Part shown: positions 1-64,000 of the stretch, piece by piece
Layout: each line of letters starts with the position of its first letter
Position numbering within the stretch: the stretch's first letter is position 1
Source of the DNA: Gammaproteobacteria bacterium
GTDB lineage: Bacteria; Pseudomonadota; Gammaproteobacteria; Eutrophobiales; Eutrophobiaceae
NCBI GenBank assembly: GCA_965204045.1
Contig: CBDBDW010000002.1
Coordinates: 2,946,610 to 3,010,609, forward strand
Direction of reading: 5' to 3'
Length of the DNA stretch: 64,000 nt
The notes under the pieces: model-generated
The model's input: the letters and a program-made list of their open reading frames with translations, nothing else
Database searches by the model: none
What the model was told of the DNA's origin: nothing
Program-made: the position numbers and the translations under genes

Positions 1-1065
1 TTCGATATCCGGATGTCCCGGGTGGTTACGGAGTATCAGGCCGAAATTCTGGAGGATGAACGGGGACGTCGAGTTATCGCCCCCTTCCCGGACCAGGTGA
101 AGGTCAAGACCCAGTATGCCTCCGGGGTCAAAATCCACTCGGTCTACATGTCCAACTTCCAACTCCTGCCCTACAAGCGGGTCGAGGAACACTTTGCCGA
201 CCAGTTCGGCATCTCCTTGAGCGCCGGTAGCGCTTGCAACTTTAACCAGGAGGTGTACGAGAAGCTGGCTCCCTTTGAGGACTGGGTAAAGCGGGCGCTA
301 TCGACGGCGCCGTTACTTCATGCTGACGAGACCGGCATCAACATCGGCGGAAAACGACAATGGCTACATGTCGTATGCAGCGCCACGCTGACCCTGCTGG
401 CGCCCCATGACAAGCGCGGCGGTGACGCCATGGCGGCGATGGACGTCCTTCCCGAGTACACCGGCACCCTGGTACATGACCACTGGAAGCCCTACTACCA
501 GCTTCCTTGTGACCATGCTTTGTGCAATGCTCACCACCTGCGAGAGTTGGAGCGTGCCTGGGAGCAGGATAAACAGCAGTGGGCCCAACAGCTGCAGGCC
601 CTGTTGCTGGAGATCAATAAGGCCGTTGATACGGCCGGCGGTGCGTTGAACACCAGGCAGGCTGACGCCTTCAGGGAACGATACCGACGACTACTGGAAG
701 TGGCACAGACCGAGTGCCCACCACCGGACGAGTCACAACGGCATAAGGGACAACGAGGTCGACTGAAACGATCCAAATCCAGAAGCCTGCTGGAACGGGT
801 GCTTCAGTTCGAGGAGGATGTCCTGCGCTTTATGGTGGAACAGGACGTACCCTTTACCAACAATCAAGGCGAACGGGACCTGCGCATGAGCAAAGTCCAG
901 CAGAAGATCTCCGGCTGCTTTCGTTCAGAGCTTGGGGCAAAAATCTTTGCCCGGATCCGCAGCTATCTCTCAACCTGCCGGAAAAATGGGGTATCATCTG
1001 ATGAGGCCTTGCGGCTTCTCTACGAGGGTCGATGGCCCAAGTTTATGGGGATAGCCCCTGAATAG
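1..1065 (+). CDS. IS66-family transposase (TnpC-like), C-terminal ~350 aa; 5' end lies outside the window
   Basis: Reading frame is open from base 1. Motifs HVVCSATL, LVHDHWKPY and CNAHHLRELE match the IS66 transposase catalytic region as recalled from memory. No N-terminal part is present in the window. Confidence 0.75.
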   Translation, partial: FDIRMSRVVTEYQAEILEDERGRRVIAPFPDQVKVKTQYASGVKIHSVYMSNFQLLPYKRVEEHFADQFGISLSAGSACNFNQEVYEKLAPFEDWVKRALSTAPLLHADETGINIGGKRQWLHVVCSATLTLLAPHDKRGGDAMAAMDVLPEYTGTLVHDHWKPYYQLPCDHALCNAHHLRELERAWEQDKQQWAQQLQALLLEINKAVDTAGGALNTRQADAFRERYRRLLEVAQTECPPPDESQRHKGQRGRLKRSKSRSLLERVLQFEEDVLRFMVEQDVPFTNNQGERDLRMSKVQQKISGCFRSELGAKIFARIRSYLSTCRKNGVSSDEALRLLYEGRWPKFMGIAPE

Positions 1066-1110
1066 TTACAAATAAATTATGAAAAACGAGAGTCACGTCG
1101 GATACAGTGA
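1..1110 (+). mobile_element. IS66-family insertion sequence, right-hand portion (partial). The right inverted repeat cannot be delimited without the left end.
   Basis: Transposase 3' end followed by an AT-rich tail of about 100 bp. The right boundary is approximate. Confidence 0.4.
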
Positions 1111-1222
1111 AACACCTGTCGGATAGAGTTTAAGATTTTAAGGGTGAAAATGTGATCTCAAACGTTCTGTCATAGACATATACAGTTATTTTGTTGAGCA
1201 ACAAGATCAGGAGAACTGAAAT

Positions 1223-2122
1223 ATGAGTAGACTCTGGAAAATACATTGCAAAGAAGATGAATACCCAGGAATGTGGCGACGCTGGTTCAGAAATCAGTGC
1301 GTTGCTGTTGGCTATTCGAGTGCCTTTGGCTTTACGCTGGACGGAAGAAGCATAGCAAGAGGCTGGTCCATAACTCGTAAAGCGATCAAGGCTATGGAAA
1401 TAGGCGATTATGTCGTGGTATCACTGCAAAATAAGCGGGTAGGCGGCATGGGACAAATTACAGGGAAGGCAATAGGCGATGACGAATGGAACCCCCTAGT
1501 ACCAGTAAGCAACGACTTAGAATATGGAGAAATGGGACGAAGGATTCTTGTGCGGTGGGAGCTGACGACAGGCCCTGAATCTCAGGATTTAATCATTCAA
1601 ATGCCCCATGACAGGAGCTTTCAGCCTCCTACCGAAGTAAGACCAACCATATCACAAATAACATCAATGACAGTCGATGACCTTCGCGAAATTATGAACG
1701 ATGAGAAAAACTGGGTCAGCCTGTCAGGAAAGTTCAACTCTGAAAAAGCGATTTCAGATTACATTGCGTACTATTCCCATCATCTTGAGGACGGTTTGCT
1801 CCCACATCCTAACAAGCAAGTAAGGGAACACGTTTTTGAGGACGGAACGCGTTCAGACGTTTTGCTTATTGATAATGCTGGAATACCTGTAATAGTTGAA
1901 TGTAAGCAGTATGCGCCCGGGATAAATGCTATACACCAATTACGACATTATATGGAACAACTACAGGTTGAGACGGAAGAAGAGGTCAGAGGTATTCTCG
2001 TTCATGGTGGCGCCCAAAAGATTTCAAAAGAAGTCATTGCAGAAGCTGGAAAAGAACCACAAGTTGAAATTGTGAGTTACAGCCTGAAAGTTGACTTCAG
2101 ACCATCATATCAAGTTTTATAA
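1223..2122 (+). CDS. PUA/EVE-like N-terminal domain fused to a C-terminal PD-(D/E)xK nuclease; candidate modification-dependent (type IV-like) restriction endonuclease
   Basis: N-terminal segment (LWKIHC...IKAMEIGDYVVVSLQNK) has the layout of EVE/PUA-like modified-base readers. C-terminal SDVLLIDNAGIPVIVECK is a clear D...(E)xK nuclease core. RBS ggagaa sits upstream of the ATG. Confidence 0.45.
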   Translation: MSRLWKIHCKEDEYPGMWRRWFRNQCVAVGYSSAFGFTLDGRSIARGWSITRKAIKAMEIGDYVVVSLQNKRVGGMGQITGKAIGDDEWNPLVPVSNDLEYGEMGRRILVRWELTTGPESQDLIIQMPHDRSFQPPTEVRPTISQITSMTVDDLREIMNDEKNWVSLSGKFNSEKAISDYIAYYSHHLEDGLLPHPNKQVREHVFEDGTRSDVLLIDNAGIPVIVECKQYAPGINAIHQLRHYMEQLQVETEEEVRGILVHGGAQKISKEVIAEAGKEPQVEIVSYSLKVDFRPSYQVL

Positions 2123-2160
2123 TATTCTACCCCTAACCTGGCCAAGCCAGAACCAAAACT

Positions 2161-2283
2161 CGTTCGTCATTCCCGCGCAGGCGGGAATCCAGTGGACCAC
2201 ACGTCCCGGAGGGACACTTTATAATGTGTCGCAAGCGACAAGTTAATCGACTGGATTCCTGCCTTCGCAGGAATGACGAACGA
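2161..2283. repeat. MITE-like palindromic element, copy 1 (about 122 bp; terminal inverted repeats cgttcgtcattcccgcgcaggcgggaatccag / ctggattcctgccttcgcaggaatgacgaacg)
   Basis: Imperfect 32-bp terminal inverted repeats were read directly. The same core recurs at 36.64 kb and 57.2 kb. Confidence 0.7.
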
Positions 2284-2395
2284 GATTCTTTGCCATTTTG
2301 CACAAGATTTTACTGATAAGGGACTAAGCTTATTTTCTCTGACCATTTCCCTATCGATGATATTTCGAATTCTGCCTGATTTTCACCAGTAAAAT

Positions 2396-3016
2396 TTAAT
2401 CTGTCCCACTCACTTCATCGCCGGGGATCATTTCCAGGGACTCGATATCCCGGGTATTCAGATATACCCCGCCCTGTTTCAGGTCGCGCCTGACTGCAAG
2501 ATCGGCATTCAGGAGATAGGCAGGCCGGAGGACAATTTCATGGTGTTCGGCTGCCGGGTCGAAAGAGTAGTTATCAAGCCAACCAAAGTAGTGAATGCCT
2601 TGTTTTGTGCGTACCAGGGTCCAGAGTTCGTTATCAGCAGCATAGTTTGCAACCACCGGCCAAATTACTTGAGAGTCTGGGTCGGGTATGAACGGAATTA
2701 ATCTACGTAACCTATAAAATCCTATGAGAAAGAAATACCAGACAAGCCCGCCGACGAGCAGGATCAATATCGTCTCAGGCTGTATAGGGGCGTCGTCCCT
2801 GGCCAGGTTGAAAAGGTAAAGGTCTTTGTAATCAAAGATCCATGAGGTACCTGCAAGACCCAAAAGAACTATAAAACTATGAATAATACTCCAGGCAACA
2901 CTCTCGAACTGAGACATGCGTTTGGCAGGATAGTGGACGCGGTAGAGTTGCATGGCGAGGAAACCCGGCGCCAGGTAGAGCAAGAGGCTAATGGCCTCAT
3001 TAAAGGGAAAACTCAC
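2396..3016 (-). CDS. hypothetical integral membrane protein
   Basis: 206-aa ORF with several hydrophobic helices. No recognisable catalytic motif. Confidence 0.45.
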   Translation of the reverse strand: MSFPFNEAISLLLYLAPGFLAMQLYRVHYPAKRMSQFESVAWSIIHSFIVLLGLAGTSWIFDYKDLYLFNLARDDAPIQPETILILLVGGLVWYFFLIGFYRLRRLIPFIPDPDSQVIWPVVANYAADNELWTLVRTKQGIHYFGWLDNYSFDPAAEHHEIVLRPAYLLNADLAVRRDLKQGGVYLNTRDIESLEMIPGDEVSGTD

Positions 3017-3408
3017 AGCAAATGATTATCCTGATATCAGGATATTACTTGTCAGTGCTGGTGACGTTGTCTGGATTACTGGTTTCATTCGACTGTGTCC
3101 GTGTCGGTGGTCCAGAATCGGGAACCCTTAACGCTGAGAACGGAGGTTTGGTTTTAGGAGCCGGGTTGAAATGGATGAATGATCTTGAAAAATCAACATT
3201 GCGCCGTTTTTTATTGCCGGACATAGTGTCACCTCCTGATACTTTCTACGTTGTGATCTGTTAAATTTTCCACGATGGATATTATTGCGCGTGGCTCCGG
3301 GCAACGTCAAGTAATTTTGAGTATCTGGTAACCAATTTATTGCTCTTGCTGGTATCATTATGTTATGAGACTATCCCAAGCACATGACAACTGAACAGGG
3401 GGAAAATC

Positions 3409-3645
3409 ATGAGCGAACCGCAATGTCCACAAAAGTATCCTTACGGGTTGGAGCTGGAGGCCGGCGTGTATTTCTGGTGCAAGTGCGGGGCTTCCGCCAA
3501 TCAGCCTTTTTGTGACGGATCCCATGCCGGCAGCGAATTTGCACCGGTTCGGTTTGAGGTGAAAGAAACGGAAACAATATGGCTGTGCGGTTGCAAGCGC
3601 AGCGGCAATTCGCACTTGTGTGACGGCAGCCATAAAAATCTCTGA
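3409..3645 (+). CDS. CDGSH-type iron-sulfur domain protein (two CDGSH motifs)
   Basis: Two copies of C-x-C-x(n)-CDGSH (CKCGAS..FCDGSH and CGCKRS..LCDGSH). RBS ggggga lies upstream. Confidence 0.85.
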   Translation: MSEPQCPQKYPYGLELEAGVYFWCKCGASANQPFCDGSHAGSEFAPVRFEVKETETIWLCGCKRSGNSHLCDGSHKNL

Positions 3646-3654
3646 GCCGGCAGG

Positions 3655-4863
3655 ATGGACAAAACCTTAGCCGACCAACGGGAACTGGCCGACAATCTCG
3701 TTAATCGGGCCAGGGCCGTGGCGTCTGATTTACGCGCCCGCGCAGCAGCTGCGGAGGAGCAACGGCGCATCCACGCGGAATCTTACCGCGCCATGAAAGA
3801 GGCCGACTTGTTCCGCGCCTATGTACCGGTGCGTTTCGGCGGGTATGAACTGCACCCGCGCTATTTCTGGCGTGTTGCCGCGGAAATTGCCAAGGGCTGT
3901 CCTTCATCAAGCTGGGTTTACAGCGTCATGTCCTGTCACACCTTCGTGACCGCATTGTTTCCCGAACAGGCCCAGGAAGAGGTGTTCGGGTCCGACCCCA
4001 ATGCCGGCATCAGCGGCATCCTGCCTGATCGGACCAGCGCAACCAGGACAGATGGCGGTTACGTATTAAAAAACAGTGTCTGGCCGTTTGGCTCAGGTTG
4101 CCACAACGCAGACTGGTTCCTGCTCGGTGCGCAACTGGACGGCATGCCTCCGGGACATGACAAGGCGTTTTTCCTGGTGCCCCCGGAAGACATACAGATC
4201 AAGGATGACTGGTATGTGACCGGCCTCAGGGCCACAGGAAGCAACAGCGTATCTTTGAAACAGGATGAATACTTTGTCCCCGGACACAGGATGCTGAAGG
4301 CGGAAACCGCCCTGGCGCACAAGTACGGCACTGCAAGGCCGTTGCTCTACCGGGCGCCGTTCGCGCCGTTACTGGTGATTTCATTAAGCGCCGGCACTAC
4401 CATGGGCGCCGCCACCGGGGCGCTGGAATTCTACGAAGACCTGCTGCAAACCCGGTCCGCCAGGCCGATGGTTTATACCGATGACATTCCCAAAATACAA
4501 CTGTCCTCAACCCACCACATTCTCGCTGAAGCCACGGCAAAACTTGAAACAGCCAGGCTGATGACGGACCATGCCCTGGACTTGTGTTATGAGGCTGCCG
4601 TTGATAATAGCAGGATATTAAGCACGGAACAGCGTGCACGTCTCAGGTTATACGGGGTACATGCCATGCACCTGTGCCGGGAAGTCGTGAATATCCTGTA
4701 CCAGGATTCCGGCGGTTCTTCCCTGCATGAGCGCAGCCTGATGCAGCGCTACTATCGTGATATCAACGCCATGTCCATGCACGAGGCCATGCACGAGGAG
4801 ATTATCAAGGAGGTGTACGGCCGGTTAAGAATGAACCAGACGACTACGCACTGGCTGCTTTAG
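3655..4863 (+). CDS. acyl-CoA-dehydrogenase-fold flavin-dependent monooxygenase (group D, HsaA/DszC-like oxygenase component)
   Basis: 402 aa with ACAD-like architecture but no acyl-CoA catalytic-base context. It sits beside CDGSH and Rieske genes. Confidence 0.55.
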   Translation: MDKTLADQRELADNLVNRARAVASDLRARAAAAEEQRRIHAESYRAMKEADLFRAYVPVRFGGYELHPRYFWRVAAEIAKGCPSSSWVYSVMSCHTFVTALFPEQAQEEVFGSDPNAGISGILPDRTSATRTDGGYVLKNSVWPFGSGCHNADWFLLGAQLDGMPPGHDKAFFLVPPEDIQIKDDWYVTGLRATGSNSVSLKQDEYFVPGHRMLKAETALAHKYGTARPLLYRAPFAPLLVISLSAGTTMGAATGALEFYEDLLQTRSARPMVYTDDIPKIQLSSTHHILAEATAKLETARLMTDHALDLCYEAAVDNSRILSTEQRARLRLYGVHAMHLCREVVNILYQDSGGSSLHERSLMQRYYRDINAMSMHEAMHEEIIKEVYGRLRMNQTTTHWLL

Positions 4864-6061
4864 TAGCGCGCTGTGCGCCGTAGGGCAGTTCCTGTATGCC
4901 CCTGTTGGTATTGGAACAGAGTATACGCCAGGCCGTGATCAGCACGTCAGGACCAAATAACCGCTCCCTGTGCCAGCCATCCTCGACGGAATAGAACTCA
5001 TCCATGGCCTCGCGGGCGAACATGTCCTCGTTATTGAATTTTTGCGGGACGAAATCGCGCCAGAGATATTTCATCTCATCAAAAAAACCTTTTTTTTCCT
5101 GTTCGGTCCTGACTTTTGAGCCCCAGCCAATCATGTACCTGTGGGTCCTTTCCGTGACCGGCACGTACCATTCGAAATGGACGATATGGGGCGCGGGGAA
5201 GGGATCCACGCGCAAAACACCCGGCATCCAGATTCCGACTTCCGGGATCATGCCCTGCATCACTCCCGGCTCATCGGGCAGGTATCGGGCGGATATGGTT
5301 CTGCCCGACGCCACCTCCACCTGCCACAGGGGCGTGCCCGCGCCCCGTATCAATCTCACGCCGCAGGGACCGTTGTTTTCTCGTTCCCCGTTGACCACCT
5401 CCATGCTCTGGTCTTCACCCAGCCCTGTATCGCCAAGCACCGTCGGCACCTTGAAGCCGCGCACCAGCGGGGAGTTCCGGTGCATATAGGCATGGGCCGG
5501 GTCAAAGCCGTTTTCTGCGCCAAGCCGCCAGTTACAGTTGACTTCCCCGGCCCAGCCCTCGGGATACATCACCAGGTCTTCATCCAGGAATCCGGGAGGA
5601 ACGTCGGCTTCAAGCGCTGAGGGTTCCCTGTCGCCGATGAATACGAATACCAGCCCCTGGGTTTCCTTAACCGGATAGGTCTTTATCCTGTGTCTGCCGA
5701 TAAGGGCGCTCTGCGGATCGGTGATGATATTGACGAGTTTGCCGCTCTTCAGGTCGTAAGTAAAACCGTGATACCAGCAGGTGAGCGTCTCCCGCGTATA
5801 ACATTCCGGTTTTTTCGACAGCGGCACTCCCTTGTGGATGCATTGATCATGTATCGCATATACCTGCCCGTCAATCCGGCGAAACAGGATCCTTTCCCCA
5901 AGGATGACCATGCAGCGGAAATGCTCCACGGGTTCACCGTTGCCGGAACTGGCGTCTGCTTCCTCGAGCTCATGGCTGAAGAAAGCAGGATACCAGTGGT
6001 TGCGAAAGCCAAGTCCGGCGTCGAGATAGTCCTGCCAGGCCGATGGCTTGTTACCGGACAT
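4844..6061 (-). CDS. Rieske [2Fe-2S] non-heme iron oxygenase, catalytic (alpha-type) subunit
   Basis: Rieske motif CIHKG...CWYHG. Mononuclear iron motif ENGFDPAHAYMH (E-x3-D-x2-H-x3-H). 405 aa and no adjacent beta subunit, so phthalate-family-like. Confidence 0.75.
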   Translation of the reverse strand: MSGNKPSAWQDYLDAGLGFRNHWYPAFFSHELEEADASSGNGEPVEHFRCMVILGERILFRRIDGQVYAIHDQCIHKGVPLSKKPECYTRETLTCWYHGFTYDLKSGKLVNIITDPQSALIGRHRIKTYPVKETQGLVFVFIGDREPSALEADVPPGFLDEDLVMYPEGWAGEVNCNWRLGAENGFDPAHAYMHRNSPLVRGFKVPTVLGDTGLGEDQSMEVVNGERENNGPCGVRLIRGAGTPLWQVEVASGRTISARYLPDEPGVMQGMIPEVGIWMPGVLRVDPFPAPHIVHFEWYVPVTERTHRYMIGWGSKVRTEQEKKGFFDEMKYLWRDFVPQKFNNEDMFAREAMDEFYSVEDGWHRERLFGPDVLITAWRILCSNTNRGIQELPYGAQRATKAASA

Positions 6062-6066
6062 GGGAC

Positions 6067-6783
6067 CTACGCAAGCGCCAGCAGTTCCCTGACGAACTGG
6101 TCCGTGGCGGATGCCATGGGCGCATGGTCCGCGGCAAAGGTAACGACCTTGTCACAAGGCATAGCCTGCATCATCATTCGCTGGTATTCGATGGGTATGG
6201 CCTTGTCTTCCAAAGCCTCGAAATAGACCCGGGGCACACGGCCGAAATTCTCCTCGCTCAGGCGCAACGGCGTGCCCAGGGGTTTGCGCGCCATGGGGCG
6301 CTGCAATCTTACGGCCTTGTCCACGGCTGCCTGCGGCGAGGTGTTGTAAATGATGCCGGCGATATGCTCTTTCCTGAAGGTAACCACGCCGTCCCCGGAT
6401 ACGTCACAATGGCTGATTACCGGCGACTGCACAGGCTGGTTGCTCCAGAAATGTTTGGGCGAACTTCCATCGGGCAACAGGAATGCTGCGACATAGACCA
6501 GCGCCTTGATGCTGTCGGGCCGGTACTCGGCGGCCTGTGATATGGATATCCCCCCAAGGCTGTGACCGGCCAGCACCACGGGCTCGCTGTGCCCCTCCAG
6601 GACTTCAATAACGCGATCGCAGTAACTGTCCAGGGTGATTTCCGATAAAGGAGTTTGATCATTTCCCTGGCTGGGCAGATCGGGCGTGATGACTTCATGC
6701 CCAGCCCGTTCAACAGGCTCCCGCACCGGGTCCCAGCTCCAGCCACCGGAAAATGCGCCGTGAATCAATACGAACGTGGTCAC
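6067..6783 (-). CDS. alpha/beta-hydrolase fold esterase
   Basis: Nucleophile elbow GHSLGG. N-terminal VLIHGAF is typical of methylesterase-like alpha/beta hydrolases. Confidence 0.7.
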   Translation of the reverse strand: MTTFVLIHGAFSGGWSWDPVREPVERAGHEVITPDLPSQGNDQTPLSEITLDSYCDRVIEVLEGHSEPVVLAGHSLGGISISQAAEYRPDSIKALVYVAAFLLPDGSSPKHFWSNQPVQSPVISHCDVSGDGVVTFRKEHIAGIIYNTSPQAAVDKAVRLQRPMARKPLGTPLRLSEENFGRVPRVYFEALEDKAIPIEYQRMMMQAMPCDKVVTFAADHAPMASATDQFVRELLALA

Positions 6784-6860
6784 TTGTTCCCCCCTGTTAT
6801 CGATAATCGTCCGGCCCGATTATAATACGCTGCAGGAAAATATGTCCCGGCATCGCCCCG

Positions 6861-7604
6861 TTAACGCCGTAAAAACGCGATCCAGCGGTAGAAATTCAGC
6901 AGGCTGGACAGGGATGCGGAAACATAGGTCAGCGCCGCCGCTGTCAGGATGCGGCGCGCCACGGGTTCTGCGCTGCGCGGCAGGTATTCCCCCTCAATCA
7001 ACAACGGCAGGGCGCGGTTGAAACTTGCGTCCCACTCTACAGGCAATGTCACCAGGTGAAATATAACCGGCAGCACCAGTATCAGGATGCCGGAACCAAG
7101 CATCAGCGCTCCTGTCAGGGGTGACTTGATCAATATGGTTACAAACGGGAAGCTCACCAGTATGATTGATGCCGTTTTTTCCGTATACGCGATATACTTG
7201 GCCAGTTTCCAGCGCAGGTAAAGAGGTTTGAAACCGAACTGGTGCTGCAGGGCATGGCCGACTTCATGTGCGGCAACCACCACCGAGGTCAGGGATTTGC
7301 GATCATATACGCCTGAAGACAGGCACACGGTCCTGTTTTCCGGATCGTAGTGATCGCCCCCGTGTTCCAGCGCCTCGACCTTGCAACCGGTCAGCTCCAG
7401 ATGTGCGACCAGGTGACGAGCGAGTTCTCCACCTGTTCCGGGCAATTCGTCCACTATGGCGTCATAGCGTTTGAAAACGTATTTCGTCCACAGGTGAGGA
7501 CCCAGGATTAACGCCAGCAATAAAATAAAACCTGCGATACCAATTAACATAATCAGAAACCGGGAATCCTTAATTCTTGACTGACAATGACTCCGGCACA
7601 ACAT
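6861..7604 (-). CDS. membrane-anchored zinc metallopeptidase (HExxH); true start may be the internal Met at about 7550
   Basis: N-terminal transmembrane helix, HEVGHALQH zinc-binding motif and C-terminal membrane helices. Confidence 0.6.
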   Translation of the reverse strand: MLCRSHCQSRIKDSRFLIMLIGIAGFILLLALILGPHLWTKYVFKRYDAIVDELPGTGGELARHLVAHLELTGCKVEALEHGGDHYDPENRTVCLSSGVYDRKSLTSVVVAAHEVGHALQHQFGFKPLYLRWKLAKYIAYTEKTASIILVSFPFVTILIKSPLTGALMLGSGILILVLPVIFHLVTLPVEWDASFNRALPLLIEGEYLPRSAEPVARRILTAAALTYVSASLSSLLNFYRWIAFLRR

Positions 7605-8681
7605 TACCAGTCTGATACAGACAAAGGCAGGATCATGCCTGATCCGGCCCAGGCCGTTGTCATCAACCAGGTCCAGTCATTATACGACGATCTGGTAAGC
7701 GCAGGATCGGACAACCGCATCAAGCGTTTATTCACGCGGCTGTCTTCAACCCGGAACAGGCAGATACCAGGTATGTATCTCTGGGGCAGCGTCGGTAGCG
7801 GCAAGACATATATCGTTGACATGTTATACGACTGCCTTCCTTTTGAGCACAAGCTGCGCGTGCATTTTCACCGCTACATGCAGTGGGTGCACGCAGAACT
7901 GAAACGGCTCTCCAATGTTGAAACACCTCTCAGGCTGGTTGCGGACAAGCTTGCCAGGAATACCACCGTAATCTGTTTCGATGAGTTTCACGTCTCCGAT
8001 ATTACCGATGCGATGCTGCTGAGCGGGCTGTTGAGCGAGCTGTTCAGACGCGGAGTAACCCTGGTCGCCACCTCCAACGAACATCCCGACAGGCTCTATC
8101 GGGGTGGTTTGCAACGGGAACGGTTTCTACCTGCAATTGAACTGATCAAACAGCATACCAGCGTGATCAATCTTGATACCGGTATCGATTATCGCTTGCG
8201 TTACCTGGACCAGGCCAGGACCTACCACCATCCCCTGGACGCCGACAGCCGGCAACGTCTGACTGAGAGTTTTGCACAAATCGCTTCGGAAACCGCCGAA
8301 GCGAATACTACCGTTGAATTGGAAGGCCGCGAACTGAAAGTAAAACGAATCGCTTCCGGCGTGGTCTGGTTTGATTTCATGGAGTTGTGTGACGGTCCCC
8401 GCGGCGTTGCCGATTACATTGAAATAGCCCGGCAGTTTCAAACGGTCTTCGTGGAGGGCATCCCGCAAATGGATGATATGGACAATGACAGGGCAAGGCG
8501 TTTTATTACCATGGTGGATGAATTTTATGACCGCAACGTCAAGCTGATTGTTTCGGCGATGGTCGCGGCACAGGGGCTTTACATCGGCAAGCGCCTGGCT
8601 CAGGAATACAGGCGCACCGCAAGCAGACTTACCGAAATGCAATCCCATGAATACCTGGGACGTGCGCATTTGCCGGACTGA
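7587..8681 (+). CDS. zapE: cell division protein ZapE (AFG1-family ATPase)
   Basis: Walker A GSVGSGKT. Overall AFG1/ZapE layout. An alternative start at 7635 is possible. Confidence 0.8.
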   Translation: MTPAQHYQSDTDKGRIMPDPAQAVVINQVQSLYDDLVSAGSDNRIKRLFTRLSSTRNRQIPGMYLWGSVGSGKTYIVDMLYDCLPFEHKLRVHFHRYMQWVHAELKRLSNVETPLRLVADKLARNTTVICFDEFHVSDITDAMLLSGLLSELFRRGVTLVATSNEHPDRLYRGGLQRERFLPAIELIKQHTSVINLDTGIDYRLRYLDQARTYHHPLDADSRQRLTESFAQIASETAEANTTVELEGRELKVKRIASGVVWFDFMELCDGPRGVADYIEIARQFQTVFVEGIPQMDDMDNDRARRFITMVDEFYDRNVKLIVSAMVAAQGLYIGKRLAQEYRRTASRLTEMQSHEYLGRAHLPD

Positions 8682-8694
8682 TAAAAGAACTGGT

Positions 8695-8719
8695 GGGGAC
8701 AGAATTTAATTCTGTCCCC
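8695..8719 (+). terminator. rho-independent terminator hairpin after zapE (ggggacagaa-tttaa-ttctgtcccc followed by ttt)
   Basis: Perfect 10-bp stem read directly, followed by a T-run. Confidence 0.55.
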
Positions 8720-8783
8720 TTTATGCTGTGCTATCATTCCACAATTTCAGGGGAACAATAACAAGATCGAGGAGGTGTCATCG

Positions 8784-10832
8784 GTGTCCTATTCAACTGA
8801 AAACATTCGCAATATTGCCATTACCGGCCACAGCGGTTCGGGCAAGACCACACTCGTGGAAGCCTTGCTGCAGGGCGCCGGCGCGATCAATCAGAAAGGA
8901 TCGGTGGCGCGGGGAACAACCGTATGCGATTTTGACCCGCAGGAGAAAACTCACCAGCATTCCCTGGACAGCGCGATTGCCAGCCTGGATTACCAGGGCA
9001 GCCATGTCAACCTCATCGATACGCCGGGATATCCTGACTTTATCGGCCGCGCGTTATCCGTTTTGCCGGCCGTGGAAACCTGCGCTGTTGTGGTAAATGC
9101 CCAGGCCGGGGTTGAAATGGTAACCGGCAGGATCATGGAGTCAGCCGGAGAAAGAGGACTGGACCGCCTGGTGATCGTGAACAAGATTGATGCCGATGGC
9201 GTAGATACTGAAACCGTGCTGCAACAACTCAGGGAAGCCTACGGAAGCGAATGTCTGCCCTTGAATTTACCGGCGGCAGGTGGAACCGAAGTCGTGGACT
9301 GTTTTTTTCAGTCTGAAGGCAAGGAAACGGACTTTCTGTCCGTCGCAGAGGCTCACGTCAATATCGTCGACCAGGTCGTCGAACTGGATGAGGAACTCAT
9401 GGAACAGTACCTGGAACAAGGGGAGGACATCAAGCCGGAACAGCTTCACGAACCTTTTGAACAGGCCCTGCGTGAGGGCCATTTCATTCCGGTATGCTTT
9501 GTTTCTGCGGAAACAGGTGCAGGGGTGCCGCAATTACTGGAAGTTCTGGCAAGGTTAATGCCGAATCCCGGCGAGGGCAATCCACCTCCCGTCTTCCGTG
9601 GTGAAGGTGACGCGGCTGAAGAGATCGAAATCAGGCCGGACCCCGGCGGACATGTGATCGCTCACGTATTCAAGGTCAATATCGACCCGTTTGTCGGCAA
9701 ACTCGGGGTGTTCAGGATACACCAGGGAACGGTAACCAGGGACAGCCAGTTGTATATCGGCGACGGCCGCAAACCGTTCAAGGTGGGGCACTTGTTGAAA
9801 CTGCAGGGCAGGGAGCATAACGAAATAGACCGGGGCGTGCCGGGAGACATCTGCGCTGTGGCGAAAATCGATGAGATCCATTTTAACGCGCTGCTGCACG
9901 ATTCCCACGATGAAGACCAGGTTCACCTGCAATCCATCGATATCCCGGCGCCCATGTACGGCCTGGCCATTCAGGCGAAGAGCAGGGGGGATGAACAGAA
10001 GATATCAGACGCCTTGCACAAACTCGGGGCTGAAGATCAAAGCTTCCTGGTGGAGCACAATGCGGCTACAAATGAAACGGTCATCCGCGGCCTGGGTGAG
10101 TTCCACCTGCGAATCATGCTGGAAAAACTGAAGGACCGCCACAATGTCGAAGTGACCACAAGACCTCCGAAAATTGCTTACAAGGAAACCATTACCGCCA
10201 ATGCCGAGGGACACCATCGGCACAAGAAACAGACCGGAGGGGCAGGGCAGTTCGGCGAAGTCTTCCTGAGAGTCGAACCCTTGCCAAGAGGCAGCGGCTT
10301 TGAGTTCGTCGATGCCGTGGTAGGCGGGGTCATACCAAAACCCCTGGTCCCTGCAGTTGAGAAAGGCATCAAACAAGCGCTGGAAAGCGGTTTCCTGTCC
10401 GGCAATCCCATGCAGGACATCAGGGTGACGGTGTATGACGGGAAACACCATCCTGTAGATTCCAAGGAGGTGGCATTCATCGCCGCGGGCAAAAAAGCAT
10501 TTCTTGATGCGTTTCACAAGGCCAGGCCGGTCGTTCTTGAACCGATCGTTGATATCGATGTGACCGCTCCCAGTGGCGCCATGGGTGATATCAACGCTGA
10601 CATTTCGGGCAAGCGGGGGCGGATCAGCAACACTCTCGCTCTTGCCGGCGGCATGTCGACAATTACCGCCAGCGTACCGTTGAGTGAACTGGATAATTAC
10701 CAGTCACAACTGAAATCCATGACCGGCGGGGCCGGCTCTTATTCCCTCAGTTTCAGCCATTATGATCCGGTGCCGGCAAAAACGCAAAAGGAACTGATTG
10801 CCGCACACAAACCGAAGGAAGAAGAGGATTAA
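8784..10832 (+). CDS. EF-G-family translational GTPase (EF-G paralogue)
   Basis: G1 motif AITGHSGSGKTTL, G3 DTPGYPDF, EF-G domain order, about 682 aa. GTG start at 8784 with RBS gaggagg nine nucleotides upstream. The ORF-track start at 8775 overlaps that RBS. Confidence 0.8.
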   Translation: MSYSTENIRNIAITGHSGSGKTTLVEALLQGAGAINQKGSVARGTTVCDFDPQEKTHQHSLDSAIASLDYQGSHVNLIDTPGYPDFIGRALSVLPAVETCAVVVNAQAGVEMVTGRIMESAGERGLDRLVIVNKIDADGVDTETVLQQLREAYGSECLPLNLPAAGGTEVVDCFFQSEGKETDFLSVAEAHVNIVDQVVELDEELMEQYLEQGEDIKPEQLHEPFEQALREGHFIPVCFVSAETGAGVPQLLEVLARLMPNPGEGNPPPVFRGEGDAAEEIEIRPDPGGHVIAHVFKVNIDPFVGKLGVFRIHQGTVTRDSQLYIGDGRKPFKVGHLLKLQGREHNEIDRGVPGDICAVAKIDEIHFNALLHDSHDEDQVHLQSIDIPAPMYGLAIQAKSRGDEQKISDALHKLGAEDQSFLVEHNAATNETVIRGLGEFHLRIMLEKLKDRHNVEVTTRPPKIAYKETITANAEGHHRHKKQTGGAGQFGEVFLRVEPLPRGSGFEFVDAVVGGVIPKPLVPAVEKGIKQALESGFLSGNPMQDIRVTVYDGKHHPVDSKEVAFIAAGKKAFLDAFHKARPVVLEPIVDIDVTAPSGAMGDINADISGKRGRISNTLALAGGMSTITASVPLSELDNYQSQLKSMTGGAGSYSLSFSHYDPVPAKTQKELIAAHKPKEEED

Positions 10833-10847
10833 GCCCCCGAGAGTCCA

Positions 10848-10890
10848 GGGGTCAGAGTAAGAAATTCGCCAGAATTTTTACTCTGACCCC
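10848..10890 (+). terminator. rho-independent terminator after the EF-G paralogue (stem ggggtcagagtaa / ttactctgacccc)
   Basis: 13-bp inverted repeat with a 17-nt loop, then an A/T-rich tract. Confidence 0.55.
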
Positions 10891-11005
10891 AACTATCTTT
10901 TATATCTATTTGTCATATATATAGTCAAATTAAGCACTTTTATGCATAAGACTTAACTGCTATTCTTTGCGCCCTGTTGAATTTCGAGAGCAGTTTACAG
11001 TCGAT

Positions 11006-12700
11006 ATGTACCAATATGACGAATACGATCAGCAGATCGTAGACGAACGGGTAGCCCAGTTTCGCGACCAGACCCGGCGTTACCTGGCAGGAGAACTCAG
11101 CGAAGATGAGTATCGGCCGCTACGCCTGATGAACGGTCTGTACATCCAGAGGCATGCACCGATGCTGCGTGTGTCAATTCCGTACGGATTGTTGTCTTCA
11201 ACCCAGTTGCGCATGCTGGCGTATATTGCGGACAAGTACGATAAAGGCTACGGCCACTTCAGTACCAGGCAGAATATTCAGTTCAACTGGCCCAGACTGG
11301 AGACCGTGCCTGATATCCTGGCGGATCTTGCCAGTGTACAGATGCATGCTATCCAGACGAGCGGCAACTGCATACGCAACATCACCTCGGACCATTTTGC
11401 CGGCATCGCCGAGGATGAACTGGAAGACCCGCGCCCCTATTGTGAAATCATTCGCCAGTGGTCAACATTCCATCCGGAGTTTTCTTTCCTCCCGCGCAAG
11501 TTCAAGATTGCGGTATCCGGCTCGGAGAATGATCGCGCCGCGGTGCAGATACACGATATCGGCATTTACCTGGTCAGGAATGAAGCGGGTGAAACAGGCT
11601 GCAAAATACTGGTGGGCGGAGGCCTGGGGCGCACGCCTTACCTGGGGGTATGTATACGGGATTACCTTGAGAAGCAACACCTGCTGTCTTACCTGGAAGC
11701 CATCCTGCGAGTTTACAACCAGCTGGGCCGGCGCGACAACATGCATAAAGCCAGGATAAAGATCCTGGTCAATGCGATCGGTCCGGAAAAATTTACCGAT
11801 ATGGTTGAAACTGAATGGCGCCGAATCAGGGACACGGCCCTGTTGCTGGACCAGGCTGAGATCGACCGGGTCAAGGGTTTTTTCACCGAGCCGGAGTTTG
11901 ATAAAAACGCTGCCGATGACGCAACGTTCGCAAAACGCCTGGTATTGCAGAAAGACTTCAAACTGTGGGTGCGGCGTAATGTAAAGGCCCACAAGGCGCC
12001 GGGTTACCGCGCCGTTTACCTTTCGCTCAAACATCCGGGCGTTGCCCCCGGTGACGCTACGGGCGCACAGATGAATTTTATCGCGACCCTGGCTGATAAA
12101 TACAGCTACTCGGAAATACGCGTGACCCATGACCAGAACCTGATCCTGCCTCATGTCAGACAGGGAGACCTGTATTCGCTCTGGAATGCTTTAAGAAAGG
12201 AACAGCTCGCAACACCCAACATCGGCCTGCTGACGGACATGATATGCTGTCCCGGGCTGGACTTCTGCAACCTGGCTAACGCAGGATCCATCGATATAGC
12301 CGGACAAATCAATAAAAGGTTTAACGAACTGGATTACCTGCATGATATCGGTGATTTCCAGATCAAGATGTCCGGTTGCATGAATGCCTGCGGTCATCAT
12401 CATGTAGGACACATCGGGATTCTGGGTGTTGACAAGAAAGGCAAGGAATTTTATCAACTTACACTGGGCGGCTCGGCCGGGAATGCGGCGCGGCTCGGAG
12501 ACCGTCTGGGTCCTGCCGTCGCAAAGGAGGAAGTGGCAGAGACCATAGACAGGATATTGCAGGTATACCTGGAACAGCGGGAGGGAGAGGAGCAGTTCCT
12601 GGAAACCTACTTGCGGGTAGGGATGGATCCGTTCAAGGACAGGGTCTATGCTGCCGAAACCGGGCGCGTAGAGGAGTTCAAAGCCGTTGCGGGTTATTAA
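11006..12700 (+). CDS. cysI: sulfite reductase hemoprotein (siroheme/[4Fe-4S], CysI-like)
   Basis: Nitrite/sulfite reductase ferredoxin-like half domains. Cysteine cluster CMNACGHHHVGHIG. Start assigned to MYQYDEYDQ by analogy with pseudomonad CysI. The ORF-track start is 10967. Confidence 0.8.
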   Translation: MYQYDEYDQQIVDERVAQFRDQTRRYLAGELSEDEYRPLRLMNGLYIQRHAPMLRVSIPYGLLSSTQLRMLAYIADKYDKGYGHFSTRQNIQFNWPRLETVPDILADLASVQMHAIQTSGNCIRNITSDHFAGIAEDELEDPRPYCEIIRQWSTFHPEFSFLPRKFKIAVSGSENDRAAVQIHDIGIYLVRNEAGETGCKILVGGGLGRTPYLGVCIRDYLEKQHLLSYLEAILRVYNQLGRRDNMHKARIKILVNAIGPEKFTDMVETEWRRIRDTALLLDQAEIDRVKGFFTEPEFDKNAADDATFAKRLVLQKDFKLWVRRNVKAHKAPGYRAVYLSLKHPGVAPGDATGAQMNFIATLADKYSYSEIRVTHDQNLILPHVRQGDLYSLWNALRKEQLATPNIGLLTDMICCPGLDFCNLANAGSIDIAGQINKRFNELDYLHDIGDFQIKMSGCMNACGHHHVGHIGILGVDKKGKEFYQLTLGGSAGNAARLGDRLGPAVAKEEVAETIDRILQVYLEQREGEEQFLETYLRVGMDPFKDRVYAAETGRVEEFKAVAGY

Positions 12701-13193
12701 AAACGGCAAGGTGGAGGAAGATGGCTGGCAAAGGATTGCCGGGACGGATTCTCAACGACCATTACCTGAAGGCGATTTGATAGTGCCTCTTGACTATTGG
12801 CGCCGTAACAGGGAACTGCTGGCACGGCACAACGGCAGGATTGGCGTCTGCCTGGCGGGAGAGGACAGTCTCGATGATTGCTCCGGTTCGCTGGACCAAT
12901 TTGAACTGGTCGCCCTGGAGTTTCCCAAATTTACCGACGGGCGCAGTTATTCCCACGCCAGGCTGTTGCGCGATCGGTACGGCTATCGCGGTGAGATACG
13001 CGCGGTGGGGGAAGTGCTCAGGGATCAATTATTTTTTATGCAGCGTTGCGGCATCGATTCATATCAGGTCCGGGAGGGCAAGGATGCGGAAGATGCATTG
13101 AAAGGATTGTCGGACTTCAGCGTGAAATACCAGACAGCCGCAGACGGCGCGCCTCCCGTCTACAAGCTCAGGCAAAAGCAACGAAATCAGTGA
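12687..13193 (+). CDS. DUF934-family protein (conserved partner downstream of cysI)
   Basis: 168 aa, overlaps the cysI stop. The cysI-DUF934 arrangement is conserved in gammaproteobacteria. Confidence 0.65.
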   Translation: MRVIKNGKVEEDGWQRIAGTDSQRPLPEGDLIVPLDYWRRNRELLARHNGRIGVCLAGEDSLDDCSGSLDQFELVALEFPKFTDGRSYSHARLLRDRYGYRGEIRAVGEVLRDQLFFMQRCGIDSYQVREGKDAEDALKGLSDFSVKYQTAADGAPPVYKLRQKQRNQ

Positions 13194-13210
13194 GCCGGTG
13201 GTATCCCGGT

Positions 13211-13552
13211 TTAACCCTTCAGTGAACTGATTCCTGTATCCAGGTCATCATGAATGGTGAACAGGTTCACCAGACCGCTTATTTCGAATATCTTCATGAT
13301 GTTATCATTCAGGGAACACACCGAGAAAGAACCGGAGCTCTTGGCAAAACTCTTTGTGGCAAAAATCAGGACGCGCAAACCGGCGCTGGAGATGTAATTT
13401 ACATCGGAAAAATTAATGATCATCTTGTTGCAACCGTTTTTTATTTCCTCCATGACCTTGTCATGTACTTGTCCCGAGTTGGTTGCGTCAACCCTCCCCT
13501 TCAGGTTAAGAATAACAATACCGTCCTGATTTACTGTTTCAATCTCACTCAT
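13211..13552 (-). CDS. STAS-domain anti-sigma-factor antagonist (RsbV/SpoIIAA-like)
   Basis: 113 aa. Conserved phosphorylatable segment NYISSAGLRVL. Confidence 0.8.
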   Translation of the reverse strand: MSEIETVNQDGIVILNLKGRVDATNSGQVHDKVMEEIKNGCNKMIINFSDVNYISSAGLRVLIFATKSFAKSSGSFSVCSLNDNIMKIFEISGLVNLFTIHDDLDTGISSLKG

Positions 13553-13750
13553 TATTTTTCTCTTTCTCTGTTGGTCGCCGGCCTGAATTCAGCCGACATA
13601 GTATAAACTTTTGAATTTATCTGTCCAGCATTTTACAATAACATAAAATAATAATACATTATCGGGCAAAGTGGGCTAAATATATACTAGGGAGGTCCGG
13701 CATACAAGTGAATATCGATATTACATCGTATTTTTTGTGGGGATTGGTCG

Positions 13751-14245
13751 ATGAATAAAAAAAATGAAAGAATTAGATGGGTGTTGGAAAAACTGGCCGA
13801 CCTGGCAGAATTTTCAGAAGAATTCAGGTCCTATTGCGAAGAAAAGAACCTGGACGACGGCAAGATTTTTGAACTGGAATTGTCCCTGGAGGAATTGATC
13901 GTAAATTCATTTACCCACGGTTACAAGAGTAATGAAGATGGTACCGTCACCGTGGAATTCGAAGACACCGGACATGAAATCAGGATCAGTATGCGGGACA
14001 AAGCGCCTCCGTTTGATCTGTTCAGGGATGCGCCGGCGCCGCGGCTTGGCGGGGAAGACCCGGACCCGGAAGTTGTGGCTGAACTCGAACCGGATTCCGG
14101 ACCTGGGCAGGGAGATGAGACAGAACCAAAACAGGAGAAGGAGGGAGGCCTGGGCATCCACCTGGTAAAAAGTCTCAACGACAAGGTTGAGTACTATGGT
14201 TCAAAGGATGGAAACATCGTTGTCATTATAAAGTCCAAATCCTGA
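13751..14245 (+). CDS. anti-sigma regulatory factor, Ser/Thr protein kinase (RsbW-like HATPase_c) with an acidic insertion
   Basis: Histidine-kinase-like ATPase motifs (E..L..S..H; GGLGIHLV). About 40-aa acidic insert. Confidence 0.7.
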   Translation: MNKKNERIRWVLEKLADLAEFSEEFRSYCEEKNLDDGKIFELELSLEELIVNSFTHGYKSNEDGTVTVEFEDTGHEIRISMRDKAPPFDLFRDAPAPRLGGEDPDPEVVAELEPDSGPGQGDETEPKQEKEGGLGIHLVKSLNDKVEYYGSKDGNIVVIIKSKS

Positions 14246-14247
14246 CG

Positions 14248-17061
14248 TTACAGGCCGGTGAATTGAAAGGACAGGATAGTGATGTCATCGAACTGATCGG
14301 CCCGTCCTATAAACCTGAGCACGCTTCTGATAACGGAGTTCGTCATGTCCTTGGCGGTCTCAAACTCATTTTTCTTCAGCAAATCCTCTAACCGGTCATC
14401 GTCATAGAATTCATCCCGAATGTTCTGTGCCTCGGTTACGCCGTCTGTATAAAACAGCACCATATCACCCTCATCCATATCGATGGATTGCTGTTTGAAT
14501 TCTATGCCTTCAAATGTACCCACCAGAGGCCCCTGGATTTCTTCGAGACATATCAGCTCACCGCTCTGCTTCTTGATAAAAGGCAGGTTGTGTCCGGCAT
14601 TGGTTATAAGCAGCTTCCCGGTATTCAGATCCATGATGCCGATAACCAGGGTTACGAACATATTGCTGTCATTGTTCAGGGATAATTCATTGTTCACCCG
14701 GGTTACGATATCTTTTGTCTGGTCATTCTGGTCGAGGATCTTGTTGAGCAGGGCCTTGGTCACCGACATGAACAGGGATGCGGGTATGCCTTTCCCGGAG
14801 ACATCCCCAACGCAGAAATACACTTTGTCATTATGCAAGCGTGAAAAGTCGTAAAAATCTCCTGATACGCTTTGCGCAGGCTTGAGAAAGGCTTCCAGGG
14901 CAAAACCCTCCCCGCTGATCGGGTCCGGCAACATGTCCATTTGCACTTTCTGGCCTATTCTCAGGTCCTGGGCAAGCTTGTCATTATGTGACTTGATTGT
15001 CTTGAAGGCTCCCTTCAACTGCTCGTTGGCGCGGGTAACCTTGTTCCGGCTCCAGATGGACAGCAGGGTAAGCGTCAGGATCAATGCCGCCGTGAAACCG
15101 CTACCCGCCAGGGCCTGCCTTGTGAATGCCCTGAAAGTCGCAAACGCTTCATCACTGTCGTATTCATTGATGATGCCGAAGCCATAGGTGTTGTTCCAGG
15201 CCCAGTAACCGACCACCTTGTGTCCGAGGTAATTGTCGTATTCATCCAATTCCCCGCCGCTGTCGCCGGCGGTCACGCGCCGGACGGAGAGGGGCATTTC
15301 CCCGGGCAGGACGGCTTTTCCCTGCCGGCTGGCATACATTCCGACAATTGACTGGGTATCCGACCCCACCCAGCCCTGATCCAGGATCTGTTCTTTCCAC
15401 CGGGGTTCACTGATAAAGCGGCCATCCACATCAACCAGGTAAACCTCGCCGTAATTGCCGGAATAGCCTCTTCGCAGGATTTTGGCCAGCATTCGCTGCG
15501 GCGACGCCGTAATGAAGACCGCGCCCTTGTTCTCATCCATCAGAGCTCCGAAAACGACGTTATGCGACAGTAAGTCGCTGGCCGCTTCCCTGTTGGGGAA
15601 ATCGATTGTCGTTTTTTGTGTCAGCAGGCGTTCCATGGCGCCTGAGGGGAAGGCAAAAAACTTTCCGATCAGTTCTGCCCGGTTGCTGGAGAGCACGATA
15701 CCGTCGCGATCGACTACCAGGTAGTTTTCAAATATTTCAGGATTGGCGATACTGGAATCCTCGGCAAACTGTTTCAGGTCCTGGCCGATTGTGTCAGCAT
15801 CATCTTCCCCCGCATTCGGAAAAGCTGCGGTCGCCAGTTGCTGATGCAGTGCATGGTGCGGGAAGTCCTTCAATACTTGCAGTGATTCGTAAGTGACCTG
15901 GCGACTGACTGCTTCTGCGAAATTAACGGCATCCTGGCTGGACTGTTGCATCCAGTCCAGCACCGCGCTCTGGGTGGCGTCCAGGGTAAACTTCAACTCG
16001 TCCCTGACCTTGGTATAGGACTGAATCCTGTTCTCGCTCAGGAACCACCAGGAAAGACCCAGGGTCAGGAATGTGACGACAACGGCTGCGCCTATGAGCG
16101 GCCAGTTTTGCCAGAAAGTCGTGAAAAAAAACTGCAGGGACGTGGTGTCAGAGGTTACTTCGTCCTTATCTCCGGAAGTCTCAGCCTTGCTGGTCAACCG
16201 CTTGACCAGCGCGTCACGCGCGGAGCCTTTTGTGCCGGCTTCTGCAGAACTGTAACCACTGGCAGCCAATCGTTGCGCCAGCCTGGACTTGCCGCTATGC
16301 GCTTCTTTCTTTTTCATGGATGCCGCGCCGAGTATCAGGGAGATCAGGGCAAGACAGGCGGACAGGCCCAGGGTAACCATCAACACCACATTCAGACGCT
16401 TTTGCTTGTCACGGAATACTGTAATTTGTCCCGAGGTCCTGTGATCGAGAGTCTCAAAAAACTTGTCCAGCGGATTCATGATCTTTTCCTTGGCCGCGTG
16501 GTATTGCTCACCGTGCAGCAGATCCCGGGCCAGTTCCCGGTCGGGCGGACCCCTGGTGTGGCGTCCGGTAGCGTTCTCAAAAATACCGACCATGGCGTTC
16601 ATGGCCCGGTTTTCCAGGTTGACCAGTTCGTTGGATTCGGTTTCGGTTTCCTGTAACAGGGCAAATTCAGTTTCCGTAAACCGGGCATCCTTCATCAGGT
16701 CCTTCAGCGCCCTGGGCGGGGTGTCCACACGCGGCGGCATACCTGTGGCGGAGACGAAGTCCCAGTAGATCTTATAATAATCTGCCGGACGCGGCGCGTC
16801 TCCGCTCCGTATGGCCAGTATCCTGTCGAAATACTCCTTGAATTTCGGATCGCCCGTCACCGCATAGGTCCTGGCCATGCGGGTCAGGTCATCGGAGCTT
16901 TGTCGCAATTCATCAGCGAGCAGGTAAGACAGGTATCTTCTTTCAGCCGCTTCCGCTATTTTTGCTTCATTGTCCAGTACTTCCAGGTACAGGAACAGTG
17001 AGAGCAGCATAAGCGTCATGATTGACGCAAAAATCCTCACGAAGTGTTTTTGTAGATCCAT
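14248..17061 (-). CDS. membrane sensor serine phosphatase (PP2C/SpoIIE family, RsbU-like) with two large extracytoplasmic sensor regions
   Basis: C-terminal PP2C motifs (GDVSGKG, FYTDGVTE). Four predicted transmembrane segments bracket two periplasmic domains. Start taken at MDLQKHF (17061). Confidence 0.8.
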   Translation of the reverse strand: MDLQKHFVRIFASIMTLMLLSLFLYLEVLDNEAKIAEAAERRYLSYLLADELRQSSDDLTRMARTYAVTGDPKFKEYFDRILAIRSGDAPRPADYYKIYWDFVSATGMPPRVDTPPRALKDLMKDARFTETEFALLQETETESNELVNLENRAMNAMVGIFENATGRHTRGPPDRELARDLLHGEQYHAAKEKIMNPLDKFFETLDHRTSGQITVFRDKQKRLNVVLMVTLGLSACLALISLILGAASMKKKEAHSGKSRLAQRLAASGYSSAEAGTKGSARDALVKRLTSKAETSGDKDEVTSDTTSLQFFFTTFWQNWPLIGAAVVVTFLTLGLSWWFLSENRIQSYTKVRDELKFTLDATQSAVLDWMQQSSQDAVNFAEAVSRQVTYESLQVLKDFPHHALHQQLATAAFPNAGEDDADTIGQDLKQFAEDSSIANPEIFENYLVVDRDGIVLSSNRAELIGKFFAFPSGAMERLLTQKTTIDFPNREAASDLLSHNVVFGALMDENKGAVFITASPQRMLAKILRRGYSGNYGEVYLVDVDGRFISEPRWKEQILDQGWVGSDTQSIVGMYASRQGKAVLPGEMPLSVRRVTAGDSGGELDEYDNYLGHKVVGYWAWNNTYGFGIINEYDSDEAFATFRAFTRQALAGSGFTAALILTLTLLSIWSRNKVTRANEQLKGAFKTIKSHNDKLAQDLRIGQKVQMDMLPDPISGEGFALEAFLKPAQSVSGDFYDFSRLHNDKVYFCVGDVSGKGIPASLFMSVTKALLNKILDQNDQTKDIVTRVNNELSLNNDSNMFVTLVIGIMDLNTGKLLITNAGHNLPFIKKQSGELICLEEIQGPLVGTFEGIEFKQQSIDMDEGDMVLFYTDGVTEAQNIRDEFYDDDRLEDLLKKNEFETAKDMTNSVIRSVLRFIGRADQFDDITILSFQFTGL

Positions 17062-17168
17062 AGCGATAGAAATTTGTTGAAAATCTGTAATATCACCGAT
17101 GTGTTGACGCCCCGCACACAACGCAGCGGCGCGGGGCGTCCATCAAGGTTTTATGCCGGTTGGGACGT

Positions 17169-17636
17169 TCAAAACGGTATGTCGTCGTCAACAAATTCTC
17201 CACCATTACCGGGGGTATTCTCCTGCCGTGCGGGAGCATTTGCCGCAGACTGTTTACGCGCCTGCCCGGACGCGCCTGCAAACTCCTCTCCTGTGCCGCC
17301 CCTGCCGTCCAGCATTTGCATATCATAGGCGACGATCTCGGTGGTATAGCGGTCATTTCCGTCGCGATCCTGCCACTTATTCGTCCGTAGTCGCCCTTCC
17401 ACGTAAACCTTTGAGCCTTTGCGTAAATATTCGGACACGATTTCCGCCAGGCGGCCGAAAAAAACGATCCGATGCCACTCGGTCCGCTCCTGCTGGTCAC
17501 CCGTTTCCTTATCCCGCCACGATTCAGAGGTCGCCAGGCTTACGTTGGCGATAGGCGAGCCGCCGGAGGTGTACCTCACGTCCGGATCGTTTCCAAGGTT
17601 TCCGATTAGAATGACTTTGTTAATTCCTCTGGCCAT
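17169..17636 (-). CDS. ssb: single-stranded DNA-binding protein
   Basis: N-terminal [17 protein letters not shown] fold, Gly-rich tail ending DDDIPF. Confidence 0.92.
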
Positions 17637-17785
17637 AATTCAACTCCTTTATTATTGATATTAAACGAAAAACAACAGCGTTGGCGCCGCTGTTTTGAAG
17701 CAAGACGCAAATCCGGCTTGGACTCATGCCGAGCTTCCCTTATATTAGCAGGTTAATTCGAATCCGGCCAAACATATAAAGCATA

Positions 17786-20767
17786 GTGGATAACATTCGT
17801 ATCAGGGGCGCCAGGACCCACAACCTGAAGAATATCAATCTGGATTTTCCCAGGGACAGGATGATAGTGATCACCGGCCTGTCAGGATCCGGCAAGTCAT
17901 CCCTGGCGTTCGACACCATCTACGCGGACGGGCAGCGGCGTTATGTTGAATCACTTTCCGCGTACGCCAGGCAGTTCCTGTCAATGATGGAAAAACCCGA
18001 CGTCGATCATATTGAAGGACTGTCCCCGGCCATCAGCATCGAACAGAAGTCAACTTCCCATAATCCGCGCTCCACCGTGGGGACTATTACAGAGATATAT
18101 GACTACCTGCGCCTGTTGTTTGCCCGGGTGGGTGAACCTCGCTGTCCGGAACACCAGACTCCTTTGGCAGCCCAGACCATCAGCCAGATGGTGGACCTGA
18201 TACTGGAACAACCGGAAGGAAGAAGATTGATGTTGCTGGCTCCCGTGGTCCAGGGAAGAAAAGGTGAGCATATACAGGTAGTGGAAAGAATCAGGGCGGA
18301 AGGTTTCGTGCGGGCGCGTATCGACGGAGAAGTGCTTGAACTGGATAACGTGCCGGCAATGGACCTGCGCAGGAAACACACGATTGAGGCGGTGGTGGAC
18401 CGTTTCCGGGTGCGCCCGGATATCGGTCTGAGACTGGCGGAATCCCTTGAGACCGCAGTACGTCTTTCCGACGGTCTGGCAATCGTCGCTTCCATGGATG
18501 AAACCGATGCCGATGACATGGTGTTCTCAACCCGGTTCGCCTGTCCGGAATGCGGTTACAGCCTGAGTGAACTGGAACCCCGGCTATTTTCGTTCAATAA
18601 CCCGGTCGGCGCCTGTCCCCACTGTGACGGTCTGGGCGTAATCCAGTTTTTCGATTCCGACAAGATAGTCCAGGATCCCGCATTGAGCCTGCCGGACGGC
18701 GCCATACGCGGCTGGGACAGACGCAATGCATATTATTTCCAGCTGATCAAATCTTTGGCAAAACATTATGCTTTTGCCATTGATACACCGTACGCCCGGC
18801 TGCATGAGGATATTCGCCGGGTGATCCTGTACGGCAGCGGTTCTGAAGAAATCGAATTTGAATACCTGCACAGCAAACGCGGCATCATACGCCGCACCCA
18901 TACCTTTGAAGGTGTAATTCCGAACATGCAGCGGCGTTACCGGGAGACCGAATCGGTCATGATCCGGGAAGACCTGAACAGATACCAGAGCAGCCAGCCT
19001 TGTCCGTCCTGCTCAGGCCAGCGCCTCAACCAGGCGGCGAGGCATGTATTCGTAAACAATACCAGCCTGCCGACGATTACCGCGATGACCGTGATGCATG
19101 CCCGGGAGTTTTTTAAACACCTGGTCATACCCGGACGGCGCGGGGAAATCGCCACGCGCATATTAAAGGAAGTTGAGGACCGGTTGCGCTTCCTTGTCAA
19201 CGTGGGTCTGGATTATCTTGCGCTGGACAGGAGCGCGGAAACCCTGTCCGGGGGCGAGGCGCAGCGCATTCGACTGGCCAGCCAGATTGGCGCAGGCCTG
19301 GTCGGTGTGATGTACGTTCTGGATGAACCATCCATCGGTTTGCACCAACGGGACAATAAACGCCTGCTGGCCACGTTGAGGCAATTGCGCGACCTGGGTA
19401 ACACGGTGATCGTTGTCGAACACGACGAGGAGGCCATCAATGCTGCCGACCATGTCATCGATATGGGGCCGGGGGCCGGGGTGCATGGCGGCAGGGTGGT
19501 CAAGCAGGGCAGCCCCGATGATATCGCCCGGTGCAAGGAATCCCTTACCGGCGCCTACCTCTCGGGAAGAAAGCGCATTGACATGCCGTTACAACGCATC
19601 AAGCCTGATCCGGAACGGGTGGTGGTATTGTCCGGCGCTACGGGAAACAACCTCAAGTCGGTCCGGCTGGAACTGCCGCTTGGCCTCATGACCTGCATCA
19701 CCGGTGTTTCCGGATCAGGCAAGTCAACCCTGATTAACGATACCCTGTACCGGATTGCCGCGGGCGAACTGAACTACGTCGGCGCAAAACCGTCCCCATA
19801 CCGGACCATCTCCGGCCTTGAGTATATCGACAAGGTCGTGGATATCAATCAAAGCCCCATCGGTCGCACCCCGCGCTCGAACCCTGCCACCTATACCGGC
19901 CTGTTTACTCCCATCAGGGAGCTTTTCGCCGCCACCCAGGAGGCGCGCTCCAGGGGCTATAAACCCGGCCGTTTCAGTTTCAACGTCAAGGGAGGGCGTT
20001 GTGAGGCGTGCCAGGGAGACGGGCTGATCAAGGTGGAGATGCACTTTCTGCCGGACATATATGTCATGTGCGACGTCTGCAAGGGCAAACGCTATAACAG
20101 GGAAACCCTGCAGGTCCGGTACAAGGGTAAAAACATCCATGAAATTCTGGATATGACGGTGGAAGACGCCCGGGAATTCTTCTCGCCGGTGCCGCTCATC
20201 GCCCGCAAACTGCAAACCCTGGTAGACGTGGGGCTGTCCTATATCCGTCTCGGCCAGAACGCCACGACCTTATCCGGAGGTGAGGCGCAACGGGTGAAAC
20301 TGTCCAGGGAGTTGTCCAAACGGGATACCGGCAAGACGCTCTACATACTGGATGAACCGACCACCGGCCTGCATTTCCACGACGTCAAGCAATTACTCGG
20401 CGTGCTGCATCGATTGCGCGACCACGGTAATACGGTAGTCGTCATCGAACATAACCTGGACGTCATCAAGACTGCGGACTGGATCGTCGACCTGGGGCCC
20501 GAAGGGGGCGATGGCGGCGGAGAGATCATTGCCGCCGGCACACCGGAAGACATTTCAAAACTGGCGCATTCCCATACCGGGCGGTACCTGGCGCCGGTAA
20601 TAGACGAACACCGGGTTTGTATACCAGACAGCACAGACAAACGTGAAGAAATGAGGCCTCAGTTATTAAGAACCGAACTGATCAAGGGACAAAACAGCCC
20701 GGTTACAGATAACTGGAGTGCTGACGACTTTTTAGACAGGGTAAGGCAACAAGCCGGTGATAAGTAA
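17786..20767 (+). CDS. uvrA: excinuclease ABC subunit A, with a ~50-aa C-terminal extension
   Basis: Two ABC ATPase modules (GLSGSGKS twice) and zinc-finger cysteines. Divergent from ssb as in enterobacteria. Confidence 0.95.
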
Positions 20768-20880
20768 TCCCAACTGTCAGGTGCGCCAGGCTGCGGATAA
20801 CGATTTATCGGATATTGATATTCATATCCTGCATAAGTTCATACTTCCTGATAAGCGTCTGACATAGTATGGTGGGAATC

Positions 20881-21174
20881 TCAGCGTCCGGGTTTTTCCT
20901 GGATGATTGAGGGTTGCTTTTCTATCAACGCCAATAGAATCCGCGCCGGCCCTTCCGGGCGCTGGCGCCCCAGTTCCCAATTTTTCAGTGTATCGAGCGA
21001 GACATCAATGCTTTTGGCAAAAGCTGTTTGTGAGAGCCCTGTCTTGCCTCGTACAGTCACGACATCGGGGGCTGATACTTCAATTCCGTGCACCGCGAAA
21101 CCATTGCGACCGCCCTCGAGGTAAACGCGGGTATCCTTAAGGCCGGTCATGACTTTATCGAATGCTTCACTCAT
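20881..21174 (-). CDS. HTH (Xre-family) antitoxin, HigA-like
   Basis: 97 aa with a helix-turn-helix segment LSQTAFAKSIDVSLDTLKNWE. Overlaps the upstream toxin gene by 4 bp. Confidence 0.7.
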   Translation of the reverse strand: MSEAFDKVMTGLKDTRVYLEGGRNGFAVHGIEVSAPDVVTVRGKTGLSQTAFAKSIDVSLDTLKNWELGRQRPEGPARILLALIEKQPSIIQEKPGR

Positions 21175-21569
21175 TGGCGCCTCCTGTAATTTTCAATCAT
21201 ATCTTTTGCAGCAGCTACCAGTGCCTCTCGTTCCCCGGAGCTGAGATTTGTTTTCTCATTCTTGGCAAATACGGCAAGTAAAAACACGGGAATGGTTTTG
21301 TCGGAAAACAGAAACACTACACGCGCCCCGCTGCTTTTACCACGCCCTGAACGGGCAAACCGCATTTTTCGTATGCCTCCTCCAAGTGACACGCCAGACT
21401 TTGGATTCTTTGCTACTGTGTTGACGATTTCATCTCGTTCCGAGTCTGACAGTATTCCCTTTGCTGCCGTGAGATACGCAGGCGTCTCAACGACAGTCTG
21501 TAAACTACCGCTCATAGAAAAATCATAGGTATCCCGGGCCTCGAAGTCAATAGCGATTGTATAACACAA
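21171..21569 (-). CDS. RelE/HigB-like toxin (Gp49/phage-derived RelE-fold family)
   Basis: Motifs RKMRF...GARVVFLF...VFLLAVFAKNEKTNLS are characteristic of HigB/Gp49-like toxins. Toxin-first orientation with an Xre antitoxin downstream. Confidence 0.65.
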   Translation of the reverse strand: MCYTIAIDFEARDTYDFSMSGSLQTVVETPAYLTAAKGILSDSERDEIVNTVAKNPKSGVSLGGGIRKMRFARSGRGKSSGARVVFLFSDKTIPVFLLAVFAKNEKTNLSSGEREALVAAAKDMIENYRRRQ

Positions 21570-21678
21570 ACCGGGGTAATCGCATACTTTTGTTGCGTCT
21601 GCCTGAACCGGACTTTGATATACTTTCTTCTACTGTGATTGATAACATGGGAACGGAAATGAAAAAGGAAGAAACAGA

Positions 21679-24360
21679 ATGAATGAGAAACCAAAGGAAA
21701 ACCGCTTCCTGGACGCGTTGGAAGCCCTGTTTACCGGCGCCGAAGTAGAGGGCGAATCCGGCTTCATCAACCTGATGAGGATGAAACGGGGATATTTTAA
21801 ATCCTTGCGTCCGAAACTCATGGAAAAAATCGACAGTCGTGCCGGGAAAGATACGGCTTTCCGGGAAGAACTGTTCGATAAACTGTACACCTTTTTCAGT
21901 CGTTATTTCTGTGAAAGCGGCTCGATCTATTTCCGTCACTTGCCTGCTTTCTCAAAAATCTATGAGCGCGTCTATTCCTCTGATGAAGACGTTGCGTTGT
22001 CATGGAAAACCCACATGCTATATTACGTGAAATCGGACATCCTGGTGCGTTCCATGCCGGTAAGGCTGGAGGACAAACAGAATCCCGCACACAGGAGACT
22101 GTTTTACTTCGACGCTTCCCAGGTTGAACACAAACGTAACAACGAGCGACGCGAGTTTGTTTTTGAGTTCGCAAAAGTGGAAAGAAGCCCGGAAGGCAAC
22201 GTTGTACATCTCTCGGTATCCTACTCCCAGAAAGGCAGAAAAACCAAGCTTGAGACCATTATCAGAAAGGCCAGAAACGCGCCCGGCGCCAAGGTAATGC
22301 TGAGTGAAGATGACTTACAAGACGCATTTCGGGTTTTCAAACGGCAGACGGAAGCCGATTTCTTTATCAACAAGGATGCGCGGGGCTTTCTCCGCGAACA
22401 ATTCGACTTGTGGCTTTACCAGTACATGTTTCAGGATGAGACAATTTTTGAACAAAAACGGCTTGACCAGTTGCAAGCTATCCAGCTAACCGCGTACGAC
22501 ATCATAGATTTCATTGCCCAGTTTGAGGATGAACTGCGGCGGACCTGGGAGAAACCGAAGTTTGTACGCAACGTCAATTACGTGGTGACACTGGATAAAC
22601 TGCCCCCCGGACTGCTGGATAAGATTGTCAGGCACAAGGGCGCGGCAGCGCAGGTTGAGGAATGGCAATCGCTGGAACTGGTGGATGAGCAATTTTCCAT
22701 CGCGGAATTAAACAAGGGGGACGGTGAACTGGACCTGGAGAGTAACGGTCCCGTTAACAGGGCTTGCCGCTTTCTGCCTTTGGATACAAAGCATTTCAAA
22801 GAACTGGAGATGGAAATTCTTGGCGCGCTGGGCGACTTGGACGAGGCACTGGACGGCGAACTGGTACACAGTGAGAACTGGCAGGCGTTGAATACCCTGC
22901 AAAAGCGGTATAGGGGAAGGGTGAAGTGTATTCACGTTGATCCGCCCTATAACACGAAAACCAGCGGTTTTCTTTATCGGAATCAATACAAGCATTCCAG
23001 TTGGCTTACGATGATGGAAAACCGTGTGAATATTGCGTTGGAATTACTTGCGGAAGACGGTTCATTTTTGTGCCATATTGATGAGAACGAATACGAAAGA
23101 CTCCAGCTTCTCATGGAGAATACGGGATTGCTCAATCCCGGAACGGTAATATGGGATAAGAAAAACCCGATGATGGGAGCTAGAGGGATTTCTACTCGGC
23201 ATGAATATATCTTGTGGCGGACAAGACACGAGGGGGCTTTCTATCTCAAAAACACGAATGTCCAAGCCATGCTCGCTAAATCCAAAGAACTTATAAAAAA
23301 ACACGGTGGTGTGAATGGCAATGTGCGTAAAGAATTTTCGCGATGGGTAGAGGGCAATGTAGATCTCACCGGAGGAGAACGTGCTTACCGATTTTTAGAT
23401 GACAAAGGACAAGTTTATCGGGGTGTCGCTATGGTGTGGCCGAATCCCAACCCTGCTCCTGATAAATTCTTTGTTCCTTTAATACACCCTCTCACGAGAA
23501 AGCCATGTCCAGTTCCCCAAAGGGGTTGGTCGCAGTCGCCAGAAAGAATGAAAAGTCTTTTAGAAAAAGGGGAGATTCTATTCGGCAAAGACGAAACTAC
23601 TCAGCCACAGCGTAAGATATATCTCACCGGAGAATCCAGGCGCCCTGTCTCAACGGTCATTGAAAATGGTAAAAGAGGAAAGAAAGAAATAGATAATTTA
23701 GGACTGGACTTTTCCTACTGTCATCCTACATCACTTTATGAAGAATTGATAAATGCGTCTTCAATAAATGGAGATGGAGTCGCTCTTGACTACTTCGCTG
23801 GCTCTGGTACCACTGGCCATGCAATCATCAACCTAAATAAGGATGACGGTGGCAATCGAAAATATGTGCTCGTCGAAATGGGAGATTATTTTCATACAGT
23901 CCTGCTCCCGCGTCTAAAGAAAATCGTTTATTCCAAAGACTGGAAAGACAGGAAGCCGGTTTCCCATGAAGGCAGCAGTCACTTTCTCAAATACTACACC
24001 TTGGAACAATACGAAGAAACCCTGAGAAATTCCCACTATCAGGACGGCGAACAACTGGAACTGGACAGCATGAAATCGCCGTTCGAGCAATACGCGTTTT
24101 TCGGAGATGACAAACTCACCCACTCAGTCAGGCCGTTAAAGAACGGCAAATTGAAAATCAACCTCCACGCGCTCTACCCGGACGTAGACATCGCGGAGTC
24201 ACTCTCCAACATCCTCGGCAAACCCATCCGTCATCGTACGGCTGACACCGTAACGTTCACCGATGGCGCCACCGAAAAAACCAACCTCGCAACCATGACC
24301 GAGCAAGAGAAACGGCATTTCATCTCATTGGTGAAACCCTACCTGTGGTGGGGAGAGTGA
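21679..24360 (+). CDS. type III R-M Mod-like N6-adenine DNA methyltransferase (beta class: DPPY, then TRD, then FxGxG) with a ~400-aa N-terminal extension of unknown function
   Basis: IHVDPPYNT (motif IV) about 290 aa upstream of DYFAGSGTTGHA (motif I), which is the beta-class order typical of Mod. 893 aa, about 250-300 aa longer than typical Mod. Confidence 0.75.
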   Translation: MNEKPKENRFLDALEALFTGAEVEGESGFINLMRMKRGYFKSLRPKLMEKIDSRAGKDTAFREELFDKLYTFFSRYFCESGSIYFRHLPAFSKIYERVYSSDEDVALSWKTHMLYYVKSDILVRSMPVRLEDKQNPAHRRLFYFDASQVEHKRNNERREFVFEFAKVERSPEGNVVHLSVSYSQKGRKTKLETIIRKARNAPGAKVMLSEDDLQDAFRVFKRQTEADFFINKDARGFLREQFDLWLYQYMFQDETIFEQKRLDQLQAIQLTAYDIIDFIAQFEDELRRTWEKPKFVRNVNYVVTLDKLPPGLLDKIVRHKGAAAQVEEWQSLELVDEQFSIAELNKGDGELDLESNGPVNRACRFLPLDTKHFKELEMEILGALGDLDEALDGELVHSENWQALNTLQKRYRGRVKCIHVDPPYNTKTSGFLYRNQYKHSSWLTMMENRVNIALELLAEDGSFLCHIDENEYERLQLLMENTGLLNPGTVIWDKKNPMMGARGISTRHEYILWRTRHEGAFYLKNTNVQAMLAKSKELIKKHGGVNGNVRKEFSRWVEGNVDLTGGERAYRFLDDKGQVYRGVAMVWPNPNPAPDKFFVPLIHPLTRKPCPVPQRGWSQSPERMKSLLEKGEILFGKDETTQPQRKIYLTGESRRPVSTVIENGKRGKKEIDNLGLDFSYCHPTSLYEELINASSINGDGVALDYFAGSGTTGHAIINLNKDDGGNRKYVLVEMGDYFHTVLLPRLKKIVYSKDWKDRKPVSHEGSSHFLKYYTLEQYEETLRNSHYQDGEQLELDSMKSPFEQYAFFGDDKLTHSVRPLKNGKLKINLHALYPDVDIAESLSNILGKPIRHRTADTVTFTDGATEKTNLATMTEQEKRHFISLVKPYLWWGE

Positions 24361-24364
24361 TACA

Positions 24365-25015
24365 GTGAAGCAAGAAAATTACACCGCGCCCGTTTTTCGA
24401 CAAAAGGCATTCCATTGTCCGATATGCAATGTTTATGCAAACCAGGATTGGTATCCTGCCTACTATGGTTTTAGGGAACTTGGGTTAAACCAGATAGAGA
24501 TTCTACAAATTGCTCTTTGTGCTCATTGCGGACATTTTTCTTTCTGGCTGAACGGTAATCTCGTATATCCCAAAAAAATTACCGCCCCACTTGCGCATAG
24601 GGACATGCCAGAAACCGTAGTCGGCTATTACAACGAAGCGCGGGAAATATCTACTTCTTCTCCAAGATCTGCAGCAGCATTGCTTCGCATCGCCGCCAAA
24701 AAGCTCTGTGAAGCACTTGGAGAAAATGAACCTAACCTGAACCGAGCTATAGGCAACTTGAGCAAAAAAGGTTTGCCGCAAAATGTAATAAAATCACTGG
24801 ACACAGTCAGGATTGTGGGCAATGAAGGTGGCGCTCACGAAGGGCAGATTGATCTGACTGGTGAAGACAATAAGGAAATTGTTGACAGGTTATTCTGGTT
24901 AATCAATTTCATTATTGAAAAAACCATTACAGAACCAAGCGAAATAGAAAACACCTTCAGTTCCTTGCCGGAAAATAAAAGACAGGCTGCTGAAAAAAGA
25001 GACGAAGGAAAATAA
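24365..25015 (+). CDS. zinc-ribbon + DUF4145-like (possible HEPN-like) domain protein, translationally coupled to mod
   Basis: N-terminal CPIC...CAHC zinc ribbon. C-terminal segment RIAAKKLCEAL...SLDTVRIVGNEGGAHEG resembles DUF4145 as recalled from memory. GTG start 4 bp after the mod stop. Confidence 0.5.
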   Translation: MKQENYTAPVFRQKAFHCPICNVYANQDWYPAYYGFRELGLNQIEILQIALCAHCGHFSFWLNGNLVYPKKITAPLAHRDMPETVVGYYNEAREISTSSPRSAAALLRIAAKKLCEALGENEPNLNRAIGNLSKKGLPQNVIKSLDTVRIVGNEGGAHEGQIDLTGEDNKEIVDRLFWLINFIIEKTITEPSEIENTFSSLPENKRQAAEKRDEGK

Positions 25016-25187
25016 CAGTTGCAAAAGAATAGATTCGCTTCCTACTGTCACTTAAACATCGTGAATGGTGGAGGAAATAAGAATAGAACGGCAAAAGAAT
25101 CCTCTTCAGGATTTTGCACTGTAGCTATAGATATTCAGTTTATTGGAAGAAAATACCAAGCATAATTAATAACTGGAACTAGACAGC

Positions 25188-25481
25188 ATGAAATCACCGT
25201 TTCAGCAATACGTTTTTTTCGGTGACGATAAACTCGCTCATGCGGCCCAACCATCGGAAAACGGCAAACTGGACATCAACCTGCAAGACCTGTACCCTGA
25301 TATAGACATCGCAGAGTCACTTTCCAATGTCCTGGGCAAACCCATCCGTTGCCTTACAACAAATAGTGTTACCTTTATCGATGGAACGACAGAAAAAACT
25401 AACCCAGCCACCATGACAGAAGAAGAAAAACGCCATTTTCTCTCACTTATTAAACCTTATTTGTGGTGGGGTGTTCTATGA
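25188..25481 (+). pseudogene. diverged duplicate of the mod 3' end (97 codons, homologous to mod residues ~797-893); recombination scar or orphan fragment
   Basis: Protein identity to the Mod C-terminus is about 75% (MKSPFQQYVFFGDDKL.. versus MKSPFEQYAFFGDDKL..). Nucleotide identity about 75%. Copy B is more AT-rich. Confidence 0.7.
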
Positions 25482-26881
25482 ATCTCAATCTGAATATTAA
25501 AAATATCGGCAAGTTGACCAATGCTGAAATTCATATTGCAAACTTCACAGTGTTTGCAGGACCAAACAATACAGGTAAGAGTTTCGTTTCTAAGCTGCTG
25601 TATTCGCTGTTTAATGCTATGAACGCCAATCATATACAGATACATGTGAACAACTTGATCAAGCCCGTTGTAAGCAGTTTTTTCAGGCTGGATAGATTGG
25701 CACACTATAACATCGAAAAATCACAGCCTTTGCTGGAGGAGGGTGACCTAGAAAAACTGGAAGCCCTTGTCGAAGATTGTATGCCTGGTGACTCTAAAGA
25801 ACTGGATGAGGTTATAAGTAATCTTATCCACCAGACGAATGAGATTGAGAAAAAAGTAAACGATATTCAGATCCCTGAAGGAGTAAAAGAGGAAGCGAAA
25901 GGAAGGCAAAATGGAACATCACCTATCATGAGAATGAAAGAAACACATGAGGAATTAAAAAAATCTTTGGATAAATTAAAACAAGATTTAAGCGGGGGGG
26001 ATTGGCTGGATTTTATAGTCGCTGGGATGAAGTACAAAATCCGGCAAAACCTGATTCATAATTTCCAAACACCTACATTATCGGGCCTCATAGCTGAAGA
26101 CGATGCACCCTCAGAAATCATGTTCAAAAACTTCGGAAAATTCGAACTATTAAATGATGAAATCGAATTTGCGATAGACGAAATTTTGGTGCAGGAATTA
26201 CAACATCATTCCAACGTAATCTATCTGGAATCGCCCGTCTACTGGAAATTAAAGAATGCCCTAGATGATATAAGACGTAACCCGCGGAGAATGTTCTTTA
26301 GAAGAGAAAGGGAGCTACTGAGTGGCGTTCCCGAGTACTTCTATGATCTGATCACTGCACTAAGTTTTCAGCGCACAGGTGGCATTGCATTTCCGAACGT
26401 ATATGAAAAGTTGACGGGCAAGGAGGTCATGGGCGGGAAGATTGCCATTTCGGAAAGTGGCAATTTATCATTTCAAGAGAATGAGCGAAATTTCACATTG
26501 CCGCTTACCGCGATGGGAATAGTGAACATGGGAATATTGGCGTTGTTAATTGAACGTAATGTACTGGATAAAGATACTGTTATTTTTATCGATGAACCGG
26601 AAGCGCACCTACACCCCGCTTGGCAGGTCGTCATGGCGGAAGCCCTCTTTGAACTGTCCCGCTATGGTGTGAACGTAGTCATTGCTACCCATAGTGTGGA
26701 CATTCTTAAATGGCTGGAAGTACATGTGAAGAAAAAGCCTGAAGACAAGCAACTAATTGCACTAAACCAGTTTCCCGTCAACAACAGCGAAGTTGATGAA
26801 GATTTTGAAACCAAAATGGCAAATATCAAGCAGGAATTAACCCAGCCCTTCTCTGACTTGTATGTGGAAGGACTGTTATGA
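25478..26881 (+). CDS. ABC/SMC-like AAA ATPase (AAA_15/AAA_21-type) with a coiled-coil insertion; defence-associated ATPase embedded in the R-M locus
   Basis: Walker A FAGPNNTGKS. Walker B/D-loop VIFIDEPEAHLHP. H-loop IATHS. About 110-aa coiled-coil insert. No Toprim or other nuclease domain. Low-GC gene. Confidence 0.7.
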   Translation: MNLNLNIKNIGKLTNAEIHIANFTVFAGPNNTGKSFVSKLLYSLFNAMNANHIQIHVNNLIKPVVSSFFRLDRLAHYNIEKSQPLLEEGDLEKLEALVEDCMPGDSKELDEVISNLIHQTNEIEKKVNDIQIPEGVKEEAKGRQNGTSPIMRMKETHEELKKSLDKLKQDLSGGDWLDFIVAGMKYKIRQNLIHNFQTPTLSGLIAEDDAPSEIMFKNFGKFELLNDEIEFAIDEILVQELQHHSNVIYLESPVYWKLKNALDDIRRNPRRMFFRRERELLSGVPEYFYDLITALSFQRTGGIAFPNVYEKLTGKEVMGGKIAISESGNLSFQENERNFTLPLTAMGIVNMGILALLIERNVLDKDTVIFIDEPEAHLHPAWQVVMAEALFELSRYGVNVVIATHSVDILKWLEVHVKKKPEDKQLIALNQFPVNNSEVDEDFETKMANIKQELTQPFSDLYVEGLL

Positions 26882-27444
26882 CGTCTCTGGATAGCTTCCG
26901 GGAGAAACAGAATGTTTCCTCCGGCAAAGATTTTGAAGCCTTCCGCATGGATAACACAAAAAAGGCCGAAGGGATTCCTGATATGAGAACACACGTCGGG
27001 TTGGGTAGTTGTGATTGCTGTGACTATTTTCTTGTCCATGAAAATAAAGTTGTGCTGGTTGAAGAAACCCGGTTAGCGGATACCATTAAAACCATAGGAA
27101 AAAAATACTCTTACCTTACTGAACCCCACAGGCAGAAATTTACCGAAAATTGTGTCAGGCAGGAAAACTATGTGAAGGTATATGGGGCTTTGCTCGTCCT
27201 GTGCCGTCTGGCTGCGAAGTGCCGGGAAGCATCGACCCTGATACAAGACAAAAAACACGTTTTTTATCTTGTTGTCAAAGGAATGGAAACAGAAGAGGCA
27301 AAAAGGATGTTCGATAACTTGAAAGACAATTTGCAGTTGCAGTTACAAAGCGTCCTGACTCCGGCGGTAATGGACAATGTGGAAGTGATACCGTCCCGTG
27401 AGCTCCTGGCCGACAAACTATCACAACATGCAACCCGCTCTTGA
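26878..27444 (+). CDS. 188-aa partner protein of the ATPase (possible RloB/AbiLii-like or PD-(D/E)xK-like effector); function unknown
   Basis: Start overlaps the ATPase stop (ATGA). Contains IPD...x19...VHENK, a possible PD-ExK arrangement, and a CDCCD cluster. No confident domain call. Confidence 0.4.
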   Translation: MTSLDSFREKQNVSSGKDFEAFRMDNTKKAEGIPDMRTHVGLGSCDCCDYFLVHENKVVLVEETRLADTIKTIGKKYSYLTEPHRQKFTENCVRQENYVKVYGALLVLCRLAAKCREASTLIQDKKHVFYLVVKGMETEEAKRMFDNLKDNLQLQLQSVLTPAVMDNVEVIPSRELLADKLSQHATRS

Positions 27445-30400
27445 ACCCATCACCCAAACCCTGAACTACGGCGACCTGCCCGAAACCTGGCGCGTGCCGG
27501 AGATTGAACGCTTTTCAGTACAGAAAACACTGTATGACTATCAGGAAGACGCGCTTCGGTGTGCAGCGCGGGCGCTGTACCTGTACTATGGAAAGGAAGG
27601 AAATGACTACCAGACCGGGGAATCGCAAGCTGCCGACAGCGCCCGTAAGCAGGATTTTGCCAACCGGTACTCCTCTTCCCAACTTAACGACTTTTCAGTA
27701 AAGCAGTACGAAACCAACTCAGACAGACAAAACCGGAGAGAGAGCCCCGTCTTTAAAATTCTTTCCGAGTATATAACGCCGCAAGGTGAAGAAATTCCAT
27801 ACCGGCAACTCATTAATCGCATGTGCTTCTGGATGGCAACCGGCAGCGGGAAAACCCTGGTCATGGTAAAACTGGTTGAGTACTTGCACAGGTTGATGGG
27901 ACACGGTGGAATTCCACCGCACAAAATCCTCATTCTTGCTCCGAGCGATCATCTTATCGGACAGATTCGCCGGGCTATAGAAGAATTCAACCAAGCCGGC
28001 CTGAATATCGATTTTGTCCATCTTCGGGAACATGGAAAAATATCGCAGAGCCGACTCGGAGACTCTGTAACAGTCTATTACCATCGTAGCGACAACCTCT
28101 CTGACATGCAGAAGGAGGCGCTGACAGATTATCGCACCCACGAAGACGCCGGGAAATGGTATGTCCTCCTGGACGAGGCCCACAAGGGAGGCAAGGAAGA
28201 TTCAAAACGACAGGCGTATTACGCCATCATGGCTCGCCATGGGTTTCTGTTTAATTTCTCGGCCACGTTCACTGACCCTGAGGATATTGTAACGACAGTC
28301 AAGAAATACAACCTGGAGGAATTCATCAGGAACGGGCATGGTAAAAATATTTACCTGAATGAGAAAGAATACGAGGTGTTCAAACACAGGGAGCAGGAAA
28401 TCAGCCACGACGAAAGACGGAAAATCGTCTTGAAGTCACTTATCGCGCTGGCTTACGTGTCGCTCAGGGTGAAGGAACTCCGCAAAAATACGGGTTTGAA
28501 AGAACTCTATCACCTGCCTCTGATGCTGACCCTGGTCAACTCGGTGAATACCGACGTGGAAAATGAGAGGAATGACCTGTGGGCGTTTTTCCAGACCTTG
28601 CGCGAGATTGCTACGGGAGAGGTGGATGACGCGCTTTTCCGGACAGCAAAAAAAGACCTTGCGAAGGAATGGGCAGATGCGACCTTTCTTTTTGGGGAGG
28701 TCGGCGGAGAAATTATCCGGCTTGACCAGGCCCGAATCACAGGCATAAAACTAACCGACCTGCGCGAAGCGGTGTTTTCAGGTCGCAGAAAAAGCTCGTT
28801 ACAGTTAATCCGCAGCAAGGACAACAAGGAACTCGCTTTTCAGGTCAGAAACGCAGATGCCCCGTTTGCGCTGATTCGCATAGGAGATACCTCCAAGTGG
28901 CGGAATAACCTCCTGACAGGTTACGAAGAAACCAAAACCTTGCAGGAAAAATCTTTTTTTGATGACCTGGAAAAAAGTTCAATCACAATTCTCATGGGGT
29001 CCCGCTCTTTCTTCGAAAGCTGGGACTCCAACCGCCCCAATGTCATCAACTTCATCAATATCGGTGGAACCGAGGCAAAGAAATTTGTCGTGCAGTCCGT
29101 CGGGCGCGGCGTGCGCATCGAGACATTGCCCAACCAACGCCGCCGTTACGCCTTCCTGCCGGACAGTAACGAAAAGAACCTGCTTCAGGATTACGCCTGT
29201 GAAGTGCAGCCCGCAGAGACGCTGTTCCTTTTTGCCACTAATCGCAACGCGGTGAAGTCTGTTCTGGAAGGGCTGCAAACGGAAAAAAGCGGTATTTTTG
29301 AAAACGTTGACGGCTTTGTCAGGTCGCCAAAGCCGGTGATCAACGGCCAGTTACTGCCGCTCCTGGTCCCGGAATACAAAGAGGAAAAGACAGGTACGGC
29401 GACAAAGGCAAAATTTGCAATGAGTTCGGATACGCTGAACAGGTTCAGGAACTACCTTGCAAAAACTTCGGATTCGGCGCTTGCCGTCCGCGACAACCTG
29501 GTAGCCCGGGAGATAGCTGAGTTACGCGCATGCGCAGAAGGCAAAGAAAATATCCGCTTGGATCCGGGAAAGAACTACAGCAGCCTTGCCTTCCTGCAAA
29601 ATCGCCTCATATCCCACCTGTCAAAAACGGGGAGGATAGCCGATGGCCTGCGCGAACTGGATGAGGATGAAGACATCGTTCACTTTCGCAAAATACAAGT
29701 GCGACTGTCTCAAGGAGACCTGATCGATTTACAGAAGAAACTCAAAGCTGTCGCACAAGGCGATATATCCGAAGATGAAAAGAAAAAACGGGCGCTTCAG
29801 TACGCAGAAAACAAAATCAGCGAGGAAGAATTCATGGAGTATATCAGCGGCAAATCTGAAGAAACATTCAACGACTTGAAAATCAAAAACATTTCCAGGC
29901 ATTACTATGCGCCGGTTATTGCCGCCCAGACCGGAGCAGCGGATTTCATTAAGCACATCATCAGGGAAGAAAGCGAAGTGCGGTTTCTTGACAACCTGGA
30001 ACAATGGTTAGAAGACAATGACCCAGGATGGGACGCCTGGATGTTCAGCAAAATAGATGAGACATTGGACAATATCTATATACCTTACTACGATGCTACA
30101 ACCAATGAATACACTCGCTTCCTGCCGGATTTCATCTTCTGGATGTACAAGGATGATGAATACCGCATCGTTTTTGTTGATCCGAAAGGGACGGCGCACA
30201 AATCCGCCTATCTTAAAATTGACGGATATCAAAAACTGTTCGAACCGGAAAATAAACTGAAAGAATTCAAATACCGGAAACATGATCCTGGAACAAGCGC
30301 GGTATCGGAAGAGGATAACCCGGTTTCCGGCGCACGGATAAACGTCAGACTTTTGATGTTTAATGCGGATAGCGCCGTGCCGGATGCTTACAAGCGTTTC

Positions 30401-30448
30401 TGGACGGCTGCTCCGGCAGATGTTTTTTCCTGTGCCGCAAGCGGATGA
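27428..30448 (+). CDS. type III R-M Res-like subunit: SF2 helicase (motifs I, II, III, VI) with a C-terminal PD-(D/E)xK endonuclease
   Basis: MATGSGKT (I), LLDEAHKG (II), FSAT (III), QSVGRGVRI (VI). C-terminal LPDFIFW...IVFVDPKG. Start taken at MQPALEP (27428), overlapping the upstream stop. Confidence 0.75.
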   Translation: MQPALEPITQTLNYGDLPETWRVPEIERFSVQKTLYDYQEDALRCAARALYLYYGKEGNDYQTGESQAADSARKQDFANRYSSSQLNDFSVKQYETNSDRQNRRESPVFKILSEYITPQGEEIPYRQLINRMCFWMATGSGKTLVMVKLVEYLHRLMGHGGIPPHKILILAPSDHLIGQIRRAIEEFNQAGLNIDFVHLREHGKISQSRLGDSVTVYYHRSDNLSDMQKEALTDYRTHEDAGKWYVLLDEAHKGGKEDSKRQAYYAIMARHGFLFNFSATFTDPEDIVTTVKKYNLEEFIRNGHGKNIYLNEKEYEVFKHREQEISHDERRKIVLKSLIALAYVSLRVKELRKNTGLKELYHLPLMLTLVNSVNTDVENERNDLWAFFQTLREIATGEVDDALFRTAKKDLAKEWADATFLFGEVGGEIIRLDQARITGIKLTDLREAVFSGRRKSSLQLIRSKDNKELAFQVRNADAPFALIRIGDTSKWRNNLLTGYEETKTLQEKSFFDDLEKSSITILMGSRSFFESWDSNRPNVINFINIGGTEAKKFVVQSVGRGVRIETLPNQRRRYAFLPDSNEKNLLQDYACEVQPAETLFLFATNRNAVKSVLEGLQTEKSGIFENVDGFVRSPKPVINGQLLPLLVPEYKEEKTGTATKAKFAMSSDTLNRFRNYLAKTSDSALAVRDNLVAREIAELRACAEGKENIRLDPGKNYSSLAFLQNRLISHLSKTGRIADGLRELDEDEDIVHFRKIQVRLSQGDLIDLQKKLKAVAQGDISEDEKKKRALQYAENKISEEEFMEYISGKSEETFNDLKIKNISRHYYAPVIAAQTGAADFIKHIIREESEVRFLDNLEQWLEDNDPGWDAWMFSKIDETLDNIYIPYYDATTNEYTRFLPDFIFWMYKDDEYRIVFVDPKGTAHKSAYLKIDGYQKLFEPENKLKEFKYRKHDPGTSAVSEEDNPVSGARINVRLLMFNADSAVPDAYKRFWTAAPADVFSCAASG

Positions 30449-30494
30449 AAGGCAGACGACCAATTACTTTTTCTGAACAAACAGATTCTCATTT

Positions 30495-31430
30495 ATGACT
30501 GCTCTCATCTGCGGTTCCTTTGCATACGACCGGATCATGGTCTACCCGGGGCGTTTCAGGGAAGACATACTGCCGGACAAGATCCATATGCTCAATGTCT
30601 GTTTCGTCGTCCCGGACATACAGCACGAGTTCGGCGGCTCCGGGGGGAATATCGTCTATAACATGAAACTGCTGGACGCGGACTGCCTGCCCATGGGCAC
30701 GGTAGGGGTTGATTTTGCCGAATACCGCAAATGGCTGGAACAGAACGGAGTCGATCAACGACACCTGCGGGTAGTGGAAAATACTTTTACCGCGCAATGT
30801 TTCATTACCACCGACCTGGATAACAACCAGATCACGACCTTCCAGACAGGCGCCATGGCCCATTCCCATGAAAATCGGGTATCCATGGCCGAAGGCGTCA
30901 GTATCGGCATCGTCGCCCCGGACGGCAAGGAAGGAATGTTGCAACATGCCCGGCAGTTTGCCGAACAAGATATCCCGTTCATCTTCGACCCGGGCCAGAA
31001 TGTCACCGTGTTGACCGGGGACGAACTGTTGGACAGTCTTGAGCACGCGGCCTGGGCGGTCTTCAACGATTATGAGTGGCAACTGGTTACGGACAAAACC
31101 GGCCTCAGTGCCTCCGGGGCGTTGGACCGCGTCGATAGCCTGATCGTCACCCGCGGCGCTTCAGGCTCTATCATTCATACCCGCGCCGGCCCTGTAGACA
31201 TTCCGACTGCCAGGACGGAACACCTGGCCGACCCGACCGGGTGCGGCGACGCTTACCGCGCCGGCCTGTTGTACGGCCTGATGCGCGGCATGGACTGGGA
31301 AACCACCGGAAGGATTGCTTCCCTGATGGGCAAGATCAAAATTGAAGTGAGAGGCACACAGAATCACATATTCACCCGGCAGGAATTTGAGGATTTATTC
31401 AAACAATACTTCGGTTATTCTTTCTCTTGA
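30495..31430 (+). CDS. PfkB-family carbohydrate/nucleoside kinase
   Basis: Ribokinase-like fold with GG dipeptide (FGGSGGN) and C-terminal DPTGCGDAYRAG anion-hole motif. Confidence 0.7.
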   Translation: MTALICGSFAYDRIMVYPGRFREDILPDKIHMLNVCFVVPDIQHEFGGSGGNIVYNMKLLDADCLPMGTVGVDFAEYRKWLEQNGVDQRHLRVVENTFTAQCFITTDLDNNQITTFQTGAMAHSHENRVSMAEGVSIGIVAPDGKEGMLQHARQFAEQDIPFIFDPGQNVTVLTGDELLDSLEHAAWAVFNDYEWQLVTDKTGLSASGALDRVDSLIVTRGASGSIIHTRAGPVDIPTARTEHLADPTGCGDAYRAGLLYGLMRGMDWETTGRIASLMGKIKIEVRGTQNHIFTRQEFEDLFKQYFGYSFS

Positions 31431-31437
31431 TAGCAAT

Positions 31438-31461
31438 GGGGACGGACTTAAGTCCGTCCCC
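31438..31461. repeat. REP-like palindrome ggggacggac-ttaa-gtccgtcccc (family member 1), probable terminator/RNA hairpin
   Basis: Perfect 10-bp stem 8 bp after the kinase stop. Related copies at 44109-44159 and 56428-56452. Confidence 0.6.
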
Positions 31462-31591
31462 GGTTGCTTCGGATACTCCTTCCAATAACTAAATCCCCGG
31501 TTTGCAACTCCGGGATCTTTACTCTATACTGCCCGACCTTAATCCTTGCCTCACCGTATTGACGGGAGGCTGAATCCATGAGGATATGACA

Positions 31592-32101
31592 ATGAGACAT
31601 TATGAAGTCGTGTTTCTGGTCCACCCGGACCAGAGCGAGCAGGTGCCTGCGATGATCGAACGGTACCGTTCCATGATCGAGTCGAACCAGGGCTCCATAC
31701 ATCGCCTGGAAGACTGGGGCAGACGCCAACTCGCTTATCCGATCAACAAGATCCACAAGGCGCATTATGTGTTGATGAACATCGAGTGCGACCAGGCTAC
31801 CCTGCAACAGATTAATAACGCTTTCAGGTTCAATGATGCCGTTATCCGCGATCTCATTTTTCGCAGGGATGCCGCCATCACGGAACCTTCACTCCTGGCG
31901 AAAAGCAAGGAGCAGGAACAGGAAAGAGAAATGGCAGGCGATCCGGATAACACTGTCCGTGAAGATGCAGCCAGGGTTTACTCCGGGGCCGAAGAAACCG
32001 GGGATGACGGCAGCGGGGAGGAAACCGAGTCAAGTGCGCCGGCGCAAGGCACAACCAACGGTACATCCGCTGACGAACCGGAAGTTGAGACGGACGGCTG
32101 A
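31592..32101 (+). CDS. rpsF: 30S ribosomal protein S6 with a long acidic C-terminal tail
   Basis: [18 protein letters not shown] matches the S6 N-terminus. Tail is about 55 aa and E/D/G-rich. Confidence 0.9.
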
Positions 32102-32145
32102 CGGACTTGAGCAGGGCTTCCTTAACTAACGAATTCAGGTGAGAC

Positions 32146-32370
32146 ATGGCAAGATATTTCAGAAGAAAGCGGTTCTGCAAGTTTTCTGCGGAAGGTATAG
32201 ATGAAATTGATTACAAGGATATCAATACGTTGAAAGCATATATTACGGAAACAGGCAAAATTGTACCCAGCAGGATATCCGGCACCAAGGCCAAATACCA
32301 GAGACAGTTGGCGGCAGCAATCAAGCGGGCGAGATACCTGTCGCTGCTTCCCTACAGCGACGCTCATTAA
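32146..32370 (+). CDS. rpsR: 30S ribosomal protein S18
   Basis: [13 protein letters not shown]...[13 protein letters not shown] is the S18 signature. Confidence 0.92.
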
Positions 32371-32373
32371 AGC

Positions 32374-33294
32374 TTGCGCTTCAGGATGAAGGCGCTTGGC
32401 AACTATATACTGAGAACCCGCGTACATGCGATCCTGGCGATCAGCATATTGACGCTGCTCTCGATATTTATTTCGCCCTTTTCCTATTTCATCAGTGGCG
32501 CGCCCATGGGCCTCGCGGCTTTGCGCAAGGGGCCTGTTACAGGCCTCCAGGTTGCTGCCGGCTGCCTGCTGTTGACAGCGCTGCCTGCCATGGCGCTGAA
32601 CCTGCAGCCCGGCATACCCATCGCATTCATGGCAACCGTCTGGCTTCCGGTGATCCTGTGTGCAGGATTATTGAGGAACACGCAATCCCAGGGGTTGATG
32701 GTCCTGTGCGCGGGTACGGTCGGCGTATTTTTTACGGCATTGATTTACGTGATGCTGGAGGATATACAAACATGGTGGCATGAATGGTTTGAGGTATGGA
32801 AGCAATATGCGGAGTCTGAACCCGCCCGGCAGCAGCTTGAACAGGCTTACCAGTTGATCAGTCCGCTGCTGTCGGCAATTTTTGCATCCGGATTTGTTAT
32901 CAGTCTCATTATTACGATGTTACTGGCGCGCTGGTGGCAGTCAGCGCTGTTCAATCCAGGCGGTTTCAGGAAAGAATTTTATGCGTTGAGGCTGCCCCGC
33001 ATCCTGGTCTTCCCTACGCTGGCAGGTCTGTTGACATTACTGCTTATACCCGGCGCCGCATCAATAGCGCTCAGGGACACCGTGATCCTGATGCTGGTGC
33101 TGTACCTGTTCCAGGGAATCTCCGTCATACACGGTTTTCTGTATACCAGGGCGCGCTCCAGGGTCTGGTTGATAGTGATCTACGGCCTGTTTTTCATAAT
33201 GCCGCGTTTCATCCTGTTGTTTGTGAGTTGTGCCGGAATCGTGAATGCCTGTCTGGGTGGAAAACCGATCCGGATCGGCGATAACAACGCATGA
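32374..33294 (+). CDS. conserved hypothetical polytopic membrane protein located between rpsR and rplI
   Basis: 306 aa with at least 8 hydrophobic helices. Same syntenic position as a membrane-protein gene in pseudomonads. Confidence 0.5.
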   Translation: MRFRMKALGNYILRTRVHAILAISILTLLSIFISPFSYFISGAPMGLAALRKGPVTGLQVAAGCLLLTALPAMALNLQPGIPIAFMATVWLPVILCAGLLRNTQSQGLMVLCAGTVGVFFTALIYVMLEDIQTWWHEWFEVWKQYAESEPARQQLEQAYQLISPLLSAIFASGFVISLIITMLLARWWQSALFNPGGFRKEFYALRLPRILVFPTLAGLLTLLLIPGAASIALRDTVILMLVLYLFQGISVIHGFLYTRARSRVWLIVIYGLFFIMPRFILLFVSCAGIVNACLGGKPIRIGDNNA

Positions 33295-33330
33295 TTATGC
33301 TATGCTTAACCTAAACCAAGGAGTAAAACA

Positions 33331-33795
33331 ATGCAGGTGATATTACTGGAAAAAATCGGCAAGCTTGGGGAGTTGGGACAACAGGTCAACGTCAAGCCCG
33401 GTTACGGCAGGAATTATCTCATCCCCAACGGCAAGGCAGTGCCGGCCACGCCTGAAAACGTGGAAAAATTCGAGGCGCAACGGGCCGAACTGGAAAAAGC
33501 GCAGACCGATTCGTTTGCTACGGCACAGGGCAGGGCGGAAAAACTCAATGAACTGGAAGTTACCCTGCATAGAAAAGTCGTTTCCGATGACAAACTGTAC
33601 GGTTCCGTAGGGGTAAACGAGATTGCCGCGGCTATTGCCGCTTCCGGCCTGGAAGTCACGAAACGGGAAATCAGCCTGCCGGACGGTCCGTTCAAGTCGG
33701 TGGGTGAGTATGAAGTCGAACTGCACCTGCACGCGGATGTAGCTGCCCGAATCAAGCTCGTCATTGCCGCCGAACTGGAAAACGCCGAGGGCTGA
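33331..33795 (+). CDS. rplI: 50S ribosomal protein L9
   Basis: MQVILLEKIGKLGELGQQVNVKPGYGRNYLIP is the L9 N-terminus. Confidence 0.92.
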   Translation: MQVILLEKIGKLGELGQQVNVKPGYGRNYLIPNGKAVPATPENVEKFEAQRAELEKAQTDSFATAQGRAEKLNELEVTLHRKVVSDDKLYGSVGVNEIAAAIAASGLEVTKREISLPDGPFKSVGEYEVELHLHADVAARIKLVIAAELENAEG

Positions 33796-33815
33796 ACACG
33801 GTTGCCATTCCCGAT

Positions 33816-35207
33816 ATGGCCGAACCCGCTTATACCGCGCCTGATCCTGAAACGAGGTCTCTGAAAGTACCTCCCCACTCCATTGAGGCCGAGCAGTCGG
33901 TGCTTGGCGGCCTGTTCCTGGATAAGGACGCTCTTATCAAGGTTGTTGAACGGGTACAGGCGGATGACTTTTACCGGCAGGATCACCGGATTATCTATAA
34001 CGCCATCAATGCTCTTGACGGCGAGGGAAAACCCTTTGACCTGGTAACGGTTGCAGAATGGCTGGAATCCCACCAGCAACTGGATGATGCCGGCGGTCTG
34101 TCCTATCTTGCGGCGCTGGCGGAAAACACCCCCAGTGCAAGCAATGTCGGCGTCTATGCGGATATCGTGCGTAAACGTTCAGTGCTCAGGCAACTGATAT
34201 CCGCCACCGTGAAAATCAACGAAACCGTCTTTAATCCGATGGGGTTCAGCAGCGAACAGGTGCTTGATTTTGCCGAACAGACCATATTTGAAATTGCCGA
34301 ACAGGAAACCAGGGGGAAACGGGTTTACAACAGTATCAAGGACCTGCTGGTGGGCGCACTGGACAGGGTGGATGAGTTATACCGGAAGAAAACACCTGTC
34401 ACCGGTATCGCGACAGGGTTTGATGATTTTGATGAGCGTACTGCCGGGTTGCAGAAATCCGACCTGATCATCGTTGCCGGCAGGCCGTCCATGGGTAAAA
34501 CTGCATTTGCCGTCAATATAGCCGAACATGCAGTGATCAAGGAAGGGTTGTCCGCGGTCATCTTCAGCATGGAGATGCCGGGCGAGCAACTGGCCATGCG
34601 CATGATGTCGTCCCTGGGCAGGGTTGACCAGCACAAGGTCCGCACCGGAAAACTTCATGACGATGACTGGCCGCGCCTGACGTCGGCGGTGACGCTGCTC
34701 AAGGACAAAAAGCTGTTTATTGATGACACGCCGGCATTGACCCCGGCGGAACTGCGGGCAAGATGCCGGCGTATAGCCAGGGAACACAGCCTGGACATGA
34801 TTATTATCGATTACCTGCAGTTAATGCAGATTCCGGGCACGTCGGAAAACCGCGCAACGGAAATCTCCGAGATATCGCGCTCGCTGAAAGCCATGGCCAG
34901 GGAACTGGACGTGCCTGTCGTGGCGCTGTCCCAGCTCAACCGCAGCCTTGAACAACGCCCCAACAAGCGGCCGGTCATGTCCGATTTGCGCGAGTCCGGC
35001 GCCATCGAGCAGGATGCGGACGTCATCGTGTTCATTTACCGGGATGAAGTCTACGATGAGGACACTGCCGACAAGGGCATTGCGGAAATCATCATCGGCA
35101 AACAGCGCAACGGCCCCATCGGCACGGTGAAACTGGCTTTTCTGGGCCAGTTCACCCGGTTCGAAAACTATATCGAAGAACCTTCATATATGTCCAGGGA
35201 TGAATGA
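33816..35207 (+). CDS. dnaB: replicative DNA helicase DnaB
   Basis: IEAEQSVLGGL N-terminal domain. Walker A GRPSMGKT. RecA-like C-terminal domain. 463 aa, no intein. Confidence 0.92.
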   Translation: MAEPAYTAPDPETRSLKVPPHSIEAEQSVLGGLFLDKDALIKVVERVQADDFYRQDHRIIYNAINALDGEGKPFDLVTVAEWLESHQQLDDAGGLSYLAALAENTPSASNVGVYADIVRKRSVLRQLISATVKINETVFNPMGFSSEQVLDFAEQTIFEIAEQETRGKRVYNSIKDLLVGALDRVDELYRKKTPVTGIATGFDDFDERTAGLQKSDLIIVAGRPSMGKTAFAVNIAEHAVIKEGLSAVIFSMEMPGEQLAMRMMSSLGRVDQHKVRTGKLHDDDWPRLTSAVTLLKDKKLFIDDTPALTPAELRARCRRIAREHSLDMIIIDYLQLMQIPGTSENRATEISEISRSLKAMARELDVPVVALSQLNRSLEQRPNKRPVMSDLRESGAIEQDADVIVFIYRDEVYDEDTADKGIAEIIIGKQRNGPIGTVKLAFLGQFTRFENYIEEPSYMSRDE

Positions 35208-36585
35208 CCCGGCCCGAAAGGTAAAGACCCGGTACCAATGCAGCGAATGCGGCGCGGTCACGCTCAAGTGGACCGGGCAATGCGCGGATTGCGGCGCCTG
35301 GAACACGCTGACCGAGGTAACGCTCGAACAGAAGACATCGCTCGGTGAACGGTTCCAGTCCCATGGTTCCGGTCAGGCCGTAATCCGCCAACTTGACGAG
35401 GTGGACCTGGTCAAACAACCGCGTATGTCAACCGGGTCTGATGAACTCAACCGTTCCCTTGGTGGAGGCCTGGTCAGCGGTTCCGTGATCCTGCTGGGCG
35501 GCGATCCAGGCATAGGCAAATCCACGCTGTTGCTGCAAGTGCTGTCTTCGCTGGCGGATCGGGACCATGTAAAAGCCTTGTACGTGAGCGGTGAAGAATC
35601 CATCGAGCAGATCGGCCTGCGAGCCGCCAGGCTGGGTTTGCAGGCCGCCGACCTGTTTGTGCTGGCGGAAAACCACCTGGAACATATCTTTACCGCCGCG
35701 CGCCAGCATAAGCCCCGGGTACTCGTGATCGATTCCATCCAGACCGTATTTTCCGATGCATTACAGTCCGTTCCCGGTTCGGTTGCCCAGGTGCGCGAAT
35801 GCGCGGCCAGGCTGGTGCGGTTTGCAAAACAGACGCAAACCACGGTTTTCCTCGTGGGGCATGTCACCAAGGAAGGCGCCCTGGCGGGCCCTCGGGTACT
35901 GGAGCACATGGTCGATACGGTGTTGTATTTCGAGGGCGACGGCAACAGCCGTTATCGCATGATTCGTTCCGTCAAGAACCGTTACGGCGCAGTCAACGAA
36001 TTAGGGGTATTCGCCATGAGCGATAAAGGTCTTCGGGAGGTCAGCAATCCGTCAGCTATTTTCCTGACGGCCGATGGCGAACCGGCCCCGGGCACATCCA
36101 TCCTCGTGACCCGGGAGGGCAGCCGCCCCCTGCTGGTCGAAGTCCAGGCCCTGGTGGACCAGACCCATAGCAGCCAGCCGCGGCGGGTGGCCGTGGGCCT
36201 GGAACAAAACCGGTTGTCCATGTTGCTTGCAGTCCTGCACAGACACGCAGGCGTTGTTACCTGGGACCAGGACGTATTCCTCAATGTAGTCGGCGGCGTC
36301 AAACTCACGGAGACTGCGGCAGACCTGGCAATTCTTGTTGCGATCCTGTCGAGCCTGCGTGACCGGCCCCTGGCCGAAGACCTGGTTGTATTCGGCGAGG
36401 TCGGGCTGACTGGTGAAATCAGGCCTGTACAGGAAGGGCAGGAACGCCTTAAAGCGGCGCAAAAGCACGGTTTTAACAAGGCCATAATTCCCGCCGCCAA
36501 CTCTCCTAAAACGAAGATGGGAAAAGTCGAGATATTTCCGGTCAGGAAACTGAGTCAGGCTATCGAAGCTCTGCAGTCCATGTAA
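35200..36585 (+). CDS. radA: DNA repair protein RadA/Sms
   Basis: N-terminal zinc finger CSECGA...CADCGAWN. Walker A GDPGIGKST. KNRYG motif. Lon-like C-terminal domain. Confidence 0.92.
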   Translation: MNDPARKVKTRYQCSECGAVTLKWTGQCADCGAWNTLTEVTLEQKTSLGERFQSHGSGQAVIRQLDEVDLVKQPRMSTGSDELNRSLGGGLVSGSVILLGGDPGIGKSTLLLQVLSSLADRDHVKALYVSGEESIEQIGLRAARLGLQAADLFVLAENHLEHIFTAARQHKPRVLVIDSIQTVFSDALQSVPGSVAQVRECAARLVRFAKQTQTTVFLVGHVTKEGALAGPRVLEHMVDTVLYFEGDGNSRYRMIRSVKNRYGAVNELGVFAMSDKGLREVSNPSAIFLTADGEPAPGTSILVTREGSRPLLVEVQALVDQTHSSQPRRVAVGLEQNRLSMLLAVLHRHAGVVTWDQDVFLNVVGGVKLTETAADLAILVAILSSLRDRPLAEDLVVFGEVGLTGEIRPVQEGQERLKAAQKHGFNKAIIPAANSPKTKMGKVEIFPVRKLSQAIEALQSM

Positions 36586-36641
36586 GACTTGGGGTCAAGA
36601 GACTTGGCCGAACAGGACGCCACCCGTTCGTTAGCGCCCCT

Positions 36642-36703
36642 CTCGTCATTCCCGCGCAAGCGGGAATCCAGTGAAGTACTTGTCCCGAAGGGACACTTTA
36701 TTG
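36642..36703. repeat. MITE-like element, truncated copy 2 (left inverted repeat and core only)
   Basis: tcgtcattcccgcgcaagcgggaatccagtg...gtcccgaagggacactttat matches the left half of copies 1 and 3. The right inverted repeat is absent. Confidence 0.55.
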
Positions 36704-36706
36704 GGA

Positions 36707-37969
36707 CTAACCCCCGGATTCCAGACGTTCGCGCATCCCGGTCTCCAGCTCCTCTGCCATGCTGATTTCCTGTTCCGACAACTCCTGCAGCAGGGTGTCG
36801 CGCCGATGGATATCCATCTGGTTGCCGTCCTCCGCCAGCAGGTTGTACCAGGCCAGGGCCCGTGGTTTGTTCCTGGGAACGTCTTCCAGGCCGTTGAGAT
36901 AGATCAGCGCCAGGCTGCGCTGGGCCGCGGTATGGCCTTGTGCGGCGGATTTCTCGTACCACTCGACTGCCCTGGCGGGATCCTTTTCTGTCCCGTCTCC
37001 GTTGGCGTAGGCGGCAGCCAGCCGATACTGGGCCGGGGCATACCCCTCCCCGGCCGATCTGGTGAAATGCTCGAAGGCTTTTGCATGATCCTGCTCAAGG
37101 GTGTTGCCCAGGGCATAGGACATTCCCAGTTCATAATTGGATACGGCGCCTGAATTCGCCAGCGGAGCAGGACGCCCCACCTCGTTTTGCGCTGCCGGGG
37201 CCGTACTCTCATTACCCGGTCCTGCCGGTTCCGTTGTCCCGTCAACCGTTTGGTCTTTTTCCTTATCCTTGCCGAACAATCGGCCAAAAAATCCTTTTTT
37301 TTCGGTCTTTGCCGGGGGTGGAGCCGGCGTCTGCGAAATAAGCGGCGGTTGTGCGGGGGCTTCAGCTACCGGCTCCGGTTTTTTGTCACGGCCGAACCAG
37401 CGTTTGAAGAAGCCGCGTTTCTCCGTCTTGCCCCCGGCGGCAGACCGTTTCTCAACCTTGAGTGGAGGCAGTGATGCGGCCTCGCGCTCCAGTTCTTCCC
37501 TGGTCTTTGCAGTACTGATACGCCTGAGACTGGCGAGGTTGTCAGCCGCATCCTTACGGCCCTGCTGCGCCGCTTTTTCATACCAGTGGATTGCCTCGGT
37601 ATCGCTTTGCGGCACTCCTTCTCCCATCATGTACATGTTGCCGAGCCGGTACTGGGCCTCGGCATGTCCCAGTTCCGCGGCGCTGGCATACCAGCGCGCA
37701 GCCCTCGCAATATCAGGGTCCACCCCCGAACCGCGGTGATAAAGCACGCCTATTTCGTACTGGGCCAGGGCATTGTCCTGCCCGGCAAGAGAATAAAACA
37801 GGTCATAAGCAATATCGTACTCCTGGTTCCGCAGCGCCTGGTAAGCGGCATCCATGGTCTCTGAGCCGGCATCGGCGGCCTGGTTTTCACCGTCTTCGGC
37901 GCCGGCGCCGCCGCCGCCCGCAAAGGTCAGGATAATGGTAAAAGCAACAGGAAGGAAAAACCGAATCAC
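36707..37969 (-). CDS. secreted Sel1-like/TPR repeat protein
   Basis: Signal peptide followed by several Sel1-like repeats (AQYxLGxxYxxGxGV). Pro/Lys-rich low-complexity linker. Confidence 0.75.
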   Translation of the reverse strand: MIRFFLPVAFTIILTFAGGGGAGAEDGENQAADAGSETMDAAYQALRNQEYDIAYDLFYSLAGQDNALAQYEIGVLYHRGSGVDPDIARAARWYASAAELGHAEAQYRLGNMYMMGEGVPQSDTEAIHWYEKAAQQGRKDAADNLASLRRISTAKTREELEREAASLPPLKVEKRSAAGGKTEKRGFFKRWFGRDKKPEPVAEAPAQPPLISQTPAPPPAKTEKKGFFGRLFGKDKEKDQTVDGTTEPAGPGNESTAPAAQNEVGRPAPLANSGAVSNYELGMSYALGNTLEQDHAKAFEHFTRSAGEGYAPAQYRLAAAYANGDGTEKDPARAVEWYEKSAAQGHTAAQRSLALIYLNGLEDVPRNKPRALAWYNLLAEDGNQMDIHRRDTLLQELSEQEISMAEELETGMRERLESGG

Positions 37970-38323
37970 GGATCACATACGGACGCTATGTTAAGATAGC
38001 GCCCATTGTACCCAAAAAACCCGGCACAGAGAACGTCATCCCGGATTTTTCACCAGGCAATGCGGTGATTGTGCCGGATTTTTGCGCCAGTGAGCGCCTA
38101 CAACCGAAAGCATAACCGTAGTTGATGTATCCTTCGGGTGAATGCCATAGATTACGAGCCATTATACAGTCAGGGCCTATTTGAATCCCGCACTTTCTAA
38201 CGCGGGATTGTGGGTATATTAACCTGTGGAATTTGGGACAAAAGGCTTATACTCTTGTATGCTTACTTTATCTAATGTTTACTCTGGAATTAGTTAACCA
38301 GGCTGGATACAGGTTTAATCGCA

Positions 38324-39646
38324 ATGGACTCGAATAACACCCCTCTCCGAAATAACGGGCAATACCTCAACATGCTGCAGGGTGCGTTGCGTGCTGATTT
38401 GGATTTTCATGGTACGAACGGCAAACACACTACCCATGGCTGGCATCCTTTTCCGGCTAAATTTCCACCCCAACTACCACAGTTCTTTATTGAAAGCCTT
38501 TCGGATAAAAATGAAGTTGTTTTTGACCCCATGTTCGGTTCAGGTACAACGTTGGTAGAGGCTATGCGCCTGGGACGGCGTGCAATCGGTTGTGACATAG
38601 ACCCTTTGGCACGGATGATCACGCAAGCGAAGTTAGTTGCCATAAAACCGGTGAAAACACTGGAGATTGGATACAGGATCGTCGAAGCGGCACAACGCGA
38701 TTTTCATCATGACCAGGATCAACTGGAACGGGAACTGAATCAACGCTTCGATTCCAAAACACGTGAATTTATTGATTATTGGTTTTTGCCCCAGCAACAA
38801 TTGGAATTGCTTGCACTTTTGCAGGCTATCGAGGCAATACAGCAGGATGAAATGCAGAAATTCTTCAGGATGATTTTTTCAGCAACAATCATTGCCAAAT
38901 CAGGAGGGGTTTCCCTGGCTCGTGATTTAGCCCATACTCGACCACATAGGGTATCTGATAAAAAACCAAACTCGGCTTTTGTCGAATTCGCCAAGCGCTT
39001 AAAACATAATCTGGCTTGTTATACATCAACAGGTTTCCCTCGCCAGGAGCACATAGCAAAACAAGAAGTTGATCTTCGGGTCGCAAATGCAGATAAAACC
39101 GGTATCCCTTCTTCAAGTGTCGATTTGATTGTTACGTCGCCACCTTACGCGAATAATGCGATCGACTACATGAGAGCGCATAAATTTTCCCTGGTCTGGT
39201 TTGGTTGGAAAATAGAAGACCTTACGAAGATTCGTGCACGATATCTGGGACATGATGCCACTAACGGTGCTCAGTTTGAGCAGCTACCTCAACAATGTGA
39301 AAAAACGCTTACCAGATTGGTCGATCTTGACTATAAAAAAGCTGCGGCTCTACGCCGGTATTTCAGCGAGATGTCGGCTGTGATAAATGAAATGAAGCGA
39401 GTTTTGAAAAGAGGCAGAGCAGCCATAATCGTAGTTGGCACTTCCAATTTGTGCGGCATTGACGTGGAAACACAGAATGGGCTTGCTGCCATTGGTGAAT
39501 ATGTCGGTTTTGATTTGGCGGGAATCGGTATTCGCCGTCTGGATCGTGACAGGCGCATGATGCCGGCGCGCTGGGGCAAAGAACAACGCACACAAATTGA
39601 GAAACGGATGCATGAAGAATATGTAATCGGATTGTTAAAACAATGA
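38324..39646 (+). CDS. type II DNA methyltransferase, N4-cytosine/N6-adenine family (motif I DPMFGSGTT ... motif IV SPPY)
   Basis: FxGxG-type SAM motif at about residue 68 and TSPPYANN at about 265. SPPY is most typical of m4C methyltransferases. Low-GC gene. Confidence 0.75.
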   Translation: MDSNNTPLRNNGQYLNMLQGALRADLDFHGTNGKHTTHGWHPFPAKFPPQLPQFFIESLSDKNEVVFDPMFGSGTTLVEAMRLGRRAIGCDIDPLARMITQAKLVAIKPVKTLEIGYRIVEAAQRDFHHDQDQLERELNQRFDSKTREFIDYWFLPQQQLELLALLQAIEAIQQDEMQKFFRMIFSATIIAKSGGVSLARDLAHTRPHRVSDKKPNSAFVEFAKRLKHNLACYTSTGFPRQEHIAKQEVDLRVANADKTGIPSSSVDLIVTSPPYANNAIDYMRAHKFSLVWFGWKIEDLTKIRARYLGHDATNGAQFEQLPQQCEKTLTRLVDLDYKKAAALRRYFSEMSAVINEMKRVLKRGRAAIIVVGTSNLCGIDVETQNGLAAIGEYVGFDLAGIGIRRLDRDRRMMPARWGKEQRTQIEKRMHEEYVIGLLKQ

Positions 39647-40491
39647 ATATGGGAAAGATAGAAAAACTGCGTCGCGAATATCATCAGCGGATTTGCACTG
39701 AAGTGTTGCGCAAAAACGAAACTGGTATCCCGAACAATGCAGATAGCAAAAGTGCTGCAAGCGTTGAAATTGGCAAGGGTATCCTGGACCACATCGCGTA
39801 TGACGTGGAAACAGGCAAGTTGCCAGGACAAACAGCAGGGAACCAATTCGAGATGGTGACCAAGGACTTTTTGCAAAGAGCTTTCAGGTTGTTGCAGCAT
39901 TTACGCCCGGGTGAGTGGGAATTTTCTATAGGCGGTAGGATACGTGACTTCGAACAATATCAGCATTTAACCGATGTGTTGCGGGCAATAAGGGAAAATG
40001 AGGCATTACGGACCGTTTTTGGTGATTATATCGTTACACCTGATATCGTGGTCTGCCGTAAACCGGTTGAAGATAAGACAATCAATACAAATGATGTCTT
40101 GTTAAGTGATGATAAAGCTGCCGCGCATACCCCACTACGCTTTACAAACTCGCAATTGGATATTCTGCATGCCAGCATTTCTTGCAAATGGACTATTCGT
40201 AGTGATCGCTCACAAAATGCTCGAACAGAGGGATTGAATTTGATACGTAATCGCAAGGGCAAAACACCGCACATTGTAGTTGTAATTGGCGAACCCTTGC
40301 CCGGACGAATTGCATCACTGGCTTATGGTATCGGCGATATAGATTGTGTTTACCATTTCGCGTTACGCGAATTGAAGAAAGCAACTGAAGAAAGCGCTCC
40401 AGGCTCAGATTCACTGGATATACTTAATACTCTGATATCTGGCAAGCGCTTGCGGGATATAAGCGATTTGCCTTTTGATTTGGCAACATAG
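39643..40491 (+). CDS. candidate type II restriction endonuclease, NgoMIV/Cfr10I-like (PD...SxK...E arrangement)
   Basis: Overlaps the methyltransferase stop. VTPDIVV ... ISCKW ... E about 15 residues later fits the Cfr10I/NgoMIV/SgrAI variant catalytic motif as recalled from memory. No other domain evidence. Confidence 0.45.
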   Translation: MNMGKIEKLRREYHQRICTEVLRKNETGIPNNADSKSAASVEIGKGILDHIAYDVETGKLPGQTAGNQFEMVTKDFLQRAFRLLQHLRPGEWEFSIGGRIRDFEQYQHLTDVLRAIRENEALRTVFGDYIVTPDIVVCRKPVEDKTINTNDVLLSDDKAAAHTPLRFTNSQLDILHASISCKWTIRSDRSQNARTEGLNLIRNRKGKTPHIVVVIGEPLPGRIASLAYGIGDIDCVYHFALRELKKATEESAPGSDSLDILNTLISGKRLRDISDLPFDLAT

Positions 40492-40585
40492 AAACTTGAG
40501 AAACTTCTTAAGCGGCTGGTCAATAAATCATTACACAGACAAGGCTTTGTTGATTCCTGGGCTTTTCTAACGAGGGTTCAGAGTT

Positions 40586-41299
40586 TCAACTCTTAGTTAC
40601 CACCACCGGCAGTTTTGTATCAATCCGGATTTCATCTACAGAGACATACGCGCGCCAGGCTATGGCCTGCACACCGGCATCGATAGCCTGTCTCAGTGTA
40701 GCGCCGTAGATTCCGTCTATGTTATCGGCCGGCCGAACTTCAAAAACGTCTTTTCTCTGGACGCAGAAACAGATTACTGCGCGCTTCCCTCCTGCGGCAA
40801 CCTCCGCAAGTTCGCGCAGGTGTTTACTTCCCCGTTCACTGACAGCGTCAGGAAAATAGCCGATGCCCTCCTGAGCGAGTGTTACGTTTTTTATTTCAAC
40901 GTAACAGTCCGGTTTGCCGGCCCCCTCCAACAGCAGGTCAATCCGGCTGTTTTCCGCGCCGTAGCGTATTTCCTGCCGTATTGCGTCGTATCCCTGCAGG
41001 TCTTTTATTGTTCCATCCTGTATTCCCTCTCTGACCAGTTTATTCGGCAGGCCTGTATTTATGCCGACAAGGACTCCCGGAGCCGCCTCAACCAGTTCCC
41101 AACTCAAGGTATATTTGCGCTTCGGGTTGTCTGAACTTGACAGCCAGACCCGGGAACCGGGTTCGCAGCAACCCAGCATGGAACCGGTATTGGGAGTGTG
41201 TGCGGTAACGATACTTCCGTCATCAAGCTCAACGTCGGCCAGGAAACGTTTGTAACGTTTGAGCAAGGTCCCCTCTATCAGGGCCTGGTTAAATCTCAT
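40586..41299 (-). CDS. sfsA: sugar fermentation stimulation protein A
   Basis: MRFNQALIEGTLLKRYKRFLADVEL is the SfsA N-terminus. 237 aa. Confidence 0.85.
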   Translation of the reverse strand: MRFNQALIEGTLLKRYKRFLADVELDDGSIVTAHTPNTGSMLGCCEPGSRVWLSSSDNPKRKYTLSWELVEAAPGVLVGINTGLPNKLVREGIQDGTIKDLQGYDAIRQEIRYGAENSRIDLLLEGAGKPDCYVEIKNVTLAQEGIGYFPDAVSERGSKHLRELAEVAAGGKRAVICFCVQRKDVFEVRPADNIDGIYGATLRQAIDAGVQAIAWRAYVSVDEIRIDTKLPVVVTKS

Positions 41300-42897
41300 T
41301 AAAAGCTGAGCTTTACATAACTGCCAGGCGCATCTTCGATGACAGGCTGACCGTTGGCGCCGGGACGGCGCGCGGGAATTTTTTCACCGGCATATTGCTC
41401 CAGCCATGCCTGCCAGTCCGGCCACCAGGAACCGGAATGCGTATCGGCATTGGCGCGCCATTCAGCGGACGGGATGTCAACCCCGGGCCCGGTGTAATAT
41501 CCGTACTTGTCTGCGGCAGGCGGGTTGATGATGCCGGCAATATGGCCTGACTTGCCAAGTACGAACCTGACCGGCCCGGACAGCAGTTGCGCTCCCAGGT
41601 AGGCGCCCTCCCAGGGCGCGATATGGTCCTCTTCCGTGGAAATGAAGTACGCCGGGGTTCGAATCGCGCTGACGTCGACGGGGATGCCGGCTACACTTAG
41701 TCCTCCGGGTTCTTTGAACTCGTTGTTCAGGTACATGGTGCGCAGGTAAGTGCTGTGCATCCTGGCCGGGAGTCGGGTGGAGTCGGCATTCCAGTAAAGC
41801 AGGTCGAACGGAAACGGATCTTTCCCCAGCAGGTAGTTGCGCACGTAGAAAGACCAGATCAGGTCATTGGCGCGCAGCATGTTGAACGTAGCGGCCATTT
41901 CCTTGCCGTCATGGTAACCTTTTTCATTCATGGTCTTTTCAAGGTTGTCCAGTTGCTGTTCATCGATGAACACGCCCAGGTCCCCGGGGATTGAAAAATC
42001 GATCAGAGAGACAAAGAACGTAGCTGAAGCTGCGCGTGTATCGCCTGTTTCCTGCATGTACGCAAGTGTTGCCGCCAGCAGGGTGCCTCCGATGCAGTAT
42101 CCCACCAGGTTGATGCCGGATTCGCCGGTGGCTTCCTGCACCGCATCCATGGCCGCCAGCGCCCCCTCCGTCACATAGTCGGCAAAGTCCATGTGCGCCA
42201 GCTTCTCATCGGGATTTACCCAGGAAACCACAAACACCGTATGTCCCTGGTCCACCAGCCATTTAACCAGGGAATTATGGGGTTGCAGGTCCAGCACGTA
42301 ATACTTGTTGATCCAGGGCGGGATGATCAACAGCGGCTGCCTGCAGGTCAGCTCGGTTGCCGGTTCGAACTGCAGCAACTGGAGCAGGTCGTTCTGGAAA
42401 ACCACCTTGCCTGGCGTGGTGGCAACATTCCTGCCCAGTTCAAACGCATCCCGGTCCGTCATGGTGATGCGCAACTGCCCGCTTTCGGCATCGATGTCAT
42501 CGATAAAGTTCTGCATGCCCTTGAGCAGGTTGTCTCCTTTGGATTCCAGGGTGGCTTCCAGCGCTTCCGGATTGGTAAGCAGAAAATTGGTCGGCGACAT
42601 GGCGTCCACAAACTGCCTGGTATAAAAATTCACCTTCCTGGCGGTATCCTCGTCCAGTCCTTCCGTCTCCGCGGCGGCGGACTGTATGGCGTCGGCAGTG
42701 ACCAGGTAAGATTGTTTGATGAAACTGAAAAAAGGATTCTCGTCCCAGGCCGGGTGTTTGAAACGGCGGTCCCCGCTGTCGGGTTCCCGCACCGTACTGC
42801 TTTCCTCGCCCAGCATCGCTTTGGTGGCGTTAATCCACAGGTCGGAATAAGCGTTCCAGGCCTGCAGTGCCGCGTCGTGTTTTTTTTCGCTCATGAC
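41299..42897 (-). CDS. phaC: class I poly(3-hydroxyalkanoate) synthase
   Basis: Lipase box GYCIGG. PhaC N-terminal FYTRQFVDAMSPTNF region. Start taken at MSEKKHD because the longer ORF-track start is a high-GC extension. Confidence 0.85.
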   Translation of the reverse strand, partial: VMSEKKHDAALQAWNAYSDLWINATKAMLGEESSTVREPDSGDRRFKHPAWDENPFFSFIKQSYLVTADAIQSAAAETEGLDEDTARKVNFYTRQFVDAMSPTNFLLTNPEALEATLESKGDNLLKGMQNFIDDIDAESGQLRITMTDRDAFELGRNVATTPGKVVFQNDLLQLLQFEPATELTCRQPLLIIPPWINKYYVLDLQPHNSLVKWLVDQGHTVFVVSWVNPDEKLAHMDFADYVTEGALAAMDAVQEATGESGINLVGYCIGGTLLAATLAYMQETGDTRAASATFFVSLIDFSIPGDLGVFIDEQQLDNLEKTMNEKGYHDGKEMAATFNMLRANDLIWSFYVRNYLLGKDPFPFDLLYWNADSTRLPARMHSTYLRTMYLNNEFKEPGGLSVAGIPVDVSAIRTPAYFISTEEDHIAPWEGAYLGAQLLSGPVRFVLGKSGHIAGIINPPAADKYGYYTGPGVDIPSAEWRANADTHSGSWWPDWQAWLEQYAGEKIPARRPGANGQPVIEDAPGSYVKLSF

Positions 42898-42907
42898 AAG
42901 ACCCCGG

Positions 42908-44092
42908 TCAGGCGACTTCGAACAGGCCCGCGGCGCCCATGCCGCCGCCGACGCACATGGTGCACACCACGTAGCGGGCGCCGCGGCGTTTGCCTTCCAC
43001 CAGGGCATGGGCGACCATGCGGTTGCCGGACATGCCGTAAGGGTGGCCGATGGAAATGGCGCCGCCGTTCACATTAAGCGTCTCATTGGGTATGCCAAGC
43101 TTGTCGCGGCAATAAACCACCTGCACCGCAAATGCCTCGTTCAATTCCCAGAGATCGATATCATCCATGGTCAGTCCGTTCTGTTTCAGCAACTTCGGCA
43201 CCGCATAGACCGGACCGATGCCCATTTCATCAGGCTCCAGGCCGGCAACCGCAATGCCGCGATATATCCCCAGCGGCTCCAGGTTTCTCTGTTCGGCCAG
43301 GCGGCCGTCCATCACTACGCAGGCAGAGGCTCCGTCCGACAGTTGGCTGGCATTCCCGGCGGTAATGCAGCCGCCTTCAATAACCGGGGCCAGCCCCTGC
43401 AAACCCTCCGGAGTTGTATCCGGACGATTGCCTTCATCCTGTTCCAGGACAACCTCATGGTAGCTTACTTTTCCGGTTTCCTTGTCGAGTACGGCCTTGG
43501 TTGTTGCCAGGGGGGCCAGTTCTTCGTCAAATTTACCGGATTGCTGGGCGGACGCAGTGCGTTGCTGGCTTTGCAGCGCCAACTCATCCTGGGTTTCCCG
43601 GCTGATCCGGTAGCGCCGGGCCACCGTTTCCGCAGTCTGCAACATGGGCATATAGGCATGCGCGCTGTGCCGTGTTACGCCTTCATCGGTACTCTTGCTC
43701 ACCAGTTCGAAGGCGTCGTTCTGCACCAGGCTGATGGAATCCAGCCCTGCGGCTACGACTACGGGAGTATGATCCAGGAGCACCTGCTTTGCCGCGTTGG
43801 CGATAGCGATCATGCCCGAGGAGCATTGCCGGTCAAGAGACATGGCGCTTGTCGAGGCAGGCAACCCCGCGGCGAAGGCGCTGGTCCTGCCGATATTCCA
43901 GCCTGTCGTGCCCATTTGCATGGCGCAACCCATGATGACGTCCTCGATTTCCCCCGGTTCCAGGCCTGCGCGCCGCACGGCCTCACGGATAACATGGCCG
44001 CCCAGGGTCGGCGCCTTGGTGTTATTGAATGCGCCGCGCCACGCCTTGCCGATGGGTGTGCGCGCGGCGGCTGCGATCACTGCTTCTTTCAT
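42908..44092 (-). CDS. phaA: acetyl-CoA C-acetyltransferase (beta-ketothiolase)
   Basis: Thiolase active-site regions (Cys in LDRQCSSGM; C-terminal [12 protein letters not shown] and CVGGGMG). Immediately upstream of phaC. Confidence 0.88.
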
Positions 44093-44108
44093 TGTAGCGA
44101 ACCTCTCC

Positions 44109-44159
44109 GGGGACGGACTTAAGCATGCCCCCGCATGTTGTCAGCGGGGGTCCGTCCCC
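44109..44159. repeat. REP-like compound palindrome (outer stem ggggacggac / gtccgtcccc with inner stem gcccccgc / gcggggg), followed by tttt
   Basis: Nested inverted repeats read directly, between leuD and phaA. Confidence 0.55.
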
Positions 44160-44179
44160 TTTTGCGATGGTTATACCTC

Positions 44180-44827
44180 TCAGTTCAGGTCGGGAAACAG
44201 CCAGGGCCTTGCTCCAGCCCTTTGCCGCTCATATTCACGTATCACGTCGCTGTTCTCCAGGGTGATACCGATATCATCCAGGCCCTGCAACAGCCTTTCC
44301 TTGAGCGCAACCTCGATCTCGAATGTCAATTCATCTCCTGAGGGCCCGGTGACTGTCTGGGAGGGCAAGTCAACATTCAGACGATATCCTTCTGTCGCTT
44401 CGACCTCCATGAACAGGCGGTCCACCTGCTGCGCCGGGAGAACGATGGTCAGCAAGCCGTTCTTGCCGGCATTGGAAAAAAATATGTCCCCGAAACTTGG
44501 CGCAATCACACAACGGAACCCGTACTCGTACAGGGCCCAGACGGCATGTTCCCTGGATGAACCGCAGCCGAAATTTTCCCGGGCCAGAAGTATTTGCGCT
44601 CCCCGGTAACGGGGCCGGTTCAGCACGAAGTCTTCATTCAACGGGCGCCGGCTGCAATCCTGTTCCGGTTCCCCTGCATCAAGATAGCGCCAGGCATCGA
44701 ACAGGTTGGGGCCGAAACCGCTACGGCGGATGGATTTCAGGAACTGCTTGGGAATGATGGCGTCGGTATCGACGTTGGACCTGTCCAGCGGCGCAACCAG
44801 GCCGTCAATTGTTGTAAAAGCATGCAT
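44180..44827 (-). CDS. leuD: 3-isopropylmalate dehydratase small subunit
   Basis: LeuD signature [14 protein letters not shown]. 215 aa. Confidence 0.9.
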
Positions 44828-44851
44828 GGTTAATTCATAAAGTAATCTGCG

Positions 44852-46276
44852 CTACTCCGCTGTTTGTGCCGCGGATAACAATTCGCGCATATCGATAAAA
44901 TGGCCGGCTATGCCCGCGGCCGCCGCCATGGCCGGGCTGACCAGGTGTGTGCGGCTGCCGGCGCCCTGGCGTCCCTCGAAATTGCGATTTGATGTGGAAG
45001 CGCAACGTTCGCCCGCGCCCAACCTGTCTTCGTTCATGCCCAGGCACATGGAACAACCCGGCTCGCGCCATTCAAAACCGGCGTCCGAGAATATCCTGTC
45101 CAGTCCTTCCGTTTCCGCCTGGCGTTTTACTAGTCCTGAGCCCGGCACGACCATGGCCTGTCTGATATTTTCCGCGAGTTGTTTGCCGGCAACCACCCGG
45201 GCGGCTTCCCGCAGGTCCTCAATACGTGAATTGGTGCATGAACCGATAAAAATTTTATCCGGCCTGATGGAACTGATTGGCGTGCCGGGCGCCAGGCCCA
45301 TGTAAGACAGCGCATTCGCCATGCCTTCCCTCTTTACCGGGTCCGGTTCGTCGGCAGGATCAGGAACATCATCGTGCACGGATACCACCATCTCCGGGGA
45401 AGTGCCCCAGGTTACACAGGGCTGCACCCGGCCGGCATCAATCTCCACGGTTTGATCAAACATGGCATCCGGGTCGCTGCGCAGTCCTTTCCAGTACGTC
45501 ACAGCCTGGTTCCAGGCATCTCCGTTCGGCGCAAACGGACGCCCCTTGACGTAATCAATGGTCTTGTCGTCCACGGCAACCAGCCCGGAACGGGCGCCGG
45601 CTTCAATGGCCATATTGCATAAGGTCATGCGCCCTTCCATGGACAAGGCGGTGATGCCGGCGCCTGTGAATTCGATAACAAACCCGGCGCCGCCGGCTGT
45701 CCCGATTTTGCCGATGATGTGCAGTACCAGGTCTTTGGCCGTGATGCCCGGCGTCAAACTATTGCTCACATTGATGCGCATGTTCTTCGATTTTTTTGCA
45801 ACCAGGGTCTGGGTAGCCAGGACATGCTCCACCTCGGAAGTGCCCATGCCCATGGCGAGGGCTGCCAGCGCGCCGTTGGTTGTAGTATGGGAATCGCCAC
45901 ACACGATGGTCATCCCGGGCAGGCACACACCCTGTTCAGGGCCGATGACATGTACTATGCCCTGACGTTCATCAGAGAGTTCAATATAGGGAATGCGCCA
46001 TTCCCTGACGTTTCTCTCCAGGGCATCCAGTTGCTTCTTTGACACGGGATCGTCAATGGAATCCCTGTTGCGCGTGGGTACGTTGTGATCAGGCACGGCA
46101 AGGCTGGCCGTGCGGCGCCAGGGTTCGCGCCCGGCCAGTTTCAGCCCTTCAAATGCCTGGGGCGAAGTGACCTCATGCACAAGATGGCGATCTATGTAAA
46201 GCAGGCAGGCGCCGTCGCCGTAGTCCGCGACTACGTGCTCATTCCACAACTTGTCATAGAGTGTTTCTGCCTTCAT
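44852..46276 (-). CDS. leuC: 3-isopropylmalate dehydratase large subunit
   Basis: Aconitase-family [4Fe-4S] cysteines. [16 protein letters not shown] matches the LeuC N-terminus. ORF-track start 46348 is probably too long. Confidence 0.9.
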
Positions 46277-46399
46277 GGATGCAGTATGCCACAGAACCAG
46301 CCCGGATTTCTCACCAGACCGCTTGTTTGCGACTGAAAGTGTGGTCAAAATCAGTATACGATAACCAATACCGATGATTTATTGACCGGACACTGAGAC

Positions 46400-47047
46400 A
46401 TGAAAGTAACGATAATACCTGTCACGCCCTTTCAGCAGAATTCCACTATCCTGCAATGTGAAAGGACAAACCGGGCGGCAATCGTCGACCCAGGCGGCGA
46501 TCTGGACCGGATCATGGCGCAGGTTGAAGTCCTTGGGGTGGAACTGGAGAAGATCCTGGTCACGCACGCGCATATCGACCATGCCGGGGGCGTGGCAGAG
46601 CTGTCTGAGTCCACGGGGCTGCCCGTTGAGGGGCCGCAGCGCGAAGATAAATTCTGGATTGACCTGCTGGAAGAGCAGGGCGCCATGTTCGGTTTTCCGG
46701 GGTCATCACCATTTACGCCGGATCGCTGGCTTGAAGATGGCGATAAGGTCACACTGGGAGAGATCAGCATGGAGGTTCGTCACTGTCCCGGACATACTCC
46801 CGGACACATCATATTTTACGAACACGCATCAAAAATCGCCATCGTGGGAGACGTGTTGTTTAACGGTTCCATCGGCCGCACGGATTTTCCCCGCGGTGAT
46901 TATGCAACCCTGGTTCACTCCATAAAAAACCGCCTCTGGCCGCTCGGAGATGATGTACAATTTGTCCCCGGTCACGGCCCTGTCTCAACCTTCGGCCATG
47001 AACGGCTGACAAATCCGTTTGTCGGCGATAATGCCGGGAACTTCTGA
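46400..47047 (+). CDS. MBL-fold metallo-hydrolase (glyoxalase II-like)
   Basis: THAHIDHAGG metal-binding motif. Confidence 0.7.
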   Translation: MKVTIIPVTPFQQNSTILQCERTNRAAIVDPGGDLDRIMAQVEVLGVELEKILVTHAHIDHAGGVAELSESTGLPVEGPQREDKFWIDLLEEQGAMFGFPGSSPFTPDRWLEDGDKVTLGEISMEVRHCPGHTPGHIIFYEHASKIAIVGDVLFNGSIGRTDFPRGDYATLVHSIKNRLWPLGDDVQFVPGHGPVSTFGHERLTNPFVGDNAGNF

Positions 47048-47255
47048 CCAAGTCAGAGTTTCCGTAATATACAAATAAGGGCGCCTCTAAAAATTAGAGG
47101 CGCCCGTGCAGCATAGGGATGTGCTGCCATTTTTAATCACGTAAGTGATTGAAAATGAGAGGAAACGGAAAATCGCATTTTTCGTTTCCGTCTCTAAAAA
47201 TGTCCGGGATGGCATTTTTAGAGGTTACTATAACCGTAATCAAGAGGAACAAAAA

Positions 47256-47885
47256 ATGCAATTATATGTTTTCCCGCCTTCACCCAATTCGCTGCGCTGC
47301 CAGGCCGTTGCCAACCACGTCGGGCTTGACCCGGAACTGGTTACCGTGGATCTGCATACGGGCGCGCAGATGAATGCCGACTTCGTTGCGTTGAACCCGA
47401 ATCACAAAATTCCCACCCTGGTGGACGGAGACTTTGCCCTGTGGGAGTCCAACGCCATCATGCTGTACCTGGCCCGGAAGCAGCCCGACAATGACCTGAT
47501 TCCCGAAGATTTACATGACCGGACCAGGATGACCCAGTGGTCCTACTGGAATGCATCGCACTGGGGGCCCACCTGCGGCATCTTTACTTTTGAGAACCTC
47601 GTCAAAAAGTTCATGAATATCGGCGAGCCGGACCCTGCGCAACTGGCAAAGGGTGAGGAGGAATTCAACCGTTTCGGAACAGTATTGAACGATCACCTCA
47701 AAGGTCGTGAAACACTGGTGGGTAATTCGGTAACCCTTGCCGACCATGCCGTGGTGTCATGGCTGGTGCACGCGGAAACAGCCGGTCTCCCGCTGGATGA
47801 TTATGCCGAAATAACCCGCTGGTCGGGAAACATCCTTGGCTCAGCCCCCTGGCAGGAAGCGCTTGCTACAATACCCGGCGGCTGA
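47256..47885 (+). CDS. glutathione S-transferase
   Basis: N-terminal thioredoxin-like MQLYVFPPSPNSLRC with IPTLVDGDFALWES(N)AI motif. RBS aagagga upstream. ORF-track start 47145 is unlikely. Confidence 0.75.
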   Translation: MQLYVFPPSPNSLRCQAVANHVGLDPELVTVDLHTGAQMNADFVALNPNHKIPTLVDGDFALWESNAIMLYLARKQPDNDLIPEDLHDRTRMTQWSYWNASHWGPTCGIFTFENLVKKFMNIGEPDPAQLAKGEEEFNRFGTVLNDHLKGRETLVGNSVTLADHAVVSWLVHAETAGLPLDDYAEITRWSGNILGSAPWQEALATIPGG

Positions 47886-47914
47886 GATCCGGTGGCGGGC
47901 TTGCCTGGCGGTCG

Positions 47915-49276
47915 TCAACCCGCCAGGCGCTCGCCGGACATTTGCAGGTATTCTTCCTCGAAGAAGAACCGGTCCGCCCCGAACGCGGGTTTCAGGTGGT
48001 CCAGCCAGGTCGCGTTCTCATCGAATTCGGCGAAGAACGGCTGCTGTGTCCAGGCTTCGTTACGGCCCTGCAGGAAGCGCAGCAAAAACACCTTCTCATT
48101 ATTGATTTCCGTTACACCCTGTACCTGTACCTTGCCTGGAGAGGCGCTCATTGAGGGTCCCCGTACCGTTCGGGCAAGCCCGGATACGGACTGGTATGCG
48201 GTCTGGTAAACCTCCAGGGCCCGCGCCAGGGGCACTTCGAAGTAACGCCGGGCGCCGGTATCCCGTTCCACAAACATGTAATAAGGAATCATGCCCAGTC
48301 GGACCTGCTCCCGCCACAACCTCGACCAGACCATGGGATCATTATTGATCTTGTCCAGTAATGGCCCCTGACAACGGATTTCGGCGCCGGTATCGCGAAT
48401 CCGCTGGATGGCGCGCCTGGTCATGTAGGATTCCAGTTCTCGCCAATGGTTGAAGTGAGCCATGAATGCCACGTGTTTACCTGCCCTCACCAGTCTTTCC
48501 AGCAGGCGCAGGAGTTCATCGGCATCTTCGTCGGTGACAAAACGGTGCGGCCAGTAGGTCAGGGCTTTGCTGCCAATGCGCAAGGTTTGAACATGGTGAA
48601 GTGAGCGGTCAAGCAGAGGTTCGATATAATACTTCAGGTGATGGGTTTTCATCACCATGGGGTCGCCCCCGGTAAGCAACAGGTCGGAGACTTCCTTATG
48701 CCGTTTCAGATAGGTATAGAGACCGTCCGATTCGGCAGATGAAAACCGAATCGATTTATCTCCGACAAATTGCGCCCAGCGAAAGCAAAAAGTGCAGTAG
48801 GAATGGCAGACCTGGCCCTGGGACGGGAAAAACAGGACGGTTTCATGGTATTTATGCTGCATCCCGCCCAATGGCTCTTCATCCAGCATCGGCACGTTCA
48901 ATTCCATTTGTCCGGCCGGATGCGGGTTGAGATCCTGCCGGATCTGGGTCGCAAGGGCATGAATGGTCTTGGTGTCGGCGCCTGATTTGATCAGTTTCGC
49001 CATCCGGTTGAATGCAGCCGGCTCCAGCATGTCCTTCTGGGGGAAAGTGAGCAGGAACATGGGGTCTGTTTCGGCATCATCCCAGTCGATGAGCGTATCG
49101 AGCACATACTGGTTGACCCTGAAAGGCAGAATTTTGGCAACGACGCGAATATCGTGGCGTAATTGGCCGGGCAGGCTGTCGAGTTGGCTTATCTGGTCAA
49201 GATGTTTTTCTGTGTATACTTTGAACTTTGTGCTTGGGACAAGCTCAGGCCTTCTGGCAATAGCAGCATAATTCAA
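47915..49276 (-). CDS. KamA-family radical SAM aminomutase (lysine 2,3-aminomutase-like)
   Basis: CHSYCTFC (Cx3Cx2C) radical-SAM cluster. KamA-like length of 453 aa. Confidence 0.7.
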   Translation of the reverse strand: MNYAAIARRPELVPSTKFKVYTEKHLDQISQLDSLPGQLRHDIRVVAKILPFRVNQYVLDTLIDWDDAETDPMFLLTFPQKDMLEPAAFNRMAKLIKSGADTKTIHALATQIRQDLNPHPAGQMELNVPMLDEEPLGGMQHKYHETVLFFPSQGQVCHSYCTFCFRWAQFVGDKSIRFSSAESDGLYTYLKRHKEVSDLLLTGGDPMVMKTHHLKYYIEPLLDRSLHHVQTLRIGSKALTYWPHRFVTDEDADELLRLLERLVRAGKHVAFMAHFNHWRELESYMTRRAIQRIRDTGAEIRCQGPLLDKINNDPMVWSRLWREQVRLGMIPYYMFVERDTGARRYFEVPLARALEVYQTAYQSVSGLARTVRGPSMSASPGKVQVQGVTEINNEKVFLLRFLQGRNEAWTQQPFFAEFDENATWLDHLKPAFGADRFFFEEEYLQMSGERLAG

Positions 49277-49383
49277 TGATACTCTCCCTATAATTTTTTC
49301 GGGGCTGTCGTATTTATTATTTGCCCCAGCGGGTTATTTTAGTTTTCTACATTAGGTTAAAATAATAACAGACTTTATTCGAG

Positions 49384-50028
49384 ATGACAATGCTACTCAA
49401 CAGAACCAAAACGAATATGCCGGATATGGACAACGCCCTGCCGGGGCGCGCCGTGGCGCTGCCCACTGCAGAGCGGCATTATGTCCACGGCCGGCCATTG
49501 AAACCGCCTTTCCCCGAAGGGATGATGAGAGCCGTGTTCGGACTGGGCTGTTTCTGGGGCGCGGAAAGGATATTCTGGCAATTGAAGGGCGTTTACACCA
49601 CGGCGGTCGGCTATGCCGGCGGGCTTACGCCAAATCCAACCTATCGAGAAGTGTGCAGCGGAATGACGGGTCACAATGAAGTGGTGCTGGTGGTTTATGA
49701 TCCAGAAGTCATCTTCTACCGGGATTTACTGCGGGTATTCTGGGAGGCGCACGATCCGACCCAGGGCATGCGCCAGGGCAATGATATCGGAACGCAGTAC
49801 CGGTCCGGTATCTATACCTTTACCGGTGAACAGGACAGAAGCGCCCTGGATTCAAGAGATGAGTACCAGACGGTCCTGTTGGGTAGCGGTTATGGCAGTA
49901 TCACTACCGAGATAACGGATGCCCCGGCATTTTATTACGCGGAAGACTACCACCAGCAATACCTGGCAAAGAACCCCGGCGGGTACTGTGGACTTGGAGG
50001 GACCGGAATCAGCTTTGGCAACCCCTGA
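49384..50028 (+). CDS. msrA: peptide methionine sulfoxide reductase MsrA
   Basis: Active site GLGCFWGAE and conserved GYAGG. Confidence 0.88.
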
Positions 50029-50044
50029 TTAAGTCAGAGCGTCA

Positions 50045-50566
50045 TCAACTCCCAGGCACCCCGGCGGCGTATTTGTTAATCCATTCTTCTGCCGCTCCTT
50101 CCCGGTTGAGAACAAACGGACCTTCGCGAAATTTCTTTTCCTTGATATATTCCTCAATATAACAGGTCTGTTCCACTATACGGGCGCGGCTGGCGTCTTC
50201 ATGGTGTCCGAGCCATAAGCCGATCTCGTAATAATCTTCCCGGTCGCGCACCATCACTACCTTGCCGTGGATTTTCTCCAGCCTGTCATTCAGCGTGATT
50301 GTCGCTTCTATGGTCGTGCCGGGCGCCAGGTATTCCTCGGACTGGAACAACAGGCCGGTGTTGCCCTGGTTATCCCCGGACTGCTCCATTTCAATATCCG
50401 GCAAAAGACGCTTGTAATCCAATGGAAAGCCGTGCCGGTGGTGAATAAAGCCGGTTTGCGCGTCAGTAATGGGGACATTGCCGATATCCTTCAGGTATGT
50501 CCTGCGCTTATCCCCGGAACGTCTTCTCATCATGCTGTTTACTTTTTGTAATAACATAGCCCCCAC
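50045..50566 (-). CDS. hypothetical protein, possible PilZ-domain c-di-GMP effector
   Basis: N-terminal RRRSGDKRR and DIEMEQSGDNQG loosely resemble the PilZ RxxxR / DxSxxG motifs. Weak. Confidence 0.3.
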   Translation of the reverse strand: MGAMLLQKVNSMMRRRSGDKRRTYLKDIGNVPITDAQTGFIHHRHGFPLDYKRLLPDIEMEQSGDNQGNTGLLFQSEEYLAPGTTIEATITLNDRLEKIHGKVVMVRDREDYYEIGLWLGHHEDASRARIVEQTCYIEEYIKEKKFREGPFVLNREGAAEEWINKYAAGVPGS

Positions 50567-50704
50567 CCGGTTGAAATTACTGGTTGTACCTTATATCCTA
50601 TTGATATGGAAAAATCAAGTGTTTTTTTTAAAAAAACATAAAGTTAAACGATCTAAGTAATATTTAACCTGAATAGTATATCCCGATAGCAGGGTAGCTT
50701 TGCA

Positions 50705-51187
50705 ATGAACAGAAATATCGTTATTACCGCAATTGTCCTGATCGCCGCCGCTACGGCTTACTCGTTTCTGAGCCTGGACGGAACCACAGGGAGGGATGAG
50801 GCCAAACCGGATAACGTTCAGTCAAGACAGGCGGAGTCCCCCATGCATGCGGAACCCGATCCTGCACAAACTGCAGAACAAAAACGCAGGGAAGCGATGC
50901 GCTCTGAATATGACAGGCTTGAGCAGGCGCGGGATGGCGTAAGGAAGCAGCTTGGAATACTCAAGTCCCGGTTATGGAAACTGCGCGTGCCGCCTGACCA
51001 GGCCAGGACAATACAGGAACAGATGCGGCAGGGTTATGCGCTATTGAAAAATCCACCTTTACTGGGCGCTTTTTCAAGTGCGGATGAAATTACCGGGGAA
51101 ATAGAAAAAGTGAACGGGGTCAACGACAGGCTGAAAGCCCTTGAGACGGATATGGACGGGTACCTGGCCGCCCGGGAGCCCCGCTGA
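50705..51187 (+). CDS. hypothetical exported coiled-coil protein
   Basis: N-terminal transmembrane/signal segment then a charged helical region. The 3' end overlaps convergent mtaB by 68 bp, so the boundary is uncertain. Confidence 0.35.
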   Translation: MNRNIVITAIVLIAAATAYSFLSLDGTTGRDEAKPDNVQSRQAESPMHAEPDPAQTAEQKRREAMRSEYDRLEQARDGVRKQLGILKSRLWKLRVPPDQARTIQEQMRQGYALLKNPPLLGAFSSADEITGEIEKVNGVNDRLKALETDMDGYLAAREPR

Positions 51188-52475
51188 CGCCTGCTTCCGC
51201 CACCAGCGCGCCGCTGCCCTCATCGTATTCCCTGACATGGGCAGTCACTATGCTGTTGGGGCGGGGAGAGGCGCCCGCAACCCTGATGGTTGTACGCAGG
51301 TAGTTGGGGGAGTAACCGAAGCGGACCTGCTTTCCGTTTAATTCCTCCGTATCGTTTTCTACCAGGACTTTGAAGTTTCGGCCCGGGTATCGCCGCATAT
51401 AATCATGTTTCATCTGCGTTGCAAGGTGATGCAATTCCTTGCAGCGCAATTTTTTTATCCCGGGGGGCAGTTGCCCCGGCAATAGAGCAGCCCGGGTGCC
51501 GGCCCGGGCCGAATAAGGAAAAATATGGATATGTGGAAACCCGATTTCCCGGCAGAAATCCAGGGTTTGGCGCCATTCTTCGGGCGTCTCACCCGGAAAT
51601 CCGGCGATGATGTCCGTTGTGATATTCAGGTCGGGGACATGCTGCCTGAGTTGGTCCGCCAGTTTTACAAAATGCACGCGCTTGCAGCGCCGGCCCATGC
51701 GCCGCAGTACGCTGTCACTGCCGCTTTGCATGGGCAGGTGCAGGTGCGGCATAAACCTGGGATTATCGAACAGTTCATGGAAGCCGCCGCCGATATTCCA
51801 GGGTTCCAGTGAACCCAGTCGCAGCCGGGGAATATCGGTTTCATCAAGGACGGTTTTAATCAATGCCGTTAAATCAGTTCCCAGGTCGCGCCCGTAGCCG
51901 CCGATATGTACGCCGGTCAGGACAGCTTCCCGGATTTGACGCGAGTGTAACGAATTTATCTCATCGACGATCTCCCTGGTTGTCCGGCTTCGTTCCGCGC
52001 CCCGGGCCAGCGTGACTATGCAGAACGTGCATTTATGCCGGCAGCCGTCCTGTACCTTGATAAAGGCCCGGTTACGCCCGCGGCTGAACAGGGCGGTTTC
52101 ATCCGGTTCCGTAGCCGCCACCGGCATGGCTTCTGCGGCCAGCCGCTGTTTTACGATATCCACCAGGCGATCCTTGTCGGAATTGTCTATTACCAGGTCT
52201 ATGCCCGGTAATTGTTTGATTTCGCCGGGTTGCAGGCTCGAATAACAACCGCTGACTACCAGTTTGGCTTTTGCGTTGCGCCGCTGGCTGCGCCGAATCA
52301 GTTGCCTGGACTTTTTTGCCGCCTCACAGGTCACCGCGCAGGTGTTGACGACTACCAGGTCGGCATTGTCCGTGGTTGTGGTCAACTGGTGACCGTCCGC
52401 CTGGAAACCTGATGCCCAGTGTTCCAGTTCGGCCTCGTTCAGGCGGCAACCCAGGGATTTAAGCGCAACTTTCAT
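51120..52475 (-). CDS. MiaB-family radical SAM methylthiotransferase (MtaB-like)
   Basis: N-terminal MTTase cysteines (LGCRLN, NTCAV, SGCY). Radical [15 protein letters not shown]-like C-terminus. Confidence 0.75.
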
Positions 52476-53616
52476 ATGTCTCCCGCGCGATGATCAGTTT
52501 CTGTATCTCGGATGCGCCTTCATAGATGCGCAGGGCGCGGATTTCCCGGTAAAGCTCTTCCACCTTTTCACCGCGTGTCACGCCGCGCGCGCCGAATAAC
52601 TGCACGGCGCGGTCTATGACCTGCTGGGCCGATTCGGTCGCATGCAACTTTGCCATGGCGGCTTCCCGCGTGATGCGGTCTGTGCCGCAGTCCCTGGTCC
52701 AGGCGGCGCGGTACACCAGCAGGGCGCTGGCATCGACGGCCACGGCCATGTCCGCGATACTGTCCCGGGTCATCTGCATATCGGCAAGCGTCCTGCCGAA
52801 AAGCTGCCGCGTCCCGATATGACTGAGCGTCTCTTCCAGCGCGCAGCGCGCAAATCCCAGCGCTGCCGCGCCTACTGTTGAACGAAACACGTCCAGTGTG
52901 GCCATGGCGATATTAAACCCTTCACCCGGCTTGCCCAACAGGCTTGTCTGCGGCGCCCTGCAATCCCTGAACTCAAGGCGCGCCAGGGGATGTGGCGCAA
53001 TCACTTCAATGCGTTCCGCTATTTCCAGTCCCGGCGTTCCGGCATCGACAATGAAAGCGCTGAGACCTCCCGCCCCGGCTTCTTCGCCGGTGCGGACGAA
53101 CAGGGTATAGAAGTCGGCAATGCCGCCGTTAGATATCCAGGTCTTCTCGCCGTTGATGATGTAATCGTTTCCGTCCTTTACCGCGCTCGTAGTCAGTGAG
53201 ACGACGTCGGAACCTGCCCCGGGTTCGGACAGGGCGAATGCTGCAATCCTGTCGCCGTTGCGCACTGCGGGCAAATAATCGTTTTTTTGTTCCCGGGTGC
53301 CGAACAGGGCGATGGCGCCGCTGCCCAGCCCCTGCATGGCGAAAGCGAAATCCGCCAGCCCGGAATGGCGCGCGAGGGTCTCGCGGATAAGGCATAATGA
53401 CCTGACATCCGGCGGGTCATCGGAACCGGGCGCCGGCGCAGCATGGTTGAGCCAGCCGGCGTCGGCAAGGAGTTTAACCAAATCCCTGCAGGCATCGTCG
53501 ACGTCACCCTGGTGTTGCCGGGGCAGGGACTGCCTGCACCAGTCATCCAGTCCGGCGGCCAGTTGCCTGTGCCGGCCGGTAAAAAAAGGCCAGTCAAGAA
53601 AGCTGCGGTCAACCAT
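52459..53616 (-). CDS. acyl-CoA dehydrogenase
   Basis: ACAD fold, [11 protein letters not shown]. Start taken at the ATG overlapping the upstream stop (TGATG at 53614-53618). Confidence 0.8.
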
Positions 53617-54425
53617 CAGTCGCCTTTGAATACGGGTTTTTCCTTGTTCATGAAAGCCGTATAGGCCCGGCGAAAATCTTCGGTCTGCATGCACATCGCC
53701 TGGGCCTGTGCCTCGGCTTCAATGGCCTGGTCCAGGGCCATGTCCCATTCCTTGCGCAACATGGTCTTGGTGACGCCATGGGCAAATGTCGGCCCGCGCA
53801 CAAGTTGCCCGCCCAGCCTGCGCGCTTCATTCTGCAATTCGTCCGCCGCGGCCAGGGAGTTGTAAAAACCCCAGCGATGGCCTTCTTCCGCATTCATGGA
53901 ACGGCCTGTGTAGAGCAGTTCCGCGGCGCGTCCATGGCCGATTATCCTGGGCAGGATGGCGCAGGCCCCCATGTCGCACCCCGCCAGTCCGACGCGGGTG
54001 AACAGGAACGCGGTTTTTGCTTCCGGGGTGGCGATACGCATATCGCTGGCCATGGCGATGCAGGCGCCGGCGCCCACACAGATACCGTCCACTGCGGCAA
54101 TAATCGGTTGAGGGCAGTGGAGCATCGCCTTGATGAGGTCGCCGGTCATCCGGGTAAACTCCAGCAGGTCTTTCATATTCATTTCCGTGAGCGGCCCTAT
54201 GATGTCGCGCACGTCGCCGCCGGAGCAGAAGTTCCCTTCTGCGCCGGTGATGACCACCACCTTGACATCCTCGGCCGCTGCCAGGAGACGAAACGTATCC
54301 CGCAGTTCCGCATAAGAAGCGAAGGTCAGGGGGTTTTTCCTCTCCGGGCGGTTCATGGTCACCGCGGCCATGCCGTCGGAACAGGACCAGGCAAAGTGTT
54401 GTGGATTATGACCTTGCATATTCAT
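53616..54425 (-). CDS. enoyl-CoA hydratase/isomerase (crotonase family)
   Basis: Crotonase oxyanion-hole segments ([14 protein letters not shown]). Confidence 0.8.
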
Positions 54426-54448
54426 GGGGTTACCGGGGTTTCCTCATC

Positions 54449-55213
54449 TTACATCACCTCGCCGCCGGCAATCGGAATGGACTGGCCGGTGATCGATTCG
54501 CTGCCGGGCAGGCATAACCAGGCTGCCGCCGCTGCCACTTCTTCGGGCTCGATGAAACGGCGCTGGGGGTTCACGGACTTGAGGCGCGCTTCCGTCTCCT
54601 CCCTGGTCATGCCTGTCTTGTCCATGATCCTGGTTATTGCCTCGGCGACCAGGTCCGTATTGGTATAGCCGGGACAGATCGCATTGACGGTAATGCCGGT
54701 GCTCGCGAGTTCCAGCGCCAGGGACCGGGTCAGGCCGATCACGCCGTGCTTGGCCGCGCAGTAGGCCGTTACGTACGCATAGCCGGTAAGCCCGGCCGTG
54801 CTGGCGATATTGACGATGCGACCCCAATCGGCCTGCAGCATCCCGCTCAGCACCTGCCTGCTGCAATAAAACACGCCGCCCAGGTTGACTGCCAGCGTCT
54901 GTTCCCAGTTGTCGCTGTCTATCCGGGCAAACGGACTGCTGTAGGCTGCGCCGGCGTTGTTCACCAGGATGTCAACCGGGCCGAAGCAGGCTACGGCCTT
55001 GTCAAATCCGGCTTGTACGGCTTCTTCGTCGGTAACATCAACCTGTACCGAGGTTGCCCGTTCCAGTTGTTTCTCCCGGGCATGTAAAGCGCTTTCCGTC
55101 CTGCCCATAAGGGTAATCCTGGCGCCCAGGCGATTCATCTCATCTGCGATGGACGCGCCTATCCCTTTTCCACCGCCGGTCACCACCACGTGTTTGTCGC
55201 TGAGCGCAGCCAT
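54449..55213 (-). CDS. SDR-family oxidoreductase (3-hydroxyacyl-CoA dehydrogenase-like)
   Basis: TGGGKGIG cofactor motif. Catalytic YxxxK (YCAAK). Confidence 0.8.
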   Translation of the reverse strand: MAALSDKHVVVTGGGKGIGASIADEMNRLGARITLMGRTESALHAREKQLERATSVQVDVTDEEAVQAGFDKAVACFGPVDILVNNAGAAYSSPFARIDSDNWEQTLAVNLGGVFYCSRQVLSGMLQADWGRIVNIASTAGLTGYAYVTAYCAAKHGVIGLTRSLALELASTGITVNAICPGYTNTDLVAEAITRIMDKTGMTREETEARLKSVNPQRRFIEPEEVAAAAAWLCLPGSESITGQSIPIAGGEVM

Positions 55214-55249
55214 TTTCCCGGCAATGCCGAATACAATATTCCCTGTCGG

Positions 55250-56407
55250 TCAGCGGTTAGCCGTATGCCCGCAGGCCATGCCGGCGATGATCATCTTCTG
55301 AATATTGGACGTCCCTTCCACCACCTGCAGGGATTTGGCGTCGCGATAGAACCGCTCTGCAGGATATTCCGTGGAATAGCCGTAAGAGCCGAAGATCTTC
55401 ATACATTCGTTCGCTGCGTGTACTGCCGCTTCCGACGCTGCCAGCTTGGCCATGGAGGTTTCGTACTGGTTGGGCCTGCCCTGGTCCTTCAACCAGGCGG
55501 CCTTGTACACCAGCAACTGCGCGGCCTCGTGTTCCACTGCCATATCCGCTATCTGGGACTGGATCATCTGGTGGCGTGATATGGGTTTACCGAACTGTTT
55601 ACGCTCGTTGGCATAGTCGACGGCAAGCTGCAGCGCGCCGCCAGCCACGCCCAGGGCGCCGGCGGCGCAACCGATGCGGGTATTGTTCAACTGCCACATG
55701 CACATCCTGAAACCGTTATTAAACTCACCCAGCAGGGCATCCCTGGGAACACGAGCCCCCTCAAAGACGAATTCACCGGTCGGAGAGCAATGCAGTCCCA
55801 GCTTGGTCTCGATGGGACGGGCGGTGCATCCTTCAAGGTTCCTGGGTTCGATGATAAAACAACTGATGCCCTTGTTACCTTTTTCCCTGTCCGTATAGGC
55901 ATACAGCAGGCCGGCATCACCGATGTGGGCATTGGAAATCCAGATCTTGCTGCCGTGCAGTTCGAAATGATCGCCTTTATCAACAGCATAGGTCTTCATG
56001 CTGGCGACATCCGAGCCCGTATCGGGTTCGGTCATGGCAAAGAAGCCCATTTTTGTCCCGTCTATCCAACCCGGGATGTATTTTTCCTGTTGTTCACGGG
56101 TACCGAACTTCGCTACCGACAGGGGAGGCCCCAGGTTCTGCATGTTGAACGGCAGGCGCCAGGAAGCGGACACCCGGGCGATCTGTTCCGCCATGAGCGC
56201 GGATTCCAGGAAGCCCATGCCGTTCCCGCCGAGTTCATCCGGCAGGACGCAGGAAAAGAAACCGAGTTCACCCATTTGCGCCACGCGTTCCAGTTTGAAC
56301 TCCCGGTTTCTTTCCTCTTCTTCCAGGGTCGGGGCTATCTCCTCCAGGGCAAACCGTTTGGCGGTGTCCTGCACCAGTTGCTGTTCTTCGGTTAATTCAA
56401 AAAACAT
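55250..56407 (-). CDS. acyl-CoA dehydrogenase (short/glutaryl-type)
   Basis: MFFELTEEQQ N-terminus. ACAD signature regions. Confidence 0.85.
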   Translation of the reverse strand: MFFELTEEQQLVQDTAKRFALEEIAPTLEEEERNREFKLERVAQMGELGFFSCVLPDELGGNGMGFLESALMAEQIARVSASWRLPFNMQNLGPPLSVAKFGTREQQEKYIPGWIDGTKMGFFAMTEPDTGSDVASMKTYAVDKGDHFELHGSKIWISNAHIGDAGLLYAYTDREKGNKGISCFIIEPRNLEGCTARPIETKLGLHCSPTGEFVFEGARVPRDALLGEFNNGFRMCMWQLNNTRIGCAAGALGVAGGALQLAVDYANERKQFGKPISRHQMIQSQIADMAVEHEAAQLLVYKAAWLKDQGRPNQYETSMAKLAASEAAVHAANECMKIFGSYGYSTEYPAERFYRDAKSLQVVEGTSNIQKMIIAGMACGHTANR

Positions 56408-56427
56408 GGCCGCCTTCCTTTAGTAAA

Positions 56428-56452
56428 GGGGACGGATTTCAAATCCGTCCCC
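56428..56452. repeat. REP-like palindrome ggggacggat-ttcaa-atccgtcccc (family member 3), probable intra-operon terminator/attenuator
   Basis: Perfect 10-bp stem. On the minus strand it is followed by tttactaaag. Confidence 0.55.
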
Positions 56453-56486
56453 GGATGAAACCCAAAAAAACATGGCTGCCTCTCAT

Positions 56487-56717
56487 TCATTGTGTCTCAA
56501 TGGACATCAGGGGTTGCTCTTCCTCCACCGTATCGCCTTCCCGGACGTAAATCTCCTTTACCCTGCCGTCACAGGGCGCATACACGGGGGTTTCCATTTT
56601 CAATGCCTCTATGATGAGCACTTCATCATCTTCCTCTACGCTTTCATCCAGCGCCACCGAGATTTTCCAGATGGTCCCCGACAGGGGCGCCAACACGTCT
56701 TCCGTATTTTTCTGCAT
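56487..56717 (-). CDS. biotin carboxyl carrier-like subunit of the Na+-translocating decarboxylase
   Basis: Biotinyl-domain EALKMETPV (AMKM-type) motif. Start taken at MQKNTEDV because the ORF-track extension is unlikely. Confidence 0.65.
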   Translation of the reverse strand: MQKNTEDVLAPLSGTIWKISVALDESVEEDDEVLIIEALKMETPVYAPCDGRVKEIYVREGDTVEEEQPLMSIETQ

Positions 56718-56745
56718 TGTTATGTAACCTATTGATTTATAAGCG

Positions 56746-56961
56746 TCACACAGCGACAGGCGTAAGGCTGAATACTCGGGAATACTTTGCAGCAGTCTTG
56801 ACGTCACCCCGACGCAGGGACTCACGTACATCGTCAAGCCTGTAAGCGTCATCAAGAGACAGGTATGGCGACCACTCTCCGGGTTCTTCCAGCAACTCTA
56901 CTTCAACTTCCGCAACAAAGTTACCTTCGTGAATGAACTTCGTCTGTTTTCTCTTGGTCAT
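56746..56961 (-). CDS. small hypothetical protein (71 aa)
   Basis: ORF only, no motifs. Confidence 0.25.
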   Translation of the reverse strand: MTKRKQTKFIHEGNFVAEVEVELLEEPGEWSPYLSLDDAYRLDDVRESLRRGDVKTAAKYSRVFSLTPVAV

Positions 56962-57181
56962 TGGCGTCTCCGCTTGAAATCAGGTTCCCATTTTTCAGGA
57001 TTGGGGATGTATGCAGTAATTAACACTGCGGCGATCTCATCATATCCATGCTCCGAAATTCGGATATTTCCCTCAAGAACCAGTGCTCTGACGTTGTTGA
57101 ATGTATTACTCACAACACTCTTTACCGCTGCTTATATTATCATTGCATGAGTATGTATTATAGAGAACTTAAGAAAATCTT

Positions 57182-57398
57182 TAACTACTCACCCCCACTC
57201 GTCCTTCCTGCACTTCTCCTCGTTCGTCATTCCCGCGCGCCCCCCGTCATTCCCGCGCAGGCGGGAATCCAGTGAAAAAAACGTCCCAAAGGGACACGTT
57301 ATAAGGTGTCGCAAGCGACCCGTTTAACAGACTGGATTCCGGCCTTCGCCGGAATGACGAAGGGAGCGCGGGACGAACAGGAGGGGTGAGTAGTTACA
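57182..57398. repeat. MITE-like element, copy 3, nested inside an additional outer inverted repeat (aactactcacccc / ggggtgagtagtt)
   Basis: Inner inverted repeats cgtcattcccgcgcaggcgggaatccagtg / actggattccggccttcgccggaatgacg. Core gtcccaaagggacacgttat. Outer 13-bp inverted repeats read directly. Confidence 0.7.
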
Positions 57399-57731
57399 AA
57401 GAGTGATAAATAACCATACAATAATCGTGTAGGCTATAAACTCTCCATTTTCTGATATACCAAGACTTGCAAACATGAACACAACGATAAACACCGTCCA
57501 GGAGAGAGTGTAATTTCTGATGATATTCCAGACGGTTCCTCCCTCTCGAACTTCCCCTGCTTTTAAATTTCGATATGCAAAATACAGTGGTAAAGCGATA
57601 AAAGTCCCTAATATGAACGTTAGGAATGACCAGCCAAGAGAGCGATTTTTCCTTGTTCGCGCATCGAAGAAAACCCAAATAGAAAAGGGCAAACCTAGCA
57701 CTGATCCCACAATAAAAAATAACTCGCTCAT
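57324..57731 (-). CDS. hypothetical membrane protein whose last ~25 codons and stop are supplied by the MITE
   Basis: Three to four hydrophobic helices. The 3' 75 nt lie inside repeat copy 3. Confidence 0.4.
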   Translation of the reverse strand: MSELFFIVGSVLGLPFSIWVFFDARTRKNRSLGWSFLTFILGTFIALPLYFAYRNLKAGEVREGGTVWNIIRNYTLSWTVFIVVFMFASLGISENGEFIAYTIIVWLFITLCNYSPLLFVPRSLRHSGEGRNPVC

Positions 57732-57768
57732 AGGTTCTGCAATATTAGATTGATTGTCCTCCGCGCAT

Positions 57769-58872
57769 TTATTTCAATATGGTCAGGAATATACCGGCTG
57801 CAATGACGGTGCCGATCACACCGGCGATATTGGGGCCCATGGCAAACATGAGCAGGTAATTCTTTTTATCGGACTGAGCGCCGATTTTCTGCACGACCCG
57901 GGCCGCCATCGGTACTGCCGAGACGCCAGCGGCGCCGACCAGGGGGTTAATCTTGTTCACGCTAAAAACATTGATCAGTTTGGCAAACAGTATGCCGCTG
58001 GCCGTGCTGACCATAAACGCAAACAGGCCCAGGAAGAAAATAAGTATGACGTCGGTGCGCAAAAAAGTGTCCGCGCTCATGGTGGCGCCGACGCTGACGC
58101 CGAGGAATATGGTCGCGATGTTCATCAGGGAATTCTGCGCCGTATCGGTCAAACGATCGACAACCCCGGATTCGCGGAACAGGTTGCCGAGCATGAACAT
58201 GGATACCAGCGGCGCCGATGCCGGCACCACCAGGATAATCACCAGGGCCGCAATGATGGGAAACAGCAGTTTCTCCCTGGAACCGACCTTGCGGCCCTTG
58301 GCCATGCGGATTTTTCGCTCATTCTCCGTAGTCAACAGGCGCATGATGGGAGGTTGAATGATCGGCACCAGCGCCATGTAGGAATACGCGGCGACGGCGC
58401 AGGCACCAAGCAGGTGCGGCGCCAGTTGGGCCGCCAGGAAGATAGTCGTCGGCCCGTCCGCGCCTCCGATAATACTGATAGTAGCCGCGTCCTCCAGGCT
58501 GAAGCCCAGGCCGACACCCAGAAAAAACGTCAGGTAAACGCCCACCTGCGCGCCGGCGCCCAGGAAGATAAGCCGCGGTTGCGAGAGCAGGGGGCCGAAA
58601 TCGGTCAGCGCGCCCAGACCCAGGAATATCAAGGGTGGGAGGATGCGCCACTCTATCCCGTGATGGTAAAAGCGCCAGAGCAAACCTTCCCCCGTCTCCA
58701 TCAATCCGGTCAGCGGCAGGTTGGCAAGGAGGATGCCGAACCCGATGGGCAATAACAGCAGCGGTTCATACTGTTTGGTAACGGCCAGGTAGATCAGCGC
58801 CAGCCCGATCAGCCACATTACCACCAGGCCGGGCGTGACGGCAAAAATACCCATGTTTTCGATAAATGCCAT
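57769..58872 (-). CDS. Na+-translocating decarboxylase beta subunit (OadB/GcdB/MmdB family membrane pump)
   Basis: 367-aa polytopic protein with the conserved OadB-like layout. Lies between the gamma-like and biotin-carrier genes. Confidence 0.8.
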   Translation of the reverse strand: MAFIENMGIFAVTPGLVVMWLIGLALIYLAVTKQYEPLLLLPIGFGILLANLPLTGLMETGEGLLWRFYHHGIEWRILPPLIFLGLGALTDFGPLLSQPRLIFLGAGAQVGVYLTFFLGVGLGFSLEDAATISIIGGADGPTTIFLAAQLAPHLLGACAVAAYSYMALVPIIQPPIMRLLTTENERKIRMAKGRKVGSREKLLFPIIAALVIILVVPASAPLVSMFMLGNLFRESGVVDRLTDTAQNSLMNIATIFLGVSVGATMSADTFLRTDVILIFFLGLFAFMVSTASGILFAKLINVFSVNKINPLVGAAGVSAVPMAARVVQKIGAQSDKKNYLLMFAMGPNIAGVIGTVIAAGIFLTILK

Positions 58873-59000
58873 TACTCTTCCTTGTCCGCCGCCGGCTTGT
58901 CCGCCACCAGAGCGAGCAGCTTGATGCAGAGGTACAACACTGCCATACCGGCGAATACTCCGCCGATACCGTTCAGGAAAACTTCCAGGGCCTGTTCCAT
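58872..59000 (-). CDS. OadG/GcdD-like small membrane-anchor subunit (42 aa; below the ORF-track size cut-off)
   Basis: My own translation is MEQALEVFLNGIGGVFAGMAVLYLCIKLLALVADKPAADKEE. Stop overlaps the beta-subunit start (TAATG). Confidence 0.45.
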   Translation of the reverse strand: MEQALEVFLNGIGGVFAGMAVLYLCIKLLALVADKPAADKEE

Positions 59001-59085
59001 TTACTCGATTCTACCTTGATTTCACCAGTGCGCCGGACATTAACAGGTATTACCTTGTTGTTCAGGTGAGATACGCTGGTCAGGG

Positions 59086-60834
59086 TTATTGCCGAATGAT
59101 CCTGGGCAGCATCACCTGGTGCCTGGGGCAGATTGAGCGGGGGTTCTGGTAGGCCGCGCCGGCAAATGCCGTGAGATAATTGCGCAAGTCCGCCAGGTCC
59201 ACGATCTCATCGACCAGGCCGTAACGCGCGCAATACTCGGGGCTGGAATGCTGCCGGTATTGTTCAGCAAGCGCGTTCATCCTGCCGGCCACTTCATCCA
59301 GTGCCTTGCCCGCGTCCTTGTCCTTCATTGCGCGCCTCGAGTACATGGCGACCGCTGCGGTTTCCCCGTGCATGACTGCGATCTCGGTGGCCGGCGTGCC
59401 CAGCGTGAACGCATTGTGCCGGTTTGCGGTCGGTCCTCCCATCAGGTAATGGGCCGCGGCCGTACCCTTGCGCAGGACGACAAGCATCATGGGCACGTCG
59501 GTCTGCTGTATGGAATAAATCAGGGACTGGCCCAGGCCGAGCAATTCGGCTTTCTCCGCCAGGTCGCCGACGTCGATGCCGGACGTATCCTGGAACCAGA
59601 CAACCGGGATTCGGTCCCGGCCGCAGTGGGTGACGAATTCGTTCATCTTGATCAGGCCCTGGCGGTACAGTTTCCCTCCCATGCCGGGATAGTCCGCATA
59701 CTCCGGATAACCTTTGCCCAGGTAGCCGGAACGGTTGCCGATACAGCCGACCGCGAAGCCGTCCATCCTGCACAATCCGGTATAGACCTCCGGGCCGTAG
59801 TCCGGCCGGAACTCCATGTGTTCGCTGCCGTCCACCACCCGGGCCAGTATTTCATCGAACGAATACACTTCCTTCTGGTTGCCGGGCAACAGGTAATACA
59901 GGTCCTCCGCTGCAAATGCCGGTTCCGCAGGATCTGCAACCCGGAAAAAACGGGGTTTGTAGGCGGGTATGGCTTCCATGTATTCCCGGATGCCGTCGAG
60001 CACACCGGTCTCCTCGTCAAACACCTCGGTAAAGAACCCGGTCTCCCGGTAATGGGTATCGACTCCTCCCGGCGGTTCGGCGCTGAAGGCGCGGGTCTTC
60101 TCAACCAGGTCTTCCAGCATTTCCGCGCTGAAGCCTCCTTTCGGCGCCATGCCCGAGACGATGCCGACACCGCCGACGGCTATGTTGGCGCCCTTGTGGG
60201 CCAGCAGAATGGTGGGGCTGATACCCTGGTAGCCGCCGCCCGCAGGGTTGGTGCCGTAGATGCCGGCCAGTACGGGGATGCCCAGCTGGTTCAACTCCGC
60301 ATGGCGATAAAACGTCGTGCCCGACCCGCGCCGGTTGGCATAGAATTTTTCCTGTTCATCCAGTTTCACCCCGCTGCAGTTGACCAGCCAGATCAACGGG
60401 ATATTAAGGCGCTTTGCGAGGTCGGTAACGCGCAGTATGTTCTCCGACTGGCCCGGCAACCAGGCGCCGGCCAGCACCTTGTTGTCGAAACCGATCACGA
60501 CGGCCCAGCGTCCTGCAACCCTGGCAAGCCCGTCCACCACGTTGGTTGACCCGTTGGCATTATCTGAAGGGTTGTACAAGCTGTGCAATGGCCGCCAGGT
60601 CCCCGGGTCGATAAGGTATTCAAGGCGTTGCCATACTGTCATCGAACCGCGCTTGTTGATCTGCTCGGTGGAGAACCCTGCGTTCTCGATGTCTTTCCTG
60701 CGTTGCCCGATTTCCGCCTCGACCTGTTTCAACTGTTCCATGCTTGCAGAAGCACGCTTGATGCGGCCGGACTTCAATTCCTTGCCGAATCGCTGCATGT
60801 TCTCAAAATAAGGCTTCATAAGATTTTTTCTCAA
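59086..60834 (-). CDS. carboxyltransferase (alpha) subunit of a biotin-dependent Na+-translocating decarboxylase (GcdA/MmdA-like)
   Basis: Two crotonase-like carboxyltransferase half-domains. 582 aa as in GcdA. Confidence 0.8.
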   Translation of the reverse strand: MRKNLMKPYFENMQRFGKELKSGRIKRASASMEQLKQVEAEIGQRRKDIENAGFSTEQINKRGSMTVWQRLEYLIDPGTWRPLHSLYNPSDNANGSTNVVDGLARVAGRWAVVIGFDNKVLAGAWLPGQSENILRVTDLAKRLNIPLIWLVNCSGVKLDEQEKFYANRRGSGTTFYRHAELNQLGIPVLAGIYGTNPAGGGYQGISPTILLAHKGANIAVGGVGIVSGMAPKGGFSAEMLEDLVEKTRAFSAEPPGGVDTHYRETGFFTEVFDEETGVLDGIREYMEAIPAYKPRFFRVADPAEPAFAAEDLYYLLPGNQKEVYSFDEILARVVDGSEHMEFRPDYGPEVYTGLCRMDGFAVGCIGNRSGYLGKGYPEYADYPGMGGKLYRQGLIKMNEFVTHCGRDRIPVVWFQDTSGIDVGDLAEKAELLGLGQSLIYSIQQTDVPMMLVVLRKGTAAAHYLMGGPTANRHNAFTLGTPATEIAVMHGETAAVAMYSRRAMKDKDAGKALDEVAGRMNALAEQYRQHSSPEYCARYGLVDEIVDLADLRNYLTAFAGAAYQNPRSICPRHQVMLPRIIRQ

Positions 60835-60979
60835 ACAGAAATGGATGATGTCAGAAGGCTTTACCCTTGCGGGTGGAACACATTATAAATTAGGAATCAG
60901 GAATTAGGAATTAAGAATTCCATACATTAGCGGTTATAATGTATTACCTGTCCCGCCGACAGGCAAAACAATAACCAGG

Positions 60980-61381
60980 ATGTCACTTATGCGGATACTA
61001 CAACCACCGGATTGGCCCGGACCAAAAGGCTATTCTAACGGAATTGCAGCACGGGGCAGGCTGGTATTCGTCGCCGGGCAGATCGGCTGGGACAGGAACA
61101 ATATGATTCTCAGCGATAATCTCGCCGACCAGGTGCGCCAGGCCCTGGAGAATACGATTGCAGTGCTGGCGGAAGCGAATGCCGGGCCCGAGCATGTCAC
61201 CAGGATGACCTGGTATATCCTGGACAAACAGGAATACCTGTCATCCCGGAAGGATATAGGTCAGGTCTACAGGGAAATCATGGGCAGGAACTACCCGGCA
61301 ATGTCATTGCTGGCGGTCTCCGCACTGCTTGAGGACGGGGCAAAGGTGGAAATCGAAACAACGGCCGTCATACCCGATTGA
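60980..61381 (+). CDS. RidA/YjgF-family protein
   Basis: 133 aa with YjgF-like fold motifs (PARS..). Confidence 0.8.
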   Translation: MSLMRILQPPDWPGPKGYSNGIAARGRLVFVAGQIGWDRNNMILSDNLADQVRQALENTIAVLAEANAGPEHVTRMTWYILDKQEYLSSRKDIGQVYREIMGRNYPAMSLLAVSALLEDGAKVEIETTAVIPD

Positions 61382-61390
61382 GGCAATACC

Positions 61391-61891
61391 GTGTCCGGCG
61401 TCAAGCAAGACGGCAGGGAAACTGATCCTTCAAAAGCTCAAACCGGCGATTCCAAACATTCGCTGAGGGCCTGGCTCTACCTTCTCAAGTGTTCAAAAAA
61501 ACTTGACCAGATCATGTCGGCCAGGCTGCGGCAGTCCTATGGGAGTTCCCTGTCCAGGTTCGATGTGCTGGCGCACCTTGACCTGGCGGGAGACGCGGGT
61601 CTCAGCACCTCTGCACTGGCAGCAAAACTGCTGGCGTCGAGAGGAAATATCACCCGCCTGCTGGACAGGATGGAGCATGACGGTCTCGTCTTCAGAAATC
61701 AGCACTCGTCGGACAGGCGCGTCCAGAATATCTGTTTGTCACGGGCGGGCGCCGAACTGTTCCGTCAGATGGCGCCGGACCATGAGCGCTGGACCCACGA
61801 AATCCTGAGTGTGCTCAAGCCCGTGGAACAGGAGGAACTCGTGCGCCTGCTGAAGACCGTAAGGGAACGCCTGGAAGAAGAACAGGGGTGA
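61391..61891 (+). CDS. MarR-family transcriptional regulator
   Basis: Winged helix LSTSALAAKLLASRGNITRLLDRMEHDGLVFR...DRR. Confidence 0.8.
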   Translation: MSGVKQDGRETDPSKAQTGDSKHSLRAWLYLLKCSKKLDQIMSARLRQSYGSSLSRFDVLAHLDLAGDAGLSTSALAAKLLASRGNITRLLDRMEHDGLVFRNQHSSDRRVQNICLSRAGAELFRQMAPDHERWTHEILSVLKPVEQEELVRLLKTVRERLEEEQG

Positions 61892-61978
61892 GCAGAAAAT
61901 CCTGAAGAGAGTCGAGACGCAAATCGTTTACATGTAAGATAATCCCATTTACACTCTGGTAAAAATGGAACGGCTTGC

Positions 61979-64000
61979 ATGAACGGTTTGAAAATAGTCT
62001 GTCTCGGAGGGGGGCCGTCTTCGCTCTATTTCTCCCTGCTGATGAAAAAAGCGAATCCCGGTCATGATATTACCGTGATCGAGCGCGGTCCGCGCGACGC
62101 CACCTGGGGTTTCGGGGTGGTATTTTCCGATGATACCCTGCACGGGTTCATGGAGGCCGATGCGCCCAGCTACAAACGCATAGTCGAGCAGTTCGCCTAC
62201 TGGGACAGGATAGAGACGCGCATCCATGGGACCCGGGTCGTCAGCGGCGGCCACGGCTTCTGCGGCCTGTCGCGCCTTAAGCTGCTGAATGCCCTGCATG
62301 ACCGTTGCGAGGAGCTTGGCGTTACCCTGAGATTCAATACCGACATCACCGACCTGGCGCAACTGGACATGGACGGCCACGACCTGGTTGTCGCCGGCGA
62401 CGGCATCACCTCCATGGTGCGCAGCGCGTATGCCGAAGAATTCGGCACCGAAATGGACTGGCGTCCCAATCGCTTTTGCTGGCTGGCTACCACCCTGCCG
62501 CTGGACAATTTCACCTTTGCGTTCCGCCGCAACGAACATGGCTGGTGGTGGGTGCACGGGTACCGTTATGAAGAGGGCATGTCCACCTGGATCGTGGAGT
62601 GCAGCCACCAGGCCTGGCTGAATGCAGGGATGGATGCGTTCTCGGAGGAGGATACCCGGGCTTATATCGAGGAGGTGTTCAGGGAAGACCTGCAAGGCCA
62701 TCCCATCATCACCAACCGCTCGCCCTGGCGCGAGTTTCCCGTGGTGAGCAACGCAAGGCTCTGTCACGGGAATATCGTGCTGCTGGGCGATGCGGGCCGC
62801 TCGGCGCATTTTTCCATCGGTTCCGGCACCAAGCTGGCCATGGAAGACGCGATCACGCTGGCGCATGTATTTCAGCAACACGGCAACCGGGTCAGTGCGG
62901 CCCTGGATGCCTACCAGGAGATGCGCAAACCCGAGGCGGACCGCCTGCAGCGCACCGCGGTCACCAGTCTGCGCTGGTTCGAGAACGTGGACCGTTACGC
63001 CCGGCAGGATGCGCTGCAATTCACGTTCAACATGCTGGTGCGTTCCAAACGCGTGACTTACGACAACCTGAGGCTGCGCGATCCGGCTTTTATCCGTTCT
63101 ATGGACCGCTGGTTTGCGCAACATGCCCGCACCCTGACCGGGTTCGACGATATCGACACGGAAAACCCTGCAGCGCCGATGTTCCAGCCGTTCAGGATAG
63201 GCGGACTGCGCGTGGAGAACCGCGTACAGTTGTCCGCCATGTGCCAGTACTGCGCACCGGACGGCATGCCCGGAGACTGGCATTTTGTTCATTACGGCGC
63301 CCGGGCCGTAGGCGGCGTCGGTCTCGTGAATACGGAAATGCTGTGCACCTCCGCGGACGGGCGCATCACGCCCGGCTGCGCCGGGATATGGAATGCGGAA
63401 CAGGCGGAACAATGGCGGCGTATCTGTACGTTCGTGCACAGCCACAGCAATGCAAAAATCTGTGCGCAGATAGGTCACGCCGGGCGCAAGGGCGCGACCT
63501 GCATCCCCTGGCAGGGCGGCATCGACCAGCCCCTTCCGGAAAATGCCTGGGAGATTATTGCGCCGTCTGCCTTGCCGTACCTGGAGCACAGCCGCCTGCC
63601 CAGGGAAATGTCGGGGGAAGAGATGGACAGGGTGGAAGCCGATTTCGTGAATGCCACCGTGAACGCCGTTACCGGCGGTTTCGACATGCTGGAACTGCAC
63701 ATGGCGCACGGTTACCTGCTGTCTTCGTTCATCAGTCCTTACACCAACCGGCGCGCCGACGAGTACGGCGGGGATATAGGCAACCGGGCCCGCTACCCGT
63801 TGCGCATCCTGCGCGCCGTGCGCCGGGCATGGCCGGCGGAACGGCCCGTATCGGTGAGAATTTCAGCAACGGACTGGATCAGCGGCGGACTGACCGAACA
63901 GGACCTGCGGGAACTCCTCCTGCTGCTCAAGGAAAGCGGCGCCGACATTATCAACGTGTCAACGGGCCAGGTGGTCAGTCACGAAGATCCCGTTTACGGG
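61979..64000 (+). CDS. bifunctional FAD-dependent aromatic hydroxylase / Old-Yellow-Enzyme-like oxidoreductase (salicylyl-CoA 5-hydroxylase-like); 3' end outside window. Not in the supplied ORF track.
   Basis: My own translation from the ATG at 61979 has no stop for 674 codons. N-terminal FAD motif KIVCLGGGPSSLYFSLL. C-terminal OYE motifs (FRIGGLRVENR, HMAHGYLLSSFISPYTNRRADEYGG). Confidence 0.75.
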   Translation, partial: MNGLKIVCLGGGPSSLYFSLLMKKANPGHDITVIERGPRDATWGFGVVFSDDTLHGFMEADAPSYKRIVEQFAYWDRIETRIHGTRVVSGGHGFCGLSRLKLLNALHDRCEELGVTLRFNTDITDLAQLDMDGHDLVVAGDGITSMVRSAYAEEFGTEMDWRPNRFCWLATTLPLDNFTFAFRRNEHGWWWVHGYRYEEGMSTWIVECSHQAWLNAGMDAFSEEDTRAYIEEVFREDLQGHPIITNRSPWREFPVVSNARLCHGNIVLLGDAGRSAHFSIGSGTKLAMEDAITLAHVFQQHGNRVSAALDAYQEMRKPEADRLQRTAVTSLRWFENVDRYARQDALQFTFNMLVRSKRVTYDNLRLRDPAFIRSMDRWFAQHARTLTGFDDIDTENPAAPMFQPFRIGGLRVENRVQLSAMCQYCAPDGMPGDWHFVHYGARAVGGVGLVNTEMLCTSADGRITPGCAGIWNAEQAEQWRRICTFVHSHSNAKICAQIGHAGRKGATCIPWQGGIDQPLPENAWEIIAPSALPYLEHSRLPREMSGEEMDRVEADFVNATVNAVTGGFDMLELHMAHGYLLSSFISPYTNRRADEYGGDIGNRARYPLRILRAVRRAWPAERPVSVRISATDWISGGLTEQDLRELLLLLKESGADIINVSTGQVVSHEDPVYG

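What the first reader, a model, noticed from the sequence alone, without database searches (positions are those of the whole stretch)
1223..2122. PUA/EVE-like + PD-(D/E)xK fusion next to an IS66 remnant: candidate modified-DNA-dependent (type IV) restriction enzyme
The N-terminal 150 aa has the sequence layout of EVE/PUA-like modified-base-binding domains. The C-terminal domain carries an unambiguous D-x12-E-C-K nuclease core. EVE-nuclease fusions are predicted type IV restriction enzymes. This one is flanked by IS66 on one side and a MITE on the other, so it is likely mobile cargo.
Basis: partly seen in the sequence, partly recalled or inferred. Interest (0 to 1): 0.55.

Follow-up and report, generated by a model that had tools for sequence, protein, structure and literature searches.

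The report
Predicted modified-DNA-sensing restriction nuclease
This intact 299-residue gene joins a probable modified-base-reading domain to a NucS-type DNA-cutting domain, which fits an untested member of the known class of single-protein anti-phage nucleases that cut modified DNA; it is a resident chromosomal gene, not cargo of the insertion elements beside it.

Summary
The ORF at 1223..2122 (+) is real and intact. Residues about 173-299 are a NucS/RecB-type PD-(D/E)xK nuclease.

The same N-domain is fused elsewhere to HNH, NOV_C/DUF3883, DUF3427 and MrcB_N+HNH, which are typical type IV restriction modules. The family is patchy across more than 10 phyla, has no conserved partner or linked methyltransferase, is often decayed, and is nearly absent from viral contigs.

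The "mobile cargo" idea fails. Two 82%-identical relatives carry the gene at the same rnr-rlmB / DUF6338-CDGSH-ACAD site without the IS66 or the MITE.

Verdict: a probable type IV enzyme and a new member of a known, already predicted kind (EVE-like-PD(D/E)XK). Its target modification is unknown. Interest is moderate to low.

The parts
1223..2122 (+). Complete gene, 299 aa plus stop. A member of a conserved family of about 300-aa proteins that sources label 'endonuclease NucS domain-containing' or 'DUF91'.
   Evidence: ORF. 647 homologs at E<=1e-3, 55-99% identical among the best 120. 62 invariant columns in 52 sequences. dN/dS is 0.22-0.54 against relatives.
1223..1663 (+). N-terminal domain, residues 1-147. 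A probable PUA-superfamily, EVE-like modified-base reader.
   Evidence: The AF2 model built with the alignment has pLDDT 84.5; the order of elements is beta(4-8)-alpha(17-23)-beta(26-29)-alpha(46-57)-beta(63-68)-beta(72-83)-beta(106-112)-beta(123-126)-beta(143-146). EVE is the only recurrent Pfam family. hhalign P 1.5e-4. No Foldseek confirmation.
1328..1480 (+). Residues 36-86, the stretch that aligns with the EVE core motif (W..ARNxhxxMxxGD - beta - beta ...D). It includes W48 (1364-1366).
   Evidence: hhalign aligns query 36-86 with EVE 12-72. Pairings are W48/W26, R52/R35, M58/M41, G61-D62/G44-D45 and D86/D72. The same register recurs across the family with a separately built EVE HMM. Score 31.6, against a maximum of 18.4 in 200 shuffles and 22.2 in 150 natural decoys.
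1664..1738 (+). Inter-domain linker, residues 148-172: a helix at 151-158, the invariant N163-W164, then a low-confidence loop at 170-173.
1739..2119 (+). C-terminal NucS/RecB-type PD-(D/E)xK nuclease domain, residues 173-299.
   Evidence: Pfam NucS_C E 4e-8, above the gathering score. NCBIfam NucS model positions 128-228 only. PDB 2vld and 5gke.
1856..1951 (+). Catalytic core: D212 (1856-1858), E226 (1898-1900), K228 (1904-1906), Q239 (1937-1939), Y243 (1949-1951).
   Evidence: Codons read. All five residues are invariant in 52 sequences. D212/E226/K228 align with the NucS DVM...ELK residues.
1070..1222 (+). Conserved upstream spacer, a likely promoter/leader, with the Shine-Dalgarno AGGAG at 1209-1213.
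   Evidence: About 95% identical to the rlmB-gene spacer of L073 and L074. Homology starts exactly where the IS66 ends.
1..1069 (+). 3' part of an IS66-family element (transposase ORF 13..1065, cut by the window edge) ending in ...GTTAC at about 1069. A later insertion, not part of the system.
   Evidence: The junction is defined by alignment to IS-free relatives. No second copy of the end was found in the window.
2135..2326 (.). Insertion of about 190 bp carrying a palindromic MITE/REP-like repeat (arms 2156-2196 and 2247-2287), flanked by CTAA at 2133-2136 and 2324-2327. A later insertion, not part of the system.
   Evidence: Inverted repeat. The fold has z -9.1. The element is absent from the same spacer in L073 and L074.
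2396..3016 (-). DUF6338 membrane-protein gene, convergent with the nuclease gene. It is co-resident with the nuclease gene in the low-GC islet (about 1070-3400) in this genome and in two close relatives. A functional link is unproven.
   Evidence: Pfam DUF6338 E 1e-13. The same neighbour is present in L073 and L074. GC is 43-48% against 55-60% in the flanks. DUF6338 was not among the recurrent families in the scan of 150 neighbours.

Best explanation
The gene encodes a stand-alone, single-polypeptide, modification-dependent (type IV-like) restriction endonuclease.

**Shown**
- The gene is intact and conserved.
- The C-terminal domain is a NucS/RecB-type PD-(D/E)xK nuclease with a complete active site.
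- The N-terminal domain is an autonomous module that also occurs fused to other nuclease and type IV domains.
- There is no conserved partner gene and no linked methyltransferase.

**Inferred**
- The N-domain is a divergent EVE-like member of the PUA superfamily.
- It binds DNA and flips a modified base into an aromatic pocket that includes W48. Other conserved tryptophans (W5, W89, W112) may contribute.
- That binding positions or de-represses the nuclease, probably acting as a dimer like NucS, which then cuts nearby.
- The host lacks the target modification, so only invading phage DNA carrying it is cut.
- Which modification is read is unknown.
For: **Nuclease domain**
- NucS_C scores above the Pfam threshold, and PDB NucS/EndoMS match.
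- D212, E226, K228, Q239 and Y243 are invariant.

**Sensor domain**
- EVE is the only Pfam family hit by more than one of 47 diverse N-domains (5 of 47).
- hhalign against PDB EVE sequences gives P 1.5e-4 over the EVE core. W48 falls on 2eve W26, a pocket residue according to PMC7897488.
- The score of 31.6 exceeds all 200 column shuffles (mean 12.1, max 18.4) and all 150 natural decoys (max 22.2).
- An EVE HMM built here finds the same register across the family.
- NucS's own N-domain scores at background: 13.5, P 0.15.

**Domain shuffling**
- The N-domain is also fused to HNH (P0129), NOV_C/DUF3883 (P0207, P0224, P0229; P0207 also has a DUF3427-like middle domain) and MrcB_N+HNH (P0230).
- The P0207 layout resembles the PUA-DUF3427-DUF3883 layout of the characterised YenY4I (PMC6765204).

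**Genomics**
- 67 genome loci lie in more than 10 phyla at 41-69% identity.
- No conserved neighbour was found among 266.
- 150 neighbours gave 151 Pfam families, with N6_Mtase in only 2.
- Some loci sit in defence or mobile islands: BrxC_BrxD, TerB, DEAD/ResIII, AbiE, ApeA-HEPN, PglZ.
- Decay is frequent: truncations, frameshifts and one IS-split copy.
- Only 1 relative was found in 2.9 M viral contigs.
- dN/dS is 0.38-0.54 among close relatives, below 1 but relaxed, as is usual for accessory or defence genes.

**Precedent**
- EVE-PD(D/E)XK type IV enzymes have been predicted (PMC7641849).
- A NucS-like nuclease fused to another sensor restricts modified phages (PMC12191111).
Against: - There is no experimental datum for any family member.
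- The window protein has no Pfam EVE hit, even at E<=10.
- The hhalign match covers only 51 of about 150 columns, with probability about 51%.
- Foldseek against PDB, which holds EVE, YTH, SRA, ASCH and VcaM4I structures, and against BFVD shows no PUA-like hit in the top 50 (E<0.43).
- A profile search of PDB sequences finds no EVE.
- There is no significant PADLOC hit.
- Many loci lie among housekeeping genes.
- The family is unusually well conserved for a defence gene, 55-69% identity across phyla.
- One 85%-identical homolog lies 1-5 kb from a C5-methyltransferase/Vsr cluster, so plain 5mC is an unlikely target, at least in that host.
Confidence: 0.55

Rival explanations
1. A modification-independent nuclease. 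The N-domain is a beta-rich DNA-binding or dimerisation domain that does not read modified bases. The enzyme acts on DNA structures or ends, or is a restriction or toxin nuclease controlled in some other way, for example by an unlinked methyltransferase or antitoxin.
For: Foldseek finds no PUA-like match. Pfam and PDB sequence searches give no significant N-domain hit. The EVE similarity is limited to one helix-strand-strand segment.
Against: That segment carries the EVE signature residues in the correct register, and the score beats all controls. The N-domain co-occurs with MrcB_N, DUF3427 and DUF3883, which are modules of modification-dependent enzymes (PMC6765204). No conserved partner gene exists that could supply control.
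Confidence: 0.15
2. An RNA-directed nuclease. The PUA/EVE-like domain reads a modified nucleotide in tRNA or rRNA, or in phage RNA, and the NucS_C-type domain cleaves single-stranded nucleic acid. The outcome would be abortive infection or RNA quality control.
For: PUA, ASCH and many EVE domains bind RNA (PMC7641849). The structurally nearest nucleases after NucS are the cA4-activated Card1 and Can2 effectors. In the window's lineage the gene sits next to rnr (RNase R) and rlmB.
Against: The rnr-rlmB adjacency is confined to close relatives; neighbours elsewhere are unrelated. The closest solved relatives of the nuclease domain, NucS/EndoMS, cut dsDNA. The fusion partners of the N-domain (HNH, DUF3883, MrcB_N, DUF3427) belong to DNA restriction.
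Confidence: 0.12
3. A DNA-repair endonuclease: a NucS analogue whose N-domain recognises a lesion, uracil or a mismatch rather than a foreign modification.
For: The nuclease domain is of the NucS type. In one genome the gene overlaps a UDG-family gene by 4 bp. Sequence conservation across phyla is high.
Against: The NucS N-domain is absent: no NucS_N hit in 47 members, hhalign at background, and an NCBIfam NucS score of 45.8 against a cutoff of 216. The C-terminus is not conserved, so no clamp-binding tail is evident. The family is patchy, accessory and often pseudogenised, and it sits in a low-GC islet. The UDG link occurs once in about 55 loci.
Confidence: 0.1
4. A decaying or non-functional gene in this genome.
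For: Many relatives are truncated, frameshifted or split by an IS. An IS66 inserted 153 bp upstream may have changed expression.
Against: The ORF is full length with every family-invariant residue. The SD and the 150-bp upstream spacer are preserved. dN/dS is below 1.
Confidence: 0.03

Closest known systems
EVE-PD(D/E)XK and EVE-HNH type IV restriction enzymes (predicted in Bell, Wolf & Koonin 2020, PMC7641849; characterised examples are VcaM4I/TspA15I (EVE-HNH) and YenY4I (PUA-DUF3427-DUF3883): Lutz et al. 2019, PMC6765204; PMC7897488)
   Same: - An N-terminal PUA-superfamily-like sensor and a C-terminal nuclease in one polypeptide.
- No adjacent methyltransferase.
- Relatives of the N-domain occur with HNH and with a DUF3427-like + NOV_C/DUF3883 arrangement resembling YenY4I.
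- The EVE core motif and the pocket tryptophan are aligned.
   Different: - The N-domain fails the Pfam EVE threshold and gives no Foldseek match to solved EVE structures.
- It appears to lack the GVRNY loop and carries long insertions.
- The nuclease is of the NucS/RecB type rather than HNH or DUF3883.
- No activity data exist.
NucS/EndoMS mismatch endonuclease (PDB 2vld, 5gke)
   Same: The C-terminal domain has D-x13-E-x-K plus QxxxY. It scores above the Pfam NucS_C threshold and is the best PDB match by both sequence and Foldseek.
   Different: - The N-terminal NucS domain is replaced by an unrelated one.
- The full-length NCBIfam NucS score is far below cutoff.
- No conserved C-terminal clamp motif is present.
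- The family is found in Proteobacteria, Acidobacteriota, Chloroflexota, Omnitrophota and other phyla as an accessory gene, not as a core gene of Actinobacteria and Archaea.
END nucleases: the END-Mag variant, a NucS-like PD-DExK nuclease fused to an inactive EndoIII/Ogg1-like sensor (PMC12191111)
   Same: A NucS-like nuclease is used as the effector of a single-protein, modification-sensing anti-phage enzyme. This shows experimentally that this nuclease type works in that role.
   Different: The sensor domain is a helix-hairpin-helix glycosylase fold, not a beta-rich PUA-like domain, and the domain order and specificity differ.
McrB-N (DUF3578/MrcB_N) and SRA/YTH-type readers of McrBC, MspJI and TagI-like systems
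   Same: They follow the same logic: a base-flipping reader of modified DNA coupled to a nuclease. One relative of the N-domain carries MrcB_N as a second reader (P0230).
   Different: No GTPase or ATPase motor is present.

Membership tests
Pfam NucS_C (PF01939) / RecB-like PD-(D/E)xK nuclease | Score above the Pfam gathering threshold over the domain | tested here: met
   33.7 bits against a cutoff of 24, E 4e-8, residues 174-274.
Pfam NucS_C (PF01939) / RecB-like PD-(D/E)xK nuclease | Catalytic D...E-x-K plus the QxxxY motif | tested here: met
   D212, E226, K228, Q239 and Y243 are invariant in 52 sequences and align with NucS.
NucS/EndoMS (mismatch endonuclease, NCBIfam NF003270) | Full-length match above the equivalog cutoff | tested here: not met
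   45.8 bits against a cutoff of 216; only model positions 128-228 are matched.
NucS/EndoMS (mismatch endonuclease, NCBIfam NF003270) | NucS N-terminal dimerisation and mismatch-binding domain | tested here: not met
   No NucS_N hit in 47 N-domains at E<=10. hhalign against the N-domains of 2vld and 5gke (plus one from-memory mycobacterial NucS sequence) scores 13.5, P 0.15, which is background.
NucS/EndoMS (mismatch endonuclease, NCBIfam NF003270) | Conserved C-terminal sliding-clamp-binding tail | tested here: inconclusive
   C-termini vary in length and sequence across the family. No motif search against known clamp-binding peptides was run.
EVE domain (Pfam PF01878) | Score above the Pfam gathering threshold | tested here: not met
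   No EVE hit for the window protein at E<=10. Only 5 of 47 relatives give weak hits, best E 0.026.
PUA superfamily (EVE-like) | Profile-level similarity to EVE over the core motif, with conserved signature residues in register | tested here: met
   hhalign P 1.5e-4 over 51 columns. W48/W26, R52/R35, G61-D62/G44-D45 and D86/D72 pair up. The score exceeds 200 shuffles and 150 decoys. The register is consistent across the family.
PUA superfamily (EVE-like) | Five-stranded mixed beta-sheet core, plus an extra strand next to beta1 placed after the core for EVE (criteria quoted in PMC7897488) | tested here: inconclusive
Type IV (modification-dependent) restriction endonuclease | Sensor and nuclease present with no cognate methyltransferase | tested here: met
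   Two-domain protein. No conserved neighbour among 266. N6_Mtase occurs in 2 of 150 neighbours. No methyltransferase gene lies among the ORFs examined next to the window copy (IS66 transposase, DUF6338, CDGSH, acyl-CoA dehydrogenase).
Type IV (modification-dependent) restriction endonuclease | Cleavage requires a modified base; restricts modified phage or plasmid DNA | not testable with these tools
   This needs biochemistry and phage assays.
Catalogued defence systems (PADLOC-DB v2) | Significant match to a defence-system model | tested here: not met
   Best hits are PDC-S02 at E 0.01 and PDC-S18 at E 0.03, both short.

The most novel reading that the evidence does not exclude
The N-domain would be a previously unrecognised branch of PUA-like readers with its own ligand. 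That ligand would be something other than 5mC/5hmC, for example a hypermodified or uracil-derived base. Three observations hint at this: the operon with a UDG-family gene in one genome, the same-strand Nmad2 ('nucleotide modification associated domain 2') genes beside three homologs, and one homolog living next to a C5-methyltransferase/Vsr cluster. The family would then be a new specificity class of type IV enzymes built on a NucS nuclease, and potentially a new reagent for mapping that modification.
Probability: 0.2. Interest if true: 0.6.

Novelty: new member of a known kind. Interest (0 to 1): 0.35.

Why it matters
If confirmed, the family adds a widespread, compact (about 300 aa) single-protein enzyme to the modification-dependent restriction repertoire. 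There are at least 647 clusters at 90% identity, mostly from environmental bacteria.

Its reader domain is divergent enough to escape Pfam EVE, so its specificity could differ from that of known EVE, SRA and YTH enzymes. Such enzymes are useful for epigenetic mapping and for understanding how phages with modified DNA are countered.

The work also corrects database labels. This is not a NucS mismatch-repair enzyme, although sources label it "endonuclease NucS".

As a genome-scan finding it is an expected kind of object, and nothing here overturns current understanding.

Tried and rejected
**Searches that did not help**
- Single-sequence AlphaFold gave pLDDT 31.7 and was useless.
- A profile search of PDB sequences with the N-domain alignment returned only chance hits.
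- A profile search of the 5.8-billion-protein set with the N-domain alignment returned only close family members in the 120 rows shown.
- The EVE profile search returned mostly Pseudomonas EVE proteins and barely deepened the EVE profile.
- Ten members of the most divergent N-domain clade gave no EVE hit.
- megablast of 1-3400 against plasmids found nothing.
- Literature searches for PF28530, Nmad2 and NucS_C found nothing on this family.

**Ideas rejected**
- P0181, a 1379-aa protein with 12 'matches', is an Ig-like repeat surface protein. The hits are a bias artefact.
- "Orthodox NucS" fails on the N-domain and on the equivalog score.
- "Cargo of IS66/MITE" fails on synteny.
- "A two-gene system with a conserved partner" fails because there are no recurrent neighbours.
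- "A phage gene" fails because there is only 1 hit in the viral contigs.

Full report
**1. What is in the sequence**

The ORF at 1223..2122 (+) is present exactly as reported. It is 299 codons long, starts with ATG, and has AGGAG nine bases upstream. It lies in a low-GC stretch of about 1070-3400 (43-48% GC), between flanks of 55-60% GC.

Upstream, ORF 13..1065 is an IS66-family transposase (Pfam DDE_Tnp_IS66 E 4e-47; NCBIfam transpos_IS66 E 2e-84). The match begins at model position 54 and no stop codon precedes the ORF. The gene therefore runs off the window edge, and "remnant" cannot be judged.

Downstream there is a strong palindrome with arms at 2156-2196 and 2247-2287 (folding z -9.1). 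It recurs at 57246-57358 and partly at 36645. It is a genuine small repeated element.

**2. The C-terminal domain**

- Residues 174-274 match Pfam NucS_C above threshold (E 4e-8).
- They also match the C-terminal half of the NCBIfam NucS model.
- PDB NucS (2vld) and EndoMS (5gke) are the only significant sequence hits and the top Foldseek hits.
- The motif is D212-x13-E226-C227-K228, followed by Q239xxxY243.
- All five residues are invariant in a 52-sequence alignment, as are 57 other positions.

**3. The N-terminal domain**

Negative results:
- The window sequence has no Pfam, PHROG or PDB sequence hit.
- A profile of 47 diverse N-domains finds nothing in PDB sequences.
- The alignment-based AlphaFold model is confident (pLDDT 84.5). 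Even so, Foldseek against PDB and BFVD lists only nuclease-domain matches in the top 50.

Four sequence-level results nonetheless point to EVE:
- When the 47 N-domains are scanned individually, EVE (PF01878) is the only family hit by more than one member: 5 of 47, best E 0.026.
- hhalign of the N-domain profile against four EVE sequences recovered from PDB (2eve, 2ar1, 3eop, 2g2x) aligns residues 36-86 with EVE 12-72 at P 1.5e-4. Conserved residues of both families pair up: W48/W26, R52/R35, M58/M41, G61-D62/G44-D45 and D86/D72. W26 of 2eve is one of the two residues originally proposed to form the EVE ligand pocket (PMC7897488).
- The score of 31.6 exceeds 200 column shuffles (mean 12.1, sd 2.1, max 18.4) and the reversed profile (8.8). 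It also exceeds 150 natural decoy proteins (mean 12.9, max 22.2).
- An EVE HMM built here hits about half of 331 family proteins weakly, but always in the same register.

As a rival test, the N-domains of 2vld and 5gke score 13.5 (P 0.15), which is background. The order of secondary-structure elements in the model fits the EVE layout, although sheet topology could not be checked.

My reading is that this is a divergent PUA-superfamily, EVE-like domain, with probability of about 0.65. It is not a member of Pfam EVE by threshold.

**4. The N-domain as a mobile module**

An exhaustive phmmer search of 1.84 billion representatives with residues 1-165 gives 199 hits. Most have the same roughly 300-aa architecture. 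Others carry the N-domain fused to different partners:
- HNH (P0129)
- NOV_C/DUF3883 (P0224, P0229)
- a DUF3427-like region plus NOV_C (P0207)
- MrcB_N plus HNH (P0230)

DUF3883, DUF3427, MrcB_N (DUF3578) and HNH are the building blocks of characterised modification-dependent enzymes. The P0207 layout resembles that of YenY4I (PUA-DUF3427-DUF3883), which cleaves 5mC and 5hmC DNA (PMC6765204). EVE-PD(D/E)XK fusions have already been predicted to be type IV enzymes, many of them detectable only by HHpred (PMC7641849). A NucS-like nuclease fused to a different sensor restricts phages with modified guanine (PMC12191111).

**5. Family and genomic context**

- There are 647 clusters at E<=1e-3. The best 120 are 55-99% identical and about 300 aa long. 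Sources name them "endonuclease NucS (domain-containing)" or "DUF91".
- In one genome per species, 67 loci were found. They span Gammaproteobacteria, Alphaproteobacteria, Desulfobacterota, Acidobacteriota, Chloroflexota, Nitrospirota, Omnitrophota, Planctomycetota, Verrucomicrobiota, Bacteroidota, Rhodothermia and Fibrobacterota, at 41-69% identity. The distribution is patchy and shaped by horizontal transfer.
- Among 266 flanking genes, no cluster has more than 3 members.
- 150 neighbours hit 151 Pfam families. The most recurrent are Nmad2, AAA_21 and DEAD/ResIII, at 3 each. N6_Mtase occurs in 2. The gene therefore acts alone and has no cognate methyltransferase.
- Some copies sit in clear defence or mobile islands: an integrase/D5-primase island with BrxC_BrxD, TerB and a helicase, AbiE, ApeA-HEPN and PglZ. 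Others lie among housekeeping genes.
- At least 13 loci are fragments and 4 more are frameshifted. Some of the frameshifts may be long-read sequencing errors. One copy is split at the domain boundary by a transposase-bearing insertion.
- Only one relative was found in 2.9 million viral contigs.
- dN/dS is 0.38-0.54 among close relatives and 0.22 at greater distance. Differences among close relatives cluster in residues 31-60, 95-101 and 127-147 of the N-domain.

**6. The local context refutes "mobile cargo"**

Proteins 82% identical (P0004 in L073, P0005 in L074) are encoded in the same slot: RNase R - rlmB - gene - DUF6338 (opposite strand) - small ORF - CDGSH zinc-finger protein - acyl-CoA dehydrogenase. 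A 69%-identical copy also follows rnr-rlmB.

The window has the same downstream genes: DUF6338 at 2396-3016, CDGSH at 3409-3645 and the acyl-CoA dehydrogenase at 3655-4863.

- **Upstream.** Window 1070-1222 is about 95% identical to the rlmB-gene spacer of the relatives, and homology starts right after ...GTTAC at 1069. The IS66 is therefore an insertion into that spacer.
- **Downstream.** About 190 bp (2135-2326, flanked by CTAA) carrying the palindromic repeat is absent from the relatives.

Both elements arrived after the gene. The low-GC islet holding the gene and DUF6338 suggests an older acquisition.

**7. Mechanism**

Shown:
- an intact nuclease active site
- a separable N-terminal module shared with other type IV-style architectures
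- a solitary gene with no linked methyltransferase
- accessory-gene population behaviour

Inferred:
- The N-domain binds DNA and flips a modified base into an aromatic pocket that includes W48.
- That binding licenses the NucS-type nuclease, probably as a dimer, to cut.
- Host DNA lacks the mark.
- The target is unknown. One homolog lives 1-5 kb from a C5-methyltransferase/Vsr cluster, which argues weakly against plain 5mC.

I put this explanation at 0.55. The rivals are a modification-independent nuclease (0.15), an RNA-directed nuclease (0.12), a lesion or mismatch repair nuclease (0.10) and a non-functional gene (0.03).

**8. Novelty and score**

The architecture class, an EVE-like sensor fused to a PD(D/E)XK nuclease as a type IV enzyme, is already predicted in the literature, and related enzymes have been characterised. 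This specific family is uncharacterised and mislabelled as NucS. Its reader domain is divergent enough that its specificity may be new. I classify it as a new member of a known kind, with interest 0.35.

Noticed in passing
window 57246-57358; partial copy at 36645-36671; reference copy at 2156-2287: A palindromic repeat of about 125 bp, with core GTCATTCCCGCGCAGGCGGGAATCCAG in both arms, occurs at least three times in the window. It is a MITE/REP-like family of this genome. The copy next to the gene is a lineage-specific insertion.
   Followed up: partly
L001 7504-8004 (the same region appears as L007 5504-6004): In a Rhodothermia MAG, a UDG-family gene (166 aa) overlaps the start of the homolog by 4 bp. 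The pair sits in an integrase/D5-primase island next to CoiA, DEAD/ResIII helicase, BrxC_BrxD-like and TerB genes. It could be a uracil-DNA-directed pairing, but it was seen only once.
   Followed up: partly
L040 624-1163, L043 3702-4070, L049 6923-7600: Nmad2 ('nucleotide modification associated domain 2') genes lie on the same strand directly beside the homolog in three unrelated genomes. This is the only neighbour cluster with more than 2 members. No literature on it was found in the library.
   Followed up: partly
L055 6001-8612: In a Nitrospirales chromosome the homolog is split at the domain boundary (residues 1-171 and 170-299) by a 1.7-kb insertion. The insertion encodes a 312-aa protein that looks like a zinc-ribbon/DDE (ISXO2/IS1595-like) transposase by eye; no family scan was run on it.
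   Followed up: partly
window 2396-3016 (-); L073 6980-7600; L074 6983-7603: A DUF6338 membrane-protein gene and a 59-aa ORF share the low-GC islet with the nuclease gene in the window and in two close relatives. DUF6338 was not among the recurrent neighbour families in the 150-neighbour scan. Whether it works with the nuclease is unknown.
   Followed up: partly
L072 1-4220: An 85%-identical homolog lies 1-5 kb from a cluster of C5 DNA methyltransferase, PP_RS20740-family, HATPase_c_3 and Vsr genes. That host probably carries 5mC.
   Followed up: no
proteins P0015, P0021, P0043, P0301 and others: The Pfam accession PF28530.1, which is absent from the local Pfam copy, is precomputed on many members. 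These include P0301, a 220-aa fragment covering only residues 1-188. The N-domain or linker may therefore already have an entry in the newest Pfam; its name and clan are unknown to me.
   Followed up: partly
L073 1-1245: A PglZ (BREX-type) gene lies a few kb upstream of rnr-rlmB in a close relative. The rnr-rlmB neighbourhood may be a hotspot for defence-gene insertion in this lineage.
   Followed up: no
window 13-1069: The stop codon of the IS66-family transposase (1063-1065) lies only a few bases inside the element's right end (...GTTAC at 1069). The end is defined here by comparison with IS-free relatives. The left part of the element is outside the window.
   Followed up: partly

Follow-up and report, generated by a model that had tools for sequence, protein, structure and literature searches.

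The operon of a type III-like restriction-modification (R-M) system in an uncultured marine bacterium carries two defence cassettes between its methyltransferase gene mod and its helicase-nuclease gene res. We consider it likely, with a probability of about 0.75, that independent anti-phage cassettes use the gap between these two genes as a landing site, two of them being stacked at this locus. The window, i.e. the whole stretch of DNA that was analysed, comprises 64,000 nt, and the features of the locus are compiled in Table 1. An initial annotation of this sequence had described mod and res genes split by about 3.1 kb, with a DUF4145-like gene, an ABC ATPase gene (GPNNTGKS / DEPEAHLHP) and an overlapping gene for a 188-aa protein in between. 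All of these genes were found on the plus strand, and the distance from the mod stop codon to the likely res ATG (27428) amounts to 3,067 nt filled with co-oriented genes. Their interpretation as a single three-gene module had to be replaced by that of two independent cassettes, with a relic of a mod 3' end, overlooked earlier, lying between them.

Table 1. Features of the mod-res locus in the window.
Feature	Position	Strand	Description
mod	21679-24360	+	type III-like beta-class N6-adenine DNA methyltransferase, 893 aa, intact
RAZR / PD-T7-4 homologue (cassette 1)	24365-25015	+	216 aa; N-terminal Cys4 zinc ribbon and DUF4145/HEPN RNase domain
Spacer	25016-25167	.	152 nt after RAZR
Junction scar	25168-25481	+	remnant of another mod allele, comprising about 100 codons of its 3' end
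ABC-type ATPase (cassette 2)	25478-26881	+	467 aa; Walker A GPNNTGKS, Walker B/D-loop DEPEAHLHP
188-aa partner, putative effector (cassette 2)	26878-27444	+	overlaps ATPase stop (ATGA)
res	27428-30448	+	SF2 helicase-nuclease, 1006 aa from ATG 27428, intact

All genes of the locus in the window are encoded on the plus strand, and since their stop and start codons abut or overlap, they probably constitute one operon; a scan for promoters and terminators yielded no signal above shuffled controls. The deduced Mod protein matches the Pfam family N6_N4_Mtase (E = 4.9e-30) and the PADLOC model MTase_III (8.5e-202), and its residues 431-735 are similar to the Mod subunit of EcoP15I (4ZCF; 5e-40). The region matching the methylase core extends from residue 415 to 739. 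In the translation, VDPPYNT is followed by FAGSGTT, and with DPPY located before FxGxG and with its kinship to known type III Mods the protein belongs to the type III beta class. The res open reading frame covers positions 27398-30448 and opens with a GTG at 27398; the likelier start is the ATG at 27428, and with this start the first 17 nt of res are shared with the end of the 188-aa gene. Res matches Pfam ResIII (2e-15) and DEAD, shows a partial match to PADLOC REase_III (1.5e-25), and is 93% identical over its full length to Res of a related locus (L007; loci of relatives are numbered in this way throughout). The NCBIfam search as a whole, Res included, yielded no match above its cut-offs, and no sequence relative, including EcoP15I Res, was found in the PDB, where a profile search was also tried. 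Its motifs ATGSGKT, DEAH and, at the C-terminus, PDF...VDPK are invariant in 11 relatives. Both genes are full length in comparison with their relatives and have intact motifs; judging from these motifs, Mod and Res are predicted to be enzymatically active.

The first cassette starts 4 nt past the mod stop codon and consists of a single gene, which sequence comparison identifies as RAZR/PD-T7-4. Residues 5-214 of the deduced protein align with positions 3-208 of the 211 positions of the PADLOC profile PD-T7-4 (1.6e-72), and the solved chain of PDB 9Y9C is matched at 9.4e-46. In this alignment the four cysteines C18, C21, C52 and C55 of the zinc ribbon coincide with those of the solved chain, and R149 and H158 correspond to the catalytic residues R146 and H154 of RAZR-Ec. 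The two proteins have the same length and architecture and both keep the catalytic Arg and His, although in the window protein the distance between them is larger by one residue. RAZR / PD-T7-4 is a characterised stand-alone zinc-ribbon/HEPN abortive-infection RNase (Vassallo et al. 2022, PMC9519451; Zhang et al. 2026, PMC13017515). In E. coli, this single protein forms a 24-mer around phage ring proteins, which leads to RNA cleavage and aborted infection (Zhang et al. 2026, PMC13017515; PDB 9Y9C), and it is triggered directly by the ring proteins and not by a loss of restriction (Zhang et al. 2026, PMC13017515). By homology, the window protein would likewise assemble upon contact with ring proteins and abort infection by cleaving RNA. 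The novelty of this gene is thus limited to its genomic context.

Downstream of RAZR, a spacer follows for which no similarity to mod, res or any cassette was found, and then the relic of a second mod gene. The latter was recognised as a direct repeat of 300 nt (24050-24349 and 25168-25467) with 74% nucleotide identity to the 3' end of the intact mod. It contains an open reading frame of 97 codons (25188-25481) whose product shows 75% amino acid identity to residues 798-892 of Mod, i.e. its last 95 aa (E 4e-51), and it is 76-78% identical at the nucleotide level to the mod 3' ends of L007, L008 and L009. The stop codon of the relic overlaps the ATPase start codon (ATGA), and relic and ATPase start together match, without interruption, the Mod-3'/ATPase junction of L013, a locus with the gene order Mod-ATPase-partner-Res. 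According to these alignments, the relic is the mark of an ancestral mod/ATPase junction. Its position between the cassettes and its ATGA fusion to the ATPase start point to an older operon which received a mod-RAZR segment. The ancestral operon would have had the order mod-ATPase-partner-res, as retained in L013, and would have gained the segment by recombination, whereby most of the old mod was deleted and its 3' end was left as a scar. Candidate routes are a double crossover with one illegitimate end, the insertion of a circle by a single crossover, or the formation of tandem operons followed by deletion.

The ATPase of the second cassette starts with the ATG at 25478, in agreement with the public gene call of 467 aa, and the central segment of its gene (about 25634-26373) is mosaic between strains. 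It matches Pfam AAA_15 and AAA_21, and among the PADLOC models HEC-02A ranks first (1e-31), followed by PD-T4-4_A (7e-25), NsnB (8e-25) and PDC-M47A (8e-20). The HEC-02A profile covers residues 283-442 only, with other ABC families scoring close behind, and the identity to the experimentally tested HEC-02A is 29% over 125 aa (E 5e-16). Matches in the PDB to PtuA, GajA, OLD and AriA are weak, and a structure model from the single sequence reached a pLDDT of 37, too low for use, so that the coiled-coil part described in the initial annotation is a putative one. In the 188-aa partner, D25, D49, E62 and K100 are invariant and C45, C47, C48 and C109 are conserved; the protein possibly has a restriction-endonuclease-like fold. 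It has no Pfam family and no NERD match in Pfam, and its PADLOC matches are sporadic and weak. The model HEC-02B was hit by 6 of 37 and 3 of 54 members of the partner family (E >= 1.5e-4), the score given for the partner being E 3.5e-3. Homology to HEC-02B was supported neither by the published sequence nor by a HEC-02B profile of 35 sequences, against which hhalign gave probabilities of 0.8-3.3%. The partner belongs to a small uncatalogued family. Of the three genes which the initial annotation had proposed as a candidate new module, the one for the partner is indeed uncatalogued and the DUF4145 gene belongs to a known system.

In about 58 of 62 species-level loci, the gene immediately preceding the partner encodes a full-length ATPase homologue, and the two genes form a fixed pair. 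Intact or relic mod/res genes adjoin this pair in at least 24 of the 62 loci, far above chance, and the other count, 38 of 62, refers to loci showing no trace of the window Mod/Res family nearby. The neighbourhood comparison thus upheld the coupling of ATPase and partner that had been supposed initially, and confined flanking by mod/res to a part of the loci. In a close relative (L001-L003), the pair shares its chromosomal position (uvrA-pfkB) with that of the window; its neighbour is a type II R-M system, and res is exactly absent (corresponding to 27426-30486 of the window). Furthermore, the pair lies among housekeeping genes in L004-L006, L153, L155 and L156 and outside an intact mod-res unit in L055 and L038, and RAZR and the pair were found independently of each other in relatives. 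These sequence comparisons indicate that the pair can do without the R-M system of the window. Its junction overlapping the res start is conserved, with a 17-nt overlap in many loci, and pieces of the res 5' end trail the partner even where res is gone. As the linkage to Mod/Res exceeds chance, a functional tie to R-M may exist. The analogy to systems such as HEC-02, PD-T4-4 and Gabija suggests that the ATPase may act as sensor or switch and the partner as effector, probably a nuclease; RAZR and the pair most likely each act on their own. The pair represents an uncatalogued two-gene system which is spread across phyla of sponge-associated bacteria and is missed as a unit by Pfam and PADLOC.

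The initial annotation had instead assigned the three inserted genes to one R-M-linked back-up abortive-infection device of the PrrC/EcoprrI kind, firing when a phage anti-restriction protein blocks the type III enzyme. The inserted genes do lie within the operon, in one orientation with mod and res and translationally coupled to them, the pair is tied to the Mod/Res family in the at least 24 loci mentioned, and ABC ATPases of the same clade include the guardians PrrC and PARIS. PrrC combines an ABC ATPase and an anticodon nuclease in one protein, is nearly always encoded inside an R-M host and is silenced by it. The ATPase of the window was rejected as a PrrC-type guardian: it has no fused nuclease domain, its pair is frequent without R-M, and PrrC is not among the best 25 of its 124 PADLOC matches. 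Because the pair so often lacks any R-M system nearby, the guard role is unsupported. We regard a single device as improbable, as the mod relic parts RAZR from the pair, each of them occurs without the other, RAZR fires on ring proteins rather than on restriction loss, the pair persists at the same site without res and elsewhere without any R-M, and the comparable HEC-02 protects when cloned apart from its host system (Payne et al. 2024, 10.1101/2024.01.29.577857). For the most part, these are the observations (a match to a known defence system and an occurrence mostly outside R-M contexts) which the initial annotation had itself named as speaking against its proposal.

ATPase and partner might also be integral subunits of a four-component mod-ATPase-partner-res system (cf. 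Hma), with RAZR as the sole passenger. Such a minimal order exists in L013, and the gene borders would fit a single unit: partner stop and res start overlap by the same 17 nt in many loci, res 5' pieces follow the partner after the loss of res, and the old mod stop seen in the relic overlaps the ATPase start. This reading is nevertheless unlikely, since mod and res are adjacent without the pair in 29 of 69 family loci and enclose unrelated cargo in others, and since the pair was encountered outside an intact mod-res unit (L055, L038) and without any mod/res trace at 38 of 62 loci. Membership in Hma was rejected as well, Res having matched only PADLOC REase_III and PbeA, and no Hma model was present among the best 25 PADLOC matches listed for Mod and for the ATPase. 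It is, finally, very improbable that the relic still functions, be it as an alternative 3' exon that switches the Mod C-terminus or as the gene of a small protein, or that it arose as an error of assembly: its reading frame stays open over 97-101 codons, exactly up to the ATPase start, but the last 95 aa of Mod are 70-80% identical across alleles and lie C-terminal to the methylase-core match, so that swapping this conserved part is expected to yield little diversity, inverted repeats and a recombinase as parts of a switching element are absent from the locus, the identity of 74% rules out a collapsed or duplicated assembly, and similar pieces with variable left ends occur in many independent assemblies.

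The reading of the mod-res gap as a landing site for independent cassettes draws on the whole Mod/Res family, of which the embedding of cargo is a trait. The slot after mod, occupied by RAZR in the window, contains RAZR together with an SLFN-like gene (Pfam SLFN_AlbA_2) and a ParA-like ATPase gene in L007, HATPase genes in L008, and genes for an M78 peptidase and DUF4411 in L009. Among 69 metagenome loci with both genes, the gap is at most 60 nt in 29 and exceeds 500 nt in 36, with the cargo genes in the orientation of mod and res. Its defence-type members include PDC-S23/S05, SoFic, PDC-S01, PDC-S13, type II R-M, OLD, PtuA-like and Rosmer-like genes. Arrays in relatives reach up to four cassettes with host-gene fragments between them; res-5'/mod-3' fragments at cassette borders were detected in L014, L031, L032, L034 and L042 and in 10 of the 36 metagenome loci with cargo. 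In L034, two scars with 96% identity flank one cassette, and no junction-spanning copy that would mark the scar as a mobile element was found in other genomes. Composite scars form in-frame fusion mini-ORFs in four of six cases, which is not significant (p about 0.1; two of them are mutual copies).

Integrons and the "orphan" arrays of Rhs/CDI systems consist of serial cassettes with repeated boundary elements. The mod-res gap resembles both in that exchangeable cassettes are stacked serially behind a fixed gene, boundary elements are repeated, and displaced 3' remnants of the upstream gene precede older cassettes. Unlike in integrons, no integrase or attC-like hairpins were seen in the loci examined, and a scan of the inserted genes of the window and of representative cargo genes of related loci revealed no integrase. 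An integron-like array was rejected for this reason and because pieces of mod and res that vary in length form the boundaries, which speaks for homologous or illegitimate rather than site-specific recombination. We tentatively suggest, at rather less than even odds, that the gap is an integrase-free cassette array whose cassettes move as [mod 3' end]-cargo-[res 5' start] units with the host fragments as portable homology arms. Homologous recombination would then allow any cargo to be inserted, stacked or removed throughout the family, and the res-5'::mod-3' scars, including the 300-nt relic of the window and the L034 pair, would be footprints of array recombination. If true, this would provide a concrete mechanism for the accumulation of embedded defence genes.

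Compared with R-M systems of the EcoP15I type, the window operon has the same order of mod before res, a related beta-class Mod, and a Res with SF2 helicase motifs and a C-terminal PD...DxK. It differs by an additional N-terminal region of about 400 aa in Mod and by a Res with no sequence relative in the PDB and a partial REase_III match. In type III systems, Mod hemimethylates the DNA and ATP-dependent cleavage needs two unmethylated sites in inverse orientation, properties which the window enzymes may share. HEC-02 consists of an ABC ATPase and a NERD-like PD-(D/E)xK nuclease and was found embedded in a helicase/methylase system (Payne et al. 2024, 10.1101/2024.01.29.577857). In HEC-02 as in the window pair, two overlapping genes encode an ABC ATPase and, after it, a small protein of about 170-190 aa, and a D-x12-E hairpin motif is common to HEC-02B and the partner. 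HEC-02 needs both of its genes for defence; the strict pairing and the stand-alone loci suggest that the window pair may likewise be a self-sufficient unit of two genes. In contrast, the window ATPase is 125 aa longer than HEC-02A with a different middle part, and the partner has a conserved Cys cluster, EET(R/Q) where HEC-02B has ExK, and no Pfam NERD match.

The embedding of defence genes has been described for type I R-M, BREX, DISARM and Hma. No type III-like host was found in the literature within reach of our search, in agreement with the initial annotation, which recognised no equivalent arrangement inside a type III system as described. Published hosts and the Mod/Res family have in common that co-oriented cargo lies between host genes, that roughly every second host locus is occupied, and that the cargo comes from a shared pool (PDC-S01, S05, S13, S23, SoFic, OLD, Septu-like ATPases, Rosmer-like pairs). 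Mod/Res arrays are in addition punctuated by host-gene fragments, a feature unreported for the published hosts in the literature searched. Embedding in R-M itself is already known; the new aspects here are the scars at the junctions, the family to which the partner belongs, and a host that is type III-like. Embedding has served the discovery of new systems, and the arrival of cargo has so far been left at the term "genomic sink". The type III-like Mod/Res family adds a further host family in which about half of the members contain cargo, and its border fragments of host genes, some of them duplicated within a locus, indicate array assembly and can be searched for in type I, BREX and Hma loci.

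Between uvrA and a PfkB-family kinase gene, a low-G+C island (0.40-0.50 versus ~0.55 in the flanks) carries a type III-like operon in which, as the initial annotation had held, mod and res are split by extra co-oriented genes; all genes named there are present on the + strand. The list of three inserted genes was correct as far as it went but missed a 97-codon relic of the mod 3′ end. Furthermore, the overall reading as a new R-M-linked module is only partly supported: instead of one new three-gene module, the insert appears to comprise the known system RAZR and a separate, autonomous pair of the ATPase and the 188-aa protein.

Features of the uvrA-pfkB interval and its flanking genes (window positions)
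Feature	Position	Strand	Remark
uvrA	17786-20767		left flank of the island
toxin-antitoxin genes	20881-21174 and 21171-21569	-	
mod	21679-24360	+	full-length type III-like methylase
DUF4145 gene (RAZR)	24365-25015	+	
97-codon ORF (mod relic)	25188-25481	+	
ABC ATPase gene	25478-26881	+	
188-aa gene	26878-27444	+	
res	27398 (ORF opens) to 30448	+	likely ATG 27428
PfkB-family kinase gene	30495-31430		right flank of the island

That mod and res might be inactivated pseudogenes, a caveat raised at the outset, was not borne out by their sequences. Mod matches the PADLOC model MTase_III (8.5e-202) and EcoP15I Mod (5e-40), while Res has intact SF2 motifs, a C-terminal PD...DPK motif invariant in 11 relatives, and 93% identity over its whole length to the Res of a relative. 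The Res family is unusual in that no PDB relative was found even by profile search, EcoP15I Res included, which makes “type III-like” the safer designation. Public annotation assigns PF27151 (YagJ) to the Res relatives of the related loci L007, L008 and L009, a family not reported by the Pfam scan of the window Res.

The DUF4145 gene, formerly taken for a new component, encodes a protein with a full-length match to the PADLOC model of PD-T7-4 (1.6e-72) and a match to the solved chain of PDB 9Y9C (9.4e-46). All zinc-ribbon cysteines (C18, C21, C52, C55) are conserved and the catalytic pair is kept, with R149/H158 corresponding to R146/H154 of E. coli RAZR. Judged by these matches, the gene is RAZR, a known single-gene stand-alone system. 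PD-T7-4 came out of a functional selection performed in E. coli (PMC9519451) and was renamed RAZR in a 2026 study, according to which a 24-mer is assembled around ring-shaped phage proteins and RNA is then cleaved (PMC13017515). The usual neighbour of RAZR in E. coli is an integrase, not an R-M system.

The ATPase of the second cassette is of the ABC type (Pfam AAA_15/AAA_21), and its start at ATG 25478 agrees with the publicly annotated gene (467 aa). Among PADLOC models it matches HEC-02A best (1e-31), with PD-T4-4_A, NsnB and PDC-M47A next, and only weak matches to PtuA, GajA, OLD and AriA were obtained in the PDB. Compared with the experimentally tested HEC-02A, identity is 29% over 125 residues and the window protein is 125 residues longer. 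Identity to L007, L008 and L009 is 77-90% at both ends of the ATPase gene and in the genes downstream; the middle (~25634-26373, residues ~52-298) shows no nucleotide similarity to these loci, and the match to L001 runs throughout, middle included (85%). Since the middle is unalignable with L007, the gene is a mosaic, and this fast-changing insert may be the sensing part. The locus L046 has tandem ATPase homologues (7133-8506 and 8607-9995; 35% and 47% identity to the window ATPase) upstream of one partner gene.

The 188-aa partner has no Pfam family and belongs to a small family with 73 clusters at 90% identity (5.8 billion proteins searched) and 262 representatives at 50% (1.84 billion proteins searched). 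Across the family, D25, D49, E62 and K100 hardly vary, if at all, and four cysteines (C45, C47, C48, C109) are conserved. Three of these cysteines immediately precede the invariant Asp49 in the family signature GLGxCxCCDY, and the fourth (C109) lies on a long helix; a metal or Fe-S site beside the putative active site is possible from this pattern. Homology of the partner to HEC-02B, the nuclease of HEC-02, was not supported: profile-profile comparison of 35 HEC-02B sequences with two profiles of the 188-aa family gave a probability of only 0.8-3.3%, with the alignment confined to a D-x12-E hairpin, and the PADLOC models of HEC-02B matched few family members, weakly. It is plausible that the partner is a nuclease. 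HEC-02 protects when cloned alone, and both of its genes are needed (10.1101/2024.01.29.577857). The pair shares the HEC-02 architecture of an ABC ATPase with a small overlapping protein but differs in its partner, which belongs to an uncatalogued family; as an autonomous unit, the pair is of a known architectural kind.

The distribution of the pair bears on its relation to mod and res. In ~58 of the 62 species-level genome loci, the gene immediately preceding the partner encodes a full-length ATPase homologue, and the two form a fixed two-gene unit. Enclosure by intact Mod and Res was found in 10/62 loci (two truncated contigs are consistent with the same); 38/62 lack any trace of this Mod/Res family. 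The pair stands beside but outside an intact mod-res unit in three of the 62 loci and is accompanied by mod-3′ and/or res-5′ fragments only in at least nine. Six loci (L004-L006, L153, L155, L156) have it among housekeeping genes with no intact mod or res, and in L154 it is followed by a truncated res with only a 198-aa stub (8548-9144). In L045 (8070-12038), too, an intact pair lies within a decaying host, here with large internal deletions, mod residues 6-88 being joined to 785-873 and res residues 6-103 to 598-1009.

The most direct comparison is with three relatives of the same uvrA...pfkB synteny as the window (L001-L003), which contain the pair at 79-84% protein identity adjoining a type II R-M system, and in which res is exactly absent (window 27426-30486). 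This retention without res is evidence for autonomy of the pair and against the PrrC-like dependence on the host enzyme proposed earlier. The pair is historically tied to mod/res, and given the strong association a functional tie is possible. Nearly all of the 62 genomes with partner relatives (L011-L072) are MAGs by their record titles, many with names of sponge associates (Poriferihabitaceae, Spongiihabitans, Porifericomitaceae, Porisulfidus), and they span many phyla, including Latescibacterota, Nitrospirales, Arenicellales, Terriglobia, Dehalococcoidia and Limisphaerales. Judged by these titles, the family seems to be ecologically restricted and spread by horizontal exchange.

The relic between the cassettes bears on the order of events. 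Its product is a second copy of the final 95 residues of Mod (75% identity, E 4e-51), reflected in the DNA by a direct repeat of 300 nt (74% identity), and its stop codon overlaps the ATPase start (ctATGA). The resident mod is a poorer match to the relic (74%) than are mod 3′ ends from other strains (76-78%), and together with the ATPase start the relic aligns contiguously with the Mod-3′/ATPase junction of L013, where only mod, the pair and res are present. The slot after mod is variable among close relatives: before the pair and res it holds RAZR, an SLFN-like gene (Pfam SLFN_AlbA_2/HATPase_c_4) and a ParA-like ATPase gene in L007, HATPase genes in L008, and an M78 peptidase plus DUF4411 (Rosmer-like) in L009. 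Nucleotide identity to L007 is 80% for mod and RAZR (21611-25011) and 90% for 26374-32000. These alignments are most simply explained by the entry of a mod-RAZR segment into an older mod-ATPase-partner-res operon; most of the old mod would have been lost in that event, and its 3′ end would have stayed behind, joined as before to the ATPase start.

Similar scars occur in other multi-cassette loci, in which host-gene fragments separate the cassettes. The first 50-100 codons of res follow the preceding cassette, and the last 20-290 codons of mod run to the mod stop just before the start of the next one, a geometry that matches that at intact mod and res. This border pattern was found in L014, L031, L032, L034 and L042 and in 10 of 36 cargo-bearing metagenome loci, where the mod and res ends of each locus served as queries against its gap. 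One cassette of L034 is flanked by two 228-nt res-5′::mod-3′ fusions (10482-10709, 13234-13461) with 96% mutual identity; no junction-spanning copy of this scar was found in the other loci. Direct repeats of this kind are expected after single-crossover insertion of a circular scar-plus-cassette and would also permit excision. An identical arrangement would arise if operons had stood in tandem and the internal res...mod segment had then been deleted. Some scars, namely both of L034, L031 8058-8570 and L042 10494-11549, are in-frame fusion mini-ORFs running from the res start codon, which overlaps the previous gene, to the mod stop before the next gene. Such mini-ORFs would keep translational coupling along the array; in-frame enrichment among the scars was not statistically significant.

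Embedding and scars are traits of the whole Mod/Res family. Scanning metagenomes for Res relatives yielded 80 loci (35-60% identity) from many environments, 69 of them with both mod and res. The mod-res gap is <=60 nt in 29/69, 61-500 nt in 4/69 and >500 nt in 36/69, and essentially all cargo ORFs have the orientation of the host genes. Cargo families of defence type reappear in varied combinations: PDC-S23/S05 (RhuM plus Fic), SoFic, PDC-S01 (AAA_14/DUF4143), PDC-S13 (Bro-N), a type II R-M pair, DUF6119 and DUF3800 proteins, OLD nuclease, PtuA-like and AriA/NsnB-like ATPases, Rosmer-like M78 plus DUF4411, and SLFN-like plus ParA-like proteins. No integrase or transposase was detected among the cargo genes scanned.

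Within this lineage, the uvrA-pfkB interval (20822-30486) is itself a variable hotspot. In some strains (L001-L003 and L011, 6961-10552) the ATPase pair comes after a type II R-M system (N6_N4 methylase plus EcoO109I-like enzyme); in others the interval is occupied by the type III-like operon and its cassettes. Between uvrA and mod, the window segment 20822-21610 encodes a RelE-family toxin (PF06296, 2.1e-12) and a NadS/MqsA-type HTH antitoxin. This segment is absent from L007 and L009, where the uvrA and mod flanks join directly, and thus represents a separate insertion at the island edge. Further low-G+C patches (0.44-0.48 versus ~0.55-0.60) at 1001-3000, 13001-14000, 38001-41000 and 57001-58000 may be other acquired islands.

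Embedding per se is a known phenomenon. Defence genes within Hma, BREX, DISARM and type I R-M systems have been described, with 96.7% of the cargo co-oriented with the host system and the mechanism left open (“genomic sink”); classic cases are PrrC in EcoprrI and DarTG2 in a type I system. A limited literature search, which is not proof of novelty, found neither a type III-like host for embedded defence genes nor host-gene fragments marking cassette borders. Compared with these systems, the locus adds a new host family for embedded cargo, junction scars as evidence for the way such arrays are assembled, and a two-gene system that is open to testing and would escape the defence-finding tools now in use.

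Follow-up and report, generated by a model that had tools for sequence, protein, structure and literature searches.

Organization of the locus

The window, by which we mean the whole 64,000-nucleotide stretch of DNA that was analysed, contains a predicted type III restriction-modification (R-M) locus in which mod lies upstream of res on one strand, with 3.0 kb of embedded genes between them. Its features, numbered from the first letter of the window, are as follows.

17786–20767, + strand: uvrA, the conserved left flank (Pfam), syntenic in relatives L055 and L048
21679–24360, + strand: mod, type III DNA methyltransferase of 893 aa, a mosaic gene (Pfam N6_N4_Mtase PF01555, 4.9e-30; PADLOC MTase_III, 8.5e-202; EcoP15I Mod, PDB 4zcf_A, 5e-40)
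24050–24357, + strand: copy A, the 3′ end (codons 791–893) of the resident mod (repeat D1 and alignment; GC3 0.71, like uvrA and pfkB)
24365–25015, + strand: RAZR/PD-T7-4 homologue (zinc ribbon plus DUF4145 HEPN RNase), the first embedded cassette (PADLOC PD-T7-4, Pfam DUF4145)
25016–25167, no strand: AT-rich spacer of 152 nt, ending at the left breakpoint of the putative scar; homologue only in orthologue L049
25168–25481, + strand: copy B, putative remnant of another, divergent mod, truncated to its 3′ end (repeat; PADLOC MTase_III model positions 739–799; GC3 0.44)
25188–25481, + strand: ORF97, the reading frame of copy B, 97 codons (ATG at 25188, TGA at 25479–25481)
25478–26881, + strand: ABC-type ATPase (AAA_15/AAA_21; Pfam), first gene of the second embedded cassette
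26878–27444, + strand: p188, 188-aa partner of the ATPase, overlapping the res start; always 3′ of the ATPase in other loci
27398–30448, + strand: res, type III restriction subunit (SF2 helicase plus C-terminal PD..D-x-K-like motif; Pfam ResIII/DEAD, PADLOC REase_III)
30495–31430, + strand: pfkB-family kinase, the conserved right flank (Pfam), syntenic in L055

The Mod methyltransferase, the Res SF2 helicase and the mod–res order on one strand are, as judged from sequence, those of a type III R-M system. Res matches Pfam ResIII (2e-15) and DEAD (1.5e-8) and PADLOC REase_III (1.5e-25), and the motif at its C-terminus (‘...LPDFIFW...VFVDPKG...’) was read by eye in the translation, with no PD-(D/E)xK profile match. 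The product of 24365–25015 is predicted to belong to the family formerly called PD-T7-4, since renamed RAZR (PMC13017515, with the family description): it matches the PADLOC model PDLC04109 (PD-T7-4) over residues 5–214 of 216 (1.6e-72), carries DUF4145 as its C-terminal HEPN domain (Pfam, 2.4e-11) and has an N-terminal Cys4 zinc ribbon (CPIC...CAHC) visible in the translation. For the ATPase, which matched 125 ATPase models, the best PADLOC match is HEC-02A (1e-31), a partial one covering residues 278–437 only. HEC-02 pairs an ABC ATPase with a NERD-like nuclease, HEC-02B, which p188 matches weakly (E 0.0035); p188 has no Pfam match.

RAZR, ORF97, the ATPase and p188 are all on the + strand, nested between mod and res, and no terminator-like site was found on that strand between the two R-M genes. 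We compared the locus with 47 loci of this R-M family taken from genome contigs, all of them MAGs from several phyla and many bearing sponge-symbiont names. The mod–res gap is 6–121 nt in L022, L028, L030, L032, L033, L037 and L038 and 393 nt in L009, and the gaps of the 16 other loci listed are filled by larger + strand ORFs.

A second copy of the mod 3′ end

The initial annotation described the 3′ end of mod as recurring downstream in a separate 97-codon ORF at about 75% nucleotide identity. Our alignment agrees and refines the start of the homology. Repeat D1 pairs 24050–24349 with 25168–25467 (300 nt, ungapped, 74% identity, start-to-start spacing 1118 nt), and since no other repeat in 20500–31500 exceeds 28 nt, D1 is far beyond chance. 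In full, 24050–24357 recurs without gaps at 25168–25475 with 73–74% nucleotide identity; the 288 nt of shared coding frame (24070–24357 and 25188–25475) are 72.9% identical, and the amino-acid identity between the copies is 74%. The homology begins ∼20 nt 5′ of the ORF97 start codon, at 25168 (mod codon 791), and at 25170–25172 copy B has TAA where copy A has CAA. ORF97 is intact, and its TGA overlaps the ATPase ATG as ATGA, as had been noted; the reported AT-richness of the ORF is likewise evident in both overall GC (0.44 for copy B versus 0.53 for copy A) and GC3 (0.44 versus 0.71).

The spacer 25016–25167 resembles neither mod nor, orthologue L049 aside, any of the loci fetched; it has no res-head remnant and no promoter, terminator or Rfam match, and its folding is unremarkable (fold z-score −0.48). 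Given this lack of mod homology to the left of 25168, copy B is a fragment and not part of a longer second mod. The same arrangement is found in L049, an independent metagenome assembly (Logan SRR22586460), where the RAZR 3′ end, the spacer, ORF97 and the ATPase follow in the same order with the same breakpoint and about 93% identity to the window.

Ancestry of the second copy

Between copies A and B synonymous sites are saturated (pS 0.75) and pN is low (0.13); their divergence therefore built up mostly under purifying selection, while both belonged to working mods. Tail B does not group with tail A in a tree of 49 tails. It shares its codon composition with the ATPase cassette (GC3 0.44 and 0.45), not with tail A (0.71) or the host genes uvrA (0.67) and pfkB (0.70). 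On these sequence comparisons copy B represents what is left of another type III mod, once functional and now cut down to its 3′ end.

Exact look-ups of ORF97 in a contig index gave no match, but an exhaustive protein search found the ORF97-like tail at the C-terminus of proteins of 48–967 aa. Mods whose 3′ ends resemble copy B, which the initial annotation had proposed to look for, do exist, the best tails of full-length mods being 84–86% identical to B at the protein level, but these protein comparisons revealed no close donor. A metagenome scan with the ATPase returned only two loci, both distant (54–58% identical). Mods of this family number more than 4,600 homologues. The resident mod, whose closest relatives are 83% identical, is itself called a mosaic because its GC3 changes in blocks along the gene and because its identities to other mods differ by part: P0097 and P0083 match it at 95% over the first 400 aa but at only 38–57% over residues 400–790.

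Mod tails, res heads and cassettes in other loci

The linkage of a mod 3′ end to the ATPase–p188 cassette is recurrent. Among the 47 loci there are 14 further places where a mod 3′ end stands immediately in front of a homologous cassette. In two loci, L043 and L016, the ATPase gene directly follows a full mod, an arrangement that the initial annotation had suggested looking for, and in 12 further places the mod 3′ end is truncated. The tail in L034 begins at codon 806 and is fused in frame to a mod N-terminus; in other loci the fragments start at mod codons 700, 774, 805, 824, 829, 829, 849, 860, 861 and 877. In the aligned cases the 3′ end of the tail, a ∼40-nt spacer and the ATPase start are all homologous and the left breakpoints differ, and ATPase homologues in 20 loci align from residue 1. 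The idea that the last mod codons serve as a general rule as the ribosome-binding site of the next gene was dropped, as most of the ATPase cassettes bring a ∼40-nt spacer of their own that contains GGAG.

Comparable pieces derive from the other end of the R-M operon. In other loci p188 is followed by the head of res, and the first ∼60–120 codons of res recur elsewhere as ‘res-head’ fragments. Multi-cassette loci with res-head::mod-tail junctions are L003, L012, L016, L020 and L044, and one such junction type is common to a Dehalococcoidia and a Gammaproteobacteria genome. The mod-tail fragments begin at more than a dozen different codons, and among them are some of 20 codons and some that are frameshifted or out of frame; as a group, the fragments show no clear deficit in family-profile score relative to full-length tails (P = 0.08). 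An orthologous 62-codon fragment in L056 and L057 behaves as neutral (differences 6/4/7 by codon position, P = 0.18), and the 581-aa gene adjoining it shows 31/32/121. In L003, L016 and L020 the internal tails are closest to the resident tail of the same locus (copies 95–97% identical), so that the source there would be a close relative, intralocus duplication or gene conversion and not a distant donor.

The cassettes themselves vary at one chromosomal site. Syntenic relatives sharing the uvrA...pfkB context carry differing sets: L055 has mod, [MTase–HATPase–400 aa], [ATPase–p188] and res, with no mod tail in front of ATPase–p188; L048 has mod, [MTase–HATPase–397 aa], [Schlafen–ParA] and res; and L054 has mod, a RAZR remnant and a Schlafen-like gene. 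The ATPases of the window and L055 are 76–78% identical, the flanks 82–85%. Cassette types seen between mod and res comprise RAZR, an ABC ATPase with its partner, an M78 peptidase with DUF4411, Schlafen/AlbA_2 with a ParA-like ATPase, and a methyltransferase with HATPase.

Origin of the second copy

It is very likely that ORF97/copy B is a recombination scar, in which the final ∼103 codons of another, divergent type III mod survive and which marks the left edge of the ATPase–p188 cassette. Jointly with this reading, and with the same high likelihood, defence cassettes of this R-M family would share a slot, the interval from the mod stop to the res start, in which they lie in one orientation. 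The proposed exchange of embedded modules among type III loci is supported by the recurrent mod tail–ATPase linkage and by the differing cassettes of the syntenic relatives.

In the proposed mechanism, a cassette transferred from one locus to another would bring along stretches of the neighbouring mod 3′ end and res 5′ end; a join outside the allelic position would leave a mod-tail or res-head piece between cassettes. Recombination in these conserved gene ends probably drives the exchange. In the window, a lower-GC unit of mod tail and ATPase–p188 would have been placed downstream of the resident mod and RAZR. Because 25168 abuts unrelated sequence, the left join is likely to have been illegitimate, with the mod tail carried along as a passenger that presumably has no protein function of its own. 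A clean homologous crossover in the mod 3′ end would replace the tail and not duplicate it. Of the suggestion that the ATPase module arrived with a foreign mod tail by homologous recombination, the foreign tail linked to the module stands (GC3, saturation and recurrent linkage), but the left join appears illegitimate; the ATPase unit may have been the newcomer.

The opposite direction, which we consider possible but unlikely, would make tail B the remnant of an earlier resident mod whose stop preceded ATPase–p188. A segment bringing a new mod 3′ part and RAZR would then have crossed over within the conserved mod 5′ region and been joined, illegitimately, to codon 791 of the old gene; orphan Rhs and CdiA-CT modules originate in this way. 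Such a course is consistent with the mosaic structure of mod (its GC3 blocks, and a first 400 aa nearly matching P0097/P0083 ahead of a dissimilar remainder), with the linkage of mod, tail A and RAZR in relative L054, and with the position of ATPase–p188 next to res in relatives L055 and L053. It is opposed by composition, tail B being cassette-like in GC3 and tail A host-like, by the L055 ATPase, which lacks a preceding tail, and by the lower identity of that ATPase to its counterpart in the window compared with the flanks.

Some observations sit less easily with a scar of whichever direction: the fragments are not degraded, there is no close donor, ATPase–p188 of L055 is without a tail, and the tails in L003, L016 and L020 look local.

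A further alternative accepts the same origin but holds that ORF97 has been co-opted as a translated, free-standing Mod C-terminal domain, acting either as a coupled leader for the ATPase start or as a small protein contacting Mod/Res or the ATPase. We regard this as a tentative possibility. In the window as in L049 the ORF is uninterrupted and has an ATG of its own; its stop overlaps the ATPase start in the window, while other loci have the ∼40-nt spacer. Between ORF97 and its L049 orthologue there are 31 differences (5/9/17 by codon position), which change 13 amino acids where neutrality predicts 20.6 (P = 0.0014, from 31 substitutions only, which limits the selection test). This third-position bias is not expected of an inert scar. 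The window/L049 differences are interleaved between the lineages and do not form one patch; gene conversion from tail A was rejected as the cause of the low amino-acid divergence, there being no conversion tract and the derived changes being interleaved on both branches. Against the family profile B scores at the median of full-length tails, and the AlphaFold model (pLDDT 76) has a confident compact fold at residues 40–90; a Foldseek search of the model against the PDB returned nothing below E = 0.9, so the fold gives no functional clue. On the substitution pattern, ORF97 may be translated and constrained. Against a role for it stand the many different codons at which fragments elsewhere begin and the very short, frameshifted or out-of-frame ones among them, the neutral behaviour of the L056/L057 fragment, and the low pN/pS also seen in a res-head::mod605-893 piece of L016 that cannot be a working methylase; nor is there an obvious Shine-Dalgarno-like sequence 5′ of the ATG at 25188. 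A broader combined proposal is rather improbable as a whole: that mod 3′ ends, res 5′ ends and their fused junctions are portable homology arms of an integrase-free cassette array circulating defence modules between phyla, and that ORF97 of the window has in addition been co-opted, feeding ribosomes into the ATPase gene or tethering the cassette to the R-M complex.

If the resident mod 3′ end had been duplicated in tandem where it stands and the non-functional copy had then diverged, a direct repeat within one locus would be explained, and L003, L016 and L020 offer near-identical counterparts. Such a course is very improbable here, since pN would be expected to approach pS in a decaying copy, GC3 differs by 0.27 between the copies, and B is not the nearest neighbour of A. 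An assembly artefact is ruled out for practical purposes, because the independent assembly from another run (L049) reproduces identical junctions and copies A and B differ at 27% of positions.

Comparison with known systems

The scar reading invites comparison with polymorphic toxin loci, reportedly treated by Zhang et al. in 2012. In the orphan modules downstream of rhs/cdiA, a conserved piece of the upstream gene precedes each displaced cassette (the displacement model), arrays record successive replacements, and conserved coding sequence serves as the homology arm. The mod 3′ fragment preceding ATPase–p188 in the window and in 12 other places would work alike, which does not imply membership. 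Unlike the rhs/cdiA modules, the cassettes here are whole defence operons (RAZR, ABC ATPases, methyltransferase–HATPase sets) and not a toxin tip with its immunity gene, no secreted carrier lies in frame with the mod fragment, and the scars derive from both R-M genes, as the 3′ end of mod and the 5′ end of res, which fuse into composite junctions.

Defence hotspots, such as the P2/P4 prophage hotspots and chromosomal defence islands, hold variable cargo between conserved core-gene flanks. The present locus resembles them in its variable defence cargo between conserved flanks and in the differing cargo of close relatives; it differs in that a single working R-M system supplies both flanks, as its two halves, with the cargo inside its operon.

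The classical embedded defence gene is PrrC inside hsdMSR. Embedded defence genes and ‘guilt by embedding’ were set out by Payne et al. 2024 (bioRxiv 10.1101/2024.01.29.577857) for Hma, BREX, DISARM and type I R-M, not for type III mod–res; their discussion leaves the origin of embedding open, and the words ‘recombination’, ‘exchange’ and ‘homologous’ are absent from the text. As in their systems, the window has a co-oriented RAZR/PD-T7-4 homologue and an ABC ATPase with its partner, a pair that may resemble HEC-02, nested between R-M subunit genes. In contrast to those systems, the embedding site bears physical traces of exchange in the form of mod-tail and res-head fragments.

Defence cassettes in sedentary integrons are the subject of at least part of another account (bioRxiv 10.1101/2024.07.02.601686). 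Integron arrays are like the present locus in having co-oriented, promoterless cassettes behind one upstream gene with a recurring junction element between them. The junctions here, however, are coding-sequence fragments with variable breakpoints and presumably not attC sites, and a scan of ten principal ORFs in the uvrA–pfkB interval found no integrase or other recombinase.

Implications for embedded defence genes

The embedding of defence genes in other defence operons was already known, but how they arrive and move had been left open. The putative scar and its many counterparts offer a concrete, checkable answer for one R-M family and extend the phenomenon of embedding to type III R-M. The coding ends of mod and res would travel with the cassettes and stay at the junctions, where they may be used as sequence tags for cassette boundaries. 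‘Guilt by embedding’ would thereby become boundary-aware, with whatever a mod tail and a res head enclose in this R-M family counting as a candidate defence cassette. Our results also point, among MAGs whose shared habitat is suggested only by the sponge-symbiont names of many of them, to the sharing of one R-M scaffold and its cargo across phyla.

Organization of the locus

The type III restriction–modification (R-M) locus lies between uvrA and a pfkB-family gene:

17786-20767, + strand: uvrA, left flank of the locus
21679-24360, + strand: mod, type III methyltransferase, 893 aa
24365-25015, + strand: 216-aa gene, PD-T7-4/RAZR homologue
25016-25167: 152-nt spacer between the 216-aa gene and copy B
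25188-25481, + strand: ORF97
25478-26881, + strand: ATPase gene, AAA_15/AAA_21 ABC ATPase
26878-27444, + strand: 188-aa gene (p188)
27398-30448, + strand: res, ResIII/DEAD, 1016 aa
30495-31430, + strand: pfkB-family gene, right flank of the locus

Mod is matched by Pfam N6_N4_Mtase, by PADLOC MTase_III (8.5e-202) and, among PDB entries, by EcoP15I Mod (5e-40), and Res by a Pfam ResIII/DEAD helicase domain and PADLOC REase_III. The 216-aa protein is a full-length homologue of PD-T7-4 (PADLOC, 1.6e-72), now named RAZR, which combines a zinc-ribbon with a DUF4145/HEPN RNase (PMC13017515). The top PADLOC match of the ATPase (AAA_15/AAA_21, ABC type) is HEC-02A, partial, and the HEC-02B match of p188 is weak. 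The ten principal ORFs of the uvrA-pfkB locus were scanned, and none is a recombinase. Directly 5' of mod, the - strand (20881-21569) carries two genes divergent from it, one HTH/MqsA-like (97 aa) and one of the RelE family (132 aa); among relatives, contig L054 has both and L053 has the 97-aa ORF without the RelE gene.

The repeated mod 3' end

A repeat finder pairs 24050-24349, at the 3' end of mod (copy A, encoding tail A), with 25168-25467 (copy B, tail B) over 300 nt without gaps at 74% identity, confirming the initial annotation that the mod 3' end recurs as a free-standing 97-codon ORF before the ATPase gene. In the shared frame the copies are 72.9% identical over 288 nt and their proteins 74% identical. 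Homology begins at 25168, equivalent to mod codon 791; copy B has TAA at 25170 where copy A has CAA, ORF97 starts at an ATG (25188) that is the counterpart of Mod Met798, and its TGA overlaps the ATPase start codon (ATG). The spacer resembles neither mod, res nor any fetched locus, and since it holds no mod-like sequence, copy B is a fragment rather than part of a longer second mod. An assembly artefact is countered at the contig level by L049, a 1.5-kb metagenome contig from an unrelated sequencing run (SRR22586460), on which the 3' end of RAZR is followed by the spacer, ORF97 and ATPase, at ~93% identity and with an identical breakpoint.

Origin of copy B

Local duplication with later decay is excluded by the saturation of synonymous sites between A and B (pS 0.75) at low pN (0.13), from which it follows that their divergence mostly accrued inside working mod genes. 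Composition points the same way, GC3 being 0.44 in tail B, 0.45 in the ATPase and 0.39 in RAZR versus 0.71 in tail A, 0.67 in uvrA and 0.70 in pfkB. In a neighbour-joining tree of 49 tails, tail B does not pair with tail A. B-like 3' ends do occur on full-length mods (P0097, 84.5% identical over all 97 aa; P0124, 85.7% in a partial local alignment), but none of those found is close enough to be the donor. The resident mod is itself a mosaic: residues 1-400 of its product are 95% identical to P0097 and P0083, whose residues 400-790 are just 38-57% identical to it, and GC3 along the gene runs from 0.59-0.64 (21679-23178) through 0.34-0.39 (23179-23778) to 0.53-0.71 (23779-24357), which suggests that its middle part (specificity/catalytic) was swapped.

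Most likely, recombination of two type III loci would have united a tail-plus-ATPase unit with the resident mod-plus-RAZR. The right side is unbroken, with p188 running on into res; at 25168 the left join meets sequence unrelated to mod and is therefore illegitimate. The exchange between type III loci proposed in the initial annotation, and its scar, are supported; its wording on homologous recombination is imprecise, as a clean crossover in the mod tail would replace the tail rather than duplicate it. The reverse direction, a Rhs-like displacement with tail B and the ATPase as the older resident part, is allowed by the mosaic structure of mod and by relatives that have the order ATPase-p188-res; composition, however, favours tail B and the ATPase as the newcomer segment. 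The longest run of identity between A and B is 15 nt, so deletion of RAZR by recombination between them should be rare, in line with both copies having persisted from a time before the L049 split.

Possible constraint on ORF97

Between ORF97 and the L049 orthologue there are 31 differences (5/9/17 by codon position), giving 13 amino acid changes where 20.6 are expected from random substitutions with an equal transition share (P=0.0014); that the frame merely stays open is uninformative (P=0.38). With tail A as outgroup the changes are interleaved and fall on both branches, ruling out a single conversion patch from tail A as the cause. This deficit of amino acid changes makes it conceivable, though on balance rather doubtful, that the fragment is translated and constrained in the window lineage. 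Against function as a general rule, the 62-codon fragment that is orthologous between L056 and L057 appears to evolve neutrally (6/4/7, P=0.18; neighbouring gene 31/32/121), and a surely non-functional res-head::mod605-893 piece in L016 also has pN/pS 0.13 versus its full copy, a case in which the differences can pre-date the fragment. The L056/L057 fragment (5866-6189) is 9% divergent between the two contigs versus 21% for the spacer 5' of it and has no codon-position bias, which suggests nucleotide-level homogenisation with other tail copies of that locus, not protein-level constraint. We retain a scar as the origin of copy B.

Tail and res-head fragments in other loci

Scanning one genome per species by alignment of the tails gave 47 loci, all in metagenome-assembled genomes, from taxa including Nitrospirales, Dehalococcoidia, Binatia, Limisphaerales, Thermodesulfobacteriota, Arenicellales, Ca. 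Poriferihabitaceae and Ca. Spongiihabitans. Six window proteins were mapped onto them; where mod and res both fall within the fetched span (37 loci), they are adjacent (6-393 nt) in 8 and 1-8 kb apart in 29. The loci with mod directly followed by the ATPase that the initial annotation predicted, a donor-type arrangement, exist: L043 has mod, then ATPase-p188-res, and L016 a full mod directly 5' of ATPase-p188. At 12 more places ATPase-p188 directly follows a mod 3' end without most or all of the mod body. Such pieces start at codons 700, 774, 805, 806, 824, 829, 829, 849, 860, 861 and 877 (793 in the window) and all extend to the mod stop, the piece from codon 806 (L034) being an in-frame fusion with the mod N-terminus. 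Five aligned tail-ATPase junctions have in common the 3' end of the tail, a GGAG-containing spacer of ~40 nt and the start of the ATPase, and differ in their left breakpoints; the fragments are truncations that arose independently from one shared 'mod tail-ATPase' unit.

A res 5' piece (first 40-120 codons) regularly follows p188, and res-head::mod-tail junctions divide the cassettes of multi-cassette loci (L003, L012, L016, L020, L044). One junction type, res through '...LYYGQE' joined to '...KEKQRFVSLIKPYLWWGE', is common to L003 (Dehalococcoidia) and L044 (Gammaproteobacteria); the L020 join sits at a short motif present in Res (TLYDYQEDALR) and Mod (TLEQYEETLR). Other cargo of the mod-res interval (slot) is co-oriented and defence-type throughout: M78 peptidase (RmrA-like) with DUF4411; Schlafen/AlbA_2-HATPase_c_4 with a ParA-like ATPase; type II-like methyltransferase with HATPase_c_3 and a ~395-aa protein; and several ABC/OLD-type ATPases.

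Several further arrangements were observed. L026 (7613-13827) has two full-length mods in the order mod1, RAZR, mod2, ~2 kb, res, and so matches, with a full-length second mod, the window's order of mod, RAZR and tail. In degenerate loci an in-frame fusion joins the N-terminus of mod to the tail (L034 9770-10267, L040 9878-10159; likewise proteins P0032 and P0034) or cassette arrays have tails without a mod body (L039, L041, L042, L046); cassettes seem to outlive the R-M genes. In L048 (4263-6940) and L050 (6882-9579) the mod call is split into a body ORF and a tail ORF of ~96-112 aa, likely from frameshift errors, the contigs being labelled 6x and 9x, apparently low coverage; some short database 'tail proteins' are probably artefacts of this kind.

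Different cargo at syntenic sites

In contigs that share synteny with the window, the flanks are 80-87% identical to those of the window locus but the cargo differs:

L055, between mod and res: [MTase-HATPase-400 aa], [ATPase-p188], the ATPase without a preceding tail
L053, after mod: [MTase-HATPase-395 aa], then ATPase; contig end
L054, after mod: RAZR, of which the first ~50 nt and the last ~66 nt are left, followed by a Schlafen-like gene; contig end
L048, between mod and res: [MTase-HATPase-397 aa], [Schlafen-ParA]

These differences are direct evidence for exchange at this site. RAZR/PD-T7-4 remnants (an internal deletion in L054, ~3975-4088; 3' ends only in L002, 15140-15220, and L007, 2988-3047) sit at cassette junctions, and therefore cassettes too leave scars of themselves.

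Implications

The main claims of the initial annotation's interpretation are supported. Defence genes nested within Hma, BREX, DISARM or type I R-M systems have been described, with type III not treated and the origin of embedding explicitly left open (Payne et al. 2024). In how they work, the scars resemble orphan rhs/cdiA modules and also the exchange at hotspots that conserved flanks enclose; in this locus, however, the coding ends of the two subunits of one R-M system form the arms, and none of the ten principal ORFs scanned is a recombinase. The literature searched contained no description of mod-res embedded arrays or their junctions, an absence that is no proof of novelty. Tails are 60-81% identical across the 47 loci, which span at least eight phyla or classes and include many sponge-symbiont-type names; a single R-M scaffold thus seems to pass horizontally among the inhabitants of one habitat, which is deduced from names only. 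The single scar is ordinary molecular archaeology; it points to an extension of a known theme that is modest yet real, namely a type III mod-res slot with cargo that, in different phyla, bears recognisable arm fragments.

Follow-up and report, generated by a model that had tools for sequence, protein, structure and literature searches.

What is the role of a short open reading frame (ORF) lodged between the methyltransferase and restriction genes of a type III-like restriction-modification (RM) operon, and does it serve that operon or act on its own? The question arises from a stretch of DNA of 64,000 nucleotides, designated here as the window, in which a first-pass annotation had pointed to the ORF directly following mod as a possible sensor or RNase effector. 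Our main conclusion is that this ORF very likely encodes a RAZR-family protein that acts autonomously, as a one-protein system of abortive infection, and that it is co-transcribed with mod and is one of two defence cassettes that reside between mod and res.

The gene order in this part of the window is uvrA, a RelE/HTH pair, mod, the RAZR gene, a 152-nt spacer, a 97-codon ORF, an ATPase gene, a gene for a 188-aa protein, res, pfkB and rpsF (Table 1). Mod and a helicase-type Res subunit occur together in one operon, as recognized by both Pfam and PADLOC, which assigns the system to type III. Identity of the Mod/Res pair with Hma was rejected, as PADLOC gave no Hma matches; the Res of the window has no PDB relative by sequence, and its NCBIfam matches are weak. 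The GC content is 38-50% across the locus versus 55-60% in the flanks, and searches for tRNA genes and Rfam families over the 64-kb window gave no matches. Between uvrA and mod, on the minus strand (20881-21569), lie a RelE/HigB-like toxin (132 aa) and an HTH/MqsA-like antitoxin (97 aa), a pair that stands at the edge of the low-GC island.

The second embedded cassette consists of the ATPase, which matches the PADLOC model HEC-02A (1e-31), and of the 188-aa partner, whose match to HEC-02B is weak (0.0035). The ORF of the ATPase was called from a GTG at 25463, but translation probably begins at the ATG at 25478, whose overlap with the stop codon of the preceding remnant reads ATGA; at the other end, the 188-aa gene overlaps the start of res by 47 nt. 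The same pair of genes is also found in four related loci (L002, L036, L043 and L044).

Table 1. Coordinates of the features discussed in the text; residue numbers refer to the RAZR protein of the window
Feature	Position	Strand	Evidence or remark
Mod methyltransferase, type III-like (893 aa)	21679..24360	+	Pfam N6_N4_Mtase 4.9e-30; PADLOC MTase_III 8.5e-202
mod 3' tail (…KPYLWWGE*) with GGAG ribosome-binding site for RAZR	24330..24364	+	17-locus junction alignment; tblastn remnants
RAZR / PD-T7-4 family gene (216 aa)	24365..25015	+	PADLOC, PDB, Pfam, AF2/Foldseek matches
Zinc-finger sensor domain	~aa 15-68		
Cys4 zinc ribbon (C18, C21, C52, C55)	24416..24529	+	Encloses hypervariable inter-knuckle segment, aa 28-49
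Conserved linker	~aa 63-82		
DUF4145/HEPN RNase domain	~aa 83-200		
HEPN active-site motif R149-x3-N153-x4-H158 (RIVGNEGGAH)	24809..24838	+	Invariant; aligned to RAZR-Ec
In-frame remnant of another mod allele (last ~100 codons)	25168..25481	+	Boundary of next cassette
ABC-type ATPase (AAA_15/AAA_21) and 188-aa partner, second embedded cassette	25478..27444	+	Pfam, PADLOC
Res helicase-type restriction subunit (1016 aa)	27398..30448	+	Pfam ResIII 2e-15, DEAD; PADLOC REase_III 1.5e-25

Identity of the gene behind mod

The gene starts where the first-pass annotation had placed it: the TGA of mod (24358-24360) is followed by TACA and then by the GTG at 24365. This start is supported by the close-clade relatives in which the start of RAZR can be placed, since they have an ATG at the homologous position and similar N-terminal residues (MKQENY in the window, MKQKNY in L034). 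The PADLOC model PD-T7-4 matches the protein over its full length (E=1.6e-72; aa 5-214 on positions 3-208 of the 211 of the profile). In the PDB, a sequence search found one strong relative, chain OA of 9y9c (E=9.4e-46), labelled 'DUF4145 domain-containing protein', of which residues 4-208 align end to end with aa 6-214 at 41% identity. A resemblance to DUF4145 had been proposed from the letters of the sequence, and the profile search upheld it: Pfam DUF4145 (PF13643) matches aa 90-174 with E=2.4e-11 and 43.9 bits, against a cut-off of 23.1. No NCBIfam model matches the protein.

Structure prediction led to the same relative. The AF2 model, computed from an alignment without the PDB-derived row of E. 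coli RAZR (RAZR-Ec), has a pLDDT of 87 and a beta-rich N-terminal domain with strands over aa 15-68; its confidence is low precisely at the active-site loop (aa 155-160). With this model as query, 9y9c was the sole Foldseek match at E<=0.001 (E=1.4e-9, prob 1.0). A chance ORF was rejected, as the PD-T7-4 match together with 138 homologues (E<=1e-3) among the 5.8 billion sequences searched, is far beyond chance. Judged from its sequence, the ORF is an intact member of the RAZR (PD-T7-4) family, a family of single-protein antiphage RNases with a zinc-finger sensor. This architecture already has a name, a structure (9y9c) and a mechanism, so that the protein is no novel type; it is one for which a confident functional annotation can be given while databases still call it a 'DUF4145 domain-containing protein'.

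PD-T7-4 was discovered in E. coli through functional selection (PMC9519451). A Nature article of 2026 gave it the name RAZR, which stands for ring-activated zinc-finger RNase; entry 9y9c is the corresponding cryo-EM model, with the phage protein Gp77 bound (PMC13017515). The N-terminal Cys4 zinc finger binds ring-shaped phage proteins, the triggers being Gp77 of SECphi27 and the portal proteins of T3, T7 and SECphi18, and 24 RAZR protomers assemble around the trigger ring (PMC13017515). The DUF4145 domain is a divergent HEPN RNase, and defence is lost when R146 or H154 is replaced by alanine; once activated, the protein cuts single-stranded RNA and stops translation, which results in abortive infection (PMC13017515). 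Ring activation, cleavage of single-stranded RNA and abortive infection have so far been described solely in the proteins of E. coli and K. variicola (PMC13017515).

By analogy with these proteins, we infer zinc binding, the class of trigger, oligomerization, RNA cleavage and abortive infection for the RAZR of the window. Its Cys4 zinc finger would recognize a ring-forming phage structural protein, for example a portal, around which the protein would assemble into a curved higher-order oligomer. This oligomer would position paired DUF4145/HEPN domains (R149/H158) for the cleavage of single-stranded RNA, and the ensuing shutdown of translation would abort the infection. To the choice between sensor and RNase effector, homology with RAZR suggests the answer 'both', the zinc finger being the putative sensor and the DUF4145/HEPN domain the putative RNase.

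A fast-evolving sensor and a constrained RNase domain

Conservation was assessed on an alignment of the window RAZR with RAZR-Ec (41% identical) and 38 database homologues (47-81% identical). Among the residues invariant in the 40 aligned sequences are C18, C21, C52 and C55 (spaced CxxC-x30-CxxC), R149, N153 and H158. The four cysteines align with C16, C19, C49 and C52 of RAZR-Ec, and the N-terminal zinc ribbon noticed at first sight is borne out by their invariance and by the beta-rich N-terminal domain of the AF2 model. R149, N153 and H158 align with R146, N150 and H154 of RAZR-Ec, so that VRIVGNEGGAH (aa 148-158), a segment previously offered as a possible degenerate HEPN motif, is indeed the active-site motif. 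In the linker, P69 and P82 are invariant and the mean identity over aa 63-82 is 0.60. A C-protein-like regulator was also considered for this gene and rejected on account of the invariant catalytic residues and of the existence of free-standing homologues.

Variation is concentrated between the two zinc knuckles, where the mean identity is 0.18 (aa 28-49) versus 0.74 for the HEPN domain, and where homologues have between 23 and 69 aa. Within RAZR, phage specificity is set by the zinc finger, which varies more than any other part, and the trigger contacts of RAZR-Ec (R29, Y31, R35, T41 and E43) lie in the inter-knuckle segment (PMC13017515). By analogy, this segment is presumed to be the trigger-recognition surface of the window RAZR. 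Because the trigger-contact loop is not conserved, the trigger of E. coli RAZR is not transferable to the window clade.

A codon comparison with the 81%-identical orthologue in L034 separates the two domains. The zinc-finger domain has 31 nonsynonymous and 10 synonymous-only codon changes, and the HEPN domain 10 nonsynonymous and 30 synonymous-only changes with a strong third-position bias. The sensor domain thus evolves fast while the RNase domain is under strong constraint, which is the pattern expected of RAZR. It is conceivable that the gene is an inactive passenger which, like the mod fragment next to it, is decaying after having been brought along by recombination, and gene remnants do populate this neighborhood. 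However, the ORF is intact and full length, it keeps all catalytic and zinc-binding residues, and the excess of synonymous changes in its HEPN domain reveals purifying selection; we consider a passenger scarcely credible.

The same sensor pattern is relevant to another explanation, in which the RNase would be mainly a toxin that stabilizes the RM island through post-segregational killing or selfish maintenance. HEPN RNases are commonly toxins (PMC3710099), and the low-GC locus is flanked by the RelE/HTH toxin-antitoxin pair. Nevertheless, no antitoxin-like partner is conserved beside RAZR across loci, RAZR-Ec is activated by phage infection or by co-expression of its trigger (PMC13017515), and a diversifying sensor domain fits trigger recognition. 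An addiction module is for these reasons very improbable, and an antiphage RNase with a phage trigger remains our preferred reading.

Placement within type III operons and cassette junctions

The boundary between mod and RAZR is tight. A GGAG motif resembling a Shine-Dalgarno (SD) sequence lies inside the last codons of mod (TGG TGG GGA GAG TGA), 9 nt before the RAZR start. A scan found no promoter-like site near the 3' end of mod on the plus strand and no terminator-like site after the RAZR ORF, the scan itself being weak and uninformative (9 promoter-like sites versus 12.3 expected from shuffles). The tight spacing, the SD sequence in the end of mod and the lack of a promoter- or terminator-like site there make translational coupling of RAZR to mod plausible. 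From the anatomy of this junction, we infer that RAZR is very probably co-transcribed with mod and translated from the ribosome-binding site in the last codons of mod.

Is this placement peculiar to the window? The order mod-RAZR-res with the same Mod/Res family is found in nine loci (the window, L001, L002, L005, L034, L036, L041, L042 and L044), and RAZR also lies between the mod and res of unrelated type III families in L006, L017 and L021, where it is 40-51% identical to the window RAZR and where the gene ends overlap or nearly abut. The position between mod and res recurs in these 12 loci, the window included. In contigs taken from one genome per species, RAZR is inside or adjacent to a type III operon in 7/33 loci, counting L004, in which it follows res; among the close homologues with contigs examined, the proportion is 5/7. 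By chance, about one gene in a thousand would be expected in such a position.

What accompanies RAZR varies from locus to locus. L005 and L042 are plain mod-RAZR-res operons, while the exact order of the window (mod, RAZR, ATPase, 188-aa protein, res) recurs in L044 and at the start of L002. L034 and L036 are metagenomic contigs syntenic with the window (ssb-uvrA ... pfkB-rpsF), with the same Mod/Res family and a different interval content: mod, a 635-aa AAA_21 ATPase, RAZR, Peptidase_M78, DUF4411 and res in L034, and mod, RAZR, SLFN_AlbA_2, CbiA, the ATPase, the 188-aa protein and res in L036. Side by side, the interval genes of L034, L036 and L041 comprise the 635-aa AAA_21 protein, a Peptidase_M78 with DUF4411, and SLFN_AlbA_2/HATPase_c_4 with a CbiA-like ATPase. 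The mod gene of L036 and that of L041 are each split in two ORFs. In L001 (4972-18704), RAZR stands between two full-length copies of mod (7306-9993 and 10866-13520), which are 97% identical over their first 300 nt and divergent in the middle; a mod-tail remnant, an ATPase gene and a res-head fragment are found further upstream.

The family as a whole extends well beyond RM operons. It comprises 521 clusters (50% identity) matching at E<=1e-30, and 2049 at E<=1e-10, with more distant members on Campylobacter plasmids, on haloarchaeal plasmids and in Streptococcus prophages; the plasmid copies stand alone. A 63%-identical homologue is found alone among housekeeping genes in 14 contigs, and homologues of the same clade (63-67% identity) occur without RM genes nearby in L037-L040 and L043. 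These contigs, the plasmid copies and RAZR-Ec, which works alone from its own promoter (PMC13017515), indicate that the family does not need an RM system. The type of copy present in the window is itself always within, or derived from, an RM operon.

This last association invites comparison with PrrC, a HEPN-type RNase whose gene sits within a type I RM locus. As a PrrC-like guard, the RNase would be masked or monitored by the type III Mod/Res proteins and would be unleashed once the RM system is disabled by an anti-restriction factor of a phage, instead of recognizing a phage ring protein directly. Such a role would suit the location of RAZR between mod and res, with tight or overlapping boundaries, in 12 loci and three or more type III families, as well as the mod tail upstream of RAZR, which outlasts the loss of mod. 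It fits less well with the autonomy of E. coli RAZR under its own promoter, with the same-clade homologues that lack nearby RM genes, and with the zinc finger being the variable part, as in the trigger-sensing RAZR; moreover, the SD sequence in the mod tail gives a simpler reason for the retention of the tail. We therefore judge a PrrC-like guard unlikely, and favor an autonomous RAZR that is housed in the operon. In view of the strict conservation of the mod junction, there may nonetheless be a functional link to RM that free-standing RAZR lacks.

The mod tail is the most constant element of these junctions. Where the start of RAZR can be placed, the last 30-70 nt of mod (…KPYLWWGE*, …CTGTGGTGGGGAGAGTGA) lie directly upstream of it. 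This is so even when RAZR is not beside mod (L034 and the second RAZR of L002) and in loci that have no mod gene (L043, and L037 with a degenerate copy); in L003, a trace of the mod tail is found just inside the start of the match. The tail is probably retained upstream of RAZR because it holds the GGAG ribosome-binding site. Fragments of res, corresponding to its first ~50-60 codons, are also found after cassettes.

In the window, such a remnant separates the two cassettes. The segment 25168-25467 is a 300-nt direct repeat, with 74% nucleotide identity to 24050-24354 in the end of mod and 76% amino acid identity over 100 aa; it contains the 97-codon ORF called at 25188-25481. The two copies differ at 18, 10 and 49 sites in codon positions 1, 2 and 3, respectively, and 35 codons differ synonymously only. 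Since the differences are biased toward third positions, the remnant diverged as the functional end of a gene in another allele, and not by decay in place. The 152-nt spacer that precedes it (25016-25167) has no similarity to the 5' head of res or to any related locus.

More elaborate arrangements were found in L002 and L043. A 229-nt unit made of a res head and a mod tail occurs twice between the cassettes of L002 (12611-12839 and 15363-15591, 92% identity). Within the same mod-res interval of this locus, the segment 12596-15591 holds a second RAZR paralogue that shares 45% identity with the window RAZR. In L043 (4746-9822), an array of cassettes (the ATPase and its partner, RAZR, a 223-aa protein and ThsB_TIR) is bracketed by mod-tail/res-head remnants, and no intact mod or res was called in this locus; the array looks like the 'ghost' of a lost RM operon. 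Mod itself is a mosaic of conserved and variable parts: aa 301-780 (22579-24018) are 42-75% identical across related loci, versus 69-93% for the N-terminal 300 aa. The variability of this middle part, presumed to be the target-recognition region, suggests specificity swapping by recombination.

The bracketing remnants suggest a recombination-driven accumulation of cassettes between mod and res. In the simplest reading, the ends of mod and res would serve as homology arms for swapping or stacking cassettes, for instance by joining of tandem or incoming operons followed by a deletion. A cassette would carry the mod 3' tail, supplying the ribosome-binding site, at one end and the res 5' head at the other, so that homologous recombination would suffice to exchange or stack cassettes, with no need of an integrase; RAZR, HEC-02-like ATPase pairs, M78-peptidase/DUF4411 and SLFN-AlbA/CbiA would be such cassettes. 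Loss of the RM genes would leave 'ghost' junctions. We propose tentatively, giving it somewhat less than an even chance, that the mod-res interval is a recombination platform that collects defence cassettes, and that RAZR, where embedded in RM operons, may be functionally linked to the RM system and serve it as a back-up route to suicide.

Comparison with known systems

The nesting of defence systems within others, including PrrC in type I RM as well as HEC-02, is described in Payne et al. 2024 (10.1101/2024.01.29.577857), where PrrC is reported to be almost exclusively RM-embedded. Embedding is on record for type I RM, BREX, DISARM and Hma. Our locus resembles the embedded systems of Payne et al. 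2024 in having defence genes on the same strand, nested in a system based on DNA modification. The text searched there does not treat type III RM, does not mention PD-T7-4, and makes no mention of mod-tail/res-head remnants bracketing cassettes; in a literature search of incomplete coverage, we came across no account of type III RM as a host of embedded genes, or of such junction remnants. Unlike PrrC, the window RAZR has no ABC-ATPase domain recognized by Pfam or PADLOC. Our analysis extends 'guilt-by-embedding' to type III RM systems, and the portable mod-tail/res-head junctions offer sequence-level evidence for the exchange and accumulation of embedded cassettes. The remaining genes of the mod-res intervals can be mined as defence candidates.

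DUF4145 was placed in the HEPN superfamily in 2013 (Anantharaman et al., PMC3710099), in a study that noted its fusion to zinc-ribbon, REase and helicase modules and its presence in operons with R-M systems (PMC3710099). The window protein belongs with this branch by its domain, which scores above the Pfam cut-off. It differs by the spacing of its active site, Rx8H instead of the canonical Rx4-6H, and, unlike the DUF4145 domains fused to Res or HsdR, it is small and free-standing.

The closest likeness is to RAZR of E. coli UMB1727, which has the same length and the same succession of Cys4 zinc ribbon, linker and DUF4145/HEPN domain. The zinc ligands and the catalytic R, N and H are identical, V21 of RAZR-Ec, a dimer-dimer contact of the zinc-finger domain, is kept as V23, and the zinc finger is the most variable part in both. 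Differences lie in the active site, where the window clade has one more residue between R and H (x8 versus x7, both outside the canonical HEPN range) and the window RAZR a two-residue insertion after the motif; in the trigger-contact loop, which is unrelated; and in the dimer-dimer interface of the HEPN domain, where D179, D180 and R184 of RAZR-Ec are replaced by E185, K186 and E190, nearly invariant in the clade. The replacement of D180 and R184 by K186 and E190 is a charge swap that could be compatible with a kept salt bridge. The window thus reveals a divergent and environmentally widespread RAZR clade, with an R-x8-H motif and a charge-swapped oligomer interface, which should be useful to test the generality of the ring-templated activation model.
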